Part shown: piece by piece, positions 1 to 64,000 of the stretch
How the letters are laid out: the number at the start of each line of letters is the position of its first letter
Position numbering within the stretch: position 1 is the stretch's first letter
DNA from: Candidatus Heimdallarchaeota archaeon
GTDB taxonomy: Archaea > Asgardarchaeota > Heimdallarchaeia > Hodarchaeales > Hodarchaeaceae
Direction of reading: 5' to 3'
DNA: 64,000 nucleotides
NCBI GenBank assembly: GCA_019057635.1
Contig: DXJL01000066.1
Coordinates: 1 to 64,000, forward strand
The notes under the pieces: generated by a model
The model's database searches: none
Told to the model about the DNA's origin: nothing
Seen by the model: the letters and a program-made list of their open reading frames with translations, nothing else
Translations under genes and position numbers: made by a program

Positions 1-233
1 ACATCTCTAAGTTGATTGGTTGCTTCACCCAGAGATATTGTTTGCTCTATTTTTTTGATTTCTTCCTTGTTTTTAATATAAACAGCTTTTCGTTCGCAAT
101 TAGGACAGAAAATGTTTTCATTCTTTTTAAAGAGAGGAACTGCACAATCAGGACAAGATTCCCCTAACATAGTTGCGCCTGATAGTAATAGTTGACTCAT
201 TTTGGATAGATCAGGTTCCTTTTTTCTTCCCAT
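1..233 (-). CDS. UPF0148 / Sjogren autoantigen-1 family Zn-ribbon protein (partial, runs off window start)
   Basis: Manual translation MGRKKEPDLSKMSQLLLSGATMLGESCPDCAVPLFKKNENIFCPNCERK...; GATML + CxxC...CxxC; lies directly downstream of valS. Confidence 0.8.
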   Translation of the reverse strand, partial: MGRKKEPDLSKMSQLLLSGATMLGESCPDCAVPLFKKNENIFCPNCERKAVYIKNKEEIKKIEQTISLGEATNQLRD

Positions 234-252
234 ATTGGTCTTTCCTACCTAC

Positions 253-2832
253 TTAGAGTTTAAGCGAACAGTTTTCTTTGGTAATTAATCCTTCTATAGA
301 ATTATCTGGTTCACCCATTTTGATCGTTACGATATTGTGCATGATTTTTAGATCATTAGTGAATTTTTTTAACGATTTTGGTATGAAAACAAGACTAACA
401 GGCGCTTTTAAGGATAGAACTTTGTCTTTTTTTGCTTTCCAAATAGCAGAATCGAGTGTAAGAAGATCCTCAGTCAATGTTTGCTCTTCTGTACTAGGAT
501 TGTCTGGTTGAGGCAAATTTTCAAGATGAATACTATTTTCAGGATCATATAATGATTGAAAAATCTTTTCTGTCACAAAAGGTACAATAGGAGCTAGTAG
601 TTTCAAGATTACCTGAAGAGAGGTGTGTAAACTATACCGTGCACTTTGTATTGAAATTTTTGACATGTTTTCTTCTCCATAGGCACGAGATTTGACAAGT
701 TCAATATAGTGTGCTGCGAATAGATTCCAGACCCAATTATAGAGATTTTCTGCTGGAACTGAGAAATCAAGCTTTGCATACCCGTTCAAGCATCTATTAG
801 TGAGAGCGTCTAAACTGGCTAGAAGCCATTGATCCACTGGTTCTAGTTTTTTAGGACGCTCTTCATTTGGGAAAATTGAAATGAATCGTGAAATATTCCA
901 TAATTTTGTTATAAATTTAGCATTTCCATCTAGTTTCGATAAAGAAAACCGAATATCTGAGCCATGACTTCCCTGGAGACATGAGGTGAGTCTTACACTA
1001 TCCGCTCCATAATACAGATTGGGTGTTTGTTTTCCAGAAAATTTTGGAGAAGGTTCTAATTTTGCAATTACTTTCCAGCTATCTTTGTCTGGGCGGAGAG
1101 TTTTTGGAGTATTTTTAGGTATAACTTGAGGTTGGAGGAATAATAAAGGGTCAACACTATTTCCCTCACTTTTTGACATTTTTCCACCATACGGATCTCG
1201 TACTAGGCCTGAAATCCATACTTGTCTAAACGGAGGTTTCTTGAACAGATGAAATGATCTTAGTATAGTATAAAACAACCAAGTTCTTACAATTTCTTTC
1301 CCTTGGGGACGAACAGAACAGGGGAAATTTTCTTCAAAAAATCGTTGGTCTTTATCCTGAAAAAATATTTCTCCAAAGTTACATGCAGCTAATTCAGAAA
1401 TAGATGAATCAAACCAAGTATCAAACGTTCTTACTTCTCCCTGAGAATTCTTCAGAGATTTTCCACACTTTATGCATTTGGTCATTGGTGATTGTTCTTT
1501 CCATGCATCATAATATCGATCTAGTTCTTCCTCTTTCGGTACATTCGGGGTCTGACAATTTATGCAGTACCAAATCGGAATTGAAGTCCCATAAAATCGT
1601 CTTCGACTAATTGCCCAATCAGTGTTGATTGTATTAATCCAATTATCTAATATGATTTTGTTTGATTTGGGGAAGAAATCCATTTTCTCTACAATTTCTT
1701 TTATCTCAGGAATGACTTCAAGTTGTTTAATATAATACTCTTCCATGGTAATAATTTCGATAGGGGTTTTGGACCTCCAACAGACTGGTACCCTTCTTAG
1801 TGTTTTAGTGGATTGTATGAGGGATCTATTCTTCTTTAAATCTTCGATGATTGCAATTTGTGCCTCTTTCACTAACATCCCGCTATAATTTTCTCCTACC
1901 TCGTTTATTCGTCCATCTGCATCTATAACTGTCTTTGGATTGGTGATACCTTCTTCCCGAAGTATTTTTACATCAGATTTATCCCCAAAGGCACAAATCA
2001 TCATGATTCCTGTTCCAAATTCAGGATCTGCTTCCCTGTGTTTCCGAATGGGAATCTTTTTCTTAAATAAGGGAGTGATGGCATATTTTCCCTCTAAATC
2101 TGTGTATCTTGAATCAGTTGGATGATAGATTATTAACTCACATGTAGGTATTAACTCTGGTCTTGTTGTGGAAATTGTTATAGTTTCATCAGAATTTTCA
2201 ACACTGAAAATTATTTCATGTAAGAATGATTCATTTTCAGTGTATTCAATTTCCGCATCAGCTATAGTTGTCCCACAATCAACGCACCAGTTATTCGGTC
2301 TAGTTGCATGTGTGATCAGTCCAGTATGCCAAGCTCTAAGGAATGTCCGTTGCGTATTAAATCGATACTGAGGGGAGTCTGTCTGATAATATATCTCTGG
2401 TGAACCATAAAATGAATTACAGGAGAGTCCCATCCATTTCATAACTTGAATGGTGTTTTCTTCTGCTATGTCTAGTTCTCGTTTGCAAATCTGTAAAAAT
2501 TCTTCTCTATCCATTTCATGCATTGATTTATTGAGCTTTTGTTCTACTTTAACTTCTACAGGTAACCCATTCCTATCAGCACAGGCTGGAAATATAACAT
2601 TATTTCCTTGCATTCGATAATAACGTGCGATCATGTCAATTTGAGCATAATGAATAGCGAATCCCAGATGTGCACGACCCGATACATAAGGAGGAGGAGT
2701 ATCAATAATGTAAACAGGCTTTTTGGAGTCCTCAATAAATTTAAATGTTTCAGATTCAGCCCAATATTGGATAATCTCTCTTTCACTACTTGCTTTCCAC
2801 CGTTTCATCTTGATTTTTGGTTTTAGTGCCAT
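253..2832 (-). CDS. valS: Valine--tRNA ligase
   Basis: IDTPPPYVSG-HLGF (HIGH-like), TTRPE, GTGIMM, DWAISRRR, DTWFDSS, RPQGKEI, KMSKS. Confidence 0.95.
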   Translation of the reverse strand: MALKPKIKMKRWKASSEREIIQYWAESETFKFIEDSKKPVYIIDTPPPYVSGRAHLGFAIHYAQIDMIARYYRMQGNNVIFPACADRNGLPVEVKVEQKLNKSMHEMDREEFLQICKRELDIAEENTIQVMKWMGLSCNSFYGSPEIYYQTDSPQYRFNTQRTFLRAWHTGLITHATRPNNWCVDCGTTIADAEIEYTENESFLHEIIFSVENSDETITISTTRPELIPTCELIIYHPTDSRYTDLEGKYAITPLFKKKIPIRKHREADPEFGTGIMMICAFGDKSDVKILREEGITNPKTVIDADGRINEVGENYSGMLVKEAQIAIIEDLKKNRSLIQSTKTLRRVPVCWRSKTPIEIITMEEYYIKQLEVIPEIKEIVEKMDFFPKSNKIILDNWINTINTDWAISRRRFYGTSIPIWYCINCQTPNVPKEEELDRYYDAWKEQSPMTKCIKCGKSLKNSQGEVRTFDTWFDSSISELAACNFGEIFFQDKDQRFFEENFPCSVRPQGKEIVRTWLFYTILRSFHLFKKPPFRQVWISGLVRDPYGGKMSKSEGNSVDPLLFLQPQVIPKNTPKTLRPDKDSWKVIAKLEPSPKFSGKQTPNLYYGADSVRLTSCLQGSHGSDIRFSLSKLDGNAKFITKLWNISRFISIFPNEERPKKLEPVDQWLLASLDALTNRCLNGYAKLDFSVPAENLYNWVWNLFAAHYIELVKSRAYGEENMSKISIQSARYSLHTSLQVILKLLAPIVPFVTEKIFQSLYDPENSIHLENLPQPDNPSTEEQTLTEDLLTLDSAIWKAKKDKVLSLKAPVSLVFIPKSLKKFTNDLKIMHNIVTIKMGEPDNSIEGLITKENCSLKL

Positions 2833-3239
2833 GTTTTTCTCCTCAGATCATATATTTGGCTTGGGGCCCGTTCTTTTGAATTATTTTGTCTAACAAAGTA
2901 ATGAATGCCAGAAAAATCGAAATAATAAAAATCGTGCTTAGACAATACAGGCTTATTACCAAATAAGTCCAATAAATTATGTTGTATGAGAATAAACTGT
3001 GGTTTCCTTTTAGCGGATTGATGTAGAAGGAGTAACAAAACGATCCCAGCTATTTACCACAATAATTCACCACATTTAATCAAATAAGGGAACTCCTTTT
3101 AAAGTTTAATTTTTCAATTCTTAGTTACTCAATAGAAAATGAACAAAGTTTCGTATCTGATATTCCCTCTTTATGTTATTTCAGAGTTGAATTCCTAGTA
3201 TTTCCAAATAGATTTGCTAGTCAATATTTTTTTTCTCGG

Positions 3240-4352
3240 GTGTTTCAACGAATGGCTACTGATATACTCGCTGAAGAACAGCTTAAGCTTGAGTTGCTTC
3301 GTGTATTATCCAAATATTTTTTAAGACAACTTGAGAATCTTCTGAGGGATAAAACAGGTGCATTCTTTCCTGTTGATCGTCTGTCAAACATAGAATTAGG
3401 TAAAAGATTAGGTAAGAGGAAAGAATTACAATTAATGACCGTAACTGTCCGTGATACGCTCCAAAATAGAGAATTTAAAGTCGATCTGGCTTTTAAATTT
3501 CATGAAAACTCAGATGCAGCGATCGAGGAAGCTAATGGAGCAGCTTGGCTAGAAAATCTTTTAAAAACTAATAATAGACTTAAAACTGCACAATTATTGT
3601 ATTTTTCTCAAGAACATTCCTTATTAATATATGAAGGACTATCAAACCCCACTGAGTTCTTTGAGAATGAATTAGACCTACCTCAAAAGCTTTTTCTTGC
3701 AGGGAGTGCGCTCCCCTATATTCATGGTCTTTTCGAGCAAAATGTTGTCGTCGATCGTTACCTACATCTGATAACGGAAACCTTAAATGGATTAAATATA
3801 TCTCCAAATGATCGTGATGAGTTAAATTATCTATTTAAACACCCTTTAAAGCAAATGGGTCTAAGCTTAGCAGGAGCCCATTGCTTTGGTGATTTTCATC
3901 CTGGTAATTTAATGTTTTATGAATCAGATACACCTCATGCAAATACAGGTGATATCCGGATAGATAAAACAATCATATACCTTATCGATCCTGCTTTTAT
4001 AGAAAGAGACAGTTTTGTTGATCGTGCAGAGGACGTAGGAACGTTTTTTTCAAAATTCGCCTATAATAACTTTTCTCTTACCCAAAATTTTGATAAGACA
4101 GTATCAGATATCGAATTGTTTTGTAAAGGTTATGATTATACATGTTCTTATAATGGAGTGTATTTCCCCGATTATTATCCAGAAGGTACAACATTTGATT
4201 TTCACATTGCATTAGGGATACTAATTGAAAGCCTGTTCAAGACTCGATTGACCGGGTACTCCCCTCCTGATTCTGTGAGTCCGTTGGTCCAAACAAGTAT
4301 CGAGGCTGCGAAATACATACTCGAGAGACGTCCTTTTCAGATCTATGGCTAA
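3240..4352 (+). CDS. Aminoglycoside phosphotransferase/choline kinase-like small-molecule kinase (likely start ATG 3252)
   Basis: HCFGDFHPGN Brenner-type catalytic loop, LIDP metal-binding motif, upstream AFKF lysine. Confidence 0.65.
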   Translation: MFQRMATDILAEEQLKLELLRVLSKYFLRQLENLLRDKTGAFFPVDRLSNIELGKRLGKRKELQLMTVTVRDTLQNREFKVDLAFKFHENSDAAIEEANGAAWLENLLKTNNRLKTAQLLYFSQEHSLLIYEGLSNPTEFFENELDLPQKLFLAGSALPYIHGLFEQNVVVDRYLHLITETLNGLNISPNDRDELNYLFKHPLKQMGLSLAGAHCFGDFHPGNLMFYESDTPHANTGDIRIDKTIIYLIDPAFIERDSFVDRAEDVGTFFSKFAYNNFSLTQNFDKTVSDIELFCKGYDYTCSYNGVYFPDYYPEGTTFDFHIALGILIESLFKTRLTGYSPPDSVSPLVQTSIEAAKYILERRPFQIYG

Positions 4353-4405
4353 CTGGACTTTAGATGAGAAGCGTGATTGTAGGATATTGAACAAGTCTAG
4401 ACTTT

Positions 4406-5302
4406 CTAGAGAATTCCCTCAATTATTGAGAATCCAATTAGAGCGATAATTCCGCTGAATAGTGCAGAACTGATATTCACAAGGTCGTTTGTCACTAAAC
4501 GATATCCCTTTAGAAAACTTGTTTTATTTCCACATTTATGAATTTGTCTTTCAGTTACTTTCTGACAGTGTTCACAATAATATAATCCTTGGATCGTGGC
4601 CCCTTCAAAAGAATCAATAAGACCACCTAATGTACCTGCGAAAGTTAAGAAAATGAACTGAACTATCATATGAATAAGTGATATATTAGAATGAAGTAAT
4701 AATTGTAGTAGGAATATTAATGATATAATCATAGAACCTACTATTCCGGCACTTGTGCCTTTTAGTGTCACTCCTCCACTTGTACCTTTTGGTACTTCTT
4801 TTTTAAGATCAGTTATAAGCCTAGGTACACCTGATGTGCTGATTCCTACTTCAGTCATCCATGTATCGGAATTGTGAGTTGCTAGTGACGCAAATGCTGC
4901 ATATATCAATGGAGAAACGAATAAAAAGGAAAAATTACCAGATTTTTCAATGAATGGAAAGAAATCAATCGATAAAAACATGATTCCGAATAATAAAGCT
5001 GGAAGGCTATTTGATAGCACTTGAATGGCATCACGTGTGGAATCTTTTGAAAATTCAGCTGTTATCATCTGTTTCTGAGGTGTACTCTGTTTTGAGATTA
5101 GTGAGGACGTTAGAAAAAACGCTAATAAAGCGCACCAAAGAAATGGTGAAACAATATACGTCATAATAGCAATAGTTGCCCCTGTTAGAATACCTCCTGG
5201 CATGGTGAGTAATTTTAGTTTGATAATTATGAATAATAAGGGAAAATTGAAAATAACTCCCCAAAATAAAGCTTGTAAAAGATATTCAACAATTATACTC
5301 AT
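4406..5302 (-). CDS. DUF92/TMEM19 family membrane protein
   Basis: RDAIQVLSN, NSDTWMTEVG, VPKGTSGGVTLKG, DSFEGATIQ, NDLVN motifs; many TM helices. Confidence 0.9.
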   Translation of the reverse strand: MSIIVEYLLQALFWGVIFNFPLLFIIIKLKLLTMPGGILTGATIAIMTYIVSPFLWCALLAFFLTSSLISKQSTPQKQMITAEFSKDSTRDAIQVLSNSLPALLFGIMFLSIDFFPFIEKSGNFSFLFVSPLIYAAFASLATHNSDTWMTEVGISTSGVPRLITDLKKEVPKGTSGGVTLKGTSAGIVGSMIISLIFLLQLLLHSNISLIHMIVQFIFLTFAGTLGGLIDSFEGATIQGLYYCEHCQKVTERQIHKCGNKTSFLKGYRLVTNDLVNISSALFSGIIALIGFSIIEGIL

Positions 5303-5413
5303 CTAAAGATACATTCCTTCATTTCCACTAATTTATAGATAGAGATAGATCATTATTATTTCACTAAGTTGATTTTTCAGCAGAAATTAGAATATTGTGA
5401 TTGTTGAGGCAAA

Positions 5414-5722
5414 ATGCTTGAGTATAAAGCTAAACTCGTTGGGATTACTGTAGTGCGTGTTAACGAAGCATATACCTCCTAACAATGTAGTAAGTGTGGT
5501 CATGTGAAAAAACGGAATCGAAAATTGCGTGGTTCCTTCTACTGTCAGGGTTGCGGTTTTTGTCTAAACACCGATCACAATACTTTTCATCATATTCTTC
5601 AAAGTGTAACTATTGATTCCCAAGTAGTCCTAACTGGTAGTGTACCTTCCAATGTATCTGGTCTGCCCGATAGCGGATGTGTGACTCATCTTGTCCAGAA
5701 TTCTTATAAAAGAGTTGGCTGA
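5414..5722 (+). pseudogene. tnpB: IS200/IS605-family TnpB C-terminal remnant
   Basis: MLEYKAKLVGITVVRVNEAYTS*QCSKCGH...FYCQGCGFCLNTDHN: RuvC-II region, Zn finger and RuvC-III-like motif; in-frame TAA at 5480; N-terminus absent. Confidence 0.85.
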
Positions 5723-5967
5723 TAAATTTAGTCATCAGATATAAATTCACAGCTAAGTTGGTGTATCTGCCTTCGTTGATAAGCCCTGCTAATGATATTA
5801 AAAGTTATCAGCAAAAATCAGCATCAAGTAGCTTTCCCAAGAAGATATGACCATTGAGGTTTGAGCTATGTATTTTATTGAATATGACGTTGATTTATAC
5901 AATTCTCTATGCTTATCCAGTTTTTCCCTAGAATAAACTCAAACGAAGACTAGAAGAGGTCTATCGC

Positions 5968-8900
5968 GTGGAACAATTGACTAATGATGATAAGTGGGAA
6001 GTCCTTAAATCCATGTATAATGAATTTGGATTAGTAAGGCAACATCTTTTCTCCTTCAATGAATTTGTCGAAAAGAAACTGAATGAAATAGTTCAGGAAC
6101 GACCCAAGATTGAACCGGATATTGAAGGATTTTATGTAAAACTGGAGGGGATCGAAGTTGGAGAGCCTTCTGTGAGGGAAGCTGACGGTTCTGAACGAAC
6201 TATATATCCCATGGAAGCACGAGTGAGAAATTTAATTTACTCAGCTCCTTTGAATCTGAAAATGCGACCTGTATATGTCGATGCAGGAATTGAGAAGGAG
6301 GAGGAAGTTATTGTTGCATACATTGGTAGATTACCAATTATGTTAAAATCAAATTCTTGTTTATTACACAACCTATCCACTGACGAACTTACACGATTAG
6401 GAGAAGATCCTGAAGATCCTGGTGGTTATTTCATAATTAATGGATCAGAAAGAGTTATTGTAACTCAAGAATATTTGGTTTCAAATCGTGTATTAGTTGA
6501 TGAAGGACGGAAAGGATCTTCTACAACCGCGGTTGCGAAAGTATTCAGCACCGTAGCAGGTTTTCGATCCTTGGTATCTGTTCAGAGAAGGAAGGATGGA
6601 CGATTACTTGTAAATTTCTTCAGTGTTCCAAGACCTCTTCCTTTAGCTGTCTTAATCAAGGCATTGGGGGTTACGATAGATAGAGATATCGCCAATTTAG
6701 TCAGTAATGATCCTGAGCTTATTCAGGAGTTATTACCTACATTGCGAGAAGCAGCAGAAATTGTAGATCAGGAAGAAGCGTTAGATTTTATCGGTAAACG
6801 AGTTGCCGTGGGACAAACTCGCCAATATCGAATTCTACGAGCTAAACAGGTGTTAGATAATTATCTCCTACCGCATGTAGGTAAGGATGCTAGTTACCGA
6901 AAACAAAAAGCACTATATCTTGCTCAAATGGCACTAAAAGTAATTAAACTAAATTTAAAAAGAATTGAAGCTGATGATAAAGATCATTATGCGAATAAAC
7001 GATTGAAACTTGCTGGTGAAATGTTAACAAGTCTCTTCCGTGTTGCCTTCCATTCCCTATATCGTGATATTAAGTATCAACTGGAAAAAGGTGCGAGAAG
7101 AGGTAAATTGCCCAATTTACGTGTAGCTATGAGAGCCGATGTTATTACAGAACGAATTCGACATGCTCTCGCGACAGGTAATTGGGTAGGTGGGAAGGCT
7201 GGAGTATCACAATTATTAGATCGTACTAATCACATGTCTACTTACAGTCATCTTAGGCGAGTTATTAGCCCTCTTATCCGAAGTCAGGCTCACTTTGAGG
7301 CTCGAGATTTACATGCCACTCATTGGGGGAAGATATGTCCTAATGAAACTCCAGAAGGCCCCAATTGTGGACTAGTGAAAAATCTCGCAATGCAAGCATA
7401 TATTTCTATCGGTACACCTGACGAACCAGTTAAAGAATTTATCTATCAAAATTGTAAATCTATTCCAGTTGCCGAAGCCATTGATCATCAAGGTATTCAG
7501 ATTTTATTAAACGGAAATCTTATTGGTACTACTAGAGATCCACTTGAAACTTTTACAATAATTAGGAATGCTAGAAGAACTAATAAACTATATCATGAAA
7601 TCAATCTTGCTTATTTCGAGGAAAATCATGTTATTTCAATCAATACAGATGAAGGACGTGTACGTAGACCACTTATTATCCTTGATCCTTCTGAAAAATC
7701 TGATCAACCCTCAGTTCCGAGACTGAAAATGGGCCACATTGAGAAGTTAAGGAAGGGAGATATTAAATTTTCAGATTTGTTGAGAGAAGGTGTACTAGAA
7801 TTCCTTGATGCAGAGGAAGAAGAAAATTCTTATATTGCCATGACGTTAGATGATATCGAATCTAATCATACTCATGTAGAAATTTCTCCATCAGCAATTT
7901 TAGGTATATGTGCTTCAATTATTCCTTATGCAGAACATAATCAATCTCCCCGTAATACATATGAAGCGGGAATGACAAAGCAAGCTCTAGGATTATATGC
8001 TTCAAACTTCTATTTCCGAACAGATCGTCGGGCTCATATCTTACAAGCTCCCCAAATTCCTTTAGTTGGTAGTAAACCTATGGAAGTTATTGGATTCAAC
8101 GATCGACCTGCTGGACAGAATTTTATAGTAGCTATTCTTAGTTTTCAAGGTTATAATATTGAAGATGCTATTATTTTAAATCGTGCCAGTGTCCAAAGAG
8201 GACTAGCACGTAGTCATTTCTTCCGTTCTTATGTCGGCGAGGAGAAGAAATATTTAGGGGGTCAAGAAGACAGGTTTGAAATCCCACAGAAGGGTGTCCG
8301 AGGGTATCGTGCAAAAGAAGTCTATCGTCATTTAAGTGAGGTAGATGGAATCATTGAACCTGAAATAGAAGTTGGAGGAGGAGATATTTTAGTTGGGCGA
8401 ACTTCCAGACCACGATTCTTAGAAGAATATATAGAACTTGATTCATTTGAGTCAGCAACTCCCCAGCGAAGAGAGACAAGTCTTGCTATTCGTCATGGAG
8501 AGAAAGGTATTGTGGATTCTGTAATATTAACGGAAACTTCTGAAGGAAGTACACTTGTCAAAATTAAAGTTCGTGATCAACGAGTACCTGAATTAGGTGA
8601 CAAATTTGCATCGCGTCACGGTCAAAAAGGAATAATTGGGAATGTTGTTCCACAGAGTGATATGCCCTTTACAGAAGAAGGTATTGTACCAGATTTAATC
8701 ATTAATCCACATGCCATTCCAAGTCGTATGACTGTTGGGCAAATTATTGAATGTATGAGTGCGATTGTTGCTTGTTACGAAGGAAAACAAATTGATGCCA
8801 CCCTATTTGAATCCCCAGATCCAGAAGATATTGGAGATAGATTACGAAAATTAGGATTTCATCCCTACGCAGAATCGATTATGTATGATGGTATGACAGG

Positions 8901-9339
8901 ACAGAAACTTCCCTCACGAATCTTCATCGGACCAACTTATTATCAGAAGTTACATCATCTAGTTTCTGATAAGATTCATGCACGGGCACGTGGTCCCATT
9001 CAAATCCTCACTCGTCAGCCTACAGAGGGACGTGCGCGAGAAGGAGGGCTTAGATTTGGAGAAATGGAACGTGATTGTTTGATTGGGCACGGAGCGGCAT
9101 TATTATTAAAAGAACGATTACTTGAGGAGTCTGATAAAACAGAGATCTTTATATGTGAGACCTGTGGTGTCATCGCTACTTGGGATCGTAAAAAGGATCA
9201 AACTTATTGCAGTATTTGTGGAAATGTAGATACTGGGATTTATAAAATTGCAATATCTTATGCTTTTAAATTGCTGTTGCAGGAATTAATGGCTCTGACA
9301 ATAAAGCCTCAAATTGTTTTAGCAGATAGTACGTATTAA
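5968..9339 (+). CDS. rpo2: DNA-directed RNA polymerase subunit B (unsplit Rpo2)
   Basis: GGYFIINGSERV, ETPEGPNCGL, GDKFASRHGQKG, GGLRFGEMERD, C-terminal Zn ribbon. Confidence 0.98.
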   Translation: MEQLTNDDKWEVLKSMYNEFGLVRQHLFSFNEFVEKKLNEIVQERPKIEPDIEGFYVKLEGIEVGEPSVREADGSERTIYPMEARVRNLIYSAPLNLKMRPVYVDAGIEKEEEVIVAYIGRLPIMLKSNSCLLHNLSTDELTRLGEDPEDPGGYFIINGSERVIVTQEYLVSNRVLVDEGRKGSSTTAVAKVFSTVAGFRSLVSVQRRKDGRLLVNFFSVPRPLPLAVLIKALGVTIDRDIANLVSNDPELIQELLPTLREAAEIVDQEEALDFIGKRVAVGQTRQYRILRAKQVLDNYLLPHVGKDASYRKQKALYLAQMALKVIKLNLKRIEADDKDHYANKRLKLAGEMLTSLFRVAFHSLYRDIKYQLEKGARRGKLPNLRVAMRADVITERIRHALATGNWVGGKAGVSQLLDRTNHMSTYSHLRRVISPLIRSQAHFEARDLHATHWGKICPNETPEGPNCGLVKNLAMQAYISIGTPDEPVKEFIYQNCKSIPVAEAIDHQGIQILLNGNLIGTTRDPLETFTIIRNARRTNKLYHEINLAYFEENHVISINTDEGRVRRPLIILDPSEKSDQPSVPRLKMGHIEKLRKGDIKFSDLLREGVLEFLDAEEEENSYIAMTLDDIESNHTHVEISPSAILGICASIIPYAEHNQSPRNTYEAGMTKQALGLYASNFYFRTDRRAHILQAPQIPLVGSKPMEVIGFNDRPAGQNFIVAILSFQGYNIEDAIILNRASVQRGLARSHFFRSYVGEEKKYLGGQEDRFEIPQKGVRGYRAKEVYRHLSEVDGIIEPEIEVGGGDILVGRTSRPRFLEEYIELDSFESATPQRRETSLAIRHGEKGIVDSVILTETSEGSTLVKIKVRDQRVPELGDKFASRHGQKGIIGNVVPQSDMPFTEEGIVPDLIINPHAIPSRMTVGQIIECMSAIVACYEGKQIDATLFESPDPEDIGDRLRKLGFHPYAESIMYDGMTGQKLPSRIFIGPTYYQKLHHLVSDKIHARARGPIQILTRQPTEGRAREGGLRFGEMERDCLIGHGAALLLKERLLEESDKTEIFICETCGVIATWDRKKDQTYCSICGNVDTGIYKIAISYAFKLLLQELMALTIKPQIVLADSTY

Positions 9340-9344
9340 TTAAG

Positions 9345-9551
9345 GTGGTAATTATGGGAATCGATAGTAGTAGAATGGGTTCGGCAAGTTTTTACAAAAG
9401 GGCGCTGCGAATACTGAGGATTGCTAAAAAGCCTGATCGGTCAGAAGTATCGCTAGTTATTAAAATAACAGTCGCTGGAATGGCGATATTAGGGTTTATC
9501 GCATTTGTCATTCGTTTTATTATATTTGTATTGCTTGGCCGTGAATTATAG
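9345..9551 (+). CDS. secE: Preprotein translocase SecE/Sec61 gamma
   Basis: RILRIAKKPDRSE followed by a single TM (GMAILGFIAF); precedes spt5. Confidence 0.9.
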   Translation: MVIMGIDSSRMGSASFYKRALRILRIAKKPDRSEVSLVIKITVAGMAILGFIAFVIRFIIFVLLGREL

Positions 9552-9589
9552 AGAAATCTGGTTTTGAACTCATTTTAATGTGAAATTAT

Positions 9590-10072
9590 GTGGTTAGAAT
9601 GCTAGAAAAATATGGTATATATTGTTATAAGGTGAAAAAAGGCCAAGAGTTCAATGCCGCAGAATCATTAGCACAATATGCTGATGTTCATCGTTTCGAT
9701 ATAAATACAGTTCTTGTTACTGAGATTCAAGGGTACCTGTTCATTGAGGGGAATATTCAAGACATTTTAAAAGCAGTTGATAATGTTCATTATGTCAGTA
9801 AACAGTTGGGTCGTGTTCCAATTTCTGAATTAGAAAATCAGTTGGTTCCTACTCCAGTAATAGAAGGATTAAAACCAGGAGATATAGTCGAAATCACAGA
9901 AGGGCCCTTCAAAGGGAGTCAAGCGCGAATTTCTTCTATTTATCAAGCTCGTGAGGAGATTACAGTTGATTTATTAACCAGTAGTGTTACAATTCCAATA
10001 GTACTTCATGCTGATTCTGTAAAATTAATCCAACCGAGTGAAGAAGAGGACGAGACTGAACTTGAGTTATAA
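9590..10072 (+). CDS. spt5: Transcription elongation factor Spt5/NusG
   Basis: NGN domain (GQE, GYLFIE) plus KOW (GDIVEITEGPFKG). Confidence 0.92.
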   Translation: MVRMLEKYGIYCYKVKKGQEFNAAESLAQYADVHRFDINTVLVTEIQGYLFIEGNIQDILKAVDNVHYVSKQLGRVPISELENQLVPTPVIEGLKPGDIVEITEGPFKGSQARISSIYQAREEITVDLLTSSVTIPIVLHADSVKLIQPSEEEDETELEL

Positions 10073-10188
10073 CTGTGTCTAACTACTAGAGCCTAACTTA
10101 TTAATCGTGAATAAAGGAAGCCTAGACGAAGAAGACATTCTGCAGGAGTCTCGATACTTCGAGTTCTAACTGCTAAATTAGCGAAAGT

Positions 10189-11121
10189 GTGTTGAATATT
10201 ATGGCTATCTCAATAACAAAAACAAAAAGCGGGTTGACTAGAAAAGAAGCCCAAATTGAGACTATTAAAAAATTAACAGAAGAGAATTCGGTCATAGGTA
10301 TTGCTGATTTGAGTGGAATAAGTTCTAAAGCTATTCAGGGAATAAGAACCTCTTTAAGATCAGGAGAGGTTAATGCAACACTTAAAGTGGCAAAAAATAC
10401 TTTGAAAACAATTGCTTTGGAAAAACTTCAAGCAAAAACAAGTAAAAAAGCTGTAGATCAATTTCTCTCTCATATCAATGGTTCTTGTGCGTTAATTTTT
10501 TCTAATGAGAGTCCTTTTAAACTACAGCGCTTTTTAAGTAAAAACTCTGTTCCTGCTCCTGCGAAAGCGGGCCAAATATCTCCTGTAGAAGTATTAATCC
10601 CCGAAGGAGTAACTAATCTCGATCCAGGACCAATTATCAGTGAACTAGGATCGATTGGATTAAAAACAAGAATTGAAAAAGGTAAAATACGAATCACAAA
10701 GACAGCCAAAGTTCTTTCTGTTGGAGATACCGTATCTGAAACTCATGCAGCTGTGCTTACAAGGCTTGGTATTCAACCATTCAGCGTAAACTTGCGAATA
10801 AGTCAAGTAATCGAGGGCGATGAAGTAATCGATGGGAGCATCCTTGAAGTTGACGAGGATCAAATCATTTCCGATCTACAACAAGCCTACATGAATGCAA
10901 TGGCGTTAGCGATTGATTCACGTGTGAATTATTATTCAGAAGAATCTATTCCGATTTTATTAGGGAATGCGGTACGTCAAGCTTTTGGATTATCTATTGA
11001 GTCAAATTATCTAACCAAAGACAATCTCAATGCTCTACTTGCAAAAACAAAAGCTCAAGCAGATACTTTGAAAGAAAAAGTCTCTGATAAGGATTCAAAA
11101 ATCGAATTCAAAGATTACTAA
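10189..11121 (+). CDS. rpl10: 50S ribosomal protein uL10 (P0)
   Basis: KVAKNTL, PAPAKAGQISP, TNLDPGPIISEL, KGKIRI. Confidence 0.93.
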   Translation: MLNIMAISITKTKSGLTRKEAQIETIKKLTEENSVIGIADLSGISSKAIQGIRTSLRSGEVNATLKVAKNTLKTIALEKLQAKTSKKAVDQFLSHINGSCALIFSNESPFKLQRFLSKNSVPAPAKAGQISPVEVLIPEGVTNLDPGPIISELGSIGLKTRIEKGKIRITKTAKVLSVGDTVSETHAAVLTRLGIQPFSVNLRISQVIEGDEVIDGSILEVDEDQIISDLQQAYMNAMALAIDSRVNYYSEESIPILLGNAVRQAFGLSIESNYLTKDNLNALLAKTKAQADTLKEKVSDKDSKIEFKDY

Positions 11122-11153
11122 ATGTCTTAGTACTTTTATGAACAGCTTGAAAA

Positions 11154-12077
11154 TTATTTCAAGATTTTCCGTACGAAGGCTTCTGGGTCAAATTTCTCTA
11201 AATCTGTATATTTCTGTCCAGTCCCAATATATAAGATTGGTACACCAGAAGTAGCATGCGTTACTGAGATTAAAGCCCCTCCCCTTGCATCAGCATCCAT
11301 TTTAGATAATATAACTCCATCTAAAGTAATAGCTTTGTGGAAATCTGCGGCTTGTTTTGTTGCATCATTACCAGCAAGGGCATCAACAACTAAAATGATA
11401 TAATCTGGATCACTGACACGTTTTATCTTCCTCATTTCTTCCATTAAATCTTTATTAATGGCCATTCGTCCAGAAGTATCGATTATGACCACATCTGCAT
11501 ATTTTGATTTTGCATGTGCTATAGCGTCATATGCGACCGCAGCTGAATCACTCCCGTAATCTCCAGATATTATCTTAACACCTACCTTATCAGCATGTAT
11601 TTTTAACTGTTCTTGGGCACCAGATCGAAATGTATCGCTTGCAGCAAGAATAACACGCATTTTTTTCTTTTTTAATAAGTATGCTAATTTCGCTATTGTA
11701 GTTGTTTTGCCAGTTCCATTTATCCCCAATAATAAAATTACAATTGGATCTTTCGTCAGAGATTGTTCCGTCTCTTTTCGTTTCTCAACTATCTCATTTA
11801 TTAAATCGATTGATCTTGTAGGAGAAATGATCTTAATTAAAGTTGGTTCTGCAAACTCAAGAAGTAATTTTGAAAGGTCACTAAATCTGCGTGCCCTTTT
11901 CCCCATCATTTTCTTAGCTAAATCTGTTGCTATTGCATCAGCAACTTCAATTGACACATCATTAGTAATTAATAAGCGTTTAAAATCTCTAATTGCTCGC
12001 TGCACATTTTTTTCCGAGATTTCATAGGAAGAGAGTTTCTTTTTGAGTGATCCCACCCCTTTCTTAAGCGAAGACAT
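11154..12077 (-). CDS. ftsY: SRP receptor FtsY (NG domain only)
   Basis: GINGTGKTTTIAK, DTFRSGAQEQL, DTSGR, SKMDADARGG, GTGQ. Confidence 0.95.
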   Translation of the reverse strand: MSSLKKGVGSLKKKLSSYEISEKNVQRAIRDFKRLLITNDVSIEVADAIATDLAKKMMGKRARRFSDLSKLLLEFAEPTLIKIISPTRSIDLINEIVEKRKETEQSLTKDPIVILLLGINGTGKTTTIAKLAYLLKKKKMRVILAASDTFRSGAQEQLKIHADKVGVKIISGDYGSDSAAVAYDAIAHAKSKYADVVIIDTSGRMAINKDLMEEMRKIKRVSDPDYIILVVDALAGNDATKQAADFHKAITLDGVILSKMDADARGGALISVTHATSGVPILYIGTGQKYTDLEKFDPEAFVRKILK

Positions 12078-12134
12078 CTCTACATCATCCTACATGCAGC
12101 ACGTGAATTAAAACGTTCAACAACATTCTTTTTC

Positions 12135-12587
12135 TCAGCTAAGGATTTGATAGTCCTGTGCAATTTTCACCAATTCTGTTCTCTTGATGTTTAACATCTG
12201 AGAAAATTGATTGAACTGCTCTCTTAATTGTTTCATATTAGAATTCAGACTACTTAATTGTTCTTTATTTCTGCTTATTGCTTCCTTTAAGGTTGTTTGT
12301 CTGCTGATTCCAGATCCCAGTGAGATATAGACCTTTTCTGGGTCTTTGACCGAACAACGAATATAATTTGACCCTCCAATTGGTATTAGAATATCATCTC
12401 CACTTTTTTTTCCTTCTAGTTCTTCTTGAGTAAGAATCGAACCGTCTACTGAGTTCATTGCTCTGTTAATGAGGGATATTTGTTGTTCTATGGCATTGAT
12501 ACTTAGTTGGAGCTGTTCTATCTCAGCTTGAAGTACTTGAACTCGTTGTAAGATTCCTGGAGGCAAATTGGGGGTCGCCATTCTCAT
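12135..12587 (-). CDS. pfdA: Prefoldin alpha subunit
   Basis: Coiled coils flanking ILIPIGGSNY...VYISLGSG; conserved position between eL20 and ftsY. Confidence 0.9.
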   Translation of the reverse strand: MRMATPNLPPGILQRVQVLQAEIEQLQLSINAIEQQISLINRAMNSVDGSILTQEELEGKKSGDDILIPIGGSNYIRCSVKDPEKVYISLGSGISRQTTLKEAISRNKEQLSSLNSNMKQLREQFNQFSQMLNIKRTELVKIAQDYQILS

Positions 12588-12850
12588 TCCTCAACAGGGA
12601 TGGTGAAATCACTATTGACGATTTTTTCGATTAATGGATCTTTAATTTCATCTTTTGTGATTTCTACAATGGACTGGATTTTGATTTGGTTTCTTTTGAG
12701 ACGGTTTTTACTACCAAATTGAGAAAACAGCTTATCTGTTGCGTTTCTTTGTGTTAAAGCTAAGTATTCTTTGGAAAATGGTGTAGTTTCCCGTCTCTGT
12801 TTAAAATATCCAGAAATTCGGAATATTTTCACAGATTTTTCATTTGACAT
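12584..12850 (-). CDS. rpl18a: 50S ribosomal protein eL20 (LX/L18a)
   Basis: VKIFRISG, FSKEY, FGSKNRLKRNQIKI. Confidence 0.9.
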   Translation of the reverse strand: MSNEKSVKIFRISGYFKQRRETTPFSKEYLALTQRNATDKLFSQFGSKNRLKRNQIKIQSIVEITKDEIKDPLIEKIVNSDFTIPVEE

Positions 12851-12927
12851 TTTTGGACACCTCTATTATTTTTTGATTTGTGCTATAATTCTACTTCTTA
12901 ATCATGTTAACTTTATTATTTTCGATT

Positions 12928-13581
12928 TTATGATGAGAAACATCGTGTTATTTCCATGATTTCGATACCCGTTGTTTCTCGTCCAATTAGCATACCTTTG
13001 GAGTTTCCAATAATTCCAGAGGCGATAAATTCTGATCCTTTATTGACGCTTCCTACCCCAATCTCATGGAGATTTAGAAGATTTTTAATCTCTTTTACTT
13101 CCTCTTCATTAGCGAGTGGAGTGATTAAACCTCCATAGTTTGTAATATACCCCAAACTTCCGACTAAATCCGAATTTGCTATTGTTTTCAACGTAAGAGG
13201 AACTTTTAAGATTCGTTGGATGTTTTCACGAATTGAGGGGGGAACAATTGGTGAAATTAATCCGCTGTAATCATTTGCTAAAACTACATTACCAAACGCG
13301 AAAAATTCTGGAGCCTGATAAACAGGAAGGTCTGTAGATTCGATTTGGTCTACAACTTCTTTAGTAATTACATTAGAAATTATGAAACCATTAGAGTTCC
13401 CTACAACTAAAGAGCCTATAATCCTTTCAGCCAGTCTAATAACTTTTACTTTCATTGTAGATCCTATAAGCCTGACTAGTGTGTCTGGTGTTTCAATAGG
13501 AACTAATGCATAGTTCTCTGTACAAAGAATAGAAACACCTATATGGATATTGCCGTTTAAGTCCGCAAATTCAATTTCCAA
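12928..13581 (-). CDS. eif6: Translation factor aIF6
   Basis: GSLVVGNSNG, GNVVLAND, GSVNKGS, GRETTGIE pentein repeats; TTG start. Confidence 0.93.
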   Translation of the reverse strand: MEIEFADLNGNIHIGVSILCTENYALVPIETPDTLVRLIGSTMKVKVIRLAERIIGSLVVGNSNGFIISNVITKEVVDQIESTDLPVYQAPEFFAFGNVVLANDYSGLISPIVPPSIRENIQRILKVPLTLKTIANSDLVGSLGYITNYGGLITPLANEEEVKEIKNLLNLHEIGVGSVNKGSEFIASGIIGNSKGMLIGRETTGIEIMEITRCFSS

Positions 13582-13643
13582 TACCTAACCACCTACAATT
13601 TTCGATATGTTTTCGAGTCTCTATACCAGAGAAACTCAAGTTA

Positions 13644-13925
13644 TCATGCAAGGAAGACTGTAACTATATCATCTTCTGTTTTTACTACACGTACACGTAT
13701 TCTTCGTGGTGGGTGTTGGATTCCTCTTGTCCACATCAATTCATTGACTTCAGCGGTAATGATAACATTTTCACTTCTAAGATGACGCTGAATAAATGCC
13801 TTAAGGTGACGCATTGCCCTTGGGGTTCTCTTCTTACGCGGGATTTTTCGCCCATATACCACCTTACTAAATGGTACGGTGTAAATCCTTTCCTCTATTA
13901 TGGAATCTGCTGATGTATCACTCAT
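13644..13925 (-). CDS. rpl31e: 50S ribosomal protein eL31
   Basis: ERIYTVP, KRTPRA, NELMWTRGIQHPPRRIRV. Confidence 0.95.
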   Translation of the reverse strand: MSDTSADSIIEERIYTVPFSKVVYGRKIPRKKRTPRAMRHLKAFIQRHLRSENVIITAEVNELMWTRGIQHPPRRIRVRVVKTEDDIVTVFLA

Positions 13926-13936
13926 TTTGTTTCACC

Positions 13937-14092
13937 TTATGGTTTGATTTTTGTAGTACGCCACCGTCTCTTCTTAGGGTGATTTGTAAAACGGCGAGAA
14001 GTTTTCATGATTACCCAAGTTGGAACACTCTGGTTTTCTCTCCCTTTTTTTCCCAGTCGGATTTTTTTAGGGAACGGTTTATTTCGTGCCAT
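13937..14092 (-). CDS. rpl39e: 50S ribosomal protein eL39 (missed by ORF track)
   Basis: Manual translation [51 protein letters not shown] (51 aa), immediately upstream of eL31. Confidence 0.95.
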
Positions 14093-14104
14093 TTTTCTTA
14101 CTCC

Positions 14105-14764
14105 TTACGCCTTATCCACTTTTGTGGAAGGACCCATTGTTGTTTTTATGGTTACTGTTTTGATCTGTGTCGTTCCTTTTGGCAATTTACTTGTAAGCGT
14201 TTGGATAATCGCATTGGCGTTTTCAGTTAACATTTTATTATCTAAATCTGCTTTCCCTATTTTTGCATTGATAACTGGGGTAGATTTTAAACGTAGTTTT
14301 ACTGTTCTACCATATCGTTCCACAAACTTATCGATATCTACTTTTGGGGGTATAGGTTTTGGCATTTTACCTCTTGGTCCAAGAATTTTTCCTAAAAATC
14401 TCGCTACAACACCCATTAGTGGTGGTTCAGCAAGAAAAAACGCATACTGATTAGCGAATTTCTTCGCTTGTTTAGGTTCCTTTGATAACTGTTCTATTTC
14501 CTTTCGACCTAAGGTATGTAATCCTGATTCTTTAGATTTTGTTGCGAGGTCTCCCTCAGCAAAGACGGCAACACTAATGTTACCTCCCAAATCGTTAGGA
14601 ACCAAGGTCTCCATATTTATTCGGTTCGTAGGATTTTTTAAGTCAATATCACGCAAGCCTACTGAAATTTCAACGGTCTCAGTAAATTTCCGTTGTTTTC
14701 TTCGCTCACTTAGAGTCTTGGCTTTGGATATTGCTTCTTCCAATTGATTTGGTGCATAAGACAT
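14105..14764 (-). CDS. rpl1: 50S ribosomal protein uL1
   Basis: RKFTETVEI, LGKILGPRGKMPKP, KTTMGPS. Confidence 0.96.
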   Translation of the reverse strand: MSYAPNQLEEAISKAKTLSERRKQRKFTETVEISVGLRDIDLKNPTNRINMETLVPNDLGGNISVAVFAEGDLATKSKESGLHTLGRKEIEQLSKEPKQAKKFANQYAFFLAEPPLMGVVARFLGKILGPRGKMPKPIPPKVDIDKFVERYGRTVKLRLKSTPVINAKIGKADLDNKMLTENANAIIQTLTSKLPKGTTQIKTVTIKTTMGPSTKVDKA

Positions 14765-15099
14765 AATTAAATCCCTTCAGATTATTTTTCTGGTTTTTAT
14801 TTGATTTTTTAGACTGCTTCTAGGATTTTTCGACTTATTTTTTGTATGTTTTGCGGTCTTTGTCCCTCTTTTGTAAACGAGAAACCAAGTAATATTTATA
14901 AAAAATTGTGTGTTCTTTAGATGCTTATGCTATCTTTTAGTGAATCTCTCAGTTTAATTAAATAAGAGCCGAGTCAATTATATCAGAAGGGAGAGTATCA
15001 AAATAACAAATCTTAATTTGTCAATCAAATCTCCCGTATATATCAAGCATATCAATCAATTTCGAAGACATAGGCTTTTTTTCGATTAAAATCAAACTT

Positions 15100-15579
15100 G
15101 TGAGCAAAATGGCAAAAACAGTTGAAGCATTAATTGATGCAGGGCAAGCCACCCCTGGTCCACCACTTGGTCCAGCTCTCGGCCCTCTTGGTGTAAATAT
15201 CAAGGCAGTTATCGATGAAATTAACAAAAAAACTCAAGAATTTAAGGGTATGAAAGTTCCAATCGTTATTGAAGTAGACGATAAACGAAATTTTACCATT
15301 ACTGTCGGAGTCCCCCCAACATCTTCTTTACTATTAAGTGAGGCTGGAGTGGAGAAAGGGAGTGGAACACCCAATTCTGAAAAGGTTGGTAATTTAAAAT
15401 TTGACCAATGTGTTAAAGTTGCTAAAATGAAACAGAATGCAATGTTAGCCGTTGATTTACGTGCTGCTGTTAAAGAAGTTGTAGGGACATGTGTTTCGAT
15501 TGGTTTAACTGTAGATGATTCAGAGCCCAAGAAAGTCATAGAAGATATTAATTCAGGTTCCTATGATCATTTTTTTTGA
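15100..15579 (+). CDS. rpl11: 50S ribosomal protein uL11 (likely start ATG 15109)
   Basis: ATPGPPLGPALGPLG, PPTSSLL, GTCVSIG. Confidence 0.97.
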   Translation: MSKMAKTVEALIDAGQATPGPPLGPALGPLGVNIKAVIDEINKKTQEFKGMKVPIVIEVDDKRNFTITVGVPPTSSLLLSEAGVEKGSGTPNSEKVGNLKFDQCVKVAKMKQNAMLAVDLRAAVKEVVGTCVSIGLTVDDSEPKKVIEDINSGSYDHFF

Positions 15580-15585
15580 GAAAAA

Positions 15586-16770
15586 ATGACTGAACCCGCT
15601 CCACTTGAGGAACAAGTTGGAATTAAAGGTCATAATTTAACATTTGCTGGTGTTGGGGGAATAATCAAGCTTCTTCCAGAAGATTTTCTTGTACACGAAA
15701 TTCTTCCAAATGGAGAGATTCTTTACACAGGAGATGAAATCGGAAAGGATGTCGGGGGGATGTATGTTCATTTTGTCTTGTGGAAACGAGGATTAGATAC
15801 AAATTCAGCATTAAAGAGAATTAGTAAAATCTGTCATCACAATGAAAAGGACTTTGGTTATGCGGGATTAAAAGACGCGCATGCAGAAACTATTCAGAGG
15901 ATATCCGTCTGGTCTGGCCAAAAGGAATGCTTAGGTGACATAAATCTCCCTAATTTAAAAATTCTAAATCCCATTAGACAAAAATTTGGAATTTCTATTG
16001 GTGATCTTGTCGGAAATCGTTTTCAAGTACGGATTCGCAACACTCAGAGAAATGTGAATCACTCAGAATGGAAAACTGTTTGTTCAGAATCAGAATCAAA
16101 TGGATTCTTGAATTTTTATGGTCTTCAGCGATTTGGTTCGAAAAGACCTATACTTCACAAGTTTGGTCGCTATTTACTCCAAGAAAAATACTCCCTTGCC
16201 ATAGATTCATATCTAGGTACAGAATCCAAGTTCGAGAATGAAAAGATTTCAAACCTTCGAAAGATGTATGTTAAGAAAGAATCACTAGCCGAGATATACG
16301 CTCTGTTTCCTTACACATATTCATTTGAAAGAAGGATGATCTCAGGTTTAATGAAACGTAGTTCTCCAGAGAAAATAATAAGATCTTTCCCGATTTATTT
16401 TCTACGTCTGGCTATTTCTGCTTATCAATCATTTATTTTCAACAGATTATTAAGTAAACTTCATACAAAGAGATATGAACTCTTATCACAATTGAGATTA
16501 CCAATAATAGGGCATTCTACTAATATGTCAACGTTACCGCTGGAGATAAAATCCTTATTACAGGATTTTCTCGCATTTGATAACTTAAATTTGAAATCAT
16601 TTAATCACGAAATAAAAAAATTGAGTTCTAAAGGAAGTGAAAGAGCAGCTATCGTAAAGCCTTCCGATGTTAAAATCACATCTAATCTTGCGAAAAATGA
16701 CGATGTCCAGATTCATTTTAGTTTGCCCAAAGGCTCTTATGGAACTATGTTCCTAAGAGAAGTGATTTAA
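15586..16770 (+). CDS. truD: tRNA pseudouridine(13) synthase TruD/Pus7
   Basis: PEDFLVHE, GYAGLKD, GNRF, NFYGLQRFG, AYQSFIFN, FSLPKGSYGT. Confidence 0.93.
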   Translation: MTEPAPLEEQVGIKGHNLTFAGVGGIIKLLPEDFLVHEILPNGEILYTGDEIGKDVGGMYVHFVLWKRGLDTNSALKRISKICHHNEKDFGYAGLKDAHAETIQRISVWSGQKECLGDINLPNLKILNPIRQKFGISIGDLVGNRFQVRIRNTQRNVNHSEWKTVCSESESNGFLNFYGLQRFGSKRPILHKFGRYLLQEKYSLAIDSYLGTESKFENEKISNLRKMYVKKESLAEIYALFPYTYSFERRMISGLMKRSSPEKIIRSFPIYFLRLAISAYQSFIFNRLLSKLHTKRYELLSQLRLPIIGHSTNMSTLPLEIKSLLQDFLAFDNLNLKSFNHEIKKLSSKGSERAAIVKPSDVKITSNLAKNDDVQIHFSLPKGSYGTMFLREVI

Positions 16771-16790
16771 AATAATATTTTGAGAAAAGA

Positions 16791-17192
16791 TTATTCAGGA
16801 TAAAATTTTCCGTCTTTTACTTCCCCATTCAAACTTTTCTGGGCGATGAGAGTCTCAATAGCTTTTCCTACTGCTTGAGAGGAAATTCCCTGAATCTCTA
16901 TTTCATCAATGGGGGTTGGTTTTTCAATTAATTTTACTGCTTGAATGAGTGATTCCTTTTTTGAAGTACCTGAACCCATTTCATCGCCCTTTACCTTTTT
17001 AAGAGCTGCACGAACCGAAGCATTACATTCTGGGCATCTAAATGATCCCATAATCGTAAGGGTAACCCTTCCTTCTTTATCAGGCATTGGGCTTACTAAT
17101 TGCCATGTTTTTAATGGAGGGGTTTTCACTGGGTCAATTTCTGTTCCACATTTTTTGCATGAAATCCTCTTCTTCCTTTTTCCTGGGCTCAT
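16791..17192 (-). CDS. Cren7-like Zn-ribbon protein with a C-terminal winged-helix-like extension
   Basis: CKKCGTEI..P.KTWQLVSPMPDKEGRVTLTIMGSFRCPEC resembles Cren7-family (P-K-W-L-P..G-F) proteins; extra C-terminal ~55 aa. Confidence 0.55.
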   Translation of the reverse strand: MSPGKRKKRISCKKCGTEIDPVKTPPLKTWQLVSPMPDKEGRVTLTIMGSFRCPECNASVRAALKKVKGDEMGSGTSKKESLIQAVKLIEKPTPIDEIEIQGISSQAVGKAIETLIAQKSLNGEVKDGKFYPE

Positions 17193-17239
17193 GTTATTAT
17201 CACTTCTATCTTTGATTCGCTGGTTATTCCTAAAATTTT

Positions 17240-17458
17240 TTATAATTCAATCATTTGTATTGAGGATTTCAAGCAGGCCGGGCAAAGCTCTGCACTAAGC
17301 GGTCTAGCAACTCGTTTCCCACTTTTTGTTTTGGTTTTTTTGTTTGTACGCAGCGAAATACCGCAGATTCGACAGTGAGAAGACGATGCAGACTTCTTTG
17401 TTTTGTGGGCAACGACTTGTCCGCCTGGAGTTTTCTTCTTTATGATATTCTTAGTCAT
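17240..17458 (-). CDS. rpl34e: 50S ribosomal protein eL34
   Basis: KKTPGG, CRICG, KRVARPLSAELCPACL. Confidence 0.88.
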   Translation of the reverse strand: MTKNIIKKKTPGGQVVAHKTKKSASSSHCRICGISLRTNKKTKTKSGKRVARPLSAELCPACLKSSIQMIEL

Positions 17459-17479
17459 TATATTTCACCTTTTTGATAA

Positions 17480-18079
17480 TTAATCAGGCTGTAGGCCTGC
17501 AAGTTTTTGAAAGATTGATCCAAAAGTTATACTGCCTCCAAAATACCACCAGACATAATCAGGACGAAAAACTTTTCCCCATCCATCCACAACTTCGTAT
17601 CTGCCTATTCTCAGAAGTATGCTTTCTGGTAGTTCGAACGGAATAACTGCAGGGATCGCTCCACCTCTGTAAATGTTAGAGAGAAGAACAAAAAATAACA
17701 TTAGGGGAAGAAATGTAATGAGTAAAGGTTTCATTCTCATCGTTGTTAATTCTGATTGCATTTTCTTCATCTTACCCGCATTTCTTTCATACTTCAGTTT
17801 TAATTTCGTGTCAGCTGTTTTCATCATTTCCATTCGCATTTTATTGTGTTTTTTTGTTTCTCTCGTTAAGGTACCTAATCTATCTATGTCTATCATATAT
17901 CTTGACACTAAAGTAGACCCGAGAGACACAAAGAACGATACTATTAGAATGAAAATTGATGAGAAGGGCGGGTTTTCTGGGGGAAAAGATGCCAAAGTTG
18001 TTAAGAATGTATTTAAAGTTTCAGCTAAGAATATGCCAACATTATTAAGAAAAAACATCGTGAATTCCTTCGATATCAT
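17480..18079 (-). CDS. DUF106 (EMC3/TMCO1/Get1, Oxa1 superfamily) membrane insertase
   Basis: TM - coiled coil - MKPLLITFLP TM - WWYF..S TM; adjacent to eL34 as in many archaea. Confidence 0.85.
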   Translation of the reverse strand: MISKEFTMFFLNNVGIFLAETLNTFLTTLASFPPENPPFSSIFILIVSFFVSLGSTLVSRYMIDIDRLGTLTRETKKHNKMRMEMMKTADTKLKLKYERNAGKMKKMQSELTTMRMKPLLITFLPLMLFFVLLSNIYRGGAIPAVIPFELPESILLRIGRYEVVDGWGKVFRPDYVWWYFGGSITFGSIFQKLAGLQPD

Positions 18080-18274
18080 CTTTTTCAGGACTAGGGAGGA
18101 TAAATCAAAGTCCTTCTTCGTAAGAACGATTTTATTTTTCTGTTTTATGTTCTCGTATCGTAGTTACAACAAGACACAAAGATCCGTAGTGGTAAACTAA
18201 TGAAGATAATCAAACAATTTCTTTTTTGGATGTCGATCTGAAAATTGAATACTTACACATCCACGAACGTAGGT

Positions 18275-19678
18275 TTATTGATTTTTCCATACCAGTCTTT
18301 TTGCTTCTAGTGCATATATCAAGATTTTTTCCACTGATCTATCATCACTTTTGTCTTGAGTTCGGATCATACGTTTTAGCCTAGTAATTTCCTTCTGAGC
18401 TCTACGTGCCTCGGTTACTAGGCCTTTTTCTTGAGCTGATTTGATGATTCGTTCCATCTCATCGATTTCGTCAAGGTCTCCCACAGATATTTTCAACATC
18501 ACATTTACTACGCTCGCACGCAAAAATCCCCGTACGTGATCAGTTGTTTCAGAGATTTTTATAGCGTCTTGAATTAAGCTCTGTGCCTTAGATAGATGAA
18601 CCGTATCGAAAAAAATACGATATTTATAGAGAGAAATTATTGCTAAACTGATTAAAGCCCCATAAAGATCTGTAATTTTTGCTTCTCCTCGTCTACGAAG
18701 AATATAATTATATAAATCCTCAGCATTTGTAAAATTCAGCATTTTAAGCTGGATATTTCCTTTTATTAAAGCTAAAGACATTTTTCCTTGAAAGTACAAA
18801 CTGGAATTAATATTTGTTTGCCTTAATATGGCATCTAATTCTTCTACTAGAGTATTTATGTGTTTATAGTCTTCAAAATCGAGAAATAAATCACAAAATC
18901 GTGATAAATGACTGAATAAAGCGGATTTTGGAACTTTATCCTTTATTTTCTCTATACGACTAGTAAACTCATCATATAGAGTTACTAATTTTTCAGATGA
19001 GGTAGTTTGTTGATTCTGTGACTCAACATCAGCTCTAGATACAAGAACTTCAAGGATTTTTCTTTCATTATTTAAATAGTGATAGATTTGAGATGCAATG
19101 TCGAAATGATGACTTGCCTCCTCTAGATTTTCTAAACGAAGGAATGCCTCTCCGATCCCATGATGAATTTGAGCTTTATAATATTTTCGATTGGTTTCAA
19201 TTGCATTTTGTAGTGCAACTTGGAATTTATTAAAGATTTGGCCGAATTTTCCAATACCGCGATTGACCAGATACATTCCATATTGATAATTTAATTTAAT
19301 TAATCCTTCCTTATCATTGAGTCGCTCATATATTTCCCGAGCGGCCTGAAACTCACTAAGCGCATCCTCCTGAGATTTAGATCTGAGAGCGATTTCTATT
19401 AAAGAATCAGCTGCACCCTTTGAGTAATTTATTATTTCTGAATTTTTTTTGTTTTTAATGATATCTATTTCTGTTTCAATCCTTCCTTCCCAAATTCTTT
19501 CGTACATCGCGAGATAATTTACTGCATCAATCGAAATCTGATCATTTTCTGATTCTGGATACTTTCGAAGAATTGAATACCAAATTTCAGCAGCCTCTGT
19601 ATCATGACCATGTATCCATTCTTTCCATGCCCTATCAAATTCAGCTTTGATTAATGAATTGGTTTTCACAAGATTCAC
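18275..19678 (-). CDS. Tetratricopeptide-repeat protein
   Basis: Helical repeats with TPR spacing, e.g. AQIHHGIGEAFLRLENLEEASHHFDIASQIY. Confidence 0.7.
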   Translation of the reverse strand: MNLVKTNSLIKAEFDRAWKEWIHGHDTEAAEIWYSILRKYPESENDQISIDAVNYLAMYERIWEGRIETEIDIIKNKKNSEIINYSKGAADSLIEIALRSKSQEDALSEFQAAREIYERLNDKEGLIKLNYQYGMYLVNRGIGKFGQIFNKFQVALQNAIETNRKYYKAQIHHGIGEAFLRLENLEEASHHFDIASQIYHYLNNERKILEVLVSRADVESQNQQTTSSEKLVTLYDEFTSRIEKIKDKVPKSALFSHLSRFCDLFLDFEDYKHINTLVEELDAILRQTNINSSLYFQGKMSLALIKGNIQLKMLNFTNAEDLYNYILRRRGEAKITDLYGALISLAIISLYKYRIFFDTVHLSKAQSLIQDAIKISETTDHVRGFLRASVVNVMLKISVGDLDEIDEMERIIKSAQEKGLVTEARRAQKEITRLKRMIRTQDKSDDRSVEKILIYALEAKRLVWKNQ

Positions 19679-19679
19679 C

Positions 19680-21059
19680 TCAAATTAAAGGATGCTTCAA
19701 TAGATTCTCTCTATTCTTCAAAAAATCATGAAATTCCTTGTGAAAACTTTCTTCTGAAGGCAAGTGAAATTGCAGGTTATCATCACGCGAAGTTGGTTTA
19801 GTTAAGTGGCGTTGTGCGCAAGTTGGTATGACATATCGCACTCCTGAATACAATCCACGCTTTTTAAATTGAAATCCAATTTCTTTTTTGTCTATTTGAT
19901 ATTTACATTTTTTACAACGAAATCCTTGGTTCTGTCCAACAGATTTTAGCGCGCCTTCACAATGAGGACATTTCAAAGGAATTCGTGCTATCTGTTGTTG
20001 TAGTTTTATGATCTCGAATTGTTCCAAATTAATTGTTATTGGATATTCATCAGAAGCTGGTCTCACCCCTCCATAGACCATTAGTTCGTCTCCTGTTATC
20101 AATTCTCTTACAAGTTTTCGAAATTTCTTAGTCGGCTCGTAGGCCGCACAATTTATGGTTTTTCCATTTGAAACTATAGAAACTATAACATGTCCACCAG
20201 TTATCAAATAAGGGGCCGAATCCACAACTCCTCTAACTTTTACAGAATAGTATGGTTTAATATCCTTTCCAGTAAATTCCTTGGGAAAATGAGGCTGAGT
20301 ATGTTGATTTGATCTAAACAACATAACCGTAGCAATATTTTCTTGTATTTTTATCTCGTTCCACATTTGGATAACAGATTTTGCAGTTTCTCCCCTAATT
20401 CCGACATAGACCGGATCCGGTCCATGTGGGGTAATCATTAATTGATTTTGTACATAATCATAATTCCCAAATGATAAGGGATTAGATTGATCAGCCTTAA
20501 TAACCGATTTTTCATCAATCATCCGTATAGATGTTTTAATACTTGGATCCCTGTAACCAATGAATTCATATGTATAATCAGAATATAGATTCGCACCAAT
20601 GGCCGCACATGCTCCGATTAATCCTCTTCCTTCTTTTATGGAATAGTAAAGTCCCTGAAAATTATTATTCAAGATTTGTTTCATGCTCTTTAATGAGATG
20701 ACTGTATAAAGTGCCTCATAATAAACTTTTTTAGTTCTTGGGTCTGGTTTTCCAATTTGCAGGACTAATCCAGGATCAGTATTCTCAGCTTTGATATCTG
20801 AATGGATTTTAACAAGGTTAATACATTCTTTCCAAATTTCTTCTATTTTATGTGTCGTTGAAATGAAACTGATGGAAACTGCACCGTTTCCCCTGGTTTT
20901 ATACGGAATATTAGGATTTAATCTGACTAATTTCGGGAAGTCAAGGAATTCTACTCCATGATTCTCCAATGAATCAACGATTAGGGTTGCTAAATATGTT
21001 GTACACATACCTTCATGAGAATCAGTATCATCAATACCAATATGATATTCCTTGAGCAT
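19680..21059 (-). CDS. tiaS: tRNA(Ile2) 2-agmatinylcytidine synthetase
   Basis: IGIDDTDS..GMCTTY, LVRLNPNIPYKTRGNG, PHGPDPV, OB fold (GGHV, AAYEPTK), Zn ribbon, RHLTKP. Confidence 0.95.
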   Translation of the reverse strand: MLKEYHIGIDDTDSHEGMCTTYLATLIVDSLENHGVEFLDFPKLVRLNPNIPYKTRGNGAVSISFISTTHKIEEIWKECINLVKIHSDIKAENTDPGLVLQIGKPDPRTKKVYYEALYTVISLKSMKQILNNNFQGLYYSIKEGRGLIGACAAIGANLYSDYTYEFIGYRDPSIKTSIRMIDEKSVIKADQSNPLSFGNYDYVQNQLMITPHGPDPVYVGIRGETAKSVIQMWNEIKIQENIATVMLFRSNQHTQPHFPKEFTGKDIKPYYSVKVRGVVDSAPYLITGGHVIVSIVSNGKTINCAAYEPTKKFRKLVRELITGDELMVYGGVRPASDEYPITINLEQFEIIKLQQQIARIPLKCPHCEGALKSVGQNQGFRCKKCKYQIDKKEIGFQFKKRGLYSGVRYVIPTCAQRHLTKPTSRDDNLQFHLPSEESFHKEFHDFLKNRENLLKHPLI

Positions 21060-21080
21060 TAACTATTCATTTCCTCGTAT

Positions 21081-21998
21081 TCAAAGCCTTGAAAGGATTC
21101 CCGCGACTAAAAGTGGAAGAACAAGGGTGACATCACCCATAATATCAATCCATTTAGCATCGGATGTCACTTTCCCCCATGATACGGCTTCTTTTATGGA
21201 AGCGCCGCTCACACCACCATGTTCGGGTCGATCCATCGTAATTTGTATTGCATAACTTAGTCCATCATGTAATTGAGACCCGTTCATGATGAAGTGTTTT
21301 GGAACGCCACCCCCAAGAATCATTGCTCCCATTTTTTTCGAATCATAAATTATCTCTGAAAATTCAGTGTGATCTTTCAATACATCAATATTTAAAGGTT
21401 TAATTTGCGAAAAAAGCCAAGATTGGACACCTAACATACTGTCAGCAAATGACGGGGCAAAAATTGGGATTTCTTTCTCATGTGCTAATCTGACAATTGA
21501 ATTTGGATCAGTGACATATCGTCCAATTTCATAGATAAATCGGCGTGTACTCATCGGTTCCTTAGGAATATTATCTAAAATTTTCTGAACTAATTTCTCA
21601 AATTTTACAAAGGATTCATACGAAATAAAAGTATCAAAAATTCTACTAACATCGAGTTCTTTAAGTTTTATATCATCAAGTTGACTATTTCCATGGAAAT
21701 GTGATCCTCCTGAAGTTTCCAATAGATCATGGCTTAGATTTGCACCAGTAGTGACAATACAATCAATTATCTTGTTGTCTATCATTTTATACAGGATATT
21801 TCGCATTCCACCAGGTATGAGAGCGCCAGCGAGACCTAAAAATATGGTACAAGATTTATCCTCAATCATTTCCAAAAAAAGATCAGTAGCGAGTCCAACC
21901 TTTCGACATGTAAATCCTCCATTTTTCATAGAATCTAAAAGTTCAGAGACACTCATATTTGGATTAATGTCTACCTGTTTCATTTTGTGTAGTTTCAT
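21081..21998 (-). CDS. dys: Deoxyhypusine synthase
   Basis: IVTTGANLSHD, RIFD, LGGGVPKH, GGVSGASIKEAVSWGK (catalytic Lys present). Confidence 0.95.
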   Translation of the reverse strand: MKLHKMKQVDINPNMSVSELLDSMKNGGFTCRKVGLATDLFLEMIEDKSCTIFLGLAGALIPGGMRNILYKMIDNKIIDCIVTTGANLSHDLLETSGGSHFHGNSQLDDIKLKELDVSRIFDTFISYESFVKFEKLVQKILDNIPKEPMSTRRFIYEIGRYVTDPNSIVRLAHEKEIPIFAPSFADSMLGVQSWLFSQIKPLNIDVLKDHTEFSEIIYDSKKMGAMILGGGVPKHFIMNGSQLHDGLSYAIQITMDRPEHGGVSGASIKEAVSWGKVTSDAKWIDIMGDVTLVLPLLVAGILSRL

Positions 21999-22176
21999 AA
22001 TCGGTAAATCTCATTTATTATATTAGTAAATTCTAAATTCTTGTCTTTATATTGACTAAGGGGCTCACTGGTACAGATAAATGTCCTTCTCAAATTCTTT
22101 GAGTCACTTTTTTCACGAATCTCATATTTCATTATTGCATTTATTCGATATATTGCTGTAAGTAACACAAGTCCCT

Positions 22177-23463
22177 TCATTTTTTACTTGTGTTAAAATT
22201 AAAATAAACTAAAGGTCTTTCTTCCATACAATACGTTGAATTAAAAGAAATTGAATATGCTCCAGTCTGTAAAAACACGATATAATCTTCTTCTTCTAAT
22301 TTAGATAATAAAACCAAGCTATTTCCCTCTATTGATCCTTTATAATAATCTAAAGTATCATTAGATGAACCCACAATTCGGTAAGGAATAATTGGTGTAT
22401 TGATATTTTTTTTCACCTTTTTAATTGGGAAATGCCAATCTGCGATAATAACATCAGGTATAGTGTTATAAAAACTCCCGTTAACGCAAGCAATGTTAAG
22501 ATTAGATTCTCTCTCTTTAATTATTGAGATTTGAAGTGCTAAAACACCCGCAGGGGCTGTTAAATATCTTCCTGATTCAAGGATTAATGTAATAGAGGAT
22601 AATTGACCATTAAATTCCTCTTGAATTACATCTTTGAATTTTTCGATTGGTGGTACATGCTTTTCTCCATAGGGTATAGGAAGTCCTCCTCCGATATCAA
22701 GGATCTTAATTTCAAAACCTCTCTCCTCGATTTGGGTTATAAGAAGACTTATTTTTCTCATTCCCTCCCTATATTGATCTAAATTTACAATTTGGCTCCC
22801 TAAATGAACATGGAGACCTTGAAAGCACAGCCATTCAGAATTTAAACAATGGTCGAGAATTTTGTTGAACTGGGATTCTCCCTCGAAAGTCTTCGGTATT
22901 AGAATACCAATTTTGCTATTCCCACCTGTGCATGAAAATAAAGTATCATTCAGTTGTGTACCAGGATTTACACGTAATAGAACGTTTGCTCTTATTTGTA
23001 ATGCCTTACAAGCTTCCTCTATGTTTCTCATATCACTCCAAGAGTCAACTGCAAACAAACCAACACCTTTTTCTAGGCAGTACTTTACCGTTGGTTTATC
23101 CTTAACGATATTAGTGAATATAATCTTATTTGGTTCCCCTCCATTCGCAATAACGTGTTTTATTTCTCCTATAGAAGTAACTTCAAAATCAGCACCTTTT
23201 TCCATAAATGTTTGAGCCACTTCAGGGAGCGGGTTAGATTTCACTGAAAATGCAATCTTCAGGAATTGAGTATTAAGAGAAGAAAATGTTTCATGGATTT
23301 TTTTATATTGTAGCTCTAGAATTTCTTGAGAAAATATGAATAATGGAGTCTTATACTTCTTTAGAAGCTCCTCTAGGTTCAATCCGTTGAAAAATAGCGT
23401 TTTTTCTTGATACTCAAGTAATAAATACTTTTCCTCATCCAAATTTATTTTTTCTGAGTGCAA
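22177..23463 (-). CDS. Fold-type III PLP decarboxylase (LysA/ODC/ADC family)
   Basis: TPLFIF, AFSVKSNP (PLP Lys), SIGE, HVHLGSQ, DIGGGL, ESGRY, GAYS. Confidence 0.88.
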   Translation of the reverse strand: MHSEKINLDEEKYLLLEYQEKTLFFNGLNLEELLKKYKTPLFIFSQEILELQYKKIHETFSSLNTQFLKIAFSVKSNPLPEVAQTFMEKGADFEVTSIGEIKHVIANGGEPNKIIFTNIVKDKPTVKYCLEKGVGLFAVDSWSDMRNIEEACKALQIRANVLLRVNPGTQLNDTLFSCTGGNSKIGILIPKTFEGESQFNKILDHCLNSEWLCFQGLHVHLGSQIVNLDQYREGMRKISLLITQIEERGFEIKILDIGGGLPIPYGEKHVPPIEKFKDVIQEEFNGQLSSITLILESGRYLTAPAGVLALQISIIKERESNLNIACVNGSFYNTIPDVIIADWHFPIKKVKKNINTPIIPYRIVGSSNDTLDYYKGSIEGNSLVLLSKLEEEDYIVFLQTGAYSISFNSTYCMEERPLVYFNFNTSKK

Positions 23464-23573
23464 GACTTAAGTCGCTCCTACTTGTGCTTTGCTAGTGTCC
23501 TACAATACAGAATAGTCTTATCAGGAAATATTATTTATATTTGTATTAGATAAGTCTTTTTGTGTGATCCCTC

Positions 23574-24506
23574 GTGAGTAATCTAGATTTTATATCTCAT
23601 CAACCACAATCATTTTGTGGGCTTATTAAACATGATTGGAAGGACGAAATCCCAAACTATAATTTGATAGGAGTTCCGTTAGATATTTCCTCGTCTTATC
23701 GCCCAGGAGCCCGTTTTGGTCCTGATTCGTTAAGAAGAATACTTCAATCAGAAAATTTTGAGTGTGTTTCAGAAAAAGGGATAGATTTAACAAGGTATTT
23801 TCGTCTTAAAGATTGGGGCAATATTGGAATTATTAATACCGATATTGGAAAAAGTTTAAGACGCGTAAGCGAAGGTGTAACTGATCTAATTTCTTTTCAA
23901 AAACCTTTTCTTATAATGGGAGGTGATCACAGTATTACTATTGGTGTAGGAAAAGCATTCGAGAATAAAAACATTCCTGTGCATATTATTTACATTGATG
24001 GACATTTAGACCTTTATGATGAAGTTAATGAGTCTCGTCTCTCTCATGCGTGTTCGCTCAAAAGACTCTCTGAGCTACAAACCTTTGACGGAGCAACTAT
24101 ACTTGGATACCGTGATTTTTTAAGCGAACAAGTCGAATACGCAAAGCAAAAAGATATGCTATTGTATTCTACATCATACCTTCAGCATCAAGCAAATTTA
24201 TTTGATTTTGGAACTTCTTTGATTCAGAAATTGGCCTCAAAACATCAGTATTTTCATATTTCTATTGACCTAGATGTCCTTGATCCGAGTTTTGCTCCTG
24301 GAGTCGGTAATCCTGTAGCATGCGGACTTACTAGTCGGGATTTAGTTACGTTACTCTTGGGAATCTTTAATGCACTTCCTCCTGGGAAAAATTTTAGCTG
24401 GGATATTGTAGAATATAACCCCCTGTTTGATACTGCAGACATCACTGCATTTTTTGTAATTAAACTCTTAATTGAATTGTTAGGGGAACAGATTAAATTT
24501 GTTTAA
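23574..24506 (+). CDS. speB: Agmatinase/ureohydrolase
   Basis: SYRPGARFGP, GGDHS, DGHLD, SIDLDVLDPSFAPG, VEYNP. Confidence 0.88.
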   Translation: MSNLDFISHQPQSFCGLIKHDWKDEIPNYNLIGVPLDISSSYRPGARFGPDSLRRILQSENFECVSEKGIDLTRYFRLKDWGNIGIINTDIGKSLRRVSEGVTDLISFQKPFLIMGGDHSITIGVGKAFENKNIPVHIIYIDGHLDLYDEVNESRLSHACSLKRLSELQTFDGATILGYRDFLSEQVEYAKQKDMLLYSTSYLQHQANLFDFGTSLIQKLASKHQYFHISIDLDVLDPSFAPGVGNPVACGLTSRDLVTLLLGIFNALPPGKNFSWDIVEYNPLFDTADITAFFVIKLLIELLGEQIKFV

Positions 24507-24661
24507 TTGGAAAATCTGATTATTTTCTTAAAAAACAAAAAATACTTAATAAATCATTGTCAATATCCGTTCTACAACAAAGATTGCTTTAATTTGAATA
24601 CAGAGCTGAGAAAAATAAAAAAGGAATGTCCATTTTTCTTCCGAACAACAGGTGAAAATCT

Positions 24662-25873
24662 ATGACACGAGATCCAAACAGCTTTTTTGTCACTGAAATG
24701 AAAGAAATTCGTAATGCAGGTAGGGAATGGATTCATCGAACTTTAGAAGGAGCTTCTGATACTGTATGCAATGTTGAGGGGAAAAATGTCATTATGTTAT
24801 GTTCTAATAATTATCTAGGATTAAGTAATCATCCGAAAATGAAGGAAGCAGCAATTCAGGCGGTTAAAACCCATGGTGTTGGTTCAGGATCTGTTCGAGC
24901 AATCGCAGGTAATATGGATTTACATGTACAACTGGAAGAACGTCTTGCTAAATTCAAAGAACAAGATGCTGGTTTTGTCACTTCCGCGGGTTTTACTGCT
25001 AATGAAGGAATCATCCCCCAGCTAGCTCCTGATAAAAACGATATAATATTGTCAGATGAGCTGAATCATGGTTCGATAATTGACGGAGTACGCCTATCTA
25101 AAGCAAAACGGGCTGTTTATAAACACAATGATATGAGTGACTTGGAAAAGGTTATAGCTGAGCTTGATAAGCAGAATCCAAGAAGGATCCTCTTGATCAC
25201 GGATGGTGTGTTTTCAATGGACGGGGATGCAGCCAAATTAGATGAGATATACAAAATTGCTTCCCCCTATGGTGCAATGATATATGTTGACGATGCACAT
25301 GGTGATGGAGTGCTTGGTCGAAATAATTCAGGGAAGGGTCTTGTAGATTATTATAGTTTACAAGGAAAAGTAGATATTGAAATGGGAACCTTTTCTAAGG
25401 CTTTTGGTACAATGGGCGGATCTATTGTTGGATCAAAGGAGCTGGTGACTTGGTGCAGAAACAAGACTCGATCATATCTATTATCAGGGAGTCATCCTCC
25501 TGCAACTGCTGCTGCTTCTATTAAAGCCTTGGATTTAATTGAAGATGAGGAACCAGACTTAGTACCGAGATTATGGGACAATATCAAATACTTTAAAAAG
25601 AGGATTATTGATATAGGTTATAATCATGGAATTACAGACGCATCCACTACAGCAATCATCCCTATTATTTGTGGAGATCCATTAAAAGCGAAAGAAATAT
25701 CAAATTTACTGTATAGTGATTATGGAATTTTTGCCCTGCCAATAGTTTTTCCCATGGTTCCACGAGGTTTAGATAGAATACGTGTACAGGCAAATGCTGC
25801 TCTCACAAAGAAACAATTAGATGAAGGACTTCGGGCATTTGAAGAGCTTGGAAATAAGTTGAAAATCCTTTGA
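24662..25873 (+). CDS. kbl: Glycine C-acetyltransferase / BioF-family class II PLP acyltransferase
   Basis: SNNYLGL, SDELNHGSIIDG, DGVFSMDGD, DDAHG, GTFSKAFG. Confidence 0.8.
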   Translation: MTRDPNSFFVTEMKEIRNAGREWIHRTLEGASDTVCNVEGKNVIMLCSNNYLGLSNHPKMKEAAIQAVKTHGVGSGSVRAIAGNMDLHVQLEERLAKFKEQDAGFVTSAGFTANEGIIPQLAPDKNDIILSDELNHGSIIDGVRLSKAKRAVYKHNDMSDLEKVIAELDKQNPRRILLITDGVFSMDGDAAKLDEIYKIASPYGAMIYVDDAHGDGVLGRNNSGKGLVDYYSLQGKVDIEMGTFSKAFGTMGGSIVGSKELVTWCRNKTRSYLLSGSHPPATAAASIKALDLIEDEEPDLVPRLWDNIKYFKKRIIDIGYNHGITDASTTAIIPIICGDPLKAKEISNLLYSDYGIFALPIVFPMVPRGLDRIRVQANAALTKKQLDEGLRAFEELGNKLKIL

Positions 25874-25884
25874 TCATTCCCCTT

Positions 25885-26325
25885 TTATTTATTGTCTAAC
25901 TTTTCTCCCTCTTCTTCTGTTTGGATTAGTTTGCGATGGCTCTTTACTATCACCTTTCCTGAAAATCGAAAAACCTGACCACAATCTGGACAGTACCAAT
26001 ATTTTCGTGAAGCTTCATCTCCGCTAGAAAATTGATAGAAACCCTGAAAGACGGCCTGAGGATGTCGACATCGTTTCTTTTTTCGTTGTTCATAAGTTTG
26101 GGTCATTAGTTTTGGAATGGGCGGAGGTTCATCTTCTAATATTCGTGTTTTATCTTTTACACTGTGATTTATGAGTGTAGTCTCTTGAAATGCTATTTTG
26201 TTGACCTTTTTGCTTTCTAATATTTCTATTCGACATTTGGGACACCAATACATTAATTTTCTTTCTGATCCGATTCTTCGAGTTGTTATTAAAGTACCAC
26301 AGGTCTCACAGAAAGGACTAGCCAT
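25885..26325 (-). CDS. TFS/RpoM-like transcript-cleavage-factor paralog
   Basis: N-terminal FCETCG..CPKC ribbon; C-terminal QFSSGDE..YWYCPDCG resembles QxRSADE..FY.C..C. Confidence 0.7.
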   Translation of the reverse strand: MASPFCETCGTLITTRRIGSERKLMYWCPKCRIEILESKKVNKIAFQETTLINHSVKDKTRILEDEPPPIPKLMTQTYEQRKKKRCRHPQAVFQGFYQFSSGDEASRKYWYCPDCGQVFRFSGKVIVKSHRKLIQTEEEGEKLDNK

Positions 26326-26549
26326 TTTTTTTCCTCATTTTCCGAGTAATCTATCATTTTATAGGAAGTATTTCTCTTTTTCAGATCATTTCCCTTTTAT
26401 TGCTGTGTTACATCTTTTACTCAGAATTGACTTAAAACGATACTAAAAATCTTTATATTAGATTTTTATGCTCTATTCTGGCTTTATACATTAACATTTC
26501 TTTATAAATGAGTTGTTTCTAAGATTAAAAATCTATTGCGGAGATATTT

Positions 26550-28508
26550 TTGAAAATTCCATTCTTGGGTAAAGTACGACTTCATTGGTGCGATATATGC
26601 CAGGTTCCTTTGATACGTAAACAGTGTAGTAGCTGTGGAAAGTCTGGGCGTAAGATCCCAGTAACACCTCCAGGAGATATTCGTCCTGCATTCGAGGGGG
26701 ATTTGTTACAATTAATTAAAGCTGTGGAAGACCAATATGGAGTAGAATCGGCCAAGATTTTTCAAAATATGATTAAAAATCAAATTCTTCTTCTAAACAA
26801 AGTGCCTTATGTTGATAGAATGGATGAAATTTATTATCTTGGGGGAGTAATCGGATTACTTCGATTTAATCCACTTAAAGAGAACTTTGAACTGGTACCA
26901 AAGCTTACTCTGGCCCGAAAACTTTGGCATAGTGACGCATCCAATTGGGTCGAGGTAGATATCGGAGCAAAAGAGCCAATTATAAAAGGAGCTTCAGTCC
27001 TTGCACCAGGTATATTAGGAGTGCATGGAAATATTAATTTAAATGATCCTACAATAATTGTTTGTCAACATGAGGTCATTGCTGTCGGTTTAGCAAAGAT
27101 GGATAGAGAAACTATGCTTAACTCCCCTCGTGGTGTTGCAATAAAGACTAAATATAGAAAAAAATCACTTTTGGTTGAGCCAATATCGCATTCTTCATGG
27201 GAAAAAATAATTAAAGCCAATCGTCAATCATTAGCATACATTGAAGACGAAGCGATAAACTTCATTGAAAAGACAGCTCAGGATTTCGACAACATCGTCG
27301 TGGCCTATTCGGGAGGTAAAGATTCTCTTGCGACTCTAAACCTTGTTGCCCAATCTGATGTTCCCTATGAGATAATTTTTGCAGATACAGGATTAGAATA
27401 TCCCGAAACACTCGAGAATGTTAAATTAATTTCGAAAACTTATGGACGGAAAGTACTGGTTGATGAAAATGAATCTTATGATTTTTGGGAGCGATTTGAA
27501 CAGTTTGGTCCTCCGACTAGAAACTCACGCTGGTGTTGTAAATCGTCCAAACTTGCTCCTATAAATTCAATATTAGAAAAAAACTTTCCCCATGATGATC
27601 AAGTCTTAACTTTTTTGGGAAAACGTCGGTATGAGTCGTTTGGGCGCTCCCAAGAACCACGTGTCTCTCAAAATCCTTGGATACCTAAACAAGTCTCCGC
27701 TTCCCCGATTAACAATTGGAGTGCTTTTGAGGTTTATTTGTATATTGAAGCTCGGCGTTTAATGGGGCTTCTCAATCCACTATATACTAAGGGTTTTATC
27801 CGAATCGGCTGTTGGGTCTGTCCAGCTGCCTCGCTTGCTGATTTTTCTATAATGAAAGAGACTCATCCTATTCTGCTTGAACAATTAACCCAAAGATTAT
27901 CAAGTATTAAATCAGTAAATAATTTTCCAAAACAATACATATCCTGGGGTCTCTGGAGATGGAAAATTCTTCCAGCAAAAATTTTGAAACTCCTTCAAAG
28001 AAATAATATTAAATACAAAATTAAGAATTCCTCGTCAGAGCCTAGCTCACAACTCCAGTTTTCTATAACTCGTTCTCCTTCTCCTTGTGTTTTGGGAGGT
28101 TTTTCCAGCTATATTTCAGCGAACCAATTGCTTGAATTGGAATTAATTAACCGATTGCTTCCAATCGTTGGAGAAACACAACTTAATGAAGAATTGGATC
28201 TCCTTCACAGCACCGATTCCAGAGGAAACAGAACCGATGTTTTTCGGGATGGATCAGTCATTATTAGAGATAATTTCAAGGCTTCTATAGATGCTAAAGC
28301 AATAGATTTTATAAAAACTATATTTCGTGTTACATATTGTGATGGATGCGGTGTTTGCATTTATAATTGTGAGGAAGATGCGTTATTTCTTAGAAATGGG
28401 AAGATTAAGGTCGATACTTCAAAATGTATTCACTGTATGAGATGTAACAGTTTTTGTCCTTTGTTAAGATATCGTAGTGATGCTAGTTATATAATTGAAG
28501 ATGTGTGA
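26550..28508 (+). CDS. PAPS reductase-family protein with PUA and 4Fe-4S domains
   Basis: N-terminal Zn ribbon, PUA (GASVLAPGI), AYSGGKDS PP-loop, RWCC, RIGCWVCP, two C-terminal CxxCxxCxxxC motifs. Confidence 0.88.
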   Translation: MKIPFLGKVRLHWCDICQVPLIRKQCSSCGKSGRKIPVTPPGDIRPAFEGDLLQLIKAVEDQYGVESAKIFQNMIKNQILLLNKVPYVDRMDEIYYLGGVIGLLRFNPLKENFELVPKLTLARKLWHSDASNWVEVDIGAKEPIIKGASVLAPGILGVHGNINLNDPTIIVCQHEVIAVGLAKMDRETMLNSPRGVAIKTKYRKKSLLVEPISHSSWEKIIKANRQSLAYIEDEAINFIEKTAQDFDNIVVAYSGGKDSLATLNLVAQSDVPYEIIFADTGLEYPETLENVKLISKTYGRKVLVDENESYDFWERFEQFGPPTRNSRWCCKSSKLAPINSILEKNFPHDDQVLTFLGKRRYESFGRSQEPRVSQNPWIPKQVSASPINNWSAFEVYLYIEARRLMGLLNPLYTKGFIRIGCWVCPAASLADFSIMKETHPILLEQLTQRLSSIKSVNNFPKQYISWGLWRWKILPAKILKLLQRNNIKYKIKNSSSEPSSQLQFSITRSPSPCVLGGFSSYISANQLLELELINRLLPIVGETQLNEELDLLHSTDSRGNRTDVFRDGSVIIRDNFKASIDAKAIDFIKTIFRVTYCDGCGVCIYNCEEDALFLRNGKIKVDTSKCIHCMRCNSFCPLLRYRSDASYIIEDV

Positions 28509-28608
28509 TATTATTTTAGAATCAAATTCAGTTGAATTCTCTTAGTAGAAAAACAAAAAACCCCGCTTTAAAAAGTCCCCTTGAATTGTTTTTAGAGGTT
28601 TAATACAT

Positions 28609-29151
28609 TTGACTGGGCGTAAAGATCGAGTTATTGATGGTGCAAAGTCCATTCTATTAACTAGAGGTTTTGAAGTAACTTCTGAAGTTGAGAATGAAGA
28701 ATACCATGATATTTTTGGCAAAAATTCTGAAGGCCAGACGATTATGGTGCGAATTCCAGAAAAAGAAGTCGTCGGTGTTCGTGAATTAAGGGATTATAAG
28801 GAAGAAATTGAGGAGAAGGGGTATAATTACGCCTTGCTGCTTGCATTAAATAAATACACTCATTATGCAAAAAGAGAAGCCAAAGCAGCAGATATCGAAA
28901 CTTTTTCGATAAAATTTCCTTTCTTCAATCTTTTTAAACATTATCTCGTTCCCGTTCATGAATTTGCTACTGAATCGGAAGTTCAAGAATTAGAGAAAAA
29001 ATATTCAATATTTACCTATCAACTTCCCAAAATTTCAGCTGAAGATCCTGCAGTTCAACTTTTAGGCGCAAAAGTTGGCGATGTATTAAAAATCAAAAGA
29101 AATAGTCCAACAGCTGGAGAATTCTTGGTCTATCGAACTGTAGTTCCATAA
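28609..29151 (+). CDS. rpo5: RNA polymerase subunit Rpo5 (H) with a eukaryotic RPB5-like N-terminal domain
   Basis: C-terminal HYLVPVHE, QLPKISAEDPA, GDVLKIKRNSPTAG..YR; ~105 aa N-terminal extension. Confidence 0.92.
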   Translation: MTGRKDRVIDGAKSILLTRGFEVTSEVENEEYHDIFGKNSEGQTIMVRIPEKEVVGVRELRDYKEEIEEKGYNYALLLALNKYTHYAKREAKAADIETFSIKFPFFNLFKHYLVPVHEFATESEVQELEKKYSIFTYQLPKISAEDPAVQLLGAKVGDVLKIKRNSPTAGEFLVYRTVVP

Positions 29152-29328
29152 GTGAACCGCTGATCTCTCCGCGGATGAAAGATTAACATGACCGATAACA
29201 TAAAAAAGTCAATAAAGAGGGTTCAAAGTGACCTCAAACATCTTTAGAATCGCTCTAGAAGCATAAACTCCGTCAAGAGATACGTTGAATCGTTGAATTA
29301 AAATAATCCATCATTAGAGGAATAAACA

Positions 29329-30627
29329 TTGAAAAAACTGAAAAAAACTTACGTCTTATTTATGTTTGTCATATTTCTAACTACGGTCACAATAGAGGAT
29401 AACAACTCAGCCTCAATGATTGTCATGGGAGCGGGAGCCCCAATTCTCGAATCAGATATCGTGATCGGTATAGATATGGCACATAACAACAATATTTCTG
29501 AAAGCCAGCTAAGTAACCTTACGACATTACTAAATGGGATATTTAGTCCAACTCAAGATGTTCAGTTTCTCAGTGAGAATGTAAATGAGGAAGCTCTAAC
29601 CTCAATCGATGTCCTCCTCGTTTTGGCTCCAACTTCATCTTATACTGATTCAGAAATTCAGGATGTCGAGGAATTCATTAAAGATGGAAACTCAATGCTT
29701 GTTGCCACAGGTTATATGAATCAAACTACTGTGGAATCCAATGATATCCTAGATAGATTTGGACTTTCATTTAATCTCTCTAGCTCTCTTATACCAGCTG
29801 AAGTGAGAGATAACAGAGATATTGTTATACCCTATGAATATTTAGCACGTAATTTCACTACTCCTATAACACCTATTACGGAAAACATTTCACAAGTAAA
29901 TCTTCCTAATGCACTTGGTATATCTTTCAATACATCAAAATTGGAAACATATGTTTCTCCCTCAATTACTTACTTTAATCCTCTCCTATTGAAGGACTCT
30001 ACAAAAGAACCGTCAGAAAATAATACTTTGGCATCTACCTTGGAGTTCGAGAATGGCGGTCGAATATTTACAATTGGTTCCGTTGATATGTTTAACGATA
30101 CGTATATTGAGCCACTAGATAATTCAACAAGTGTTTTTATTGATAATTCTGATTTAATTATAAATTCGATTAGATGGCTTGGCCGTAACACAGGAATTAT
30201 GAGTTTTTATAATCCTTGGACTGATCGAGAAGGACTATCTGTTAATTTAGGAGTGACAATAAGCGGAAACGTTACCTTAGTGAATTCTCAAAATCAGAGC
30301 TTATCTCAAACTCAAATATTCATCGCCTTAGAACGGACGGGATCGATTCTGACTAAAAGGATAATGAATGTTGACCCATTAAACTCAACCAAATTCTTTG
30401 GAACTATTGATACCGAAGGATTGAGCAGTGGAAGCTGTGACATTATTTTCATTGCTAATCGCATTGGCTATCTCCCAATTCAAGTTTTTGCGGGTAGAAT
30501 TTATCTAAAAAGTCCCTTTCCCTCTCCAATTCTTCCAAATTTGGCCCAATGGGGACTATTAATTGCAGTCGTTATTCTGTTTGTATCAACTGCTTTTCTT
30601 ATTCGAATGAATCTAAAGGAAGTATAA
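29329..30627 (+). CDS. OST48/Wbp1-like (GIFT-domain) single-pass membrane glycoprotein
   Basis: Signal peptide, GIFT-like domain, LASTLEFENGGRIFTIGSVDMFND and NSDLIINSIRWLGRNTGIMSF resembling DDOST, C-terminal TM; 432 aa. Confidence 0.6.
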   Translation: MKKLKKTYVLFMFVIFLTTVTIEDNNSASMIVMGAGAPILESDIVIGIDMAHNNNISESQLSNLTTLLNGIFSPTQDVQFLSENVNEEALTSIDVLLVLAPTSSYTDSEIQDVEEFIKDGNSMLVATGYMNQTTVESNDILDRFGLSFNLSSSLIPAEVRDNRDIVIPYEYLARNFTTPITPITENISQVNLPNALGISFNTSKLETYVSPSITYFNPLLLKDSTKEPSENNTLASTLEFENGGRIFTIGSVDMFNDTYIEPLDNSTSVFIDNSDLIINSIRWLGRNTGIMSFYNPWTDREGLSVNLGVTISGNVTLVNSQNQSLSQTQIFIALERTGSILTKRIMNVDPLNSTKFFGTIDTEGLSSGSCDIIFIANRIGYLPIQVFAGRIYLKSPFPSPILPNLAQWGLLIAVVILFVSTAFLIRMNLKEV

Positions 30628-30647
30628 ATCTTCCTTATTTTTTTTAT

Positions 30648-30965
30648 CTATAGAATTAATGATTCTGCTGAGATCTCAAAAGATTCAGGTAATAATAACA
30701 GGTAATCTAAATTACCCAAATTCAAAATTTCATAGTTATACTGGCGAATAAGGGCATTAAGAGATTGAAGGAATCGTTTTGCTTCTAATGATTTGGTGAT
30801 ACGAAATTCTCTAAAAAAAAGGACAGTAACATTTTGTTTCATCATCTCTAGTTCAATTTCGTCACTATCTCGAATATCCTGAATGGAGATACATCGGACT
30901 CTCTGATATTTTCCTTTAAATTGCCGATGGAGATTATTCCGTATGTTAGATATAAAAGTGCTCAT
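30648..30965 (-). CDS. sepF: SepF-like (DUF552) protein
   Basis: Pattern ISIQDIRDSDEI...NVTVL...KRFLQSL...EILNLG..YLLLLP matches the archaeal SepF core. Confidence 0.55.
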   Translation of the reverse strand: MSTFISNIRNNLHRQFKGKYQRVRCISIQDIRDSDEIELEMMKQNVTVLFFREFRITKSLEAKRFLQSLNALIRQYNYEILNLGNLDYLLLLPESFEISAESLIL

Positions 30966-31211
30966 TTTTTTTTCCCAATGGTTTGGGTTTAGGATTATAT
31001 TGAATTAGAACTCGAAAGAGCTACTACATCATGTTCATACTAAGGAGAAACTCGAGAAGATAAAACTCATCATAACATCTAGCTCATATATTATTATCGT
31101 GTGTCTTCTCCCGTCATTATTTCATCATTCTTTGAAACTTTCTTCATGAGAAATCAGAGTTCGAGGATAATTATGTAGTTATTAAAGTATTATCCTAAAA
31201 ATAAAGTGAAA

Positions 31212-31357
31212 CGGGCCCGATGAGATTCGAACTCATGACCCCTGCGTATCTTCAAGACCATAATTAATGTGTCTTTCCGCAGCGCAGTACTCTGTCTAGC
31301 ATTGCTGTGTTCACCATGGTACATCCAGCATTTAAATCCAGGCTAAGCCACGGGCCC
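31212..31357 (-). tRNA. tRNA-Arg(GCG) with two introns (D-loop 20a/21, 42 nt, 31294-31335; canonical 37/38, 29 nt, 31248-31276)
   Basis: Removing both introns gives a 75-nt cloverleaf: GGGCCCG/CGGGCCC acceptor, CTGCG-CTGCGGA-CGCAG anticodon arm, ATGAG-TTCGAAT-CTCAT T arm; bulge-helix-bulge-like junctions. Confidence 0.88.
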
Positions 31358-31675
31358 TTCTTGTGCATATTGATAGTATTCTACTTATGTAATTGAGCAA
31401 AATATTAGAATTTGAAATAGCTTTTGGATCTCAATCCTTTAAAGGGATAATATGTTTTCCACTGATATAAATTAGTTTTCAATTATTTCCTTAAGGATTC
31501 AAAGAATTATTTGATAATTAATCAATTTTTCTCGAATTATCACTAATTACTGTCAATAAACTTCAGATTAATTCCTCAGGATTAAGTTTGAGTATTGAAA
31601 CAAAAACAAATAAAAGATGAATTTTCCAATGAATTTTGTTAAGGAATAATTTTCGAATTATTGAGGTGAATTGAT

Positions 31676-32053
31676 ATGAAAACTCCCACTTTGTTAGGTA
31701 CAATTATTTTTGGTTTTAGTATTCTGGTCACTGCTATTGCTGTATTTCGATTAGATTTTATCGTAACTGATGATGCTAGGACAGAGTATTTTGAGCTATT
31801 CTTTATATGGATTGCTGGTATTGTCGGTGGTTTAGGAATGGGTTATGGAAGTCGTGAGAGTTTTGGCTACAATGAAGGCAATAATGCAACAATAATCGGT
31901 GGATTGGGATTTATCGTTAGTGTAATTCTCGCAATCTGGATGATGATTAATGATTCTCCTCCATTTGTAGGGATTGCTATTGCTTTTGTAGGTGCAATCT
32001 TAGCCCTTATTGGCTTATACATTGTCGTAGTGTCAACACAGGAGACTTATTAA
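31676..32053 (+). CDS. Small 4-TM membrane protein, unknown function
   Basis: Four hydrophobic Gly-rich segments; GAGGTGA SD upstream. Confidence 0.7.
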   Translation: MKTPTLLGTIIFGFSILVTAIAVFRLDFIVTDDARTEYFELFFIWIAGIVGGLGMGYGSRESFGYNEGNNATIIGGLGFIVSVILAIWMMINDSPPFVGIAIAFVGAILALIGLYIVVVSTQETY

Positions 32054-32139
32054 GTTTCTCTCGATATAAAATCCTTTTTTCACGTATTAGGTCAAGTGAA
32101 ATTTGAATAGAATTTTATAATAAGAGACTTACTATTTTT

Positions 32140-33462
32140 CTATCTCTTCTTTATAACATCAGTTATGATTTCCTTTAGGGAAGGTTGACCTTGTACTTCT
32201 AAATCATAAGTTACTCTTACGGATGGTTTTTTTATAGATAACAATCTTCCTAAATCTATTGGTGTACCGATAACCACTGTCTCACAGTCAGATGCATTAA
32301 TAGTATCTTCTAATTCTTTCATCTGTTTTTCACCATAGCCCATTGCAGGTAAAACATCTGATAAATGCTTATACTTTTGATAAGTGTTTTTAATGCTTCC
32401 AATTGCAAAAGGTCTTGGATCGATTATCTTTCTGGCTTTATATTGCTTTGCTGCGATATGACCCGCTCCATATTTCATTTCACCATGTGTTAAGGTTGGG
32501 CCATCTTCGACAACTAACACTCGCTTGTTTAAGATAAGCTTTGGATCTTCTACAGTGATTGGTGAGTTCGCAATTAATATTTTCGCTTTTGGATTTAATT
32601 CCTTAATACTTTCCTTGAGTTTTGAAATGTTTCCAGGTGGTGCGGTTGCTGCTTTATTTATTATAACAACCTCAGCTCTCCGTACATTTACTTCACCTGG
32701 AAAATATGATCTCTCATGACCAAGACGATGAGGATCAGCAATTGTTATTGTTAGGTCAGCTTCATAGAAACTCCAATCATTATTTCCTCCGTCAAATAGA
32801 ATAACATCAGCTTCCTTTTCCGCTTCACGAAGAATTTCTTCAAAATCTACTCCAGCAAAAACAAGGTTTCCTTCATTAATATGAGGTTCATATTCCTCCA
32901 TCTCCTCAATTGTGCATCCATGTTTTTTTAAATCCTCATAAGAGTCAAATCTTTGGCACCTCTGCTTCTCTAAATTCCCATAAGGCATCGGATGACGAAT
33001 GACAGCGACTTTTTTACCTTGCTCTCGTAATATCTTTCCTATTTTCCTAGTAGTCTGGCTCTTTCCTGATCCAGTTCGTACTGCAAGTACCGCAATTACA
33101 GGCAATTTAGACTTTATCATTGTATGTTTCGGACCTAAAATTCGAAAATCTGCTCCATTTGCAAGAACTTTAGACGCTAAATTCATAACATATCCATAAG
33201 ATAAGTCTGAATAAGCTAATATAACCTGTTCAATGTTGTGGGTTTTAATAAGATCATCAAATTCATCTTCTGGATATATAGGTATTCCTTCAGGATAAAG
33301 GCTACCTGATAGTGTAGGGGGGTATCTTCTATCTGATATATCGGGTATCTGAGTAGCGGTGAAAGCAACGATTTCGTAATTTTCGTTATTTCGAAAGTAT
33401 GTATTGAAGTTGTGGAAATCCCTTCCAGCAGCTCCTAGTATTAGTGCTTTTATCCTTTTCAT
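32140..33462 (-). CDS. COG2403 P-loop NTPase (cyclic 2,3-diphosphoglycerate synthetase-like)
   Basis: GAAGRDFHNFN, AVRTGSGKSQTT, RHPMPYG, DGGNND, VEDGPTLTHG, LPAMGY. Confidence 0.85.
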   Translation of the reverse strand: MKRIKALILGAAGRDFHNFNTYFRNNENYEIVAFTATQIPDISDRRYPPTLSGSLYPEGIPIYPEDEFDDLIKTHNIEQVILAYSDLSYGYVMNLASKVLANGADFRILGPKHTMIKSKLPVIAVLAVRTGSGKSQTTRKIGKILREQGKKVAVIRHPMPYGNLEKQRCQRFDSYEDLKKHGCTIEEMEEYEPHINEGNLVFAGVDFEEILREAEKEADVILFDGGNNDWSFYEADLTITIADPHRLGHERSYFPGEVNVRRAEVVIINKAATAPPGNISKLKESIKELNPKAKILIANSPITVEDPKLILNKRVLVVEDGPTLTHGEMKYGAGHIAAKQYKARKIIDPRPFAIGSIKNTYQKYKHLSDVLPAMGYGEKQMKELEDTINASDCETVVIGTPIDLGRLLSIKKPSVRVTYDLEVQGQPSLKEIITDVIKKR

Positions 33463-33827
33463 GGTAAACCTCTCTTTGATCTTGTTTGATAGGTGATTTT
33501 CAGCTCAGATTTTTAAAATATTCTCTCTTCAATGATATGACTACAATATATTACCAAAGGGGAGGTTTAAGAGCCCCAATCAAATCTGTAAGTCATTAGA
33601 AACAATCCAGTCATTTTAAATTGGGACTCGATAAGAATTTTATGAAATGAAAGAAAATTACTTAAGAAATACATAGCATGGAATTAGAATTTTCATTGCC
33701 AGGACCCAATAAGCCATCCCAAATTTCTTCAATGCAAATTGTTCACTGTTTTGGTATTTTATTTTTGATGGAAAATACTAAATAACTCATGAAAAAACGT
33801 CTTTCTGCTTAGTTTGGTGAACACACA

Positions 33828-34145
33828 ATGAGTTCCGATTTTAAAGGCTGGTCTAACCTACCCAAATCAGTTAAACTGTTAGATATATCAATCATTAGTT
33901 ACGGAATTTTACTTATCATTTCAATTTCATTATATTTTTTCTTTCTTGATCAAACTGTGCAGAATCTCATGCCAATATTTCTTGTGGCGATACTTCTGAT
34001 ATTTACATGGAATTTTCGTTCCCAGCTGCTCTCTCTATCAAAGCAGGAAGTCCAAAAGCGACATTTCCGTGAGTGGTTAATAATTTCTACAATTATAATT
34101 CTTCTTTTCGTACTACTCATACTCATTTATCCAGTAACTTATTAG
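33828..34145 (+). CDS. DAD1/Ost2-like oligosaccharyltransferase subunit
   Basis: LPKSVKLLD ~ DAD1 TPQRLKLLD; NFRSQL ~ CLRIQI; KRHFREWLIISTII ~ ERAFADFLFASTIL; 3 TMs; 105 aa. Confidence 0.7.
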   Translation: MSSDFKGWSNLPKSVKLLDISIISYGILLIISISLYFFFLDQTVQNLMPIFLVAILLIFTWNFRSQLLSLSKQEVQKRHFREWLIISTIIILLFVLLILIYPVTY

Positions 34146-34210
34146 TAGCATAATTCTTCCAGTCAATTGAATTTAAGACTCGCATATTTAATCTCTAGAT
34201 GAGAATTCTT

Positions 34211-34283
34211 TCACTTATGATGAAGTTATCCCCGAAGGAGTTGTATTAACAACGATGAACTCAAGAAGAGCCGTCTGAAGTGA
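34211..34283 (+). ncRNA. C/D box guide sRNA (dual guide) targeting the 23S rRNA peptidyl-transferase centre
   Basis: Terminal stem TCACT/AGTGA, box C ATGATGA (34217), guide AGTTATCCCCGA, D' AGGA, hairpin GTTGT-ATTA-ACAAC, C' CGATGA, guide ending AAGAAGAGCCGT, box D CTGA (34275). Confidence 0.85.
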
Positions 34284-34327
34284 TTATCATTGATTATGCT
34301 TTTTTTACTAAAGGAGTACGACTTATT

Positions 34328-34597
34328 ATGAAGATGGATTTAATGGATATACTAGCTTGCCCAATCTGCAAGAATGAAGAACTTAAGCTCATTATTATTG
34401 AAAAAGATAAAGAAGAAGTTGAAACAGGTCTGATTACTTGTAATAAATGTTCCAGATATTATCCTATCAAGAAAACCATACCAATCATGCTTCCTGATGA
34501 TTTACGAGATATGGAAGAAGATAGAAATTTCTTGTTTACAAATAAAGAAAAGATTCCAGATGAGATATTAAAAAACGGAAAGCCTGTATCACTTTGA
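34328..34597 (+). CDS. trm112: Trm112-like methyltransferase activator
   Basis: LMDILACPICK..L.L....G.I.C.KC.RYYPI...IPIML; start moved to ATG 34328, which follows an AAGGAG SD. Confidence 0.88.
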   Translation: MKMDLMDILACPICKNEELKLIIIEKDKEEVETGLITCNKCSRYYPIKKTIPIMLPDDLRDMEEDRNFLFTNKEKIPDEILKNGKPVSL

Positions 34598-34639
34598 GGA
34601 ACATGATTCTTTAGTTTAGGTCTTTTTTATTAGAATGCG

Positions 34640-34858
34640 TTATTGCCCTAGATCAGCGAAAATTTTTACAGCTTTGACAGGACATACGATTTCACAAGCA
34701 CGACATTCAAAGCATTTCTCCGGAGAGATAATTTCGAGAAATCCTTTTCCATCATTATTACTCTTTGGATTTGAGATGAGGATTTCTGCTGGACAGCTCT
34801 TAGTGCACTTCCAGCATAAAATACAAAGATCCCTATTTCTCTCGATCTTTGGGGGAAT
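34640..34858 (-). CDS. 2x[4Fe-4S] ferredoxin (missed by ORF track; apparent ATT start)
   Basis: IPPKIERNRDLCILCWKCTKSCPAEIL...EKCFECRACEIVCPVKAVKIF; two CxxCxxCxxxCP motifs; GAGGT SD upstream. Confidence 0.85.
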   Translation of the reverse strand: MPPKIERNRDLCILCWKCTKSCPAEILISNPKSNNDGKGFLEIISPEKCFECRACEIVCPVKAVKIFADLGQ

Positions 34859-34869
34859 ATTATCCTACC

Positions 34870-36933
34870 TCATTTCGTAAGTAAGTTCCTTAGCTCAATT
34901 AAAACTTTATCAATCTCGTTGTTTGCTTTTCTAAGTTTATTATCATAATCGATTTTTAACTTAGCATAAGCTTCTTTTCCAATCCGACCTTGAGTTTTCT
35001 TCTTCTCTAATGACTCAATATTAATCAAGTAATCTTCTCTACTCGCCTCAGCAACTTCAATTGATCGCATAGACAACCGTATACGAGGATTTTCCTCAGC
35101 AAGTTTGCGAGAAACAGAGACAATAGTCCGATCATTCTGTTGCTGTTGATTTCGGAGAATAATTTTTGTCTGCTCATATTCTCGGGCACTAATATTTTTT
35201 GATTTTCGTTTGCGATCCAATCTTAGTATCTGTTCGCGAATTGCTGTCTTCTCTTCATACGATTTAACGAAACTTTTAATCAAATCTAGTGGTATTTCTT
35301 CAAGTACGAGTTTTGAGGGTTTATATCCAAATGAAAGGTTTCTAACAAGAGCGTATGCTAGACCAATTAATAAAAAGAATAATGAAAAAGAGATTGGAGT
35401 ATAAAGTTGGTTTAATGGACTTATTCCATATTCTATTCTAATTTGCTTATTACTAAGCGGGGTTAATTCTTCAAAACTTAACTTATATCCTCTACTATTA
35501 AATAGACCTAAGAATTGTTTTTTCTGAATAGCTGAAACAGAAACGGGACTTCTCAATGAACTTTCAAATGTTGCATCCATAATTTTTGTTCTGGATATGG
35601 ATGATCCAAATGGGAATAGTAATTCAAGATCGTACTCTTGAATTGTACAATTGAAGCTTGTTGACAGATCAGTTAATAGTTGTACTTTTCCCCCGCCGAG
35701 ATTGTTAATAACCTTAGTCGATGGTTGTGTGAACGAGAGTAGGAGATGATACTCTGCACCTTGTTCTATCTGGACTCTTGGTCTAAACTCAATTACTTTT
35801 TTCTGTGTTACTGGATCTGCATCTACAATTGGAGTGATATTTCCGTAGTTATCTTTAACTCCAATTTTACTCGCAGAATCTGGGACGTTAAATGATAATG
35901 TAGGAAAAGTCGTTCCTCCAAGTGCGGTTGATAGGACAGGTCCAGATTGTAATCCTATATTTTTTAGACGTATTTCTTGCGTGGTGAACACTTTTCCCCA
36001 CTCCGATACTTCAATAGTGGTCACCAAAGAAGTGAATGTCATAAAAGTTCCAGCAACCTGGAAATAGTCAAATGTCAAATTCTCTGTTAAATTATGAGCA
36101 ATATTCGGTTTGTAGGAAGGAATAAAGTTCCGATTTGCAAGAGCTGTAAGATTATAGTTACCATGTTCAGATTGATTTAGAACTTCCCGATTAATTGATG
36201 ATAATTCTTGAATTTCCTCGTAACGAAGAGTAGTTAATTCTTGATTAATATTTCCAGTAAAATTTGTTTCTGTTGGCCTTAATGATTCATTATTTATATT
36301 AATACTAATATCTTTTCCTACCATCCATTTTAAAGTGTAAGAAGTAATGGGAATGGTAAGTAAAGGTAAAAAACTTAAATTAAAATGGTAAGGATATTCC
36401 GACTCCACAAGTTCATCGTTTTGATCATAAGTTATGGCGTTCGGATGATCCATATCCATAATTAGAGTGACTGTCTCCTCAGAACCGACTGAAGGAAATT
36501 TTATAACAATTTCTGTTGTTTGATTTCCAATGTGAACATCATATGCTGTGTTTTCAGTCTCTGTATCATTCTGTGAGTAAATTTTGAAATACTTGGAGCT
36601 ATTATACTCATTTGTTGGAAGAATATAATTTAAAGCGTTGATTTCAGTGGAACTATTGCTTGATATCTGAATCTCTGTTCTAGATGAAGTATATCCATAT
36701 TGGTTTGCAGTTATTGTTCGATCTACATTAATTAGATGACTTGTGTTAGTAAATTCAGTAACATCGAAATACATTAAATCTGTGATGTTTAAATTACTGT
36801 TTTTTGTGTTCACTGAATCGGTGCTCGAACTCGCCTCACCAGCGTTAACTTGGGGATTAGCGATCAAGAATGTCGAAGTAATAACTATGGCGAGTAGTAA
36901 AAAACGCAAACCATTTCCTAAGATTTTCTTCAT
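34870..36933 (-). CDS. Ribophorin I (Ost1/RPN1) homolog
   Basis: Signal peptide, IEVSEWGKV (~IEVSHWGNI), KDNYGNI (~RDEIGNV), EFRPR, single TM, cytosolic helical tail. Confidence 0.8.
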   Translation of the reverse strand: MKKILGNGLRFLLLAIVITSTFLIANPQVNAGEASSSTDSVNTKNSNLNITDLMYFDVTEFTNTSHLINVDRTITANQYGYTSSRTEIQISSNSSTEINALNYILPTNEYNSSKYFKIYSQNDTETENTAYDVHIGNQTTEIVIKFPSVGSEETVTLIMDMDHPNAITYDQNDELVESEYPYHFNLSFLPLLTIPITSYTLKWMVGKDISININNESLRPTETNFTGNINQELTTLRYEEIQELSSINREVLNQSEHGNYNLTALANRNFIPSYKPNIAHNLTENLTFDYFQVAGTFMTFTSLVTTIEVSEWGKVFTTQEIRLKNIGLQSGPVLSTALGGTTFPTLSFNVPDSASKIGVKDNYGNITPIVDADPVTQKKVIEFRPRVQIEQGAEYHLLLSFTQPSTKVINNLGGGKVQLLTDLSTSFNCTIQEYDLELLFPFGSSISRTKIMDATFESSLRSPVSVSAIQKKQFLGLFNSRGYKLSFEELTPLSNKQIRIEYGISPLNQLYTPISFSLFFLLIGLAYALVRNLSFGYKPSKLVLEEIPLDLIKSFVKSYEEKTAIREQILRLDRKRKSKNISAREYEQTKIILRNQQQQNDRTIVSVSRKLAEENPRIRLSMRSIEVAEASREDYLINIESLEKKKTQGRIGKEAYAKLKIDYDNKLRKANNEIDKVLIELRNLLTK

Positions 36934-37465
36934 TTATAAAAACTCCGTTATATCTTTACAATCAACTTTAGGGTTCTTTAGAATAAGCTTCTGTGCAATC
37001 TTTAACTTTACTCCCTAAGTTTAAGGAATAATACTGAATGGTTCTCGTTTTTCAGAGTGTAAAATATTTTGTTCTTAGTTTAATTAGTAGATTTCCCAAC
37101 TTTCGCTAATAAAAATGACTTTAAAACAAAAATTCGCTGACTTTCACTATACGATAACATTAATTGATATTAAATGGTCTTTCAAGCAATATAAAATTGC
37201 CTTCATTCTTTAGTATTTCCCTTCTATTCTTTGCCAGTTTTTTTGGCTCAAATCATCCCTTATTTACTGTATAAGGTAAAAATTAGGATTAAATTGGCGA
37301 TTCCTTGATATTAAATGGATCTAGTAATAGAAAAAAAATAAATGAATTATAAATCTCCGTCCACATAAGGTTAAAAACAAGTTTTTTCGTGCTGAGATAA
37401 CATTAGAATAGTATTCTATGCCTGAATAAACTTGGTAGATGGACTTAACCTTCGAGGTTTTCTTA

Positions 37466-38974
37466 ATGACATCCAGATTTCTACAAGCTGTTCGACCCTT
37501 TATGTCAATTACTCCTGAGGTTGTAAAACCTACTCGTGAAGTTCATTTCAATGAAAAAATGATCTGGACTTTTGCTGCCCTTGTAATATATTTTGTTATG
37601 ACTTCTACACCCATTATCGGTGCAGATTTAGGAGAAGGGGATCCTTTTGCTTTTATGAGGACTATTACTGCTTCCACACAGGGATCACTTGCTGAGCTAG
37701 GGATAGGGCCTATAGTAACTGCAGGATTAATTATGCAAATCTTGGTTGGTTCAAAGATAATTAATGTCAATATGGGAGATCCAGAGGAAAGGTCCCTCTA
37801 TACTGGCGCTCAGAAAGTTATGTCCGTTTTGATGACAATCATAGAGGCTGGCGCTTTTATCATAGGTGGAACTTATGGTACAGATCTATCTCTTAGCTCT
37901 CAAGTAGGGATTATTTCACAATTATTGACCGCAGGAATTATTATTATCTTGTTAGATGAGATGATACAAAAAGGCTGGGGTTTAGGCTCAGGAATTTCGT
38001 TATTTATTGCTGGAGGAGTCGGGTTACAGATCTTCCAAGGATTGTTTGCCCCAAATAATATTTTGGAAGGGCCAAATGGAGTAACTTCTGCACGTGGAAT
38101 TGTTCTAGCATTTATTTACTGGTTAGGAGAAGAAGGACCATTATCTGCTTTTGGAAACCTGTTTTTCAGGTATAGCACTAATCCAGCCCACAATTTAAAT
38201 TTACCTTCTTTGTCTATCCTCTCAGTAATCGCTACACTTGTCGTATTCGTTATTGTGATCTATTTTGAATCAATGAGAATAGAAATTCCAATTTCTTATG
38301 CTCAATATAAAGGAATTAGGTCTACTTATCCTATAAAATTACTCTACGTCTCAAATATCCCGGTAATTCTAACCTCAGCGGTATTTGCAGATATATACTT
38401 TATAGCCCAGATGATTTGGAATAGCTCTGGCCGTGAAAATTCAACAAGTCTATTGACACAAATTCTTGGAACGTTTAGACTGGATGCTGTAAATAATCAA
38501 TATGTTCCAATAGGAGGACTTGTGTACTTTTTAACACCTCCGCGTTCATTAATTGGGGATCAAGGTGTTATTAATTTCGCAGATCCATTGAGTTCTCTCA
38601 CACGAGCCTTTATATACGCTATCATTCTGATTCTCCTTTCAGTGGTCTTTTCTATGATGTGGTTGGAGACAGCGGGTATGGGCCCAAGAGATGTTGCAAG
38701 TCAATTTCTCCAATCGGGTATGCAGATGCCTGGATGGAGACGAAGCAAAAAAATTGTTGAACGACGCCTTGAAATGTATATCCCGACAATTGCAATTATC
38801 GGTGGCCTTTTCATTGGGATTCTTGCCGCTTTTGCTGACTTCTTGGGGGCAATCGGTTCAGGTATGGGAATTCTCCTCTCTGTTAGTATTATGAGGCAAT
38901 ACTTTGAACTAATTAGCAAAGAACGGGTCGCTGAGATGAATCCTGCTCTACGTGGGTTCCTAGGGATTAACTAG
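37466..38974 (+). CDS. secY: Preprotein translocase SecY/Sec61 alpha
   Basis: ELGIGPIVTAGLIMQIL, KGWGLGSGISLFIA, YPIKLLYVSNIPVIL, GAIGSGMGILL; ATG 37466 follows a GAGGT SD. Confidence 0.97.
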   Translation: MTSRFLQAVRPFMSITPEVVKPTREVHFNEKMIWTFAALVIYFVMTSTPIIGADLGEGDPFAFMRTITASTQGSLAELGIGPIVTAGLIMQILVGSKIINVNMGDPEERSLYTGAQKVMSVLMTIIEAGAFIIGGTYGTDLSLSSQVGIISQLLTAGIIIILLDEMIQKGWGLGSGISLFIAGGVGLQIFQGLFAPNNILEGPNGVTSARGIVLAFIYWLGEEGPLSAFGNLFFRYSTNPAHNLNLPSLSILSVIATLVVFVIVIYFESMRIEIPISYAQYKGIRSTYPIKLLYVSNIPVILTSAVFADIYFIAQMIWNSSGRENSTSLLTQILGTFRLDAVNNQYVPIGGLVYFLTPPRSLIGDQGVINFADPLSSLTRAFIYAIILILLSVVFSMMWLETAGMGPRDVASQFLQSGMQMPGWRRSKKIVERRLEMYIPTIAIIGGLFIGILAAFADFLGAIGSGMGILLSVSIMRQYFELISKERVAEMNPALRGFLGIN

Positions 38975-39059
38975 AAATAAATTTATCCCTATTCCTTCTT
39001 TTTTCTCTTTTTGCAGGGTATTATCAGAGTAATGGATTGAATTGTTGTCCTCATGATTG

Positions 39060-40472
39060 TTATTTTGAGTTCCTTAGGTTTGTTGAATTTTTTGACCCGA
39101 CTTCCTTAGCTTTAAACAGAAGGAGGATCCCAGTAACGCTAAGCATGAAAAGAAATAGTAATGTTTCTAAAAATCCTATTTTCTCCAAAATAAATCCAAG
39201 AATACTAAATCCGATTATAGAGACTGTGAGAGACAACGTATTCAAATAAGATTCTTGAGAGCTTCGATATTCTGATAGTGTTATATCGTAATATAAATGC
39301 CAATGAAGTCCTGAGGTCAACCCACTGATAATGAGCCGACTCAAGAAAATAATTATAATAAATATCAGACGCCAATAATAACTGATATTCACTAGGAGAA
39401 TAAAGAAAAATAAAATCCAAGCTAGAGGGAAATTCAGAGTATAAAATGCAACTAATCCTTGACGGGGAGATTTAATAAATGATGTGAATCTACCTGAAAA
39501 CCTACTTGAAACTCCGTATATAAAATCTGTAATAGAATTAATTAAAGATATAATCAATATAGCGAGTGAACTAAAATCAATTTTGACATATTCTCCATTC
39601 ACAACATTATCAGAAGATAATAAAGAATAAATAATTAATGGAAAAACAATAGTTGTGAAAGCCAGTGAAGTAAAACTAAGGATACCAAAACTAAGAAAAT
39701 AGGGTGAGACAGCGAGGTATTTTATCCGTAAATTATTCCCCAAATTTCTAATATTTGAAAAAAGATGGAACTTATTATTCTCAGATGTTAAGCGAACATG
39801 TATATTCCTCCCTACAGGGTTATAGTTCACCATAATAATAAATCCAAGAATGAAACCCACTAATGCAATAAATGCCTGTAATAAAAATATCAATTGGGGA
39901 GCTAGATGCACTTGGTACAATAAAATTCCTCCCAAAATGGTTAAAGAGGAAACTGCGATCATTTTAACGAATTTCACATTGCCCATTGTACTTCGAAATA
40001 GTCTCTCACTTTTTTCATTTCTATCCACAATATTTTCCCAAGAATTCAGAAACCATGCAATAAATGAACCTGAAAGAAGGGCAGAAAATATACCTACTAA
40101 TATTTCAAGACATAATAGCTGAAACGAACTCGTAGCAAAAATTAATCCTAGGTAATAAATCGTTAAACATCCTAAAGCCGCACAAAAGGCCCCTCTTTGA
40201 CCAAACTTGTCAGTGAGCATCCCTAATGGAAGATCTAATACAATCCCAAAGAACATACCAATGGCTACGATACTACCAAAAAGTGCGTATGATCCAAGAA
40301 TTGAGATATAATATAAAGAAATCCATGCATGGCTAAGATAAATTACTGTAATGATGAGTTCAAGACTAAAAAACCTCAATGTTAGGCTTTTCAGTTCTTT
40401 CGGATAATATTTTACACCCAATAAGGTATCAACATATAACATTTGTTTAATCTCCTGTTCATAAACAATCAT
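39060..40472 (-). CDS. MFS transporter
   Basis: PLGMLTDKFGQR motif A; about 12 TMs. Confidence 0.8.
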   Translation of the reverse strand: MIVYEQEIKQMLYVDTLLGVKYYPKELKSLTLRFFSLELIITVIYLSHAWISLYYISILGSYALFGSIVAIGMFFGIVLDLPLGMLTDKFGQRGAFCAALGCLTIYYLGLIFATSSFQLLCLEILVGIFSALLSGSFIAWFLNSWENIVDRNEKSERLFRSTMGNVKFVKMIAVSSLTILGGILLYQVHLAPQLIFLLQAFIALVGFILGFIIMVNYNPVGRNIHVRLTSENNKFHLFSNIRNLGNNLRIKYLAVSPYFLSFGILSFTSLAFTTIVFPLIIYSLLSSDNVVNGEYVKIDFSSLAILIISLINSITDFIYGVSSRFSGRFTSFIKSPRQGLVAFYTLNFPLAWILFFFILLVNISYYWRLIFIIIIFLSRLIISGLTSGLHWHLYYDITLSEYRSSQESYLNTLSLTVSIIGFSILGFILEKIGFLETLLFLFMLSVTGILLLFKAKEVGSKNSTNLRNSK

Positions 40473-40478
40473 TCTTGA

Positions 40479-41852
40479 TTAAGCAGGAGTAAGCTGTTGT
40501 GCAACACTAGAGACTAAACTGAAATTAACAATGGGGAATGATTGAGAATTAACCTCCCCTCCAGATATAATGACAAGATACGGAATTTTTCCTAATATCT
40601 GGGCATAATGTTCCATATACTGTTGAAATCGATCTCCAACAATCATTGCACGATTACCACAATCAAAGAATAGGCCAAATTTTGTGTTGTTTCCAATTAA
40701 AGAAGATAAGCTTTCATCTAGTAAATTCTCAATTGTTACCGCACTTTGATTACAGATATACGATTGATATTTATCTTTATGATTGACATATAGTTTTTTA
40801 GCAACCTGATTCGGTGCAGTAATTAAAGCATGATTAAGATTTGGATTTATTGAAAGTCCATATAAATTTTGACTCTTCTTATCATCTAAAATACATAAAG
40901 GCTTAAAGGGGTGGTAATAGAAATATTTTTGGGTACATTCTTCAAGAATTTCTGGAGTACTCTCCATTTCATATATTTTAAGTAAAGATTTCGCTCCCCA
41001 TTGACCGTCTATTCGCGGAATAAATCCTCCATCCAAATAACTGTCAAGAGAGAAAGGTTTCTGGAAATCTACCGTTGCTCCAGTATCAGTTTTACTCATG
41101 AATCTTAAATCAGGAGAGCTAAGTGATATAAATGTCATAGAATCTTTAAATGCCTTATAATTGTAAAATTGATACGATTTACTCATTGAAATGGGATCTA
41201 CCCCAAATGTACCGGTATAATGAATACCTCGTTGATATAATTCTTGAAATAAAGGCCATGCTGATGAATATGATATTCCAATGCCAAAGAGATTCATGAG
41301 AAAATTAACAACTTTCCCTGTGAACCGGGAAAGAGCTGGTACATCCCTCCAGATTCGATTATTTAAGGCAAAAAATGGATTAAATCCTTCAAGTCTATGA
41401 TTCATTAAATTTACCATAAGTTTCGGAAATCCTAGACCAGGAGGAAAAAAGATGAAACTTGTAGAAGAATTCTGTTTTAATTCTTTATTTTCAATGGTTA
41501 TACATTTTTTTAGAATTTCTTTGGTTTTGGTTCCTGTCCTAAGACGGAAACGCTTAATTAAATGTGTACTGACCGATATACCTGAAAAAAGCATGATTGC
41601 AGCTCCTTTCAGACCATAATCCTTACTATTCGCTATTCCAGTCCCCGAACATCCTGCTAAAGGAATAGTTGGATATGTTTTCTTGATAATCTTTAAAGAT
41701 TGATTATATACTTTCTTACCACCAGGATGGGTTCCAGTAAAGTAAAGAATTCCAGTTGGTTCCGTATTTAACTCAGTTTCAGCTTGTTGAAGAGCTGTCT
41801 TTGTTGCGAATTTTAGATCGTGATTTATACAAAGTCCAACGGAAGTTTTCAT
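40479..41852 (-). CDS. FIST-domain sensory protein
   Basis: FIST-N YPTIPLAGCSGTG; FIST-C GLFFDCGNR, GGEV, VNFS. Confidence 0.75.
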   Translation of the reverse strand: MKTSVGLCINHDLKFATKTALQQAETELNTEPTGILYFTGTHPGGKKVYNQSLKIIKKTYPTIPLAGCSGTGIANSKDYGLKGAAIMLFSGISVSTHLIKRFRLRTGTKTKEILKKCITIENKELKQNSSTSFIFFPPGLGFPKLMVNLMNHRLEGFNPFFALNNRIWRDVPALSRFTGKVVNFLMNLFGIGISYSSAWPLFQELYQRGIHYTGTFGVDPISMSKSYQFYNYKAFKDSMTFISLSSPDLRFMSKTDTGATVDFQKPFSLDSYLDGGFIPRIDGQWGAKSLLKIYEMESTPEILEECTQKYFYYHPFKPLCILDDKKSQNLYGLSINPNLNHALITAPNQVAKKLYVNHKDKYQSYICNQSAVTIENLLDESLSSLIGNNTKFGLFFDCGNRAMIVGDRFQQYMEHYAQILGKIPYLVIISGGEVNSQSFPIVNFSLVSSVAQQLTPA

Positions 41853-42304
41853 TGCTCTAAATCACCTATTGATTGTTTTCTATCTATTACTATTCCTAAA
41901 CGCTTCGCAGTTCTGCTCATCTCTATTTCCATTAATCCAGTATTCGCCCTAGAATGTAATATCACAACTAAAATCCCTGAGTTACCAGCACGGTAGAAAT
42001 AAACTGGAAGTGCTTCATTTTGATCTATTTGTTTATTATATTTTATAGATCTAGCACCATGTTTGAGTTCTTCTTTTGTTTTTGAAATAATGTCTTTTAC
42101 CCATCTAATAACAGTTAGGATAGAACTAGAAGTTTCTGGATTATAAAAAGAGGTTAAAACTCTTCCATCTAAGCGAAAAAGAATTGTTGCTCTTACATCT
42201 CGAAATGTAAAAAGATGGTCAGCTTCTATTTGGATTGATGAGATTGCTCTGGATAATTTTAAGGCCTGATCATCCATATTACTTATTGGAGATTTCATAA
42301 ACAA
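41849..42304 (-). CDS. Roadblock/LC7 (MglB/LAMTOR-like) protein
   Basis: VRATILFRLDGRVLTS; AGNSGILVVIL..ANTGLMEIEMSRTA. Confidence 0.75.
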   Translation of the reverse strand: MFMKSPISNMDDQALKLSRAISSIQIEADHLFTFRDVRATILFRLDGRVLTSFYNPETSSSILTVIRWVKDIISKTKEELKHGARSIKYNKQIDQNEALPVYFYRAGNSGILVVILHSRANTGLMEIEMSRTAKRLGIVIDRKQSIGDLEQ

Positions 42305-43031
42305 TTAATCCTTTTTCTTTTTGAAAACTGATAGGTTGAGGAGTTTCAGAGTGTGACGATCCTCTAAATTTTCTAATACTCATTGTTCGATTGTAGATGC
42401 CTCCTAATCCAATATGTTCTAGTTCTATAATGGAATCGGATAGAAAAAGAGGGATTCTAGCTAAGACATCTCCAAAACCTTTTTCTAATGTGACTACGGC
42501 TGTTCCAATCTCTCTAAGAGATGAAAAAATTCGATTGATTGCGTTACGCTGTTGATTTGGGTCTGAAATTTCTAAAAGTAATGGTGTCAAAGGATCAATT
42601 GCTATTCGTATTCCTCCCGAATATTTTGAAGCGGTTTCTTTTATTATTTCAAGATATTTAGGGAGTTCATTCATAAAAAATCTTAAACCAATTTCTCCTG
42701 AAGTTAATTCTGAGTCGGCATTAAAAGCAACTTGGAATTGTAAATTCCCCTCTCTGTATTTTTCACCAAAGCTTTTCAATCCAATATCACTACAGTCTCT
42801 TAATACCGAATTTATATTTTGCTCTAGTGACACATAGAGAGCTGGAGTGTGTAGATCAGATGAACAATACTGCCAACAAAAAGTGGATTTTCCACACCCA
42901 GGATCCGCAATAATCACGTTGACCGAATGCTCTCTAAATCCACCATTTACAAGGTTGTCAAAGCCGATTACTCCACTAGGTATCCGCGAAGATCGTGCAT
43001 TTATCGTTTTTCTCAATAATTTTTGCATCAT
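42279..43031 (-). CDS. Single-domain KaiC/RAD55-like RecA-superfamily ATPase
   Basis: IPSGVIGFDNLVNGGF, Walker A ADPGCGKST, YVSLEQ, RIAID, RKFRGSSH. Confidence 0.88.
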   Translation of the reverse strand: MMQKLLRKTINARSSRIPSGVIGFDNLVNGGFREHSVNVIIADPGCGKSTFCWQYCSSDLHTPALYVSLEQNINSVLRDCSDIGLKSFGEKYREGNLQFQVAFNADSELTSGEIGLRFFMNELPKYLEIIKETASKYSGGIRIAIDPLTPLLLEISDPNQQRNAINRIFSSLREIGTAVVTLEKGFGDVLARIPLFLSDSIIELEHIGLGGIYNRTMSIRKFRGSSHSETPQPISFQKEKGLIVYEISNK

Positions 43032-43038
43032 TAATTCC

Positions 43039-43629
43039 TCATGAAACTAATAGTTTATTAGATAATTGAGTATTTGAATCTGAAGATATGTTCGTTAATT
43101 TACTGTTTTTTCTTTCGATTGTCAATAGAACTTTCTCAAAAATATTTATAACCGATTTTAAATCTTTAGCTGAACATTTAAAAGAAGTTACACAATTAAA
43201 CCTTTGAATATATCTCGCTAAATCGAAATTTTTCTCATCTTGAGTTGCTAAGTCGGATTTTGTACCAATTAAAAATCGGGGAATAGCAGGTGTGATAAAC
43301 TCAAGCCATTCACTTAGATTGAATAAGGAAGAAAGATCAGTAAGGTCGAAACAAAGTAATGCGGCATCAGCACCCTTACAAAATTCACTAAAGACTCCCA
43401 TGTGTTTGAAATGCTCTTGACCACCAAGATCCCAAATCTGTAGCTTGCTCACTCCCTTATCAGAATGAGTAATAATCTTCGAATGGAACTCTACTGCAAT
43501 CGTTTGTTTCGATTTTGTGAAAAAATAATTATCGATGTATGATTTCGAAATTGTTGTTTTTCCTACACCCCCTTCTCCCAAAAGAACTATTTTCAATGGT
43601 TTTTTTTCTTTCGAAGGAACTAACTGCAA
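43039..43629 (-). CDS. Rab-like small GTPase
   Basis: G1 GEGGVGKTT, G2 TIAVEF, G3 WDLGGQE, G4 TKSD, G5 CSAK; RabF-like KLQIW, FCKGA, CFDLT. Confidence 0.9.
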   Translation of the reverse strand: MQLVPSKEKKPLKIVLLGEGGVGKTTISKSYIDNYFFTKSKQTIAVEFHSKIITHSDKGVSKLQIWDLGGQEHFKHMGVFSEFCKGADAALLCFDLTDLSSLFNLSEWLEFITPAIPRFLIGTKSDLATQDEKNFDLARYIQRFNCVTSFKCSAKDLKSVINIFEKVLLTIERKNSKLTNISSDSNTQLSNKLLVS

Positions 43630-43731
43630 TAATTACACCTAATCCCTTAGTAATTGAGTCTAATTTAAACTCCTAAAAAACACTAAATTTGGGGATATTA
43701 TAAAGAATTTTTTTCTTGATTTCATGGTGGA

Positions 43732-43947
43732 ATGATGAAAAGGCGTTATAGTTTGAAAGGTATTCATTCAATAAACACAAGAATACGAATTAAAAGAAGA
43801 GGTTCTCCACTTGTGGAAGAAGGAATATTGATAGGATTGAGTTTATTCGGTTTTTTGTTAATTTTTTCAATAGTTACAGGAGTCCTAGATTGGCTTTTGA
43901 TAAATGCAGATGAGCTATTACGAGAACTTGGGTCTTTATTTACTTAG
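43732..43947 (+). CDS. Flp/type IV pilin-like protein with a class III signal peptide
   Basis: Basic leader ending KRRG, then SPLVE (Glu at +5), hydrophobic helix, short C-terminus. Confidence 0.6.
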   Translation: MMKRRYSLKGIHSINTRIRIKRRGSPLVEEGILIGLSLFGFLLIFSIVTGVLDWLLINADELLRELGSLFT

Positions 43948-44089
43948 ATGCAGCTCATCTTGACTTTTTTTGTTACAAACCGCTATCTATTGTCTGAAAA
44001 ATACCTATCGGCTATTTGAAATTATTTAATGCTCTCAAAAATTACGTAGATTTGTTTTGCAAAGTAAAAATTATTAAAAGAGTGTGATA

Positions 44090-44164
44090 TGGACCGAGTG
44101 GGATTTGAACCCACGGCCTCCTGGATGCAAACCAGGCGCTGCTACCAAGCTGAGCTATCGGCCC
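44090..44164 (-). tRNA. tRNA-Ala(TGC)
   Basis: GGGCCGA/TCGGTCC acceptor with G3:U70, CCTGG-TTTGCAT-CCAGG anticodon arm, GTGGG-TTCAAAT-CCCAC T arm. Confidence 0.93.
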
Positions 44165-44207
44165 AATGACTTGATTTCTGATTATTTAGTTGTGTTTTAT
44201 TAAGCTT

Positions 44208-44774
44208 TCAATTATCTTTAGGAGGTGGATCTTTCCAAATTTTCATCGGATCTTGCTTTAATTTGAAACGTTTCTGCTCTAGGAGTCTATAGACTGTTCC
44301 ATGTTTTGATCCTCTGATTAGCATATCTATAGCTTCTCTTGCAGAGCGAATTTCCGCTATTTCTCCAATTATAGAGATATGTGATCCAAAAATTGAAATA
44401 TACGTATCCGTTCCAGTCTCAATCATAGATCTAGCTTTTCCCTTCTCTCCGATCAAACGAGATTTTAATCTCAGTATATTATTCTTAGAGCCTTCTAGCT
44501 GAATTGTTTCTAAAAAAGTGTTGTCTTCAATCAGGTAAAAAGCCTTATCTGCATTAAAACCTTTTCCAATTGCTTTTATAATATCTCGTGCTTTCCAAAC
44601 GTACGTCGGATCTATTGTATTTTCAGTGGACAAAATCACTATAGATCCATCATCACTATCAACTTTTACATCTACTCCAGCAAGTGATTCTATTTCTGCT
44701 TTCGTTTCTCCTTTTTTTCCAATTAATACCCCTATCCTACTTCTTGGGATTCTTATTCGGCATGAGATACTCAT
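44208..44774 (-). CDS. KH-domain ribosome biogenesis protein Dim2/Pno1
   Basis: GVLIGKKG, KARDIIKAIGKGF, RLIGEKG, GSKHGTVY. Confidence 0.92.
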   Translation of the reverse strand: MSISCRIRIPRSRIGVLIGKKGETKAEIESLAGVDVKVDSDDGSIVILSTENTIDPTYVWKARDIIKAIGKGFNADKAFYLIEDNTFLETIQLEGSKNNILRLKSRLIGEKGKARSMIETGTDTYISIFGSHISIIGEIAEIRSAREAIDMLIRGSKHGTVYRLLEQKRFKLKQDPMKIWKDPPPKDN

Positions 44775-44792
44775 TAAATCATTTCCTCATAT

Positions 44793-45638
44793 CTATTGTC
44801 TGGAGATCTTATCCTCATCGGTTTTAGTTTCATTATCAACAATTGAGTCAAGAACAGATTCTGCTTCTGGTGTTTTAATTCCTCTTTTTGAAAAATAGTA
44901 AAGTATATTGTCTAAATCTCGTTCCAAAAATTCTTCTGCTTTTGGATGAGAAGTTGTTACACTTTGGCTCATATCTATTAGATACGGAGTAGATTCTTTT
45001 ATTAAGATATTATAAGGAGATAAATCTGCATGTACAAGCCCAGCTTTTTGGTAAACTCTCTTAATCTGGTCCAATATTGCGTTCATCATTGGTTGAGTAG
45101 CTTCATTTGGACTTACTTTTAGCAAAGGAGAAGGAATTCCATTTTGTCCAATTAATTCCATTAAGAGTACATTATTCTTCACTAAAATAGGTTTTGGTAC
45201 GTTAACTCCAGCAAGCATGCATCTACTCAAATTTCTATACTCTTTCTCAACCCATAATTTCACTAAACTTCTAGTTTTTTTGCTGTACTTCCTAAACCGA
45301 ATATCTCCTGAAATATATTTTTCTATAGTCCTGAAATTCAGTGTACTAGTCCTAAAGATTTTAATAACAATTGGTGACTGTATAGAGAGATCATCACATT
45401 TCAATTTCCCTTTTGAGCCGAGTTCTGCGAGAAAAACTCCCGATTCCTTACCAGATGCTATTGTTCCGGAAATAGAATCAATAATCCCCTTACTCTGAAG
45501 ACCTGATAATATTTTTGTTGTATTTCCATCAATTACTGCATTAATTGTCTGGAAATCTTCTTTCCCTTTTCTTTTCTTGCGCCAGCGATCATTCTTATCG
45601 GTTAATTGTTCCCAAAACTTTTTGTCATCGGGTTTCAT
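44793..45638 (-). CDS. rio1: RIO1 kinase
   Basis: IASGKESGVF, IKIF, WVEKEYRNL, LVHADLSPYN, IDMSQ. Confidence 0.93.
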   Translation of the reverse strand: MKPDDKKFWEQLTDKNDRWRKKRKGKEDFQTINAVIDGNTTKILSGLQSKGIIDSISGTIASGKESGVFLAELGSKGKLKCDDLSIQSPIVIKIFRTSTLNFRTIEKYISGDIRFRKYSKKTRSLVKLWVEKEYRNLSRCMLAGVNVPKPILVKNNVLLMELIGQNGIPSPLLKVSPNEATQPMMNAILDQIKRVYQKAGLVHADLSPYNILIKESTPYLIDMSQSVTTSHPKAEEFLERDLDNILYYFSKRGIKTPEAESVLDSIVDNETKTDEDKISRQ

Positions 45639-46248
45639 TTTGTGAAGTCCTCGTAAAAGAGGTTACTAGTTTCCCAAATGAATTTGCAGTTATTCGATTT
45701 TGAATTAGGCTACAATTTGGACATTTCAAGGCGTTTCTTCTGTAGAATTCTAAATCGTGTCCACAGTGATTACATTGAGCAATTACTACTCCTAACCCTT
45801 CACCAATCAGACTGATGTATATAGGTTTCATCTTCCTTACAATTCTAAATTTAAGCCAATCTCCAGGGCGGGTTACCTCGTACATATTTTTAACAAATCT
45901 TCTTGAAGCTTCAGATACATGCAAGATGCTATTCATTGGTAAAGGAACTTTTGTATCATTTATCATATGAATATCTACAGAAGCAATTTGTTTTTTTACA
46001 TATACAACTCTACCAACACCAACGTCTCCTCTCTTGAGGATAAATAAATTTTTAATTGGTTTTACTGTGATCTTATGTTTTTTCAGGTCAGTTATTACTT
46101 CACCTGTGGTCGTAGATAATATGCTTCCATCCTGCTCAAAGCATGTCTCGTCAGGTAAAAATTCCTCTATGACTGCAATTTTGTCACCTGGTACAACTCG
46201 GTTTTGAGTTGAATTTTCTACAAGTCTTTTACTCATTTCCAATCCCAA
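45625..46248 (-). CDS. csl4: Exosome RNA-binding protein Csl4
   Basis: VVPGDKI..EEF, S1 domain (GDVGVGRV, LHVSE), LGVVIAQC..C, CPNC...R. Confidence 0.88.
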   Translation of the reverse strand: MGLEMSKRLVENSTQNRVVPGDKIAVIEEFLPDETCFEQDGSILSTTTGEVITDLKKHKITVKPIKNLFILKRGDVGVGRVVYVKKQIASVDIHMINDTKVPLPMNSILHVSEASRRFVKNMYEVTRPGDWLKFRIVRKMKPIYISLIGEGLGVVIAQCNHCGHDLEFYRRNALKCPNCSLIQNRITANSFGKLVTSFTRTSQNETR

Positions 46249-46384
46249 TGGTAGGTAATGGGGAATAATTTTAATATTCTACTAGAGATTGATCCGTTTT
46301 TTTCATCACTCTACTAAGTAATTCGTGTAGATATTAGTCCTTGATAGAATTCAGATTGGATCTATGTAGTAATCAATACTAATT

Positions 46385-47101
46385 TTAACTAGAATCCTTA
46401 TTGGAAAATCGGATAAGATCTACTTTCACATTATGCTGATCATGGAGATGAAATTTAAATGTTCGAAGTACAGAAAACTCTATAGTAGCAAGTATTGTTG
46501 ATCGTTTATTATAAGAAGATGCAATTCTTTTCCACAAGTTACGTGATTTAGTACTTGTCTTATGCAAAGAAATTACTACTTCAGAATAAGCAAGTGACTT
46601 TCTGAGAAATACTTGATCAATACCTCTCCTCTGAGTTCCAAAAGGAGGATTCATAATAGTCGTTTGGAAGAGATTTTTCCAGTTACTTGGCTCTACAAAT
46701 TCAATTGAAGTATTTAGAAGATCAACATGCAAATGAAGCTTATTCATAGCAGAACGAAGTTGATTAAGAACAGAAAAATCGCTATCAACCCCAATGACTC
46801 TTTCAGAAAAAAATTTTGATATCGGAAGAGTAAACCTACCAGTACCACAACCTAAGTCAACAATATTATTATTAATTAAATCCTTCCTAGTCAGAATGAG
46901 GATAAACGCGATTAGATCACTTGGGAGTGAATATTGTTCTAAACCTATTTTGGGATTTTTGAATGTTTCAATATTATTTACTAATGACTTGATTTCATTA
47001 AATAATACATGTTCACTTCTCAATAAATCCATTTTTTTAGGATAATGAAGAACAAATTGACTCTTTTTAGGGAATGACATCTGTACAAAGGAACATTTCA
47101 A
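46385..47101 (-). CDS. METTL5-like N6-adenine RNA methyltransferase (COG2263)
   Basis: PKIGLEQY, VDLGCGTG, MNPPFG, SLHK. Confidence 0.88.
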   Translation of the reverse strand: MKCSFVQMSFPKKSQFVLHYPKKMDLLRSEHVLFNEIKSLVNNIETFKNPKIGLEQYSLPSDLIAFILILTRKDLINNNIVDLGCGTGRFTLPISKFFSERVIGVDSDFSVLNQLRSAMNKLHLHVDLLNTSIEFVEPSNWKNLFQTTIMNPPFGTQRRGIDQVFLRKSLAYSEVVISLHKTSTKSRNLWKRIASSYNKRSTILATIEFSVLRTFKFHLHDQHNVKVDLIRFSNKDSS

Positions 47102-47170
47102 GAGATATTACTAAAAATTTTTCTCTCCCCCTCATTTCATAAAAAGAAATGAGTTTATTAGAGATAGAAA

Positions 47171-47614
47171 CTACCGCATTGGTTTTTCTTTTCTTCCCGA
47201 GAGCATAGCTTTTAGACTTACTCCGTTGACATGGACTACTCTATATCGTACTCCTGGAAGATCTCCTACGGCTCCTCCTTTTCCTCCACCGATCCCTTCG
47301 ATTGAAATTTCATCATGTTCATCAATAAATAGTAATCCCCCATCTCCAGGTACAAAAGCTGTAACTTGTTTTCCATTTTTGATAAGTTGAACTCGTACAC
47401 ATTTTCTGATAGCTGAATTTGGTTGTTTTGATTCAATACCAACTTTTTCAATCACAATCCCACGAGCTTGCGGAGAACCTTCGAGAGGGTCATATTTTTC
47501 CTTCAAACGGAGCACTTTTCTCTTATATGTTGTACTCTTCCATCGGAATTTTTTCCGTTTCTTGACCAGCTTATTTGCTGCGAATTCGCCCCGTGGTGAT
47601 TTCAATCCAGTCAT
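47171..47614 (-). CDS. rps12: 30S ribosomal protein uS12
   Basis: [23 protein letters not shown]. Confidence 0.98.
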
Positions 47615-47752
47615 GTTTTCTCGCCTAATCTTTGTAGATGAATGTGAGTTTTGTTTTCTCTTAGAAATATTGTTTAAAGTCGCAATAAACGTGTTTAACT
47701 TTGTTTTTTGTTAGGTTTTTGAACAGTTTGGCTTTACCTTCACGTTGTTAGG

Positions 47753-48193
47753 TCAATTCGGACATTGAATAATTACATTATTTACCCCAAAATGTCTTTT
47801 TAGTAGCAGACGTGACCGCTGTATATTTCTACCATTTTTGCCAATAGCTTTTCCTTTTTCTCTTTGAATCACTGTAACGATCACTGTTTTCTTGCCTGAT
47901 TTTTCAATAATTTCAACGTTTTTTGTTTTTGCAGGTGCTAATGTGTTTGTTACAAATTTTTCGATTCTTTCTGAATATTCCACAACTTCAATATTCTTCT
48001 TGAAATACTCACGAAGTCTTTGAATTGTAGTTCCTCCCCTTCCAATAACTTTTCCTGTGTCATTTCGACGAACAATAAAGATAACTCTGTTATCTTCTTT
48101 TTCCCAAATACAATCGATAGCTAGAGCCCCTGTTATTCCTTCTAATGTCGATATTAAGCTCAATTCATCTTGCGACATTCGTATATTGGACAA
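47753..48193 (-). CDS. nusA: Archaeal NusA
   Basis: Two KH motifs GKVIGRGG and GKAIGKNG; lies between eL30 and uS12. Confidence 0.93.
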   Translation of the reverse strand: MSNIRMSQDELSLISTLEGITGALAIDCIWEKEDNRVIFIVRRNDTGKVIGRGGTTIQRLREYFKKNIEVVEYSERIEKFVTNTLAPAKTKNVEIIEKSGKKTVIVTVIQREKGKAIGKNGRNIQRSRLLLKRHFGVNNVIIQCPN

Positions 48194-48204
48194 AAGTGAA
48201 CTTC

Positions 48205-48507
48205 CTATTCAATATATTCAAGAATCTTTGAATTTCCTGGATCCAAGATGGCGATTGTTGATACTTTGTGTGGACGTCCACATACGGCCCCCAACTCTTT
48301 TCCACTCTTTTCATATGAAATTATTGGTATTTTTGAAAGCTCACAGTTTCTTTTCAATTCTTCTGCAATATTGCCCGGTAAATTGCTTGAAACAATCGTA
48401 GCTTTTACTTTCCCATTTAATACGCTTTTTATCACATCATTGTAACCCATTCTTACTTTTCCTGTACTCATTGCCATATTTATAGCTTTTTCTATATCTG
48501 GTTTCAT
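48205..48507 (-). CDS. rpl30e: 50S ribosomal protein eL30
   Basis: TGKVRMG, ELGAVCGRPH, ILDPGNS; start taken at MKPDIEK. Confidence 0.93.
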   Translation of the reverse strand: MKPDIEKAINMAMSTGKVRMGYNDVIKSVLNGKVKATIVSSNLPGNIAEELKRNCELSKIPIISYEKSGKELGAVCGRPHKVSTIAILDPGNSKILEYIE

Positions 48508-48509
48508 AT

Positions 48510-52403
<3,894 letters not shown>

Positions 52404-52760
52404 AGTGTATTCTCCCAGTCATAGTATCAGCTGAGTAAGAATTATTGGATTAGAAAGGAATTAGAAATTTTTTGTCTGAGCAGTTCGCACAGAATTTGAG
52501 CATTAATCAACTAATGCAAAATTAAAAATGATTTATGTAGTTTCATAGAGAATTTGATTCATTAAGGATTTCGAAACTCTGAGTGAGTTATTGATCACAG
52601 AAAAAGAACTTCTTCAAGCAAATAAAATTCCTCTTCTATTTTTTCTGTTAACTGATGAATACCGTACGATTTAATGCAAAGTTAAGAGTTACTATAGTAT
52701 TTGGTAATCCCAAAACCTGATTTATTCCAATTATATTAGTTCTAAATGATATAATTGTGA

Positions 52761-53003
52761 TTATACAATATACACGTTTAGAGTTAAAATCAATAATCCA
52801 AATATTATTGCATACTTTCCAAATTTAGTACCAGTAGGAACATAGAGTATCGACCCTAAGGTAAGTGAAAGGAGTCCAAAAGGTATCGAGATAAAAATCG
52901 AAATAATTTCCTTAATTATCTGAACAACTATTACTTCTAGCATTTTATTACCACTTCCAAGTGGGAAAATTAGGAAAGTTATTTCCAAGGGGAATAATGA
53001 CAA
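52761..53003 (-). CDS. Small 2-TM protein, possibly TrbC/VirB2-pilin-like (likely start at MLEVIV)
   Basis: Helical hairpin: hydrophobic-GSILY-loop-GKYAIIFG-hydrophobic. Confidence 0.4.
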   Translation of the reverse strand: MSLFPLEITFLIFPLGSGNKMLEVIVVQIIKEIISIFISIPFGLLSLTLGSILYVPTGTKFGKYAIIFGLLILTLNVYIV

Positions 53004-53610
53004 CTAAAAGACAAATTATACTTTTTCTTATATTTTTAACAAAATTTTTTTCTGGATTAATAATATATAACCCACAGTTGCCAATGAGAAAAATTAGAGA
53101 TACTGTAGCAAGAATAAATACGAGATACATACTAACGAAAGATGTAAAAGATTCAAGCTGCTCAAGATTTGGCGAATTCATATTATTCTTGGGAGAAAAA
53201 TCATTAAATATGAAAATGAATAATGTAATTATACTAAGTGCACGGATGATCATTTTCTTACCATTTTCTTCCCTTTCATCTAGTAAATATGTTATTCCTC
53301 CTGATATCAAAGATAAGTATGATATTAGAAGTGCAATCACGTGAAGAAAGGGTAGAACTTCAACGAATAAGCCAATAATCGATGAAGAAATCCCCTCAAA
53401 TTGATTAATATCTAATATGTCAATAATTAGAATTATTTGACTCCTTAATAGTATTAGATAAGAATTTAATTCGTCTTTCTGACTTAATCGATACATGTTC
53501 AAAAATAAATGTTTTACTTGTATATAAGAACCATAAAATATTCTATATCTGTAAGTAGTAATTCCTAAACCAAATACCCCCTTATCTGAGACAAAGGACT
53601 TATCCTTCAA
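52948..53610 (-). CDS. Membrane protein with two TrbC/VirB2-like helical-hairpin repeats (start uncertain)
   Basis: LISGGITYLLDEREENGKKMIIRAL and LIGNCGLYIINPEKNFVKNIRKSII repeats. Confidence 0.45.
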   Translation of the reverse strand: MKDKSFVSDKGVFGLGITTYRYRIFYGSYIQVKHLFLNMYRLSQKDELNSYLILLRSQIILIIDILDINQFEGISSSIIGLFVEVLPFLHVIALLISYLSLISGGITYLLDEREENGKKMIIRALSIITLFIFIFNDFSPKNNMNSPNLEQLESFTSFVSMYLVFILATVSLIFLIGNCGLYIINPEKNFVKNIRKSIICLLVVIIPLGNNFPNFPTWKW

Positions 53611-54932
53611 ATCATGTCCAGATTTCTTGTTTCGAGATAATTAATGGTAAAAGAAGAATGTGTATTAATCTGTGAGTCAATAAATCGATCCTTTTGCCTA
53701 TCAGAAATTGTCAAGATATCTCCTTCTGGAGTTAGCTCTGCAATTCTAATAATAAATCTCTTACGGATGTTTTCTCTCCAAACTGTATCCATCTCAACAA
53801 ACACATGAGGGAATGACGTTTTAATGAGACTTATAGGAATTTTATAAATATCTTGTAATCGTAAGAGCAAATAATTGGGATCTTTTCCATGAATTGTCTG
53901 GATCGAGGGTATACCAACCGAAAGAACATTCAAGAGTGCTATAAAATTATCTTTTGTAGAAAGTTCTCCTAAGTTGACATAATCAGGACTTCTATGTAAT
54001 AATTTTTGAATTTCCATTGCTTTTGTATAGATATTGCTTTCATGAGGATCATAACCAAGCCTAAATCTTACCTGATTACCCCTCCTCAAACTTGAAGTTT
54101 CTAGTACATCCTCTACAGATAAAACTCTGAAATGAGAAGGAATAAATTCTAATAGAGCATTTTGCAGAGTTGTCTTTCCCGAGTTTGGAGGACCGATAAT
54201 GGAGAGGGATACTAAATTACTCATTATACTACTTAGAAAAATTCCTTGAGATTTCGTGATACTCCCGATATCAATCAAATCCTTAAGATGAAAATTGTGA
54301 TGACGAAACTTCCGTATATCTAAATGAATATCATCTATCAGTAAAGGTGGAATGTCAACCGTTATTCGTGTATGAAATAGCTTAGTCACAAAATCCCCCT
54401 TCATTGTTGGATTTTCTCGATTTAAATTAAAATCGTTCTCGAGAGCTACCCTATGTATAAAAGAGTCAATTTCTTTTTTGGATAACCGAATTTGGGAAGA
54501 ACACCTACCATACTGAGCATGATCAATGTATAAATAAGATTTACTCGAATCCAAGTATATTTCATCAATTTGGTTATCTACTAGCAAGGATCCAATTCTC
54601 TCCATGTTTAGAATTCTGAAAAGAACAGGAATAATTAAATGCTCTGAAAAACCTAAAGTCTTTCCTCCTAGATCTGATACAAAGGAAAGTAGTTCATCTA
54701 GCGTTATGAAATCTTGTTTATCCACAATTAATTCTTTTATGGTGTCTTTCAGCTCCTGTTCATACAAATTAAACCTTTTCAGTTCCCTCATTACTTTCTC
54801 ATCATAAACAACTTGATATTCAATCTTCGACGTAATTTTGTTCTTCTTTATCGATGCTTTATAACACCAAAATTCGTAAGAATCAATCAACATGCTAGAT
54901 TTTTGATTTATAACTAAATCAACTAATACCAT
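53607..54932 (-). CDS. Type II/IV secretion ATPase (VirB11/TadA-CpaF/ArlI family)
   Basis: EIYLD..YIDH..YG, DIRKF, Walker A GPPNSGKTT, Asp box SVEDVLE, Walker B RSPDYVNLGE, QTIH. Confidence 0.9.
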   Translation of the reverse strand: MVLVDLVINQKSSMLIDSYEFWCYKASIKKNKITSKIEYQVVYDEKVMRELKRFNLYEQELKDTIKELIVDKQDFITLDELLSFVSDLGGKTLGFSEHLIIPVLFRILNMERIGSLLVDNQIDEIYLDSSKSYLYIDHAQYGRCSSQIRLSKKEIDSFIHRVALENDFNLNRENPTMKGDFVTKLFHTRITVDIPPLLIDDIHLDIRKFRHHNFHLKDLIDIGSITKSQGIFLSSIMSNLVSLSIIGPPNSGKTTLQNALLEFIPSHFRVLSVEDVLETSSLRRGNQVRFRLGYDPHESNIYTKAMEIQKLLHRSPDYVNLGELSTKDNFIALLNVLSVGIPSIQTIHGKDPNYLLLRLQDIYKIPISLIKTSFPHVFVEMDTVWRENIRKRFIIRIAELTPEGDILTISDRQKDRFIDSQINTHSSFTINYLETRNLDMI

Positions 54933-54962
54933 GCAGAATTTCCTCCAATATTTTTCAAAAGA

Positions 54963-55322
54963 TTACTTTTTCTGTCTCATTGAGTTCTTAATCATTTTCT
55001 CAAATAAATTATCAAGTTTTCCAGGAGCAAATTTATCCATCTTAATGAGATTCTTCCGAACTAAATCAAAACAATATTTTCTTCTGACTTGACCATCCCC
55101 ATCTATATACAAGGTTAATACATGGCCATTTTTGGCGTGAGAAATTGCCTTCGTCAGAAGAGAGTGATCATTCCTTGCTTGTTCCAATTCTGTGAGATTT
55201 ATGGTTATAGACTCATATTTTCCACAAATAGGACACGTAGTGGTAATATACTTTGTCTGCTCTTCTAAAACGGGCACTTCCATCAATATTCTTATCGAGA
55301 ATATACAATTAATAACACCCAA
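54963..55322 (-). CDS. Small Zn-binding protein, unknown function
   Basis: CPIC...H...GHVLTLYIDGDGQVR; co-oriented upstream of the ATPase. Confidence 0.6.
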   Translation of the reverse strand: MGVINCIFSIRILMEVPVLEEQTKYITTTCPICGKYESITINLTELEQARNDHSLLTKAISHAKNGHVLTLYIDGDGQVRRKYCFDLVRKNLIKMDKFAPGKLDNLFEKMIKNSMRQKK

Positions 55323-55622
55323 ATATGATCAAAATTGTCCGATAAATCTTTCTCCTCATTTTCACCCTAGATAATAATGGAGGTTTATTTTGTTTTTTAC
55401 CTTTATTTTTCTTGATATAGATTATGCATTCTTAGGTTCTTATGAATCAATACTCAGTTAGCATTTGTAAATTGAAAAGGAATATAACTAAGGTTTTATC
55501 ACGCATTATGAAATTTCTGTATAGAACAAACGAGACAAAAGCGAGTTAAATCCAATGATCCCTTATATATTAGCTTTTAATAATACTTTATTGAATAACC
55601 AAGAATTTTTGAGGAATTCCGG

Positions 55623-57098
55623 TTGATGGATGTTATAACTAATCATGTATTCGGGAAATTAGATTTTTTTGAGAAACTAAATTACTCTCATTACTGGAAA
55701 TCTAAATATTGGATTACTAGAAGTCAGATAGAAACATTAATCCCCATTCTTAGTGTATTGTTTATAGGATTTACGTTTATTCAAATAATGACGGATCTTA
55801 TTAGAATCGAGTACCTGATCCTAGAATACTTCTTCTTTTTCGTGTGTTTACGTCTCATTTTTCTTTTCATACATCAAGATTTCAAAAATTATATGATTAA
55901 AGCTGAAATTATAGGATATTTTGTACTACATGAGTTATTAATAATTCTGGAAACATCAAAATCACTGAAAGAGGCGACTAAGTTTATTATAACAGGTAAA
56001 TATTTAATATTCTCGGATATATTTAGTGAAAGCCTGATTAGATCGCATTTTGGGCAACAACTCAATGATGCTCTTAGATCTCAAATTAATAGCCAAATTT
56101 CTGGAGAGTTAAGACGTATTTTTCTCAACGTTATTGATACTTGGGAAACTGGAGTTGAAGTCGCTCAGCTATCAACAAATATGATTCTAAACCATCTTTC
56201 CGAATATATTACGGAAGAAACTGATAAAGTGGATACGTGGGGTTCCCTTTTCTCAGGATTAATTTTCTTAAGTCCTCCAGTGATCTTATGCTTTCTCTTG
56301 CTTTCAGGCCAGATAAGCTATATTATTGTAATCATTTTAATAGCAACTGTTTTTTTTGGTTCATTTTTATTTCGACCTGATAAACATCTATCAATATTTA
56401 CCAGTGATTCACCGATTTTACCCTTTACTGACAATAAGACGATTGAATTATTAATGATCCATGCTGAAAACTTATCATTAGGAGTGTCCTATACAAAAAG
56501 CTTGAATAAAGCTTTAAATATTTATATCACAAATTCGACAGAGGACATCGCTTCCTCAATGAAAGACTCTCTTATTTCTTTTCGTCTAGGTATAGAACGC
56601 ACTTCTTTTACTGAGCTTGAAATTCTTAGGAAATTTTTTTCCTCTAGAACAATTCAAATCCTTAATTTGATTGAAAAATTTAGTTATGTTAACACAAAAC
56701 TAGCAGGTTCTAAGCTAATGATGATAACAGAAGAAATGAGTAAAACCGGCAACTTACTTCGCACTGGAAAAGCCAGAGTAAAAGCAATATCATTTCAGAC
56801 TACAATCATACAAACATTTTCACTTATTTCTTTAGGATTTATAGCTGGAGCAAGTCCTTTCTTTCAATTGATATCCTATTCTGTTGGAGAATTTGATCTC
56901 AAGACTCATATAGTTACAAATTTTGACCCTATTTTCATTTTCCTTGGATTTCTAATGAGTATATTACCTATATACTTTAATTTCAGCTCTGAATACAAAA
57001 TAAAGTCAACACAAGATATCATCATTCGTATTTCACGATTTCTGCTGTTCTTGATTGTATTCAATCTTGCTAGAGAAATCCTGACGGTGTCTTTCTAA
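55623..57098 (+). CDS. TadB/TadC (ArlJ/GspF-like) membrane platform protein
   Basis: Two repeats of TM pair + cytoplasmic helical domain (LETSKSLKEA..GQQLNDAL..TWETG; LSLGVSYTKSL) followed by TMs; divergent from the secretion ATPase. Confidence 0.6.
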   Translation: MMDVITNHVFGKLDFFEKLNYSHYWKSKYWITRSQIETLIPILSVLFIGFTFIQIMTDLIRIEYLILEYFFFFVCLRLIFLFIHQDFKNYMIKAEIIGYFVLHELLIILETSKSLKEATKFIITGKYLIFSDIFSESLIRSHFGQQLNDALRSQINSQISGELRRIFLNVIDTWETGVEVAQLSTNMILNHLSEYITEETDKVDTWGSLFSGLIFLSPPVILCFLLLSGQISYIIVIILIATVFFGSFLFRPDKHLSIFTSDSPILPFTDNKTIELLMIHAENLSLGVSYTKSLNKALNIYITNSTEDIASSMKDSLISFRLGIERTSFTELEILRKFFSSRTIQILNLIEKFSYVNTKLAGSKLMMITEEMSKTGNLLRTGKARVKAISFQTTIIQTFSLISLGFIAGASPFFQLISYSVGEFDLKTHIVTNFDPIFIFLGFLMSILPIYFNFSSEYKIKSTQDIIIRISRFLLFLIVFNLAREILTVSF

Positions 57099-57188
57099 AG
57101 AAAATAAATTTCATAAATTCTTGGGTTGTTTTAAATCTAGTTGGTGATCCTTAAGTAGAAATAAGATTTCAGGTAGGATTCTATTTAA

Positions 57189-60100
57189 ATGAGAGCTGGT
57201 CTATTTGTTCTTGATAAGGGTCAATCTATCGTGATATTATTTTTGTTTGTATCACCCATACTTGTAACCACAAATAATTCATCTATATCCTCATTAATAG
57301 GAATGACCGATCCTGATAATAGGTTAATGTCGTTGGCTTCAAGAACCAACGTTCAAAATGAGTTACCTGACATTCAACCAAGCATTCAATCCAGTTCTAC
57401 AAACAATAATCGAATCCCGTATTCCTGTGAACAAAATACCAGTGTTGATCTTACTAGCAAAAAGTTCTTTTCGATTAATACATCGGAAACTAGTAACATT
57501 CTTGTAGAATCAACCCCGATATCATCATCGTTCCTCATTCATTCTGGTGTCTCAGAAGAGAGAATTTCTTGGCAAAACGATATTGAGCCTGAATATGGCG
57601 ATGTAGAAATCTTTAAAAATCTCTCTGCATTTTTCCCGTATTATCGTCTGAATTTTTCAGAAAATAATGTTACTCCAGTGTCAGGAGTAACAAATACTGA
57701 TTTTAATGTAACAGCTAATCCATCACCATGTAATTTCTCAACAGAATTTTTATTCGAATATAGAATTCCCTTCATAAACAGTACGTTGATTAATGAAATT
57801 CATTCCTTAGTTTTGGAACTAAGGTTCAATGATGCCTCTTTAAATTTCATAATTGCTGACAAAGGTAGTTATTTCGGGACTCCTGTTGAGGAGAATGTTT
57901 ACAAACCTGGTACCAATTCATTATATATTCTGTGTAATGAAACAGACCAATCTGATTGGATTTTCAAAAATTATAATATTACACATTTAATTACTCAATA
58001 CTTCCTCCCCTCCGAATATTCTTTTTTCTCTCGGTTAGAAACCGTGTTTTGCTATATGTTTGCCTTCATTCCTGAATTCCACATTAGTTTAGACATTAAG
58101 GTGATTAATTATACTACTATATTGTCTCCTAATGAAAGTGCAGTGATATATACTATTGGCGAAACAGAAATTCAGAGTGAAAATGGAAGTCTGAAATATG
58201 AATTTCTTGGTAGTAATATATCACTTCAAGCCAGAGAAAATACTTTGTGGTATAATTACCAGATAACGATGTTCAATGTAGTTATAACACGATATATTGA
58301 AGTTTTTACTAGACCCCAACTGATTAGTTGGAATAACACTTTTGTGCGAGTCAATTTGAATCTATCTATTCCCCAGCTTTTCTCTCAGTCTCTTTCTAGT
58401 CGACTATTCATAACTCTTCCCTTGGATTGGATCCTCCTCAATAATAGAAACAGTTCAATACCTTTTGAAACATTAGGGCTTTTAGAAATCCCCTCTGATA
58501 ATTTGACTGGTCAACTATATTGTTTTTCGATTCAAAATCTTGAGACTTTTTTATTACAAAGCTGGGTTCCAAACTATATAAAAAATATTGAAGCTCCAAC
58601 TATTGTCTCATATTATGAGAAGATTCAAGTTCTAGGAAGCTTATTACAGCCAACAACAGGAGTCTTGCATCTCTATTTAATGAATAATACAGTTTTTCAT
58701 CATGATACTACAATTTGTATGTTGAATGGTAGTTTCATATTTTCTATGATAAGTATTGATGATATTTATCCATTAGGAGTCATTAATCTACTAATCAATC
58801 TGTCTTCTAATTATCAATTTGGAATATATCAACAAATACTTCACATTCACTCGGGGGAGGAAACCTCCGCCCGTATTAATCTCTTCACACCTGAAGTTCT
58901 TGAGATATACCAATACGATCCGATCTTTCTGAACCTCTCACTGGAAAAGAATGGATTAAAATACTTAGAAGAGTCAACAATGGTTATTCTAGTAATAGGA
59001 GAGTTTATACATCAATTAAATCAATCTATCAATGGATTTTTCCATCTCACAGTAAACCATGTAGTCTGGCCACCACAACAGAGCAATGTCACTGTTATTG
59101 CATCAAATGGTGGAGATTTTTTTGCATCAAAATACATAAATATAACGATTTATCCTATAGTTGTTGATTGGGATATTCAAAGGATTCCAGAAGTACAAAA
59201 TCCTGATAGTAATCTTTCTTTGGGAGTAAATGTATTTATAAGTCCACAAGAGGGTGGTACGAATTGGCCCTTATCTGGGGTGGATTTAACGATCTGGGTT
59301 AACAGTACATTGATTCATCAGTGTCCAACTAATGATTTTGGGTATGCTGACGTCATTATATCATCCAGAAATTACCACACTTCAAACCTTTTAAATCTAA
59401 TTATCATTGCGAAATTAGAAAATATCATACTTAAGATGAATACCTTTACAATCTCAATATCTAATGATTCTACCGAGACTGACAGAATTCATCCCTATCT
59501 CGATGAAATTATGAAAACTCCGATAGTCAGTAATAAGAGTTTTTTTTGTATTTACCATGTTATGTATCCTACTAATGGTTCTCAATGGTTTGTTTCCCAT
59601 GATAATTATCAAGGTACTCCAATTTCTGCCTATTTAATGAGAAATAATATTGTTTTAGAGATTGAAGTCACAGATCAATTAATTACTTGGGATCTTGTCA
59701 GTTCTCCAACGAATAATGATACTTTAGTCGTGGAATTTCTGGGGCCGTTTGTTACTTTTTCAGTCTCGCAAGGAGTTTCGAGTTATGATTTACATATTGA
59801 AAGTTTCTCGAATTCTACAATTTCTAATTATACAATAATATTGGATTTGGATTTCATTGATTTTCCTTTGAGTAAAATCGTTTTACGAGATTTTCTTAAG
59901 AGAGATATTACAAATAAGTTTGAAGTCGAACTTATAGACACACATATTCACTTAAAATTCTTAAATATTATTAATGGGATAATTGTCAACTACTATCTTG
60001 AGATCCAATTTGATACCCCTAATATCGAAATACTGACTAATTTTATGGAGAATTATGCATATGACGGCCTTATCACTGGAAAATGGAGATTTACTTCTTC

Positions 60101-60713
60101 CAGTGAGTTTTCCTATTCGGTTTCATATACAATTTCGAACCAATCTAGATCTGAGTGTCGAAATACAACTATAATTCCCCTTCCGAATAACACGTTCATT
60201 GTAGAAGCCTTTTTTCCAAGATTCAAATGGAATTCATCTGTTTTTGTAACCTTGAAGTTAAATTTCCCAAATGGAGCAATTTCTACAAGTCCTGGACAAT
60301 TCTTTACTATCATTGATCCCTATCCTCCTGATTATTCTTTTTATCTTGAATCCCACGACGAAATTATCAATCTTCATATAATCACAGCTGAACCTGAGTC
60401 AGGATCAGGAGTCCAAAGAATAATCGGTAAATATCTTGGAATTCAGTATAATTCATCGGTTTTAAACACAAATCATCATCTGATTGAACTTCCAAGAAAT
60501 AATTCTCAATTTGGGGTGATTAATGTTATAATATCAGATTGGGCTGGGAATGAAAATTCCTTTAATATTGATTTGAAATCTGAGTTGGAATCCCAACCTA
60601 TGAGAGAGAAACTAGATCCTTCGTTATTCCTCCCATCGCTATTCTCTCTAATGTCAATTTGTGGAATTTTGGCTTTTAAGTTCATAAGAAAAAGACAATC
60701 TTCTATTCTGTGA
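57189..60713 (+). CDS. Large cell-surface glycoprotein (Ig-like beta-rich, C-terminal TM anchor)
   Basis: N-terminal hydrophobic signal, many N-x-S/T sequons, IDPYPP...SGV...SDWAGN Ig-like motif, C-terminal TM + RKR. Confidence 0.7.
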   Translation: MRAGLFVLDKGQSIVILFLFVSPILVTTNNSSISSLIGMTDPDNRLMSLASRTNVQNELPDIQPSIQSSSTNNNRIPYSCEQNTSVDLTSKKFFSINTSETSNILVESTPISSSFLIHSGVSEERISWQNDIEPEYGDVEIFKNLSAFFPYYRLNFSENNVTPVSGVTNTDFNVTANPSPCNFSTEFLFEYRIPFINSTLINEIHSLVLELRFNDASLNFIIADKGSYFGTPVEENVYKPGTNSLYILCNETDQSDWIFKNYNITHLITQYFLPSEYSFFSRLETVFCYMFAFIPEFHISLDIKVINYTTILSPNESAVIYTIGETEIQSENGSLKYEFLGSNISLQARENTLWYNYQITMFNVVITRYIEVFTRPQLISWNNTFVRVNLNLSIPQLFSQSLSSRLFITLPLDWILLNNRNSSIPFETLGLLEIPSDNLTGQLYCFSIQNLETFLLQSWVPNYIKNIEAPTIVSYYEKIQVLGSLLQPTTGVLHLYLMNNTVFHHDTTICMLNGSFIFSMISIDDIYPLGVINLLINLSSNYQFGIYQQILHIHSGEETSARINLFTPEVLEIYQYDPIFLNLSLEKNGLKYLEESTMVILVIGEFIHQLNQSINGFFHLTVNHVVWPPQQSNVTVIASNGGDFFASKYINITIYPIVVDWDIQRIPEVQNPDSNLSLGVNVFISPQEGGTNWPLSGVDLTIWVNSTLIHQCPTNDFGYADVIISSRNYHTSNLLNLIIIAKLENIILKMNTFTISISNDSTETDRIHPYLDEIMKTPIVSNKSFFCIYHVMYPTNGSQWFVSHDNYQGTPISAYLMRNNIVLEIEVTDQLITWDLVSSPTNNDTLVVEFLGPFVTFSVSQGVSSYDLHIESFSNSTISNYTIILDLDFIDFPLSKIVLRDFLKRDITNKFEVELIDTHIHLKFLNIINGIIVNYYLEIQFDTPNIEILTNFMENYAYDGLITGKWRFTSSSEFSYSVSYTISNQSRSECRNTTIIPLPNNTFIVEAFFPRFKWNSSVFVTLKLNFPNGAISTSPGQFFTIIDPYPPDYSFYLESHDEIINLHIITAEPESGSGVQRIIGKYLGIQYNSSVLNTNHHLIELPRNNSQFGVINVIISDWAGNENSFNIDLKSELESQPMREKLDPSLFLPSLFSLMSICGILAFKFIRKRQSSIL

Positions 60714-60720
60714 GCTAACT

Positions 60721-62139
60721 ATGATGATCTTGAGAGAAAAAAATCAAATCTGGAGAGTATTGTTATTCAGTTTTTTTATTGGATGTTTTTTCATTATCAG
60801 TATGTTCAGCATTTTTTTTTCTGGAGAAACTCAATATTCCTCAAATTACATGTTCACATTGATAATTGGAAACATAATTCCCATTGCAATCGCGTGTCTG
60901 TTGATTTTCTATGAACTGAATATATTTTCATTTGAAAGAAAAAAACTAATGACAATTAAAGGAGGGAAGGTGCTATTCATTCCCCGATTCAATTTGTATT
61001 TAAGTATATTTGAGTGTAGTTCAGTATCAGATGTTTTTGTCGAGGGGTTAGATTTATTAAATGCGTTGAATAGGTATTCAATTGAAATAGATGGAATTAA
61101 TAATAGATTAAGGGTGTTTTTTTATTCAAATTCAATAATTGAATTGTCTAGATACATAGAGGAAGCCAAACCATTACTTGATACAATCTTTCCCAATTTA
61201 CTGTTACTAACTGCTTCTTCTCTAAAAGAAGGATTTCTAAATTATTCGCTTAAGAGGATGGGGGATTATCGTGCGATAAAACAAGGGCATTATTTGATCA
61301 TTCCAGAAAAAGAACAAAACTTTCTCTTAAAAAGTCCGAAAAATTATACACATGTCATAAATTATAACTCTCAAGCAAGTTCTGAGGAAAAAGCAAATAA
61401 ATTTGAGTCCATCCAGCTCTATTCTTTCATTAGATTTGAAGAAGCATCATTTTTCGATTTTTTTGGGAGAATGTGTTTTACCGATAGAAATATGTTTTTT
61501 ACTGACATAGTTGAAGAAAATCTTCTTTTACGCGCAATAATTCGGTATAAACTTATTGGTTTTAACTCTATTTCGGATAATGAGGGAATAATTAACTTAC
61601 AACAAAAATTAAATGCATTAAATATGGGAAATAATGCTGTAGAATATCCTGACAAATTTATACCGCCTCTAGCCGCTCTGAGCGAACATAATCCTGATTC
61701 ATCAAATTTTCTTTCAATTAATCAGAAATTTAATCAAATTTGCATGGAATTATGTAACATTTCTCGGAGTTCAATGGATGAGGCAGTTAAAGCAAAGAAT
61801 TGCGTTGATAGGGCAAGTTTTTGTAAAAAACTTTTAATCAATCAAAATTTCGCAAATTTCCTTAGTGAACTTGTTGATGGTGAAGACGATCAAAGAAAAG
61901 ACACTATATTATCTGATCTTCTAAGACATGTGTCTTTTCATCAAATTCATTGTTTATTAGCACAGTTCATTGCTTCTTACGACTCTGATAATCTCGATAA
62001 GCAAATTATTAAATTATTGCATGTTTTAATACAAAAACAACTCGAAATTAATAGTATTGAAGGAGATTCGGGGAGAAATTACTTTTCAGTTGTAGAATCT
62101 TTTCATCAAAGACTGAATCACGGGACAAACATTGCGTGA
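60721..62139 (+). CDS. Membrane-anchored hypothetical protein (2 N-terminal TMs, large soluble domain)
   Basis: 472-aa ORF starting 7 nt after the surface-protein gene; two hydrophobic N-terminal segments. Confidence 0.65.
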   Translation: MMILREKNQIWRVLLFSFFIGCFFIISMFSIFFSGETQYSSNYMFTLIIGNIIPIAIACLLIFYELNIFSFERKKLMTIKGGKVLFIPRFNLYLSIFECSSVSDVFVEGLDLLNALNRYSIEIDGINNRLRVFFYSNSIIELSRYIEEAKPLLDTIFPNLLLLTASSLKEGFLNYSLKRMGDYRAIKQGHYLIIPEKEQNFLLKSPKNYTHVINYNSQASSEEKANKFESIQLYSFIRFEEASFFDFFGRMCFTDRNMFFTDIVEENLLLRAIIRYKLIGFNSISDNEGIINLQQKLNALNMGNNAVEYPDKFIPPLAALSEHNPDSSNFLSINQKFNQICMELCNISRSSMDEAVKAKNCVDRASFCKKLLINQNFANFLSELVDGEDDQRKDTILSDLLRHVSFHQIHCLLAQFIASYDSDNLDKQIIKLLHVLIQKQLEINSIEGDSGRNYFSVVESFHQRLNHGTNIA

Positions 62140-62238
62140 CGGATTGTCAATACGTTATTTAGGAATGTCACCGTCTAAAATGAAATTTTTAGACATTATT
62201 AGTAAAAAATGACTCTTATTCAACAAATAAGTTGGAAG

Positions 62239-62373
62239 TGGGCCCACCCGGATTTGAACCGGGGATCTCTCGGTTTCTATCGGCAGCCTGGGAAACCAGT
62301 TGCGTTATCAGCATCACCCGCCCAGAAAAATTTCTGAACGTCGAGCGCTTTAACCAGGCTAAGCCATGGGCCC
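62239..62373 (-). tRNA. tRNA-Ile(GAT) with two introns (30/31, 29 nt, 62313-62341; 37/38, 31 nt, 62275-62305)
   Basis: Spliced product is a 75-nt cloverleaf: GGGCCCA/TGGGCCC acceptor, CTCGG-CTGATAA-CCGAG anticodon arm, CCCGG-TTCAAAT-CCGGG T arm; intron hairpins with BHB-like junctions. Confidence 0.88.
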
Positions 62374-62434
62374 AATAATATTCCACTAAAATGACATCTA
62401 TCTTCGTTTTACTTGATTAAATAAAGGTTATGGA

Positions 62435-62836
62435 TTATCGATAACTCTTTGTATATTTTGCACGTGCTCCAGGTCCTCCGAAATGCTTTGGCTCTCTTCT
62501 TCTTGGATCACCAACAATCATATGTCTGTCATAATTCATGAATTTTACACGTAATGCTTCCGAATCAGTCCAAGCTAAAATTGCTCTAGCGATTGCAGTT
62601 CTAGCTGCATCAGCTTGACCCATAAACCCACCACCTTTAACCTTAACCTTTATTTCAATTTTATTTTTAATTTTCTCATCCAGAAAATATAGCGGTTCAA
62701 GTAATTTCATTCTCACAAATTCTGGTTCAATAATCTCTATAGGTTTACCATTGATTAATACTCTACCCTTTCCTTCTTTGATTATTGCACGAGCAATTGC
62801 CGTTCTTCGTTTTCCACTTCGTAGTAGACTTTTCAA
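62435..62836 (-). CDS. rps9: 30S ribosomal protein uS9
   Basis: GKRRTAIARA, VKGGG, GDPRRREPK, YTKSYR. Confidence 0.97.
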   Translation of the reverse strand: MKSLLRSGKRRTAIARAIIKEGKGRVLINGKPIEIIEPEFVRMKLLEPLYFLDEKIKNKIEIKVKVKGGGFMGQADAARTAIARAILAWTDSEALRVKFMNYDRHMIVGDPRRREPKHFGGPGARAKYTKSYR

Positions 62837-62846
62837 AATTTTCCCT

Positions 62847-63293
62847 TCATATCTTTTTATTCAATTCTCCTAGTGATATATAGGAGGATTTTGGGTTGTT
62901 AAGCAGAGTACCACTTGGAACTTCAAGTTCTTGATCTTTGAATAATCCGGGTAAGCGGTTAAATACCTTTAACCGCTTGTATGCCTCTTTACCTCTGCTT
63001 TTTTTGTATGGAAGCATCCCTCTTACGGTCCTTTTTAATATCTGGTCAGGTTTTCTAGGGTTGAAGGGACCTTGCAAAGGATTTGATTTCGTTTTAATAT
63101 GATACCGATCGAGATATTTTTTAGCAACTGAACCAGGATTGCCTGAAATTAAGGCTTTCTCTGCATTTACGATTATGATTTTTTCCCCAGATAATAATCG
63201 TTTAGCTACTATACTAGCTAATCGTCCGATAATTGTATCTTCAGCATTTATGATTTTTGAGTCATCAATTGTAATATCGTTCATTTTTCTCAT
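62847..63293 (-). CDS. rpl13: 50S ribosomal protein uL13
   Basis: IIGRLASIVAK, NAEK, RTVRGMLPYK. Confidence 0.96.
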   Translation of the reverse strand: MRKMNDITIDDSKIINAEDTIIGRLASIVAKRLLSGEKIIIVNAEKALISGNPGSVAKKYLDRYHIKTKSNPLQGPFNPRKPDQILKRTVRGMLPYKKSRGKEAYKRLKVFNRLPGLFKDQELEVPSGTLLNNPKSSYISLGELNKKI

Positions 63294-63301
63294 TCCATTT
63301 G

Positions 63302-63667
63302 TTATTTCAGTAGTCGAACATTGGTACCTTTTGGATTTGTCTTAATAAGTTCTTCAAACGATAGACATTGACCACCTATTGAAAGAATCTTTTCTTTTGC
63401 AGATTCAGAGAAGCTTTCTGCGGCTATACTCAATTTATGTTTTAATATTCCTGCTCCTAGGATTTTTCCTGGAACGACTATTACATCCCCGGGAGAGGAC
63501 ACTCTATTTATATGAGATAGGTTAATTGCAATGCGATTTCTGTTTGCAGATGAGAGTTCTTTACTTAATCTTCTCCAAATATTCGCCTCGTTCCGTATCC
63601 CGACCTGATTAATTGATCTAATTAATGAAGTTTTGTTTGGGTCAGTTCTTGTATCTGTTTTCAACAA
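63302..63667 (-). CDS. rpl18e: 50S ribosomal protein eL18
   Basis: IVVPGKILGAG, FSESAKEKI, NPKGTNV. Confidence 0.95.
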   Translation of the reverse strand: MLKTDTRTDPNKTSLIRSINQVGIRNEANIWRRLSKELSSANRNRIAINLSHINRVSSPGDVIVVPGKILGAGILKHKLSIAAESFSESAKEKILSIGGQCLSFEELIKTNPKGTNVRLLK

Positions 63668-63675
63668 TATCCCTT

Positions 63676-64000
63676 CTAAAATTCTTCAACATTAACTTTA
63701 AATTCGTTTGCTTTCTCATTTAATATTTTGAGAGCTTTAAGTAATATATCTTTCGTACTGAGAGCACCTGTGCTTTCCACGGTGAAAATAAAGTCTGTTC
63801 CTGTTGTTGAGACAAAAACAGCATCGGTTTCACAGATATCTACACATTGATTGCAGAGACTGCAGTTGATAACATTTTCTGCGTAAATTTTTCCATTTTC
63901 AATTTTAATTATATCACGAGGACATACTTCCACACATTCTCCGCAGTATGTGCAATTTTTTTCATTGAATTTGACAACTGGGTAGTATTTATATGAAACT
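63676..64000 (-). CDS. rpo3: RNA polymerase subunit Rpo3 (D), C-terminal part with ferredoxin-like domain (partial)
   Basis: [39 protein letters not shown]; upstream of eL18. Confidence 0.92.

Follow-up and report, generated by a model that had tools for sequence, protein, structure and literature searches.

A gap of 182 nt between a 105-aa and an 89-aa open reading frame (ORF) of the window, i.e., the whole 64,000-nt stretch of DNA that was analysed, raises the question of whether the short motifs at positions 34211–34283 of its + strand belong to the gene of a guide RNA and, if so, which nucleotides this RNA would select. The upstream ORF (33828–34145, + strand) codes for a predicted membrane protein of 105 aa, hereafter TM105. 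It had been called DAD1-like from the sequence alone, but Pfam did not support this name: no family was found for the protein at E ≤ 0.01, and weak transporter-like noise was the only result up to E ≤ 10. Meanwhile, the name trm112 proposed for the downstream ORF (34328–34597, + strand, 89 aa), a zinc-ribbon methyltransferase activator, was confirmed by a match to the Pfam family Trm112p of 35.3 bits at a cut-off of 22. We conclude with good confidence that the element between the two genes is a genuine dual-guide archaeal box C/D sRNA gene, the product of which most likely directs the 2′-O-methylation of the 23S rRNA at the nucleotides corresponding to E. coli G2446 and C2510. This conclusion is based on the anatomy of the element, its conservation and synteny, the presence of the protein machinery in the same genome, and the complementarity of both guides to the 23S rRNA of the same genus.

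The C/D architecture, motifs, and coordinates described in the sequence-only reading were all found to be correct on the + strand. The 5′ half of the terminal stem, TCACT (34211–34215), pairs with the 3′ half, AGTGA (34279–34283), as seen from the sequence and the alignment; 84.7% of the cells of this stem are paired over 17 species, with G-U pairs and one double change among them. Box C, ATGATGA (34217–34223), starts one nucleotide after the stem and reads RTGATGA in 17/17 aligned copies (ATGATGA in 13 and GTGATGA in 4). The following D′ guide spacer AGTTATCCCCGA (34224–34235) is 12 nt long, and its core GTTATCCCCG (34225–34234) is invariant in 17/17 copies, the flanking positions 34224 and 34235 being variable. 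In box D′, AGGA (34236–34239), only the GA is constant over the 17 copies (ATGA in 8, CAGA in 3, AGGA in 2, TTGA in 2, CTGA in 1, and AAGA in 1). On the other side of the element, the 13-nt D guide spacer (34262–34274) begins with three variable nucleotides ahead of the core GAAGAGCCGT (34265–34274), which is invariant in 17/17 copies and runs into box D, CTGA (34275–34278), likewise unchanged in all 17.

Between D′ and C′ lies a 5-bp hairpin, GTTGT-ATTA-ACAAC (34240–34253), in which 96.5% of the cells are paired; its loop varies, and one compensatory change from U-A to G-C was found in the genome G005. Such a hairpin would make the C′/D′ motif a k-turn instead of a k-loop. A kink-turn usually consists of a stem, three bulged nucleotides, and tandem G-A pairs. 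Applied to the element, this geometry makes the hairpin the canonical stem and G/A/T-A-T the bulge, and the invariant GA of C′ pairs with the likewise invariant GA of D′. The C′ box had originally been read as CGATGA (34253–34258). The letters and their position were right, but the register was shifted by the 17-copy alignment to ATGAACT (34255–34261), because xTGA alone is constant and because of the kink-turn geometry. In the 17 copies the box starts with ATGA in 16 and with GTGA in one, and the nucleotide before it varies (G, A, or T). The spacer from C′ to D is 13 nt in 17/17 copies in the k-turn register versus 16 nt in the original one, the optimum being 12 nt; the spacer from C to D′ is 12 nt in 16/17 copies. 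Both C′ and D′ are degenerate in comparison with the consensus, and both flank the conserved hairpin.

A DNA search of 21 further genomes of the genus found the element in 18 of them, with an identity of 80–98% over ~55–86 nt, and a covariance model recovered the same 18 genomes. The three genomes of the genus in which neither search found a copy are 71–86% complete. Seventeen full copies, that of the window genome and 16 others, make up the alignment. The copies of G027 and G021 and the second copy of G028 were left out of it: the G027 copy is disrupted, box C and half of the D′ guide being missing, the G021 copy has lost the end of the D guide together with box D, and box C is degenerate in the omitted one of the two copies in G028.

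The alignment shows a sharp division between constant and variable positions. Invariant in 17/17 copies are the TGATGA of box C, GTTATCCCCG, the GA of D′, the GTTG/CAAC stem of the hairpin, the TGA of C′, GAAGAGCCGT, CTGA, and AGTG. Variation is seen directly after box C and directly before D′ (one nucleotide each), in the first two positions of D′, in the hairpin loop, and between the TGA of C′ and the core of the D guide. Taken over the whole structure, pairing is kept in 90.6% of the cells, and two pairs have changed on both sides; RNAalifold independently recovered the internal hairpin, not the terminal stem. Meanwhile, the flanking proteins have diverged, with identities of 52–97% for TM105 and 58–100% for Trm112. 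Thus, the boxes and guides are frozen and the linkers are free, as predicted for a guide RNA acting in trans.

The guides are antisense to CGGGGAUAAC (D′ guide) and CGGCUCUUC (D guide) of the 23S rRNA. In the rrlH gene of E. coli MG1655, CGGGGAUAAC occupies positions 2443–2452 and GAUGUCGGCUC positions 2502–2512. According to the N+5 rule, as given in a 2021 review of archaeal C/D sRNAs, the target is selected by the fifth guide nucleotide upstream of D′ or D. In the D′ guide this nucleotide is C34231, the partner of which is the third G of CGGGGAUAAC (E. coli G2446); in the D guide it is G34270, which pairs with the bracketed nucleotide in CGG[C]UCUUC (E. coli C2510). The numbering was checked on rrlH and places the two sites 64 nt apart. 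Both N+5 positions form Watson–Crick pairs (C-G and G-C). The peptidyl-transferase-centre motifs and the two nucleotides named in the sequence-only reading were therefore the right ones.

In the assembly of the window genome, the 23S rRNA gene is represented by two orphan copies of the 3′ domain, ~300–400 nt in length, on contig C70. Since the gene is not assembled beyond these fragments, the complementarity to the targets was measured on the 23S rRNA of relatives. In this genus the 23S genes are rich in introns and insertions, at which assemblies from short reads break. Guide–target matches inside the window genome turned out to be the sRNA itself and coincidences in coding regions, and two rRNA-like matches that short motif scans gave on contigs C65 and C165 were not confirmed by BLAST with the 23S rRNA of relatives.

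The D guide matches GAUGU-CGGCUCUUC-CUA perfectly over 9 nt in the 23S rRNA of two genomes of the same genus (G005 and G008), and a perfect 9-nt match was also found in three 23S rRNAs of the same class (L007–L009). The D duplex is only 9 bp long and has a U-U mismatch at N+1. For the D′ guide, an 11-nt match to CGGGGAUAACU was found in the full-length 23S rRNA on the contig G001:C57 (L006). On the 23S rRNA of G005 (L010), where the target reads GGGGGUAAC / CGGGGGUAAC, the D′ guide forms 10 bp including one G-U. The D site on G001:C57 reads CGUCUCUUC, with a mismatch next to the target nucleotide. It should be noted that the membership of G001:C57 in the genus is doubtful, because the guides of another sRNA of the window genome, encoded on contig C20, match only 6 and 8 nt there versus 10 and 11 nt in G005 (L010); this contig may belong to another organism. 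The complementarity of about 9 nt or more that had been anticipated is thus present on the 23S rRNAs of the same genus or class, with 9 nt for the D guide and 10–11 nt for the D′ guide. Shuffled guides reached the observed match of 11 nt for D′ in 3 of 2000 cases (on the 23S rRNA of the same-genus bin) and the 9 nt for D in 54 of 2000.

The protein machinery is encoded in the same genome: contig C82 carries the genes of fibrillarin (270.5 bits) and Nop5 (226 bits) side by side, and there are two genes of the L7Ae family (89.1 and 63.2 bits), one of them inside the window (48220–48495). The sRNA on C20 is a second canonical dual-guide C/D sRNA, both guides of which match the same-genus 23S rRNA at sites 33 nt apart. 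The presence of this sRNA with two guides matching 23S rRNA indicates that a C/D guide system is in use in the genome.

From the sequence we infer the transcription and processing of the element, the assembly of an RNP, and methylation, which would proceed as follows. Two kink-turns would form in the transcript, one from boxes C and D, which the 5-bp terminal stem closes, and the other from the internal C′ and D′, which the small hairpin closes. L7Ae would bind to both, followed by Nop5 and fibrillarin. On the 23S rRNA, CGGGGAUAAC would be paired with the D′ spacer of 12 nt and CGGCUCUUC with the D spacer of 13 nt, and fibrillarin would 2′-O-methylate the nucleotide opposite the fifth guide position upstream of D′ and of D. 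As both targets are close together in domain V, the RNP probably aids the folding of the peptidyl-transferase-centre region during ribosome assembly. A folding or chaperone role of this kind is proposed in the 2021 review for other archaeal double guides with nearby targets.

Both predicted targets coincide with positions that are 2′-O-methylated in the peptidyl-transferase centre of eukaryotes. Two papers give yeast snR38 as the guide of Gm2815 in 25S rRNA (PMC5027498) and assign human SNORD49A/B to Cm4456 of 28S rRNA, formerly Cm4426 (PMC9941101). When the N+5 rule is applied to the guides in the snoR38 and SNORD49 consensus sequences of Rfam, the G and the C that it picks are those selected by the Asgard element. 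The equivalence of G2446 to yeast Gm2815 and of C2510 to the Cm site of human SNORD49, proposed in the sequence-only reading, is therefore in agreement with these papers as well as with the consensus guides. Judging by the predicted pairings, one Asgard sRNA most likely targets two positions that eukaryotes methylate by means of separate snoRNAs.

The proximity of the targets also suits a C/D RNP that serves mainly or only as a chaperone of rRNA folding while methylating one or both of the sites poorly or not at all. Two targets 64 nt apart in domain V follow the pattern that the 2021 review links to chaperone double guides; the 13-nt D spacer and the degenerate C′/D′ could reduce the catalytic efficiency, and PMC6009581 discusses conserved guide–target pairings of Pyrobaculum that lack methylation. 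However, both N+5 positions are Watson–Crick paired, box D and the GA dinucleotides needed for the placement of fibrillarin are invariant, and eukaryotes methylate the same two nucleotides, so that we consider a role restricted to folding quite unlikely.

For the distribution of the methylation guide proposed here, one genome per species (185,579 species) was scanned for exact matches to the core of the D′ guide, followed after 22–52 nt by the core of the D guide and box D. The scan returned 21 records, namely 17 Asgard MAGs and 4 bacterial ones. All 17 Asgard records have box C; they were labelled by their submitters as Hodarchaeota, Heimdallarchaeota, or Promethearchaeota and include Candidatus Hodarchaeum mangrovi, and one of the records, B3_Heim, is 98% identical to the window at this place. 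The four bacterial records were rejected as chance matches because they have no box C. A search for the same element in syntenic Asgard loci, proposed in the sequence-only reading, thus found it there: 16 of the 17 Asgard records have the synteny typical of the genus.

The seventeenth record, L107, is the genome G280 of another family and class. It has the same boxes and both guides, with a D spacer of 12 nt, and an unrelated GC-rich stem of 7 bp takes the place of the hairpin. Its gene context differs, since an ORF reading places it between CorA-like and hemerythrin-like ORFs. The combination of the two guides was found only in one genus and in this one distant Asgard genome. The covariance model R1 gave 0 matches in the 62 genomes of the class outside the genus, a count that is a lower bound owing to the narrowness of the model, which has an effective sequence number of 2, and to the stricter filters applied; R1 missed the homologue in G280, which was found by the exact patterns.

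The genus loci share the order of a 440-aa gene (− strand), the 105-aa gene (+), the sRNA (+), trm112 (+), and a 687-aa gene (−). The trm112 gene was found downstream in every genus locus examined, always on the same strand and with its ATG 9–52 nt after box D (49 nt in the window genome). The TM105 gene was found by tblastn upstream of the element in 14/16 full-copy loci of the genus and in 14/18 of its loci L017–L034; the loci without it are those of G028 (L024), G027 (L033), and G021 (L034), and a near-duplicate of G021. The G028 locus is exceptional in that it is rearranged and carries two inverted copies of the element. A run of seven T at 34300–34306 (+ strand), 17 nt past the stem, is a possible archaeal termination signal; it does not occur in species with trm112 starting 9 nt after box D. 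Because box D precedes the trm112 start codon by so few nucleotides, the sRNA may derive from a transcript shared with trm112 or with the upstream gene.

The same closeness could be explained if the element, instead of guiding in trans, acted in cis as a kink-turn leader on the trm112 mRNA or as a trailer behind the upstream gene, through which L7Ae would control translation or stability. The element is always on the trm112 strand, shortly before the start codon, and the binding of L7Ae to mRNA kink-turns has been proposed as an archaeal translational control (PMC5539422). For such a leader the kink-turns would suffice, yet the spacers are the most strictly conserved parts of the element and match 23S rRNA, and L107 retains both guides in an unrelated gene context. 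We therefore regard a purely cis-acting element as very unlikely. The element may, however, have a dual role as guide and leader.

The architecture is, by itself, weak evidence for the guide RNA and not statistically rare. The strict scan (RTGATGA, 11–13 nt, NNGA, 3–35 nt, NTGANNN, 11–13 nt, CTGA, and a terminal stem of ≥4 bp) gave 2 matches in the 3.19-Mb genome versus 1 in the reversed genome. The predicted fold has −17.2 kcal/mol and a z-score of −1.5, with 16/200 shuffles equally stable. Rfam at the gathering threshold recognized two tRNAs in the 64-kb window and nothing at the element, which can rightly be called unannotated in this sense; the same search of contigs C70, C65, and C165 gave 0 matches, though an LSU fragment is present. 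What is decisive for a real element is its conservation together with the guide matches, and not the architecture alone. That short motifs came together by chance in AT-rich intergenic DNA and have no function, as the reversed control, the z-score, and the Rfam search would allow, is extremely improbable in view of the 80–98% identity in 18/21 congeneric genomes, with the variation confined to non-functional positions, and of the dual-guide scan, in which box C was present in all 17 Asgard records and in none of the 4 bacterial ones.

Catalogues of box C/D guide RNAs exist for thermophilic archaea and for eukaryotes. With the archaeal dual-guide C/D sRNAs of Sulfolobus, Pyrococcus, Pyrobaculum, and Methanocaldococcus the element shares box C RUGAUGA, box D CUGA, the terminal stem, and the internal D′/C′, as well as two spacers predicted to guide, the D′ one of 12 nt, with nearby targets on one rRNA and a genome encoding fibrillarin, Nop5, and L7Ae. 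A typical archaeal C/D sRNA has a short loop between D′ and C′. Unlike it, the element has a hairpin of 4–5 bp at this place; its D spacer of 13 nt and its C′/D′ reduced to the GA core are further differences. The host differs too: it belongs to an Asgard lineage of mesophilic sediment in which very few sRNAs can be detected (2 by the strict scan). The archaeal sR families of Rfam gave only noise at the element and have different guides (sR38, 13.7 bits; sR35, 8.7 bits). The 2021 review and a further paper describe domain V near helices 90–93, where the targets lie, as a hotspot of archaeal methylation.

No description of an Asgard C/D sRNA was found in the literature searched, most of which was judged by title or abstract. 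In PMC8339473 the term sRNA occurs in the reference list alone, and neither Asgard nor Lokiarch- or Heimdall- appears in the 2021 review on the conservation of archaeal C/D sRNAs. The element thus provides a concrete C/D guide RNA, conserved throughout a genus of Hodarchaeales and absent from Rfam, and would be a useful seed for annotating the sRNAs of Asgard genomes, none of which are detected with Rfam. What makes it interesting is the host lineage, the match of both targets to eukaryotic sites, and its testability in culture. A position of Hodarchaeales as sister group to eukaryotes has been proposed (PMC10307638) and contested (PMC12222021), and strains of Hodarchaeales have been cultured and have transcriptomes (10.1101/2025.02.26.640444); the accessible text of the latter work does not mention sRNA, snoRNA, or fibrillarin. 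Owing to these cultured strains and their transcriptomes, it can be tested directly whether rRNA modification is continuous from Asgard archaea to eukaryotes.

The likeness to eukaryotic snoRNAs concerns the guides. We take the Rfam family snoR38 (RF00213) to include yeast snR38 and human SNORD1. Its guide, like that of the element, stands upstream of an internal D′ box, the consensus AGUUAUCCCUG before the internal CUGA being almost identical to AGUUAUCCCCG of the element, and N+5 picks the same G of the GGGAUAAC motif. However, the element scores only 15.5 bits against a gathering threshold of 45 (E 3.3–9.5), the boxes and the guide alone being aligned, and the eukaryotic RNAs of the snoR38 family, unlike the element, are single-guide, longer, and in yeast intronic.

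The second guide has its counterparts in SNORD49 (RF00277), snoR28 of Plasmodium (RF01604), and ceN22 of nematodes (RF01622), all of which have GGAAGUGCCGU before an internal D-type box. In SNORD49 and its relatives the antisense GGAAG(U/A)GCCGU precedes the D-type box, and the same C of CGGCUCUUC is selected. The scores are again far below the thresholds: 8.4–10.1 bits versus a gathering threshold of 37 for SNORD49 (E 6.1), 17.6 versus a cut-off of 63 for snoR28, and 12.2 versus a cut-off of 45 for ceN22. In the SNORD49 families the guide lies in the 5′ half, before D′, whereas in the element it is the 3′ (D) guide, and the consensus of the SNORD49 family has a U where the element has a perfectly pairing A. 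Here, too, the boxes and guides alone are aligned. The comparison with the Rfam models of snR38 and SNORD49, suggested in the sequence-only reading, thus does not make the element a member of either family.

The individual guides occur elsewhere among Asgard archaea. In the family f24, three of the four genomes (G286, G289, and G290) have an sRNA with the C2510 guide in the D′ position, AGGAAGAGCCGT-CTGA, and another D guide, and one genome of the family f10 has an sRNA with the G2446 guide in the D position, AGTTATCCCCGC-CTGA, and another D′ guide. These guide searches outside the genus were for exact matches, so the counts are lower bounds. Six of the seven extra-genus matches to box C plus the D′ guide were set aside as chance, since they lie in apparent coding sequence and have none of the remaining boxes, and so were all eight non-f24 matches to the D guide plus its box, which have no box C. 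A control with reversed patterns gave 16 matches in 268 genomes, and the remaining extra-genus matches are at this frequency.

The view that the element is a candidate ancestor of specific snoRNA families was not borne out, given Rfam scores that fall far short of the threshold and the occurrence of the same guides in different sRNAs of other Asgard lineages. Guides to the same conserved rRNA must be alike, and for this reason their likeness cannot separate descent from convergence. The scattered and shuffled occurrence of the guides among Asgard families argues that the two sites are old or recurrent Asgard targets; it gives no argument for this two-guide RNA as the ancestor. It is unlikely, though worth stating, that the guides are true orthologues of those of snR38/SNORD1 and SNORD49, that both sites were already RNA-guided in the Asgard ancestor of eukaryotes, and that double-guide sRNAs were split into single-guide snoRNAs during eukaryogenesis. 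If this were true, the same two guides, present in shuffled form in at least four Asgard families (f1, f21, f24, and f10), would be the trace of an ancient modular repertoire. The sRNA of f24 is architecturally closer to SNORD49 than the element is, because its C2510 guide is in the D′ position.

The peptidyl-transferase region of 23S rRNA, in which the predicted D' guide of the sRNA finds its target, is interrupted by insertions in the genus and class of the window's genome (G005, G008 and genomes of f3, a family of the same class). In the 23S of G005 (L010, contig C44, about 1575-1620), a relative of the same genus, a 44-nt hairpin is inserted after ...GCTCACAT, while the 23S on contig C8 of G008 carries an insertion of ~330 nt near GGGAACGUGA/GCUGGGUUUAGACCG. 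In the f3 sequences L008 and L009, the break lies exactly at GGGGAU/AAC, the target site of the D' guide. Such insertions are probably the reason that 23S is absent or fragmented in these metagenome-assembled genomes.

The assembly of the window's genome itself contains two stand-alone copies of the 23S rRNA 3' domain, both on the minus strand of contig C70 (9865-10270 and 21508-21917; 162 and 200 bits with the Rfam model LSU_rRNA_archaea), and the remaining 23S sequence is missing from this assembly. The two copies share 86% identity, against ~81% with a 23S from the same genus. Comparable orphan fragments, covering model positions 2721-2973, were also found in G001, G002, G003, G008 and G011. 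Both rRNA-like fragments on C70 are adjoined by copies of a dispersed repeat, which occurs on this contig at 207-307, 3184-3340, 9884-9935, 12052-12103, 13367-13421, 16440-16579, 18906-19054 and 21455-21652, the copies being 50-165 nt long with 73-87% identity. A 23S fragment of bacterial-type sequence (…GGCUCAUCGCAUCCUGGGGCUG…) was seen in another Asgard bin (L114, contig C310 of G006) and is probably a contamination of that bin.

Contig C20 of the window's genome encodes another canonical dual-guide box C/D sRNA (minus strand, 28616-28669 of the reverse-complemented contig), whose terminal stem has 7 bp. In L010, a 23S of the same genus, each of its guides has a match, 10 and 11 nt long, and 33 nt separate the two sites. 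In other Asgard families, different box C/D sRNAs share one of the two guides of the element: the guide for the C2510 equivalent is placed at the D' position in family f24 (L133-L135, from G286, G289 and G290), and the guide for the G2446 equivalent at the D position in an f10 sRNA (L148, from G087).

Within the window, trm112 is followed by a minus-strand gene for a 687-aa protein (34870-36933), an adjacency conserved across the genus. The protein's N-terminus is signal-like and its N-x-S/T motifs are numerous, while the C-terminal part includes a membrane segment and a charged tail that resembles a coiled coil; no Pfam family scored above threshold (DUF7152, at 16.8 bits, fell below it). Of the two L7Ae-family genes in the genome, one (48220-48495, minus strand, 63.2 bits) lies within the same 64 kb as the sRNA.

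Follow-up and report, generated by a model that had tools for sequence, protein, structure and literature searches.

Asgard archaea are the group closest to eukaryotes, and a locus in one of them, a Heimdallarchaeon of Hodarchaeales type, that joins a Rab-like small GTPase to a KaiC-like ATPase, divergent from a gene for a pilin-like protein, raises the question of what such a switch might control. An earlier note on this DNA had proposed a nutrient-sensing switch resembling Rag-Ragulator signalling that may act on a pilus, an interpretation that is partly supported by our analysis of the whole 64,000-nucleotide stretch (the window) and its relatives. In a literature search of incomplete coverage we found no publication describing a KaiC-Roadblock-FIST-GTPase cassette.

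A tightly packed operon and its products

The open reading frame list places five genes in one run on the minus strand, encoding a GTPase, a KaiC-like ATPase, a Roadblock-like protein, a FIST protein and an MFS protein. Their packing is as tight as the earlier note had described, with a 7-nt gap between the GTPase and KaiC-like genes, a 26-nt overlap between the KaiC-like and Roadblock genes (20 nt with the Roadblock ATG start used in relatives), a 4-nt overlap between Roadblock and FIST and a 6-nt gap before the MFS gene. The start of the GTPase gene is separated by 102 nt (43630..43731) from that of a divergent 71-aa open reading frame, and as read from the sequence this spacer holds putative A/T-rich boxes of TATA-like type, directed towards either gene (TTTAAA at 43664-43669 and ATATTATAAAG near 43697).

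All five domain assignments made previously hold when examined with Pfam, profiles and structure models. The GTPase (196 aa, TTG start, 43039..43629, minus strand; Pfam Ras, 4.1e-31) has the motifs G1 GEGGVGKT, G3 WDLGGQ, G4 TKSD and G5 SAK, with K24, T43, D67, Q71, K124 and D126 invariant in A3, and its C-terminus lacks cysteine. Its best 60 sequence matches in the PDB are all Rab/Ypt proteins (Ypt7, 2e-21), which bears out its description as Rab-type. The adjoining KaiC-like ATPase (250 aa, 42279..43031, minus strand; PF06745, 7.8e-29) is a single-domain protein that matches KaiC over its CI domain (8zn5, 5.9e-28), and with Walker A G45/G47/K48/T50, E70, D146, R215, K221, R223 and H227 invariant in three lineages its catalytic set is, by sequence, intact. 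The NCBIfam ArlH model gives it only 29.9 bits, for a cut-off of 215.

The third product, of 151 aa (41849..42304, minus strand; 145 aa if translation starts with the ATG at 42298), has no match in a Pfam search and is assigned as a divergent Roadblock/LC7-fold protein by profile and model. Profile A1 matches the Thorarchaeota Roadblock 7f8m over its full length (4.2e-6), and the AF2 model (pLDDT 85.5), with the order alpha-beta-beta-alpha-beta-beta-beta-alpha, finds Roadblock3 of MK-D1, MglB, 7f8m and Ragulator as its top Foldseek matches, Ragulator and Rag C-terminal domains matching less well than MglB. The FIST protein (457 aa, 40479..41852, minus strand) is cytoplasmic and carries no other domain; FIST_N lies above its Pfam cut-off (31.2 bits, 2.5e-7) and FIST_C below it (25.8 bits, 1.3e-5), while homologues collected with profile A2 clear both. 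The last product (470 aa, 39060..40472, minus strand) is a membrane protein for which MFS_1 stays below cut-off at 30.3 bits, and its MFS fold is confirmed by an AF2 model (pLDDT 76.5): each of the 49 matches that Foldseek listed for it in ranks 1-50 is an MFS transporter, with TM scores of 0.56-0.64 on the query.

A four-gene core in two families

To count conservation we used 44 loci, 18 from the window's genus and 26 from Heimdallarchaeaceae; three of the 18 are fragmentary or interrupted by an assembly gap, and the counts use the other 15. The pilin-like gene stands divergent from KaiC-Roadblock-FIST in 15/15 of these genus loci and the GTPase gene is present in 12/15. In Heimdallarchaeaceae the set KaiC-Roadblock-FIST-GTPase is complete in 24 of the 26 loci, contig ends cutting the other two, and since it recurs in this second family in a different gene order and between unrelated flanks the arrangement goes beyond chance. 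By genome, the FIST profile finds 21/21 members of family f1 and 28/31 of f3. The MFS-fold gene closes the operon in each genus locus long enough to show it, and none of the 26 Heimdallarchaeaceae loci carries it, so that the conserved core consists of the four remaining genes and the MFS protein is specific to the Hodarchaeales operon type.

Within this core the KaiC-like gene is directly followed by the Roadblock gene in three lineages, with junctions that range from the overlap in the window to a 4-nt overlap (L026) and a 37-nt gap (L077). The GTPase gene is less settled, as it lies outside the operon in two species (G019 and G005), is replaced by an unrelated open reading frame in L045 and is missing in G397. 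On gene order, the Roadblock gene keeps closer company with KaiC and FIST than with the GTPase gene, which shifts its place or is found elsewhere, and judged by gene content the operon can do without the GTPase. In both species with a displaced GTPase gene the orthologue (58-60% identity, against at most 43% for paralogues) lies directly downstream of another Roadblock gene, the counterpart of which stands alone in the window's genome. That the GTPase comes to lie next to a second Roadblock gene after leaving the operon argues for a real relation between the two proteins.

Neighbour swaps with a T2SSE-family ATPase cluster

The divergent gene (43732..43947, plus strand) encodes a protein of 71 aa, p71, that we call pilin-like from motif and conservation. 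It runs from a variable basic leader through the sequence [KR]G|SPLVEEG and a single hydrophobic helix to a short tail, a layout with a class-III-signal-like motif (Gly at -1, Glu at +5). Beyond RRG it is nearly invariant among 13 genus sequences, and S25, P26, E29, E30, D53 and W54 do not vary between families. Searches of Pfam, including the Flp and class III signal family models, and of the PDB gave no match, and the language-model look-alikes Flp1-like (0.86) and DUF6133 (0.87) both fall under the tool's 0.9 mark. The genome also carries a Peptidase_A24 match above the family cut-off. The adjacency of p71 and the operon throughout the genus says little by itself, because synteny there extends over the entire region and into its housekeeping flanks.

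About 10 kb from p71 the window encodes a T2SSE-family (PilB/ArlI-type) ATPase (441 aa, 53607..54932, minus strand; PF00437, 5.1e-14, above cut-off), the best Heimdallarchaeum homologue of which heads an operon that ends in a p71 homologue. Outside the genus, 30 genomes have a p71-family gene and the orthologous ATPase gene on one contig, no more than 8 kb apart, and in 13 of them, spread over four families, the distance is within 3.5 kb; p71/ATPase operons were checked in L112, L113 and L126. Genus g8 places the p71 homologue 4-7 kb from the ATPase in 17 of its 18 genomes with the pair within 8 kb, and housekeeping genes lie between the two in the one g8 locus that was read (G055). In G024, G397 and G022 the p71 homologue is in neither cluster.

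A second gene has moved in the other direction. The ATPase operon of the window begins with a Cys2-His2 protein (119 aa, 54963..55322, minus strand), the sole family member found in this genome, which is homologous to the last gene of the Heimdallarchaeaceae cassette (BLASTP 1e-9; hhalign probability 95.4%, E 1.7e-8). Its gene follows the GTPase in 24/26 Heimdallarchaeaceae loci; in the window's genus 20 genomes hold both this gene and the ATPase gene, and 19 of these have it immediately upstream of the ATPase. In G397, Cys2-His2 genes follow two other GTPases. Downstream of the ATPase are two small hydrophobic membrane proteins of 220 and 80 aa (52761..53610, minus strand), conserved in the genus and free of any family match. 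A polytopic membrane protein of 491 aa (55623..57098, plus strand) is a candidate platform protein, as its C-terminal half is colinear, in a weak match (E 0.001), with a 222-aa membrane protein of the Heimdallarchaeum operon; Pfam recognised no T2SSF platform protein, the 491-aa protein included.

Cassette and ATPase cluster both lie near an RNA polymerase/ribosomal gene block, so their closeness may be partly inherited synteny. Such synteny fails to explain the swap, since two different genes, p71 and Cys2-His2, changed sides between exactly these two clusters. This two-way exchange suggests, from gene neighbourhoods, that the switch is linked to a machine resembling type IV filaments, and it gives comparative support to the earlier reading of the 71-aa gene as pilin-like and linked to a pilus. 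It does not bear out nutrient sensing on the Rag-Ragulator pattern, and no finding points to an amino acid or other nutrient as the ligand. The neighbour relations of p71 and Cys2-His2 genes with the T2SSE-family ATPase are, as far as sequence comparison goes, what is new here.

What the cassette may control

The nearest known logic is that of MglA/MglB and of the actinobacterial conservons. Like MglA/MglB of Myxococcus xanthus and Thermus thermophilus, the cassette encodes a small Ras-superfamily GTPase with a Roadblock-fold regulator, and its Roadblock model matches MglB structures at ~1e-6. However, its GTPase, whose G3 motif is the canonical DxxGQ, is of Rab-like rather than MglA type, a KaiC-like ATPase and FIST stand between the GTPase and Roadblock partners, GAP activity of its Roadblock is only putative, and no RomR/RomX-type genes were recognised on reading the loci, as distinct from a search by name. 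Conservons (CvnA-CvnD; the mycobacterial mfp operon) likewise unite an ATP-using sensor, Roadblock and small GTPase in one operon (PMC4316618), but their sensor is a membrane histidine kinase instead of FIST and a KaiC-like ATPase, their GTPase is from a different family, no CvnC-type protein was recognised at the cassette in a reading short of a dedicated search, and the cassette belongs to Asgard archaea. KaiC proteins have reportedly been proposed as hubs by Makarova (2017, mBio). With ArlH and the other KaiC-like regulators of type IV filaments (arCOG01171-01175) the cassette's KaiC shares a single domain and an intact active site, whereas it scores far below the ArlH cut-off, is encoded outside any filament operon and has FIST and a GTPase as coupled partners. 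The ATPase cluster, in turn, resembles Tad/Flp pili and minimal archaeal type 4 filaments in its T2SSE-family ATPase, membrane proteins and very small prepilin-like protein with Gly at -1 and Glu at +5, to which a Peptidase_A24 gene elsewhere in the genome can be added. It differs in that p71 matches none of the family models, the platform protein is unrecognised and the pilin-like gene adjoins the GTPase operon instead of its ATPase.

A switch of the Rag-Ragulator kind, in which a nutrient is taken up or sensed by the MFS protein and bound by FIST, with Roadblock acting on the GTPase for a metabolic or growth output and no filament, is improbable. The constant place of the MFS gene at the operon's end in the genus, the Roadblock-fold platform with a transporter nearby, the lesser Ragulator matches of the Roadblock model and a second, unrelated MFS gene after KaiC-Roadblock-FIST in G397 would all fit it, but the transporter lies outside the conserved core, and the G397 case comes from one genome, contaminated at 9%, whose type of cluster is found in 0/2 other genomes of its class. 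The GTPase tells against the Rag frame as well, being closest to Rab, lacking the C-terminal roadblock domain of Rag proteins and a heterodimeric GTPase pair, and matching Gtr1_RagA below the Pfam cut-off.

FIST and Roadblock genes occur with LuxE/LuxC and gelsolin-like genes in other Asgard lineages, so the sensor core is not tied to filaments. We nevertheless give little credence to KaiC-Roadblock-FIST as a self-contained sensor/ATPase unit with exchangeable outputs, in which Roadblock would serve KaiC as KaiB serves clock KaiC and the GTPase would be a late, loose passenger in Heimdallarchaeia. The order of the three genes in three lineages and the mobility of the GTPase suit such a unit; retention of the GTPase in 24/26 and 12/15 loci, and beside another Roadblock gene when displaced, does not. 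Somewhat less unlikely is another output of the kind usual for Rab-like GTPases of Asgard archaea, for instance in membrane remodelling, in protrusions or in the actin cytoskeleton, the nearness to filament genes being inherited synteny devoid of functional meaning. The Rab-like GTPase and the gelsolin-like neighbours agree with this, as do the ATPase cluster's position near the order-keeping RNA polymerase/ribosomal block in up to three of four families and the motility of Hodarchaeales by actin-filled protrusions (PMC13716822); against it stands the exchange of both p71 and Cys2-His2 genes.

Starting from what was observed of the genes present, their folds and intact catalytic motifs, their conservation and the swaps of neighbours, we infer protein contacts, signal direction and output from sequence, and tentatively favour, at a little short of an even chance, a Heimdallarchaeial signalling cassette of KaiC-like ATPase, Roadblock, FIST and Rab-like GTPase that controls a T2SSE-driven pilin filament. 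Earlier work places genes for KaiC-family ATPases and for Roadblock proteins within type IV pilus loci of archaea (PMC4858521), puts Myxococcus type IV pili under the control of MglA and SofG, which steer the pilus ATPases (PMC4316618), and describes, in Heimdallarchaeia and Hodarchaeales, simple, scattered T4F loci, with Hodarchaeales surface structures likely of the T4F superfamily (PMC13705601). In the favoured model the cytoplasmic FIST protein would sense a small ligand or metabolic state, perhaps with the MFS protein, added at the operon's 3′ end in the window's genus, as ligand importer or transceptor, and would shift the active KaiC-like ATPase to another nucleotide or oligomer state. 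Roadblock, its gene always directly after KaiC, would be a dimeric platform relaying this state to the Rab-like GTPase as a GAP, GEF or scaffold. The GTP-bound GTPase may then act through the small Cys2-His2 protein on the T2SSE-family ATPase, which would build or retract a filament of the 71-aa Flp-like pilin.

The operon and its four-gene core

The ORF coordinates reproduce the layout described in the earlier note, a five-gene co-oriented operon head-to-head with a pilin-like gene. On the minus strand the ORF listing of the window places a GTPase (43039-43629), a KaiC-like ATPase (42279-43031), a Roadblock-like protein (41849-42304), a FIST protein (40479-41852) and an MFS protein (39060-40472), with successive spacings of +7, -26, -4 and +6 nt, the overlap of 26 nt shrinking to 20 nt if the ATG of the relatives is used. 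The divergent pilin-like gene of 71 aa (p71) lies on the plus strand (43732-43947), its start 102 nt from that of the GTPase, and the spacer contains, as read from the sequence, A/T-rich TATA-like boxes in both directions. Beyond p71 come a tRNA-Ala gene (TGC, 44089-44165, minus strand) and then housekeeping genes for a KH-domain protein, a Rio kinase and a Csl4-like protein, and SecY flanks the operon on the side away from p71. SecY is adjoined by a 687-aa protein (34870-36933) that has a signal peptide, is rich in N-x-S/T sites and is coiled in its C-terminal region; it is kept across the genus and has no family match.

In the window's assembly (3.19 Mb, 214 contigs, 91.6% complete) the FIST protein is 98% identical to its closest public record, B3_Heim, and within the genus the entire region is syntenic, housekeeping flanks included, so that conservation at genus level carries little information. 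The comparison that counts is the one with Heimdallarchaeaceae, where the flanks are unrelated (RPA, EF-1alpha). Here the neighbourhood check proposed in the earlier note upheld the four-gene core, which recurs, but not the whole arrangement, as the order is KaiC-Roadblock-FIST-GTPase and both the MFS gene and p71 are absent. A FIST profile collected 44 loci, 26 of Heimdallarchaeaceae type and 18 of the window's genus type. All four core genes are present in 24/26 of the former, the other two being truncated at contig ends; among the latter, leaving aside three that are fragments or carry an assembly gap, p71, KaiC, Roadblock and FIST are found in 15/15 loci and the GTPase in 12/15. A survey of 400 genomes of the phylum finds the FIST subfamily in 21/21 genomes of family f1 and 28/31 of f3, in a single f4 genome (where the contig, of 6.8 kb, is f3-like in appearance) and, outside the class, in one genome, G397. 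The arrangement is genuine, and the cassette has been conserved; a description of it was not found in the literature searched, that is, publications other than supplements and a 2017 KaiC-hub paper. Directly upstream of KaiC in 24 of the 26 Heimdallarchaeaceae loci, with the strand opposite in 23 of them, is a gene for a 252-aa protein (L026 6378-7136) whose winged-helix repeats resemble UFL1, the UFM1 ligase, in its N-terminal part (PF09743, 2e-8).

The cassette proteins and their ties to one another

The identities that the earlier note had given to the five operon proteins all held, in two cases (Roadblock and MFS) on the strength of the fold. The GTPase, called Rab-like, matches Pfam Ras (4.1e-31, 108 bits against a cut-off of 21.6), Rab/Ypt proteins make up all of its best 60 matches to PDB sequences (top Ypt7/Rab7, 2e-21), and the G1-G5 motifs are in place, among them GEGGVGKT, WDLGGQ (G3, with the catalytic Gln in DxxGQ), TKSD and SAK; K24, T43, D67, Q71, K124 and D126 are invariant in an alignment of 17 sequences. 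Rab-like Ras-superfamily proteins are prenylated through C-terminal cysteines, a feature that is absent here as the tail (...SNKLLVS) is without cysteine. Asgard genomes encode dozens of eukaryote-like small GTPases, and that of the window yields 25 matches at E 1e-10 or better. In the MglA family the G3 motif is divergent, with the usual Asp missing in most groups; we rejected this family for the GTPase, since its G3 WDLGGQ has an invariant Asp and MglA chains are absent from the best 60 PDB matches. Rag/Gtr was likewise rejected, as the 196 aa amount to the GTPase domain alone, a C-terminal roadblock domain being absent, and the match to Gtr1_RagA (21.2 bits, below the cut-off of 22) covers residues 13-76 only. 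C-terminal prenylation cysteines are also described in sections of PMC10933270, and the G3 motif of MglA-type GTPases is discussed in parts of PMC4316618.

The KaiC-like protein (PF06745, 101 bits) has 250 aa in a single domain, which in clock KaiC finds its counterpart in the CI half. Three lineages share unchanged its Walker A, catalytic Glu70, Walker B Asp146 and Arg/Lys/His sensor residues, and, judged by these, it is expected to be an active ATPase. It was rejected as a clock KaiC, a protein of tandem CI + CII with KaiB and KaiA as partners, since it has one domain, and it scores 83.8 bits against the NCBIfam KaiC equivalog, whose cut-off is 408. The FIST protein exceeds the Pfam cut-off for FIST_N and falls just short for FIST_C (25.8 bits vs 28.5), and homologues found with the family profile pass both. 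The MFS protein scores below the Pfam cut-off, and its fold is supported by a model (pLDDT 76.5) for which only MFS transporters appear among the 49 chains listed (ranks 1-50); its alignment shows GMLTDKFGQRG, which we take to be motif-A-like. Neither the FIST profile nor the MFS protein gave a relevant match to PDB sequences.

Relatives of this sensor core occur in other company. In G397, a single genome with 9% contamination, KaiC-Roadblock-FIST (L077, G397:C48:16000-30500) has after it an MFS gene with a strong match (MFS_1, 6.9e-39), not an orthologue of the one in the window, the GTPase is absent, and a longin-like gene is divergently encoded upstream; this cluster was not confirmed in relatives, G397 being alone in having it among the 3 genomes of its class. 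Another conserved cluster, in the Asgard families f17, f19 and f20 (L079, L080, L085, L086), comprises a Roadblock gene, a larger Roadblock-domain protein, a 96-aa gene and gelsolin-like, FIST, LuxE-like and LuxC-like genes, with no KaiC detected within ~4 kb. The association of FIST and Roadblock with gelsolin-like, LuxE and LuxC genes points clearly to a sensor core that would serve other outputs in these families.

The third gene of the operon is, by profile and model, a divergent Roadblock/LC7 subfamily member. The window protein does not match Pfam PF03259 (2 of 18 family members do, at best with 0.0045), but a profile of 18 homologues matches the Thorarchaeota Roadblock 7f8m over its full length (4.2e-6), and Foldseek with the AF2 model (pLDDT 85.5) returns Prometheoarchaeum Roadblock3, MglB and Ragulator subunits with probability 1.00, 7f8m also being matched. 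Whether this protein partners the GTPase or the other cassette members can be weighed from gene positions. KaiC and Roadblock are adjacent in the same order in every lineage, usually overlapping, and the GTPase is more mobile than this pair. In G019 and G005 the gap from p71 to KaiC is only ~190-235 nt and the GTPase is gone from the operon, and at locus L045 an unrelated ORF occupies its position. The GTPase orthologue of G019 and G005 (58-60% identical, paralogues at most 43%) lies elsewhere (G019:C266, L097 1-866; G005:C51, L098 2-932), directly downstream of a further Roadblock gene, one of canonical type (Robl_LC7, 3.5e-16), whose orthologue in the window's genome stands alone (G000:C125, L100 3045-3446). 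As the relocated GTPase has settled beside another Roadblock gene, we read its placement as indicating a real GTPase-Roadblock relation, and we read the cassette's own Roadblock protein as probably tied in the first place to KaiC and FIST. A complex prediction for two Roadblock chains, the GTPase, GTP and Mg gave scores of 0.01 and 0.10 against a mark of 0.32, in a single job without controls, and is counted neither for nor against a contact.

p71, the Cys2-His2 protein and the T2SSE-family ATPase

The p71 protein consists of a variable basic leader, [KR][GA] before the putative cut and SPLVEEG after it, a hydrophobic helix and a short tail; across families [KR][GA], SPxxEE and the helix are kept. 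Across 13 species the 47 residues past the putative cut hardly vary, and the adjoining KH and Rio proteins of these species are only ~60-65% identical. In type IV prepilins position -1 is Gly or Ala and position +5 is Glu, a pattern that p71 presumably fits at both. The protein is unmatched in Pfam at E up to 10 and among PDB sequences, the best 120 of 327 homologues are unnamed or hypothetical, and the closest language-model look-alikes (DUF6133, 0.87; Flp1-like, 0.86) are leads only. Genomic context is the stronger evidence for a pilin-like p71. Homologues occur in 70/83 genomes of the class; in Heimdallarchaeum one is the last gene of an operon with a TFB-like gene, a T2SSE-family ATPase and two membrane proteins, and family f4 has the same set with the homologue at its head. 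By adjacency counts from two tables compared by eye, 30 genomes from outside the window's genus have a member of the p71 family on the contig of the orthologous ATPase and no more than 8 kb from it (20 in f3, 7 in f4, 1 in f6, 2 in f7); in 13 of the 30 the two are within 3.5 kb. The distance is 4-7 kb in 17/18 of the genus g8 genomes within 8 kb, with housekeeping genes between the two in the single g8 locus read (G055). The TFB-like gene (zinc ribbon, weak TFIIB repeat) adjoins the ATPase in f3 and f4 (L112 5220-6260; L113 10859-11899; L126 3276-4334; L124 16341-17372); TFIIB homologues are mentioned at archaeal pilus loci in a portion of PMC4858521.

Type 4 filament systems comprise an ATPase and a platform protein along with a filament protein, as well as a class III signal peptidase, according to the abstract of PMC13705601. 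In the window the T2SSE-family ATPase (53607-54932, minus strand; PF00437 over cut-off with 52.1 bits, compared with 60 bits in L112) is 10 kb from p71, in a cluster conserved within the genus. A Peptidase_A24 match in the same genome, which stands for the class III signal peptidase, is marginal (27.7 bits vs a cut-off of 26.5; G000:C82:21502-21882); it is the only one of the genome and lies 2.4 kb from another Roadblock paralogue (G000:C82:24266-24622). Pfam gave nothing usable for the membrane proteins of the ATPase cluster, and no T2SSF match among the polytopic ones. The sole hint of a platform protein (T2SSF/ArlJ/TadC type) comes from a 491-aa membrane protein, which shows weak colinear similarity (E 0.001) to the 222-aa membrane protein of the Heimdallarchaeum operon and none to a 270-aa platform candidate. 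The cluster (52761-62139, low in GC at ~31%) is set between rpoA'/A'' and the ribosomal genes S9/L13/L18e; its minus-strand genes encode the Cys2-His2 protein, the ATPase and two small membrane proteins, and those of the plus strand the 491-aa polytopic protein, a 1174-aa secreted-looking, C-terminally anchored protein and a 472-aa protein. G010 and G012 keep the cluster, G008 has a rearranged form, and in G007 it was not seen within 14 kb.

In Heimdallarchaeaceae the GTPase is followed in 24/26 loci by a gene for a 105-aa CxxC...HxxxxH...DGxGxxRR protein. The single member of this Cys2-His2 family found in the window's genome, of 119 aa (54963-55322, minus strand; BLASTP 1e-9, hhalign 95.4%, 1.7e-8), is encoded directly upstream of the T2SSE-family ATPase, and the two genes adjoin in 19/20 genus genomes that have both. 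One family thus has the Cys2-His2 gene beside the GTPase, the other beside the ATPase. G397 has two more members, each directly after another small GTPase, one of them forming the N-terminal part of a 320-aa protein; the domain is also N-terminal in larger proteins of 237-375 aa (L117-L123; f4, f5, G397).

By its distribution, the pilin-like gene p71 has left the ATPase cluster for the GTPase cassette. Its reciprocal exchange with the Cys2-His2 gene is the main reason why we favour, from gene neighbourhoods, a functional link between the cassette and a filament-like machine, and the control of a pilus envisaged in the earlier note has gained from it support of a purely comparative kind. Part of the closeness between cassette and ATPase cluster may be inherited: they are 10-16 kb apart in f1 and most of f3, near the RNA polymerase/ribosomal block.

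A candidate switch and its known counterparts

If the link is functional, then in these archaea, the closest to eukaryotes, the FIST sensor and the KaiC-type ATPase would set the state of a Roadblock platform, the platform would switch the Rab-like GTPase, and the GTPase would, via the small Cys2-His2 adaptor, drive the type-IV-filament ATPase and the Flp-like pilin. That these parts form one complete, genome-readable pathway is a tentative proposal, which we consider rather less probable than its failure at some step.

We rate the cassette as a variation on an already known GTPase-switch logic. MglA/MglB and the actinobacterial conservons follow the same logic of an ATP-using sensor, a Roadblock protein and a small GTPase, and the conservon, in the sections of PMC4316618 concerned, combines the CvnA histidine kinase, the CvnB Roadblock protein, CvnC and the MglA-type GTPase CvnD in one operon. 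There the GTPase is MglA-type, whereas that of the cassette is Rab-like, KaiC and FIST stand in place of the histidine kinase, and reading the genes brought no CvnC to light. Membership of the conservons was rejected, since the operon has neither a histidine kinase nor an MglA-type GTPase and only the Roadblock part and the logic are common. Nor is the cassette a Rag-Ragulator relative, because the GTPase is without the Rag-type C-terminal domain and the transporter is outside the conserved core; the nutrient-sensing switch like Rag-Ragulator that the earlier note had envisaged found no support, the MFS gene being absent from the Heimdallarchaeaceae cassette. For filaments, KaiC-family and Roadblock genes are noted near archaeal type IV pilus loci in an excerpt of PMC4858521, and one of PMC13705601 notes, for Heimdallarchaeia and Hodarchaeales, T4F loci that are simple or scattered.

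In the cultured strain MK-D1, as far as the relevant part of PMC10933270, a structural study, goes, small GTPase genes generally lie outside operons with Roadblock, longin or TRAPP genes, a layout that leaves GTPase partners unreadable from the genome. The cassette is an exception to this pattern, in that it names, for one Rab-like GTPase, a Roadblock and a sensor-type protein along with an ATPase and a candidate effector, and it suggests an output open to testing. Cultures of Hodarchaeales strains now exist (PMC13716822 and PMC13705601, each in part), which brings pull-downs, localisation and expression studies within reach. If the proposed pathway is true, it would give an Asgard small GTPase, for the first time, named regulators, an effector and a cellular output, and Rab-like switches would have controlled surface machines before internal membranes.

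Follow-up and report, generated by a model that had tools for sequence, protein, structure and literature searches.

The locus described here raises the question of what kind of membrane machine is encoded by seven genes that lie in two divergent arms on a 64,000-nt stretch of Hodarchaeaceae DNA (referred to as the window). A preliminary description had proposed a hybrid of a type IV pilus and a type IV secretion system (T4SS), in which a TadA/VirB11-like ATPase operates with VirB2/TrbC-like hairpin proteins and without an archaellin or prepilin peptidase in the cluster. The present analysis instead favours, with a probability of about 0.6, an ancient Tad/Flp-like machine of archaea for type IV filaments, of which the cluster is an expanded, rapidly evolving form specific to this lineage. 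All seven open reading frames (ORFs) were verified as real at their positions within 52761-62139. The features are listed in Table 1.

Table 1 Features of the locus (positions in the window)
Feature	Position	Strand	Length	Basis and remarks
Flp-like prepilin (probable)	43732..43947	+	71 aa	Basic leader, G/S-P-L-V-E-E-G, hydrophobic helix; outside the cluster
Small 2-TM hairpin protein	52761..52943	-	~60 aa	Probable start at conserved M21; ORF reaches 53003
4-TM protein with two helical hairpins	52948..53496	-	182 aa	Probable start at conserved M39; ORF reaches 53610
Predicted type IV filament assembly ATPase, GspE/FlaI/TadA/VirB11 superfamily	53607..54932	-	441 aa	Pfam, PDB, intact catalytic motifs
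Small cytoplasmic Cys/His protein	54963..55322	-	119 aa	Orthologues suggest start near M14
Divergent intergenic region between the arms	55323..55622		300 bp	Gene layout
Predicted fused TadB+TadC-like (T2SSF-type) platform	55623..57098	+	491 aa	hhalign, Pfam in relatives, AF2 fold
Surface protein	57189..60713	+	1174 aa	N-terminal signal/anchor, sequon-rich ectodomain, C-terminal TM and basic tail
472-aa protein	60721..62139	+	472 aa	Two N-terminal TM segments, then a soluble domain of ~400 aa with conserved Cys

The order of all seven genes between the rpoA1/A2 and S9-L13-L18e operons is kept in seven of eight same-genus loci. The exception is the rearranged locus L014, where the genes of the glycoprotein and of both hairpin proteins are found about 7 kb away from the ATPase. 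The order is kept despite protein identities that drop to 27-58% in comparison with locus L013, as against approximately 91% for the flanking RpoA1. Orthologue-level matches to the ATPase, the Cys/His protein and the 4-TM protein are each present in 19 of 21 genus genomes, and the two genomes missing are the same for all three proteins (completeness 70-71%). The co-occurrence of the cluster genes in relatives is far above chance. The assignment of the DNA to Asgard archaea in the preliminary description agrees with the labels (Hodarchaeales or Heimdallarchaeota) of the relatives of two window proteins. Promoters are presumed to lie in the intergenic region between the two arms; a scan returned 51 sites versus 50.7 +/- 8.1 by chance, with a bacterial-type model that does not apply to archaea.

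Judged by its sequence, the cluster ATPase belongs to the GspE/FlaI/TadA type of motors; it is very divergent and intact. It matches the Pfam family T2SSE (5.1e-14, 52.1 bits; cut-off 24.9), and the best PDB matches are afGspE (2oap; 3.6e-19, 72.6 bits), CpaF (1.1e-13, 54.5 bits), FlaI (7e-11, 45.3 bits) and VirB11 (1e-5, 28.4 bits), which confirms the earlier assignment to the TadA/VirB11 superfamily. The catalytic motifs (Walker A, Asp box, Walker B, His box) do not vary across 17 ATPase sequences. A phylum search with the ATPase gave matches at E<=1e-20 in 132 of 151 genomes; each same-genus genome encodes only the cluster ATPase and one distant canonical paralog (~25% identity). In a quick tree, the ATPases of the genus group as a single clade (SH-aLRT 100) within a TFB-linked family; the stem leading to them is very long (3.21 changes per column), and the canonical paralog from the same genome falls outside this family (branch 5.3).

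Profile comparison, T2SSF matches in relatives and an AlphaFold model support the view that the 491-aa protein combines a TadB-like and a TadC-like unit in one fused platform, in line with the TadB/C-like character first ascribed to it. In hhalign comparisons with ATPase neighbours at other loci, its N-terminal half resembles proteins of ~275 aa (Prob 96.9, E 1.6e-10) and its C-terminal half proteins of ~214 aa (Prob 96.1, E 3.5e-9), and a local platform HMM matches ATPase neighbours in 11 of 20 distant loci. The window's own protein has no direct Pfam match, T2SSF included; 11 of 35 family members do match T2SSF (best 1.1e-17), of which P0052 and P0044 exceed the cut-off, and a bridging member (P0018) matches both the window platform family (2.6e-66) and T2SSF (2.3e-4). 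Similarity to the canonical TadB/C of the same genome was absent in hhalign. The AF2 model (pLDDT 80.7) matches EpsF (2vma, Z 8.1, 118 of 122 residues aligned), PilC (2whn, Z 8.2, 102 of 103), SpoIIIAB (Z 9.0) and, on the second half, TcpE (Z 4.9), with 93-99% of these domains covered. These matches are consistent with the T2SSF-like fold expected earlier, although Z 8-9 can be reached by chance for helical models and unrelated helical proteins rank between the T2SSF-type matches.

On the basis of these comparisons, ATPase and platform are assigned to a module common to Asgard and TACK archaea, whose components are a TFB (TFIIB) paralog, an ATPase of the secretion type, a pair of platform genes resembling TadB and TadC, and a small Flp-like prepilin. 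In a survey of 80 loci retrieved by ATPase motifs (ATPase in 80), the platform is found in 67, the TFB paralog in 59 and all three partners in 31; the Flp-like ORF is found in 41, a count obtained with a motif filter of our own and including loci that end at contig ends. The 18 TACK-titled loci of the survey show a platform in 13, a TFB paralog in 12, a Flp-like ORF in 12 and all three in 11. In a separate set, Flp-motif ORFs adjoin the orthologous ATPase in nine loci.

The genome's own Flp-like gene is located in the same window, 9 kb upstream of the cluster. It is the sole short ORF returned by a motif search of the whole genome, the other match being internal to a 138-aa ORF. The protein has 124 homologues; among the matches listed, identities are 68-100%, all source names are 'hypothetical' and none carries a Pfam domain. 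The Flp-like ORFs do not reach the cut-off of Pfam Flp_Fap (one of seven tested was weak, E 0.039) and have no meaningful match among NCBIfam pilin models. The protein is probably a filament subunit, and synteny in other genomes suggests that it pairs with the cluster ATPase. A TFB paralog (C31:66984-68087, E 4.1e-69) follows ~5 kb downstream of the cluster, just past the window, and a prepilin peptidase (Peptidase_A24, 27.7 bits versus a cut-off of 26.5) is encoded on a separate contig, C82. Contig C68 carries a second, canonical type IV system, next to which five ORFs have pilin-like N-termini, as judged by eye; with these pilins of its own, that system would leave the Flp-like pilin free to pair with the cluster ATPase. 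The absence of a prepilin holds within the coordinates of the cluster but not for the window, and the premise of a machine without a type IV pilin is overturned, since orthologous modules carry a Flp-like prepilin. Orthology of ATPase and platform to this module, together with the upstream prepilin gene, argues for a divergent type IV filament system and not a pilus/T4SS chimera.

Detachment of the pilin gene from the cluster also fits a different and rather unlikely explanation, namely that ATPase and platform were repurposed without a pilus for another membrane task, such as exporting, inserting or displaying the giant glycoprotein, or for a task linked to transcription and shared with the TFB paralog, a role of the kind suggested for the Thermoproteales subclade 4D. 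In the published description of 4D, the RNA polymerase gene RPB8 is accompanied by genes for an ATPase, a protein of 4-5 TM segments and a TFIIB homologue, a pilin was not found, and Makarova et al. 2016 suggested a transcription-related role (PMC4858521); 4D of Pyrobaculum/Thermoproteus was classed as a likely remnant (PMC13705601). The position of the cluster between rpoA1/A2 and S9-L13-L18e, the long ATPase stem, which fits functional change, and a canonical system with apparent pilins of its own point in the same direction. However, the small prepilin is tightly conserved and operon-linked to ATPase and platform in many lineages, and the catalytic motifs of the ATPase are intact. That a dedicated pilin has been conserved speaks for a functional filament, and the absence of a pilin from the 4D description probably reflects unannotated short ORFs.

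The 2-TM and 4-TM proteins are both helical hairpin membrane proteins. The 80-aa ORF of the former and the 220-aa ORF of the latter probably begin at the internal methionines given in Table 1; homologues of the 4-TM protein are 165-190 aa long, and a second family carries single-hairpin ORFs of ~95 aa. Seven orthologues of the 2-TM protein share invariant G43, G50, Y54, P56, G58, G62 and G69. This protein is lineage-specific: it has no family match in Pfam, NCBIfam or PHROGs, and its local HMM gave zero matches in 20 distant loci. The proposed hybrid would have the two hairpin proteins act as VirB2/CedA1-type pilins that a VirB11-like ATPase polymerises into a conjugation- or Ced-like tube for DNA transfer or cell contact. 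Two observations speak for it. The top NCBIfam score of the ATPase is VirB11 (TIGR02788, 76.4 bits), ahead of TrbB (63.5), FlaI (56.5) and the TadA family (53.5), and the hairpin proteins have a common motif, L-x-x-G-x-I-x-Y ... G-K (best local alignment 41% identity over 32 columns). Yet all four NCBIfam scores are far under their cut-offs (249.95 for VirB11), the PDB comparison prefers afGspE, CpaF and FlaI to VirB11, and the two hairpin families show no significant hhalign similarity to each other (E 0.22). Neither hairpin protein matches TrbC/VirB2 or another pilin family in Pfam, NCBIfam or PHROGs, and the AF2 model of the 4-TM protein (pLDDT 67, core 73-91) returned generic helical bundles only, with no conjugative pilin in the top 50 of either fold search. 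VirB4/HerA, VirB6 and coupling-protein families are unmatched by all seven cluster proteins. A VirB2-type identity of the hairpin proteins is not supported by these searches, and the hybrid, set against the orthology of ATPase and platform to the Flp-pilin module, is highly improbable. As newly acquired small membrane proteins, they most likely serve the machine as accessory or stator-like subunits rather than as pilins. 

The preliminary description had also named a small Zn protein, a large anchored glycoprotein and a 2-TM protein. In eight orthologues of the first, C30, C33, H53, H62, H67 and C84 are invariant and a block GHVLTLYIDG..VRRKYCF is conserved, but no known Zn family was matched. 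The protein is unrelated to the TFB paralog and to the long N-termini of other ATPases, has weak homologues beyond the genus elsewhere in the class, and is possibly a metal-binding partner of the ATPase. The third has the two TM segments described; C341, C345, C361 and C411 are invariant in its alignment. It is lineage-specific, with no lead from Pfam, PDB or Atlas and zero local HMM matches in 20 distant loci.

The 1174-aa protein agrees with its description as an anchored glycoprotein: the N-terminus is hydrophobic, a C-terminal TM segment spans 1145-1163, and 41 N-x-S/T sequons compare with 18.2 +/- 3.9 in 500 shuffles. It has no sequence match in Pfam or PDB and, in Atlas, a weak lead (score 0.75) to Ig-like/macroglobulin proteins. 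In hhalign it is related to proteins of ~960 aa that neighbour the module in other families (Prob 99.2, E 1.8e-19, 764 columns). In other families of the Heimdall class, homologues lie within ~7 kb of the ATPase at seven loci; one locus of another class has a similar protein near the ATPase. These comparisons identify it as a predicted class-wide partner of the ATPase/platform module, most likely an envelope or adhesin partner.

For four of the seven genes, a type IV link was undetectable with Pfam, NCBIfam, PHROGs and local HMMs; additions made in this lineage are the Cys/His protein, the pair of hairpin proteins and the 472-aa protein. Together with the 7-kb separation in L014, this could indicate two unrelated sets (ATPase, Cys/His protein and platform versus glycoprotein, 472-aa protein and hairpins) in one variable spot between conserved operons. 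The order maintained across the genus in spite of low protein identities and the proximity of glycoprotein homologues to the ATPase in other families make this very unlikely.

Under the type IV filament reading, an ancestral operon of TFB paralog, ATPase, two platform genes and prepilin would have been dismantled in the genus. The two platform genes would have been fused and inverted, the prepilin and TFB genes moved to their present upstream and downstream positions, and the four lineage-specific genes newly joined. By analogy with the family, Peptidase_A24 would cut the prepilin after the leader Gly or Ala, an ATPase hexamer would dock onto the cytoplasmic domains of the platform, and ATP-driven motion would lift the helices of the pilin from the membrane and add them to a thin filament.

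Among known systems, Epd loci contain several pilins and are not known to include a TFB paralog. The Epd pili of Methanococcus ('system 1') are likewise described as archaeal type IV filaments with two TadC-like genes and short headless pilins (PMC13705601), a likeness at the level of description. Bacterial Tad/Flp systems (TadA/CpaF, TadB, TadC, Flp, TadV) are resembled in the CpaF match of the ATPase, a platform of two T2SSF-type units, an A24-family peptidase in the genome, and prepilins of 61-91 aa whose leader junction reads G/A-x4-E and whose mature part is ~45-60 aa. In contrast, homologues of secretin, TadZ and TadE/F/G were not seen here, the Flp_Fap cut-off is not reached, the platform is fused, the partners are a TFB paralog and a giant glycoprotein, and the host is a single-membrane archaeon. 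Ced/Ted DNA-import systems and T4SS use VirB4/HerA-type ATPases and a VirB6-like CedA. Small 2-TM hairpin proteins, as in Ced/Ted and VirB2, adjoin the membrane machine here too, whereas neither such an ATPase nor a CedA was detected in the cluster and its hairpins have no family or specific fold match. Subclade 4D, as far as its published description goes (arCOG05558/arCOG05559), shares a divergent secretion ATPase, a short TadC-like membrane protein, a dedicated TFIIB/TFB paralog, an RNA polymerase gene neighborhood and fast evolution; the Cys-rich N-terminal ATPase extension described for arCOG05558 was recognized by eye in other Asgard loci. Unlike 4D as described, the Asgard/TACK module has a conserved Flp-like prepilin ORF, and the window version combines a fused platform and an ATPase without this extension with five further genes, i.e. 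the class-shared giant glycoprotein and four lineage-specific ones.

The cluster at 52761..62139 is a new, expanded form of an already known type of machine. Its genes lie in two divergent arms, with RpoA1/RpoA2 followed by L30e, a NusA-like KH protein and S12 on one flank and S9, L13 and L18e on the opposite flank. The 2-TM hairpin protein, the 4-TM protein and the 472-aa protein, described before from the nucleotide sequence, are real ORFs of the cluster. Homologue comparison places two starts later than in the longest ORF, at M39 in the 4-TM protein (182 aa) and at M21 in the 2-TM hairpin protein (about 60 aa). The space between the 472-aa gene and S9, which could have been expected to carry an RpoN-type gene, contains a 56-aa ORF without a Pfam match at E<=0.001.

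Genes of the cluster and further ORFs of the window that are discussed in the text
Feature	Coordinates	Strand	Position or match
2-TM hairpin protein	ORF 52761-53003	minus	left arm
4-TM protein	ORF 52948-53610	minus	left arm
441-aa ATPase	53607-54932	minus	left arm
119-aa Cys/His (Zn) protein	54963-55322	minus	left arm
491-aa polytopic protein (platform)	55623-57098	plus	right arm
1174-aa protein (glycoprotein)	57189-60713	plus	right arm
472-aa protein	60721-62139	plus	right arm
56-aa ORF	62216-62386	minus	
Flp-like prepilin ORF	43732-43947	plus	outside cluster
Ras-family small GTPase	43039-43629	minus	Pfam Ras 4e-31
KaiC-like ATPase	42279-43031	minus	7.8e-29
151-aa ORF without family	within 40479-43629	minus	
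FIST-domain protein	40479-41852	minus	
687-aa ORF	34870-36933	minus	

The arrangement is conserved at the genus level. A tblastn search with the seven cluster proteins and five flanking proteins recovered the complete set of seven, with order and place unchanged, in 7/8 same-genus loci, so that the genes do co-occur in related genomes; the exception is a rearranged locus, L014. There (G008:C18, 10793-18005), the ATPase gene stands about 7 kb away from the genes for the hairpin proteins and the glycoprotein, and the orientation of the platform arm to rpoA is reversed. Orthologue-level matches to the ATPase, the Cys/His protein and the 4-TM protein are found in 19 of the 21 genus genomes, and the two lacking them have a completeness of 70-71%. 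The gene set is more than a chance association. Compared with the related locus L013, the cluster proteins share 27-58% identity and RpoA1 about 91%; within the genus the cluster keeps its position, but its sequence evolves fast. Its GC content (0.30-0.33) is lower than that of the flanks (about 0.33-0.40). As its location does not vary within the genus, the cluster was not accepted as a genomic island despite this difference, and a PHROGs search returned nothing pointing to a mobile element or virus. A scan for sigma-70 promoters and terminators gave no excess over chance with bacterial-type models, which are not applicable to archaea.

The ATPase passes the Pfam T2SSE model with 52.1 bits (cut-off 24.9, E 5.1e-14), and the closest solved structures in the PDB are archaeal GspE (2oap, 3.6e-19), CpaF (1.1e-13) and FlaI (7e-11), followed by VirB11 (1e-5). 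Judged by its sequence, it belongs to the secretion ATPase superfamily (T2SSE; GspE/FlaI/TadA/VirB11), in agreement with the preliminary description. NCBIfam scores are all far under the respective cut-offs (VirB11 76.4, TrbB 63.5, FlaI 56.5 and TadA-type 53.5 bits). VirB11 proper was considered and rejected, given the 249.95 bits required by the NCBIfam equivalog TIGR02788 and the PDB value for VirB11 as compared with afGspE. Four blocks of residues are invariant in 17 aligned sequences, namely G247, P249, G252, K253, T254 and T255; E274, D275 and E278; H313-P316 with G322 and E323; and H348. These are, in order, Walker A, the Asp box, the Glu-containing Walker B and the His box, and the nucleotide-binding and catalytic motifs are invariant in the aligned family members. 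The family is not confined to the genus, as matches at E<=1e-20 occur in 132/151 genomes of the phylum. In a quick tree of 47 ATPases, the genus sequences form one clade (SH-aLRT 100) on a long stem of 3.21, with the paralog from contig C68 of the same genome outside. The phylogeny proposed earlier as a check thus upholds the genus clade and does not fix its placement within the family.

The 491-aa protein has no match of its own to Pfam T2SSF (PF00482) at E<=0.1, and hhalign found nothing between its family and the canonical TadB/C proteins of the same genome. PDB profile searches with the platform and with its split C-half relatives likewise gave chance-level rows or none. The connection is provided by other families of the class, where the gene of the orthologous ATPase directly precedes those of two membrane proteins (about 275 and 214 aa). 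In profile-profile comparison, the former align to the N-terminal half of the 491-aa protein (Prob 96.9, E 1.6e-10) and the latter to its C-terminal half (Prob 96.1, E 3.5e-9). Since its halves match separate neighbors, the 491-aa protein is a fusion. The platform profile of the genus family recovers only 46 proteins among 1.84 billion representatives. Pfam T2SSF is matched by 11/35 aligned members of the platform family (best 1.1e-17), three of them above the cut-off, and the member P0018, which is near the window family (2.6e-66), falls just short of it. The platform gene is the divergent neighbor of the ATPase gene here and adjacent to it in 67/80 related loci.

The AlphaFold model of the platform (pLDDT 80.7, pTM 0.75) aligns to the EpsF cytoplasmic domain (Z 8.1, 118/122 residues), the PilC N-domain (2whn; Z 8.2, 102/103 residues), SpoIIIAB (Z 9.0) and, on its second half, TcpE (Z 4.9). 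These Z values alone are not decisive because unrelated chains score alike for a helical protein. Foldseek returned one weak PilC row (E 0.014); the other listed rows have E 0.2 or weaker and are largely GPCRs. A T2SSF-like product would have two cytoplasmic domains that are helical bundles, each with TM helices after it; the alignments do not set such a fold apart from unrelated helical chains. The sequence chain, the gene position and the fold matches together make a sound case for the T2SSF family, so that the TadB/C-like platform of the preliminary description is retained.

The hairpin proteins, by contrast with the ATPase and platform, do not behave as first read. Neither matches a VirB2/TrbC/CedA1-type or other pilin family at E<=0.1 (Pfam, NCBIfam, PHROGs). 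The AlphaFold model of the 4-TM protein (pLDDT 67) resembles syntaxin-like and chaperone-like bundles (Z 8-9.6), and no conjugative pilin is among its top 50 rows in either fold search (VIA-wide, Foldseek). A VirB4/HerA-type ATPase family is found among none of the seven cluster proteins, and the sequence tests of the 472-aa protein in particular did not find VirB4. A T4SS or Ced link for the hairpin proteins finds no support in these sequence and model comparisons, and the proposed VirB2-like pilins are not supported. The preliminary description was largely right in what it observed, but its interpretation as a hybrid of two pilin systems is not supported. Between the two hairpin proteins, no relationship was detectable at profile level (E 0.22; pairwise z-scores 3.3, 1.6 and 0.1; a short common motif only), nor was a derivation from the platform (hhalign E 0.21). 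One other family has weak homologues of about 95 aa with a single hairpin.

In the 1174-aa protein, the N-terminus is hydrophobic, a TM segment and a basic tail lie at the C-terminal end, and sequons are twice as numerous as expected, which confirms it as an anchored glycoprotein. In hhalign (Prob 99.2, E 1.8e-19) it aligns over 764 columns with proteins of about 960 aa that other families encode near the module, and it is therefore an old partner within the class. In the ESM Atlas it gives a weak lead (score 0.75) to Ig-like/MG4 (macroglobulin) proteins; the 472-aa protein gives nothing usable there. No profile search of the PDB with the glycoprotein, the Zn protein or the 472-aa protein went beyond chance-level rows. 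Searches including Pfam, NCBIfam and PHROGs assigned no family to the Cys/His protein, either hairpin protein or the 472-aa protein, and the sole match of their local HMMs in 20 distant loci is a single-hairpin ORF in L043. For the Zn protein, two origins were rejected by hhalign, namely the missing zinc ribbon of the TFB paralog (Prob 4) and a split-off ATPase N-terminus (Prob 0.1). A second, diverged Cys/His copy is present in two genus genomes (G019:C57:9043-9333, E 2.7e-35; G013:C140:12659-12952, E 7.9e-34), and the domain occurs inside 367-377-aa proteins in another family. Elsewhere in the window, the 687-aa ORF looks by eye as if it had a signal-like N-terminus, numerous N-x-S/T sites, a hydrophobic segment towards its end and an extended, charged tail at the C-terminus; it may be another envelope glycoprotein.

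A prepilin-motif scan of the whole genome yielded one convincing ORF, which lies within the window. It encodes a short basic leader ending in Arg-Arg-Gly, followed by Ser-Pro-Leu-Val-Glu-Glu-Gly and then a helix that is hydrophobic. Leader end (G/A), the Glu near +5 and the helix (about 20 residues) agree with a prepilin, and the G-x4-E pattern is that of Flp-type pilins. L27, E29 and L33 are invariant in 15 aligned members. The ORF has 124 database homologues, with 68-100% identity among the matches listed; all those with a source name are hypothetical proteins and none has a Pfam domain. Pfam Flp_Fap (PF04964) does not match the window ORF and matches 1/7 relatives weakly (E 0.039, 14.2 bits, cut-off 32.2). 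One Peptidase_A24 gene of the genome is found on contig C82 (27.7 bits). It would be a candidate for cleaving the predicted prepilin ahead of filament assembly. The absence of archaellin and prepilin peptidase described before holds for the cluster; the predicted prepilin gene and the peptidase gene are located outside it. Contig C68 carries a canonical type IV system with an ATPase and two Pfam-positive T2SSF genes; five neighboring ORFs have pilin-like N-termini by eye. As that system has pilin-like ORFs of its own, the Flp-like pilin is left for the system of the cluster. We infer this pairing, filament assembly and every accessory role.

Divergent from the prepilin gene, a run of signalling-type genes occupies 40479-43629 on the minus strand (see table). 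KaiC-like ATPases are named as candidate regulators of type IV pili in Makarova 2016 (PMC4858521). On C82 (21466-23662), a 174-aa ORF and an ORF resembling P-loop GTPases come after the peptidase gene, and P-loop ORFs similar by eye occur near the ATPase module in L047 (12088-12747 and 15284-15862) and L048 (2887-3477). By eye, the peptidase-linked ORFs recall the MglA/MglB-type polarity switches of bacterial pili.

The same parts recur beyond the genus. In 12 loci of other classes a set of genes recurs, made up of those for the ATPase, a TFB-like protein with a zinc ribbon and two platform proteins, plus a short ORF whose leader is prepilin-like. ATPase motifs returned 80 loci from species-representative genomes, whose titles cover many Asgard classes as well as Nezhaarchaeales, Bathyarchaeia, Culexmicrobium, Methanomethylicia, Thermoprotei and Nitrososphaerota. 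By local HMMs and our own, uncalibrated Flp motif filter, all 80 contain the ATPase, 67 a platform gene, 59 a TFB paralog (counted within 4 kb), 41 an Flp-like ORF and 31 all three partner types. For the 18 TACK-titled loci the corresponding counts are 13, 12, 12 and 11. These are lower bounds because several loci end at contig ends. Usually the TFB paralog comes first, then the ATPase, the two platform genes (N, then C) and the prepilin. A conserved ORF of about 135-150 aa adjoins the TFB paralog in five Asgard loci (L037 58-459, L039 14794-15225, L041 12880-13314, L042 3693-4127, L048 13641-14090), with N-termini alike by eye. Information-processing genes, ribosomal protein genes included, adjoin the module by eye in several lineages, also in L038 and L041, and ORFs of about 1115 aa beside it in L044 (375-3728) and L045 (11565-14912) look by eye like RNA polymerase subunit B. 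From TACK to Asgard archaea, a paralog of a basal transcription factor is coupled to the motor of a pilus, which represents an old, unexplained regulatory link. The window shows how the machine was dismantled and expanded in Hodarchaeales.

According to a preprint (10.1101/2025.02.26.640444), cultured Hodarchaeales carry unexplained helical filaments of 15-25 nm with round or knob-like tips, on protrusions at contacts with partner methanogens. The cluster offers concrete candidate genes for these surface filaments of unknown composition, and a link between the two is speculative. It is rather improbable that the lineage additions (expanded glycoprotein, hairpin, Cys/His and 472-aa proteins) turn a thin Flp-pilus machine into a builder or anchor of the thick filaments; if true, this would amount to an organelle of cell contact in the archaea that are the nearest known relatives of eukaryotes.

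Our literature search found no description of the Hodarchaeales cluster or of an Flp-like pilin in TFB-linked loci; supplementary tables S4, S5 and S10 of PMC13705601 or subscription-only papers may list the genes. Among the closest described systems is subclade 4D of Pyrobaculum and Thermoproteus. Its description in PMC4858521 gives an ATPase whose N-domain is Cys-rich, a 4-5-TM protein, a homologue of TFIIB, RPB8 and no pilin, and raises a transcription-related role as a possibility. According to a 2026 survey (PMC13705601), ordered T4F loci are rare in Asgard archaea and 4D is regarded as a likely remnant. Since the module is widespread and often ends in an unannotated Flp-like prepilin, the alternative of remnant or working pilus is directly testable. 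As in 4D, a dedicated TFB paralog is linked to the ATPase (59/80 loci); the own copy (C31:66984-68087, NCBIfam TFIIB 1.7e-8) is located on the same contig, outside the window and about 5 kb past the cluster. The polymerase and ribosomal neighbors of the module, together with the rpoA and S9 flanks here, echo the RPB8 link of 4D. Unlike 4D, for which neither pilin nor secreted protein is described, 41/80 module loci have Flp-like ORFs and the cluster encodes a giant secreted protein. Likened by the published description, as the 80 loci include none from Pyrobaculum or Thermoproteus, the module looks like the same theme as 4D, with a pilin that short-ORF annotation has missed.
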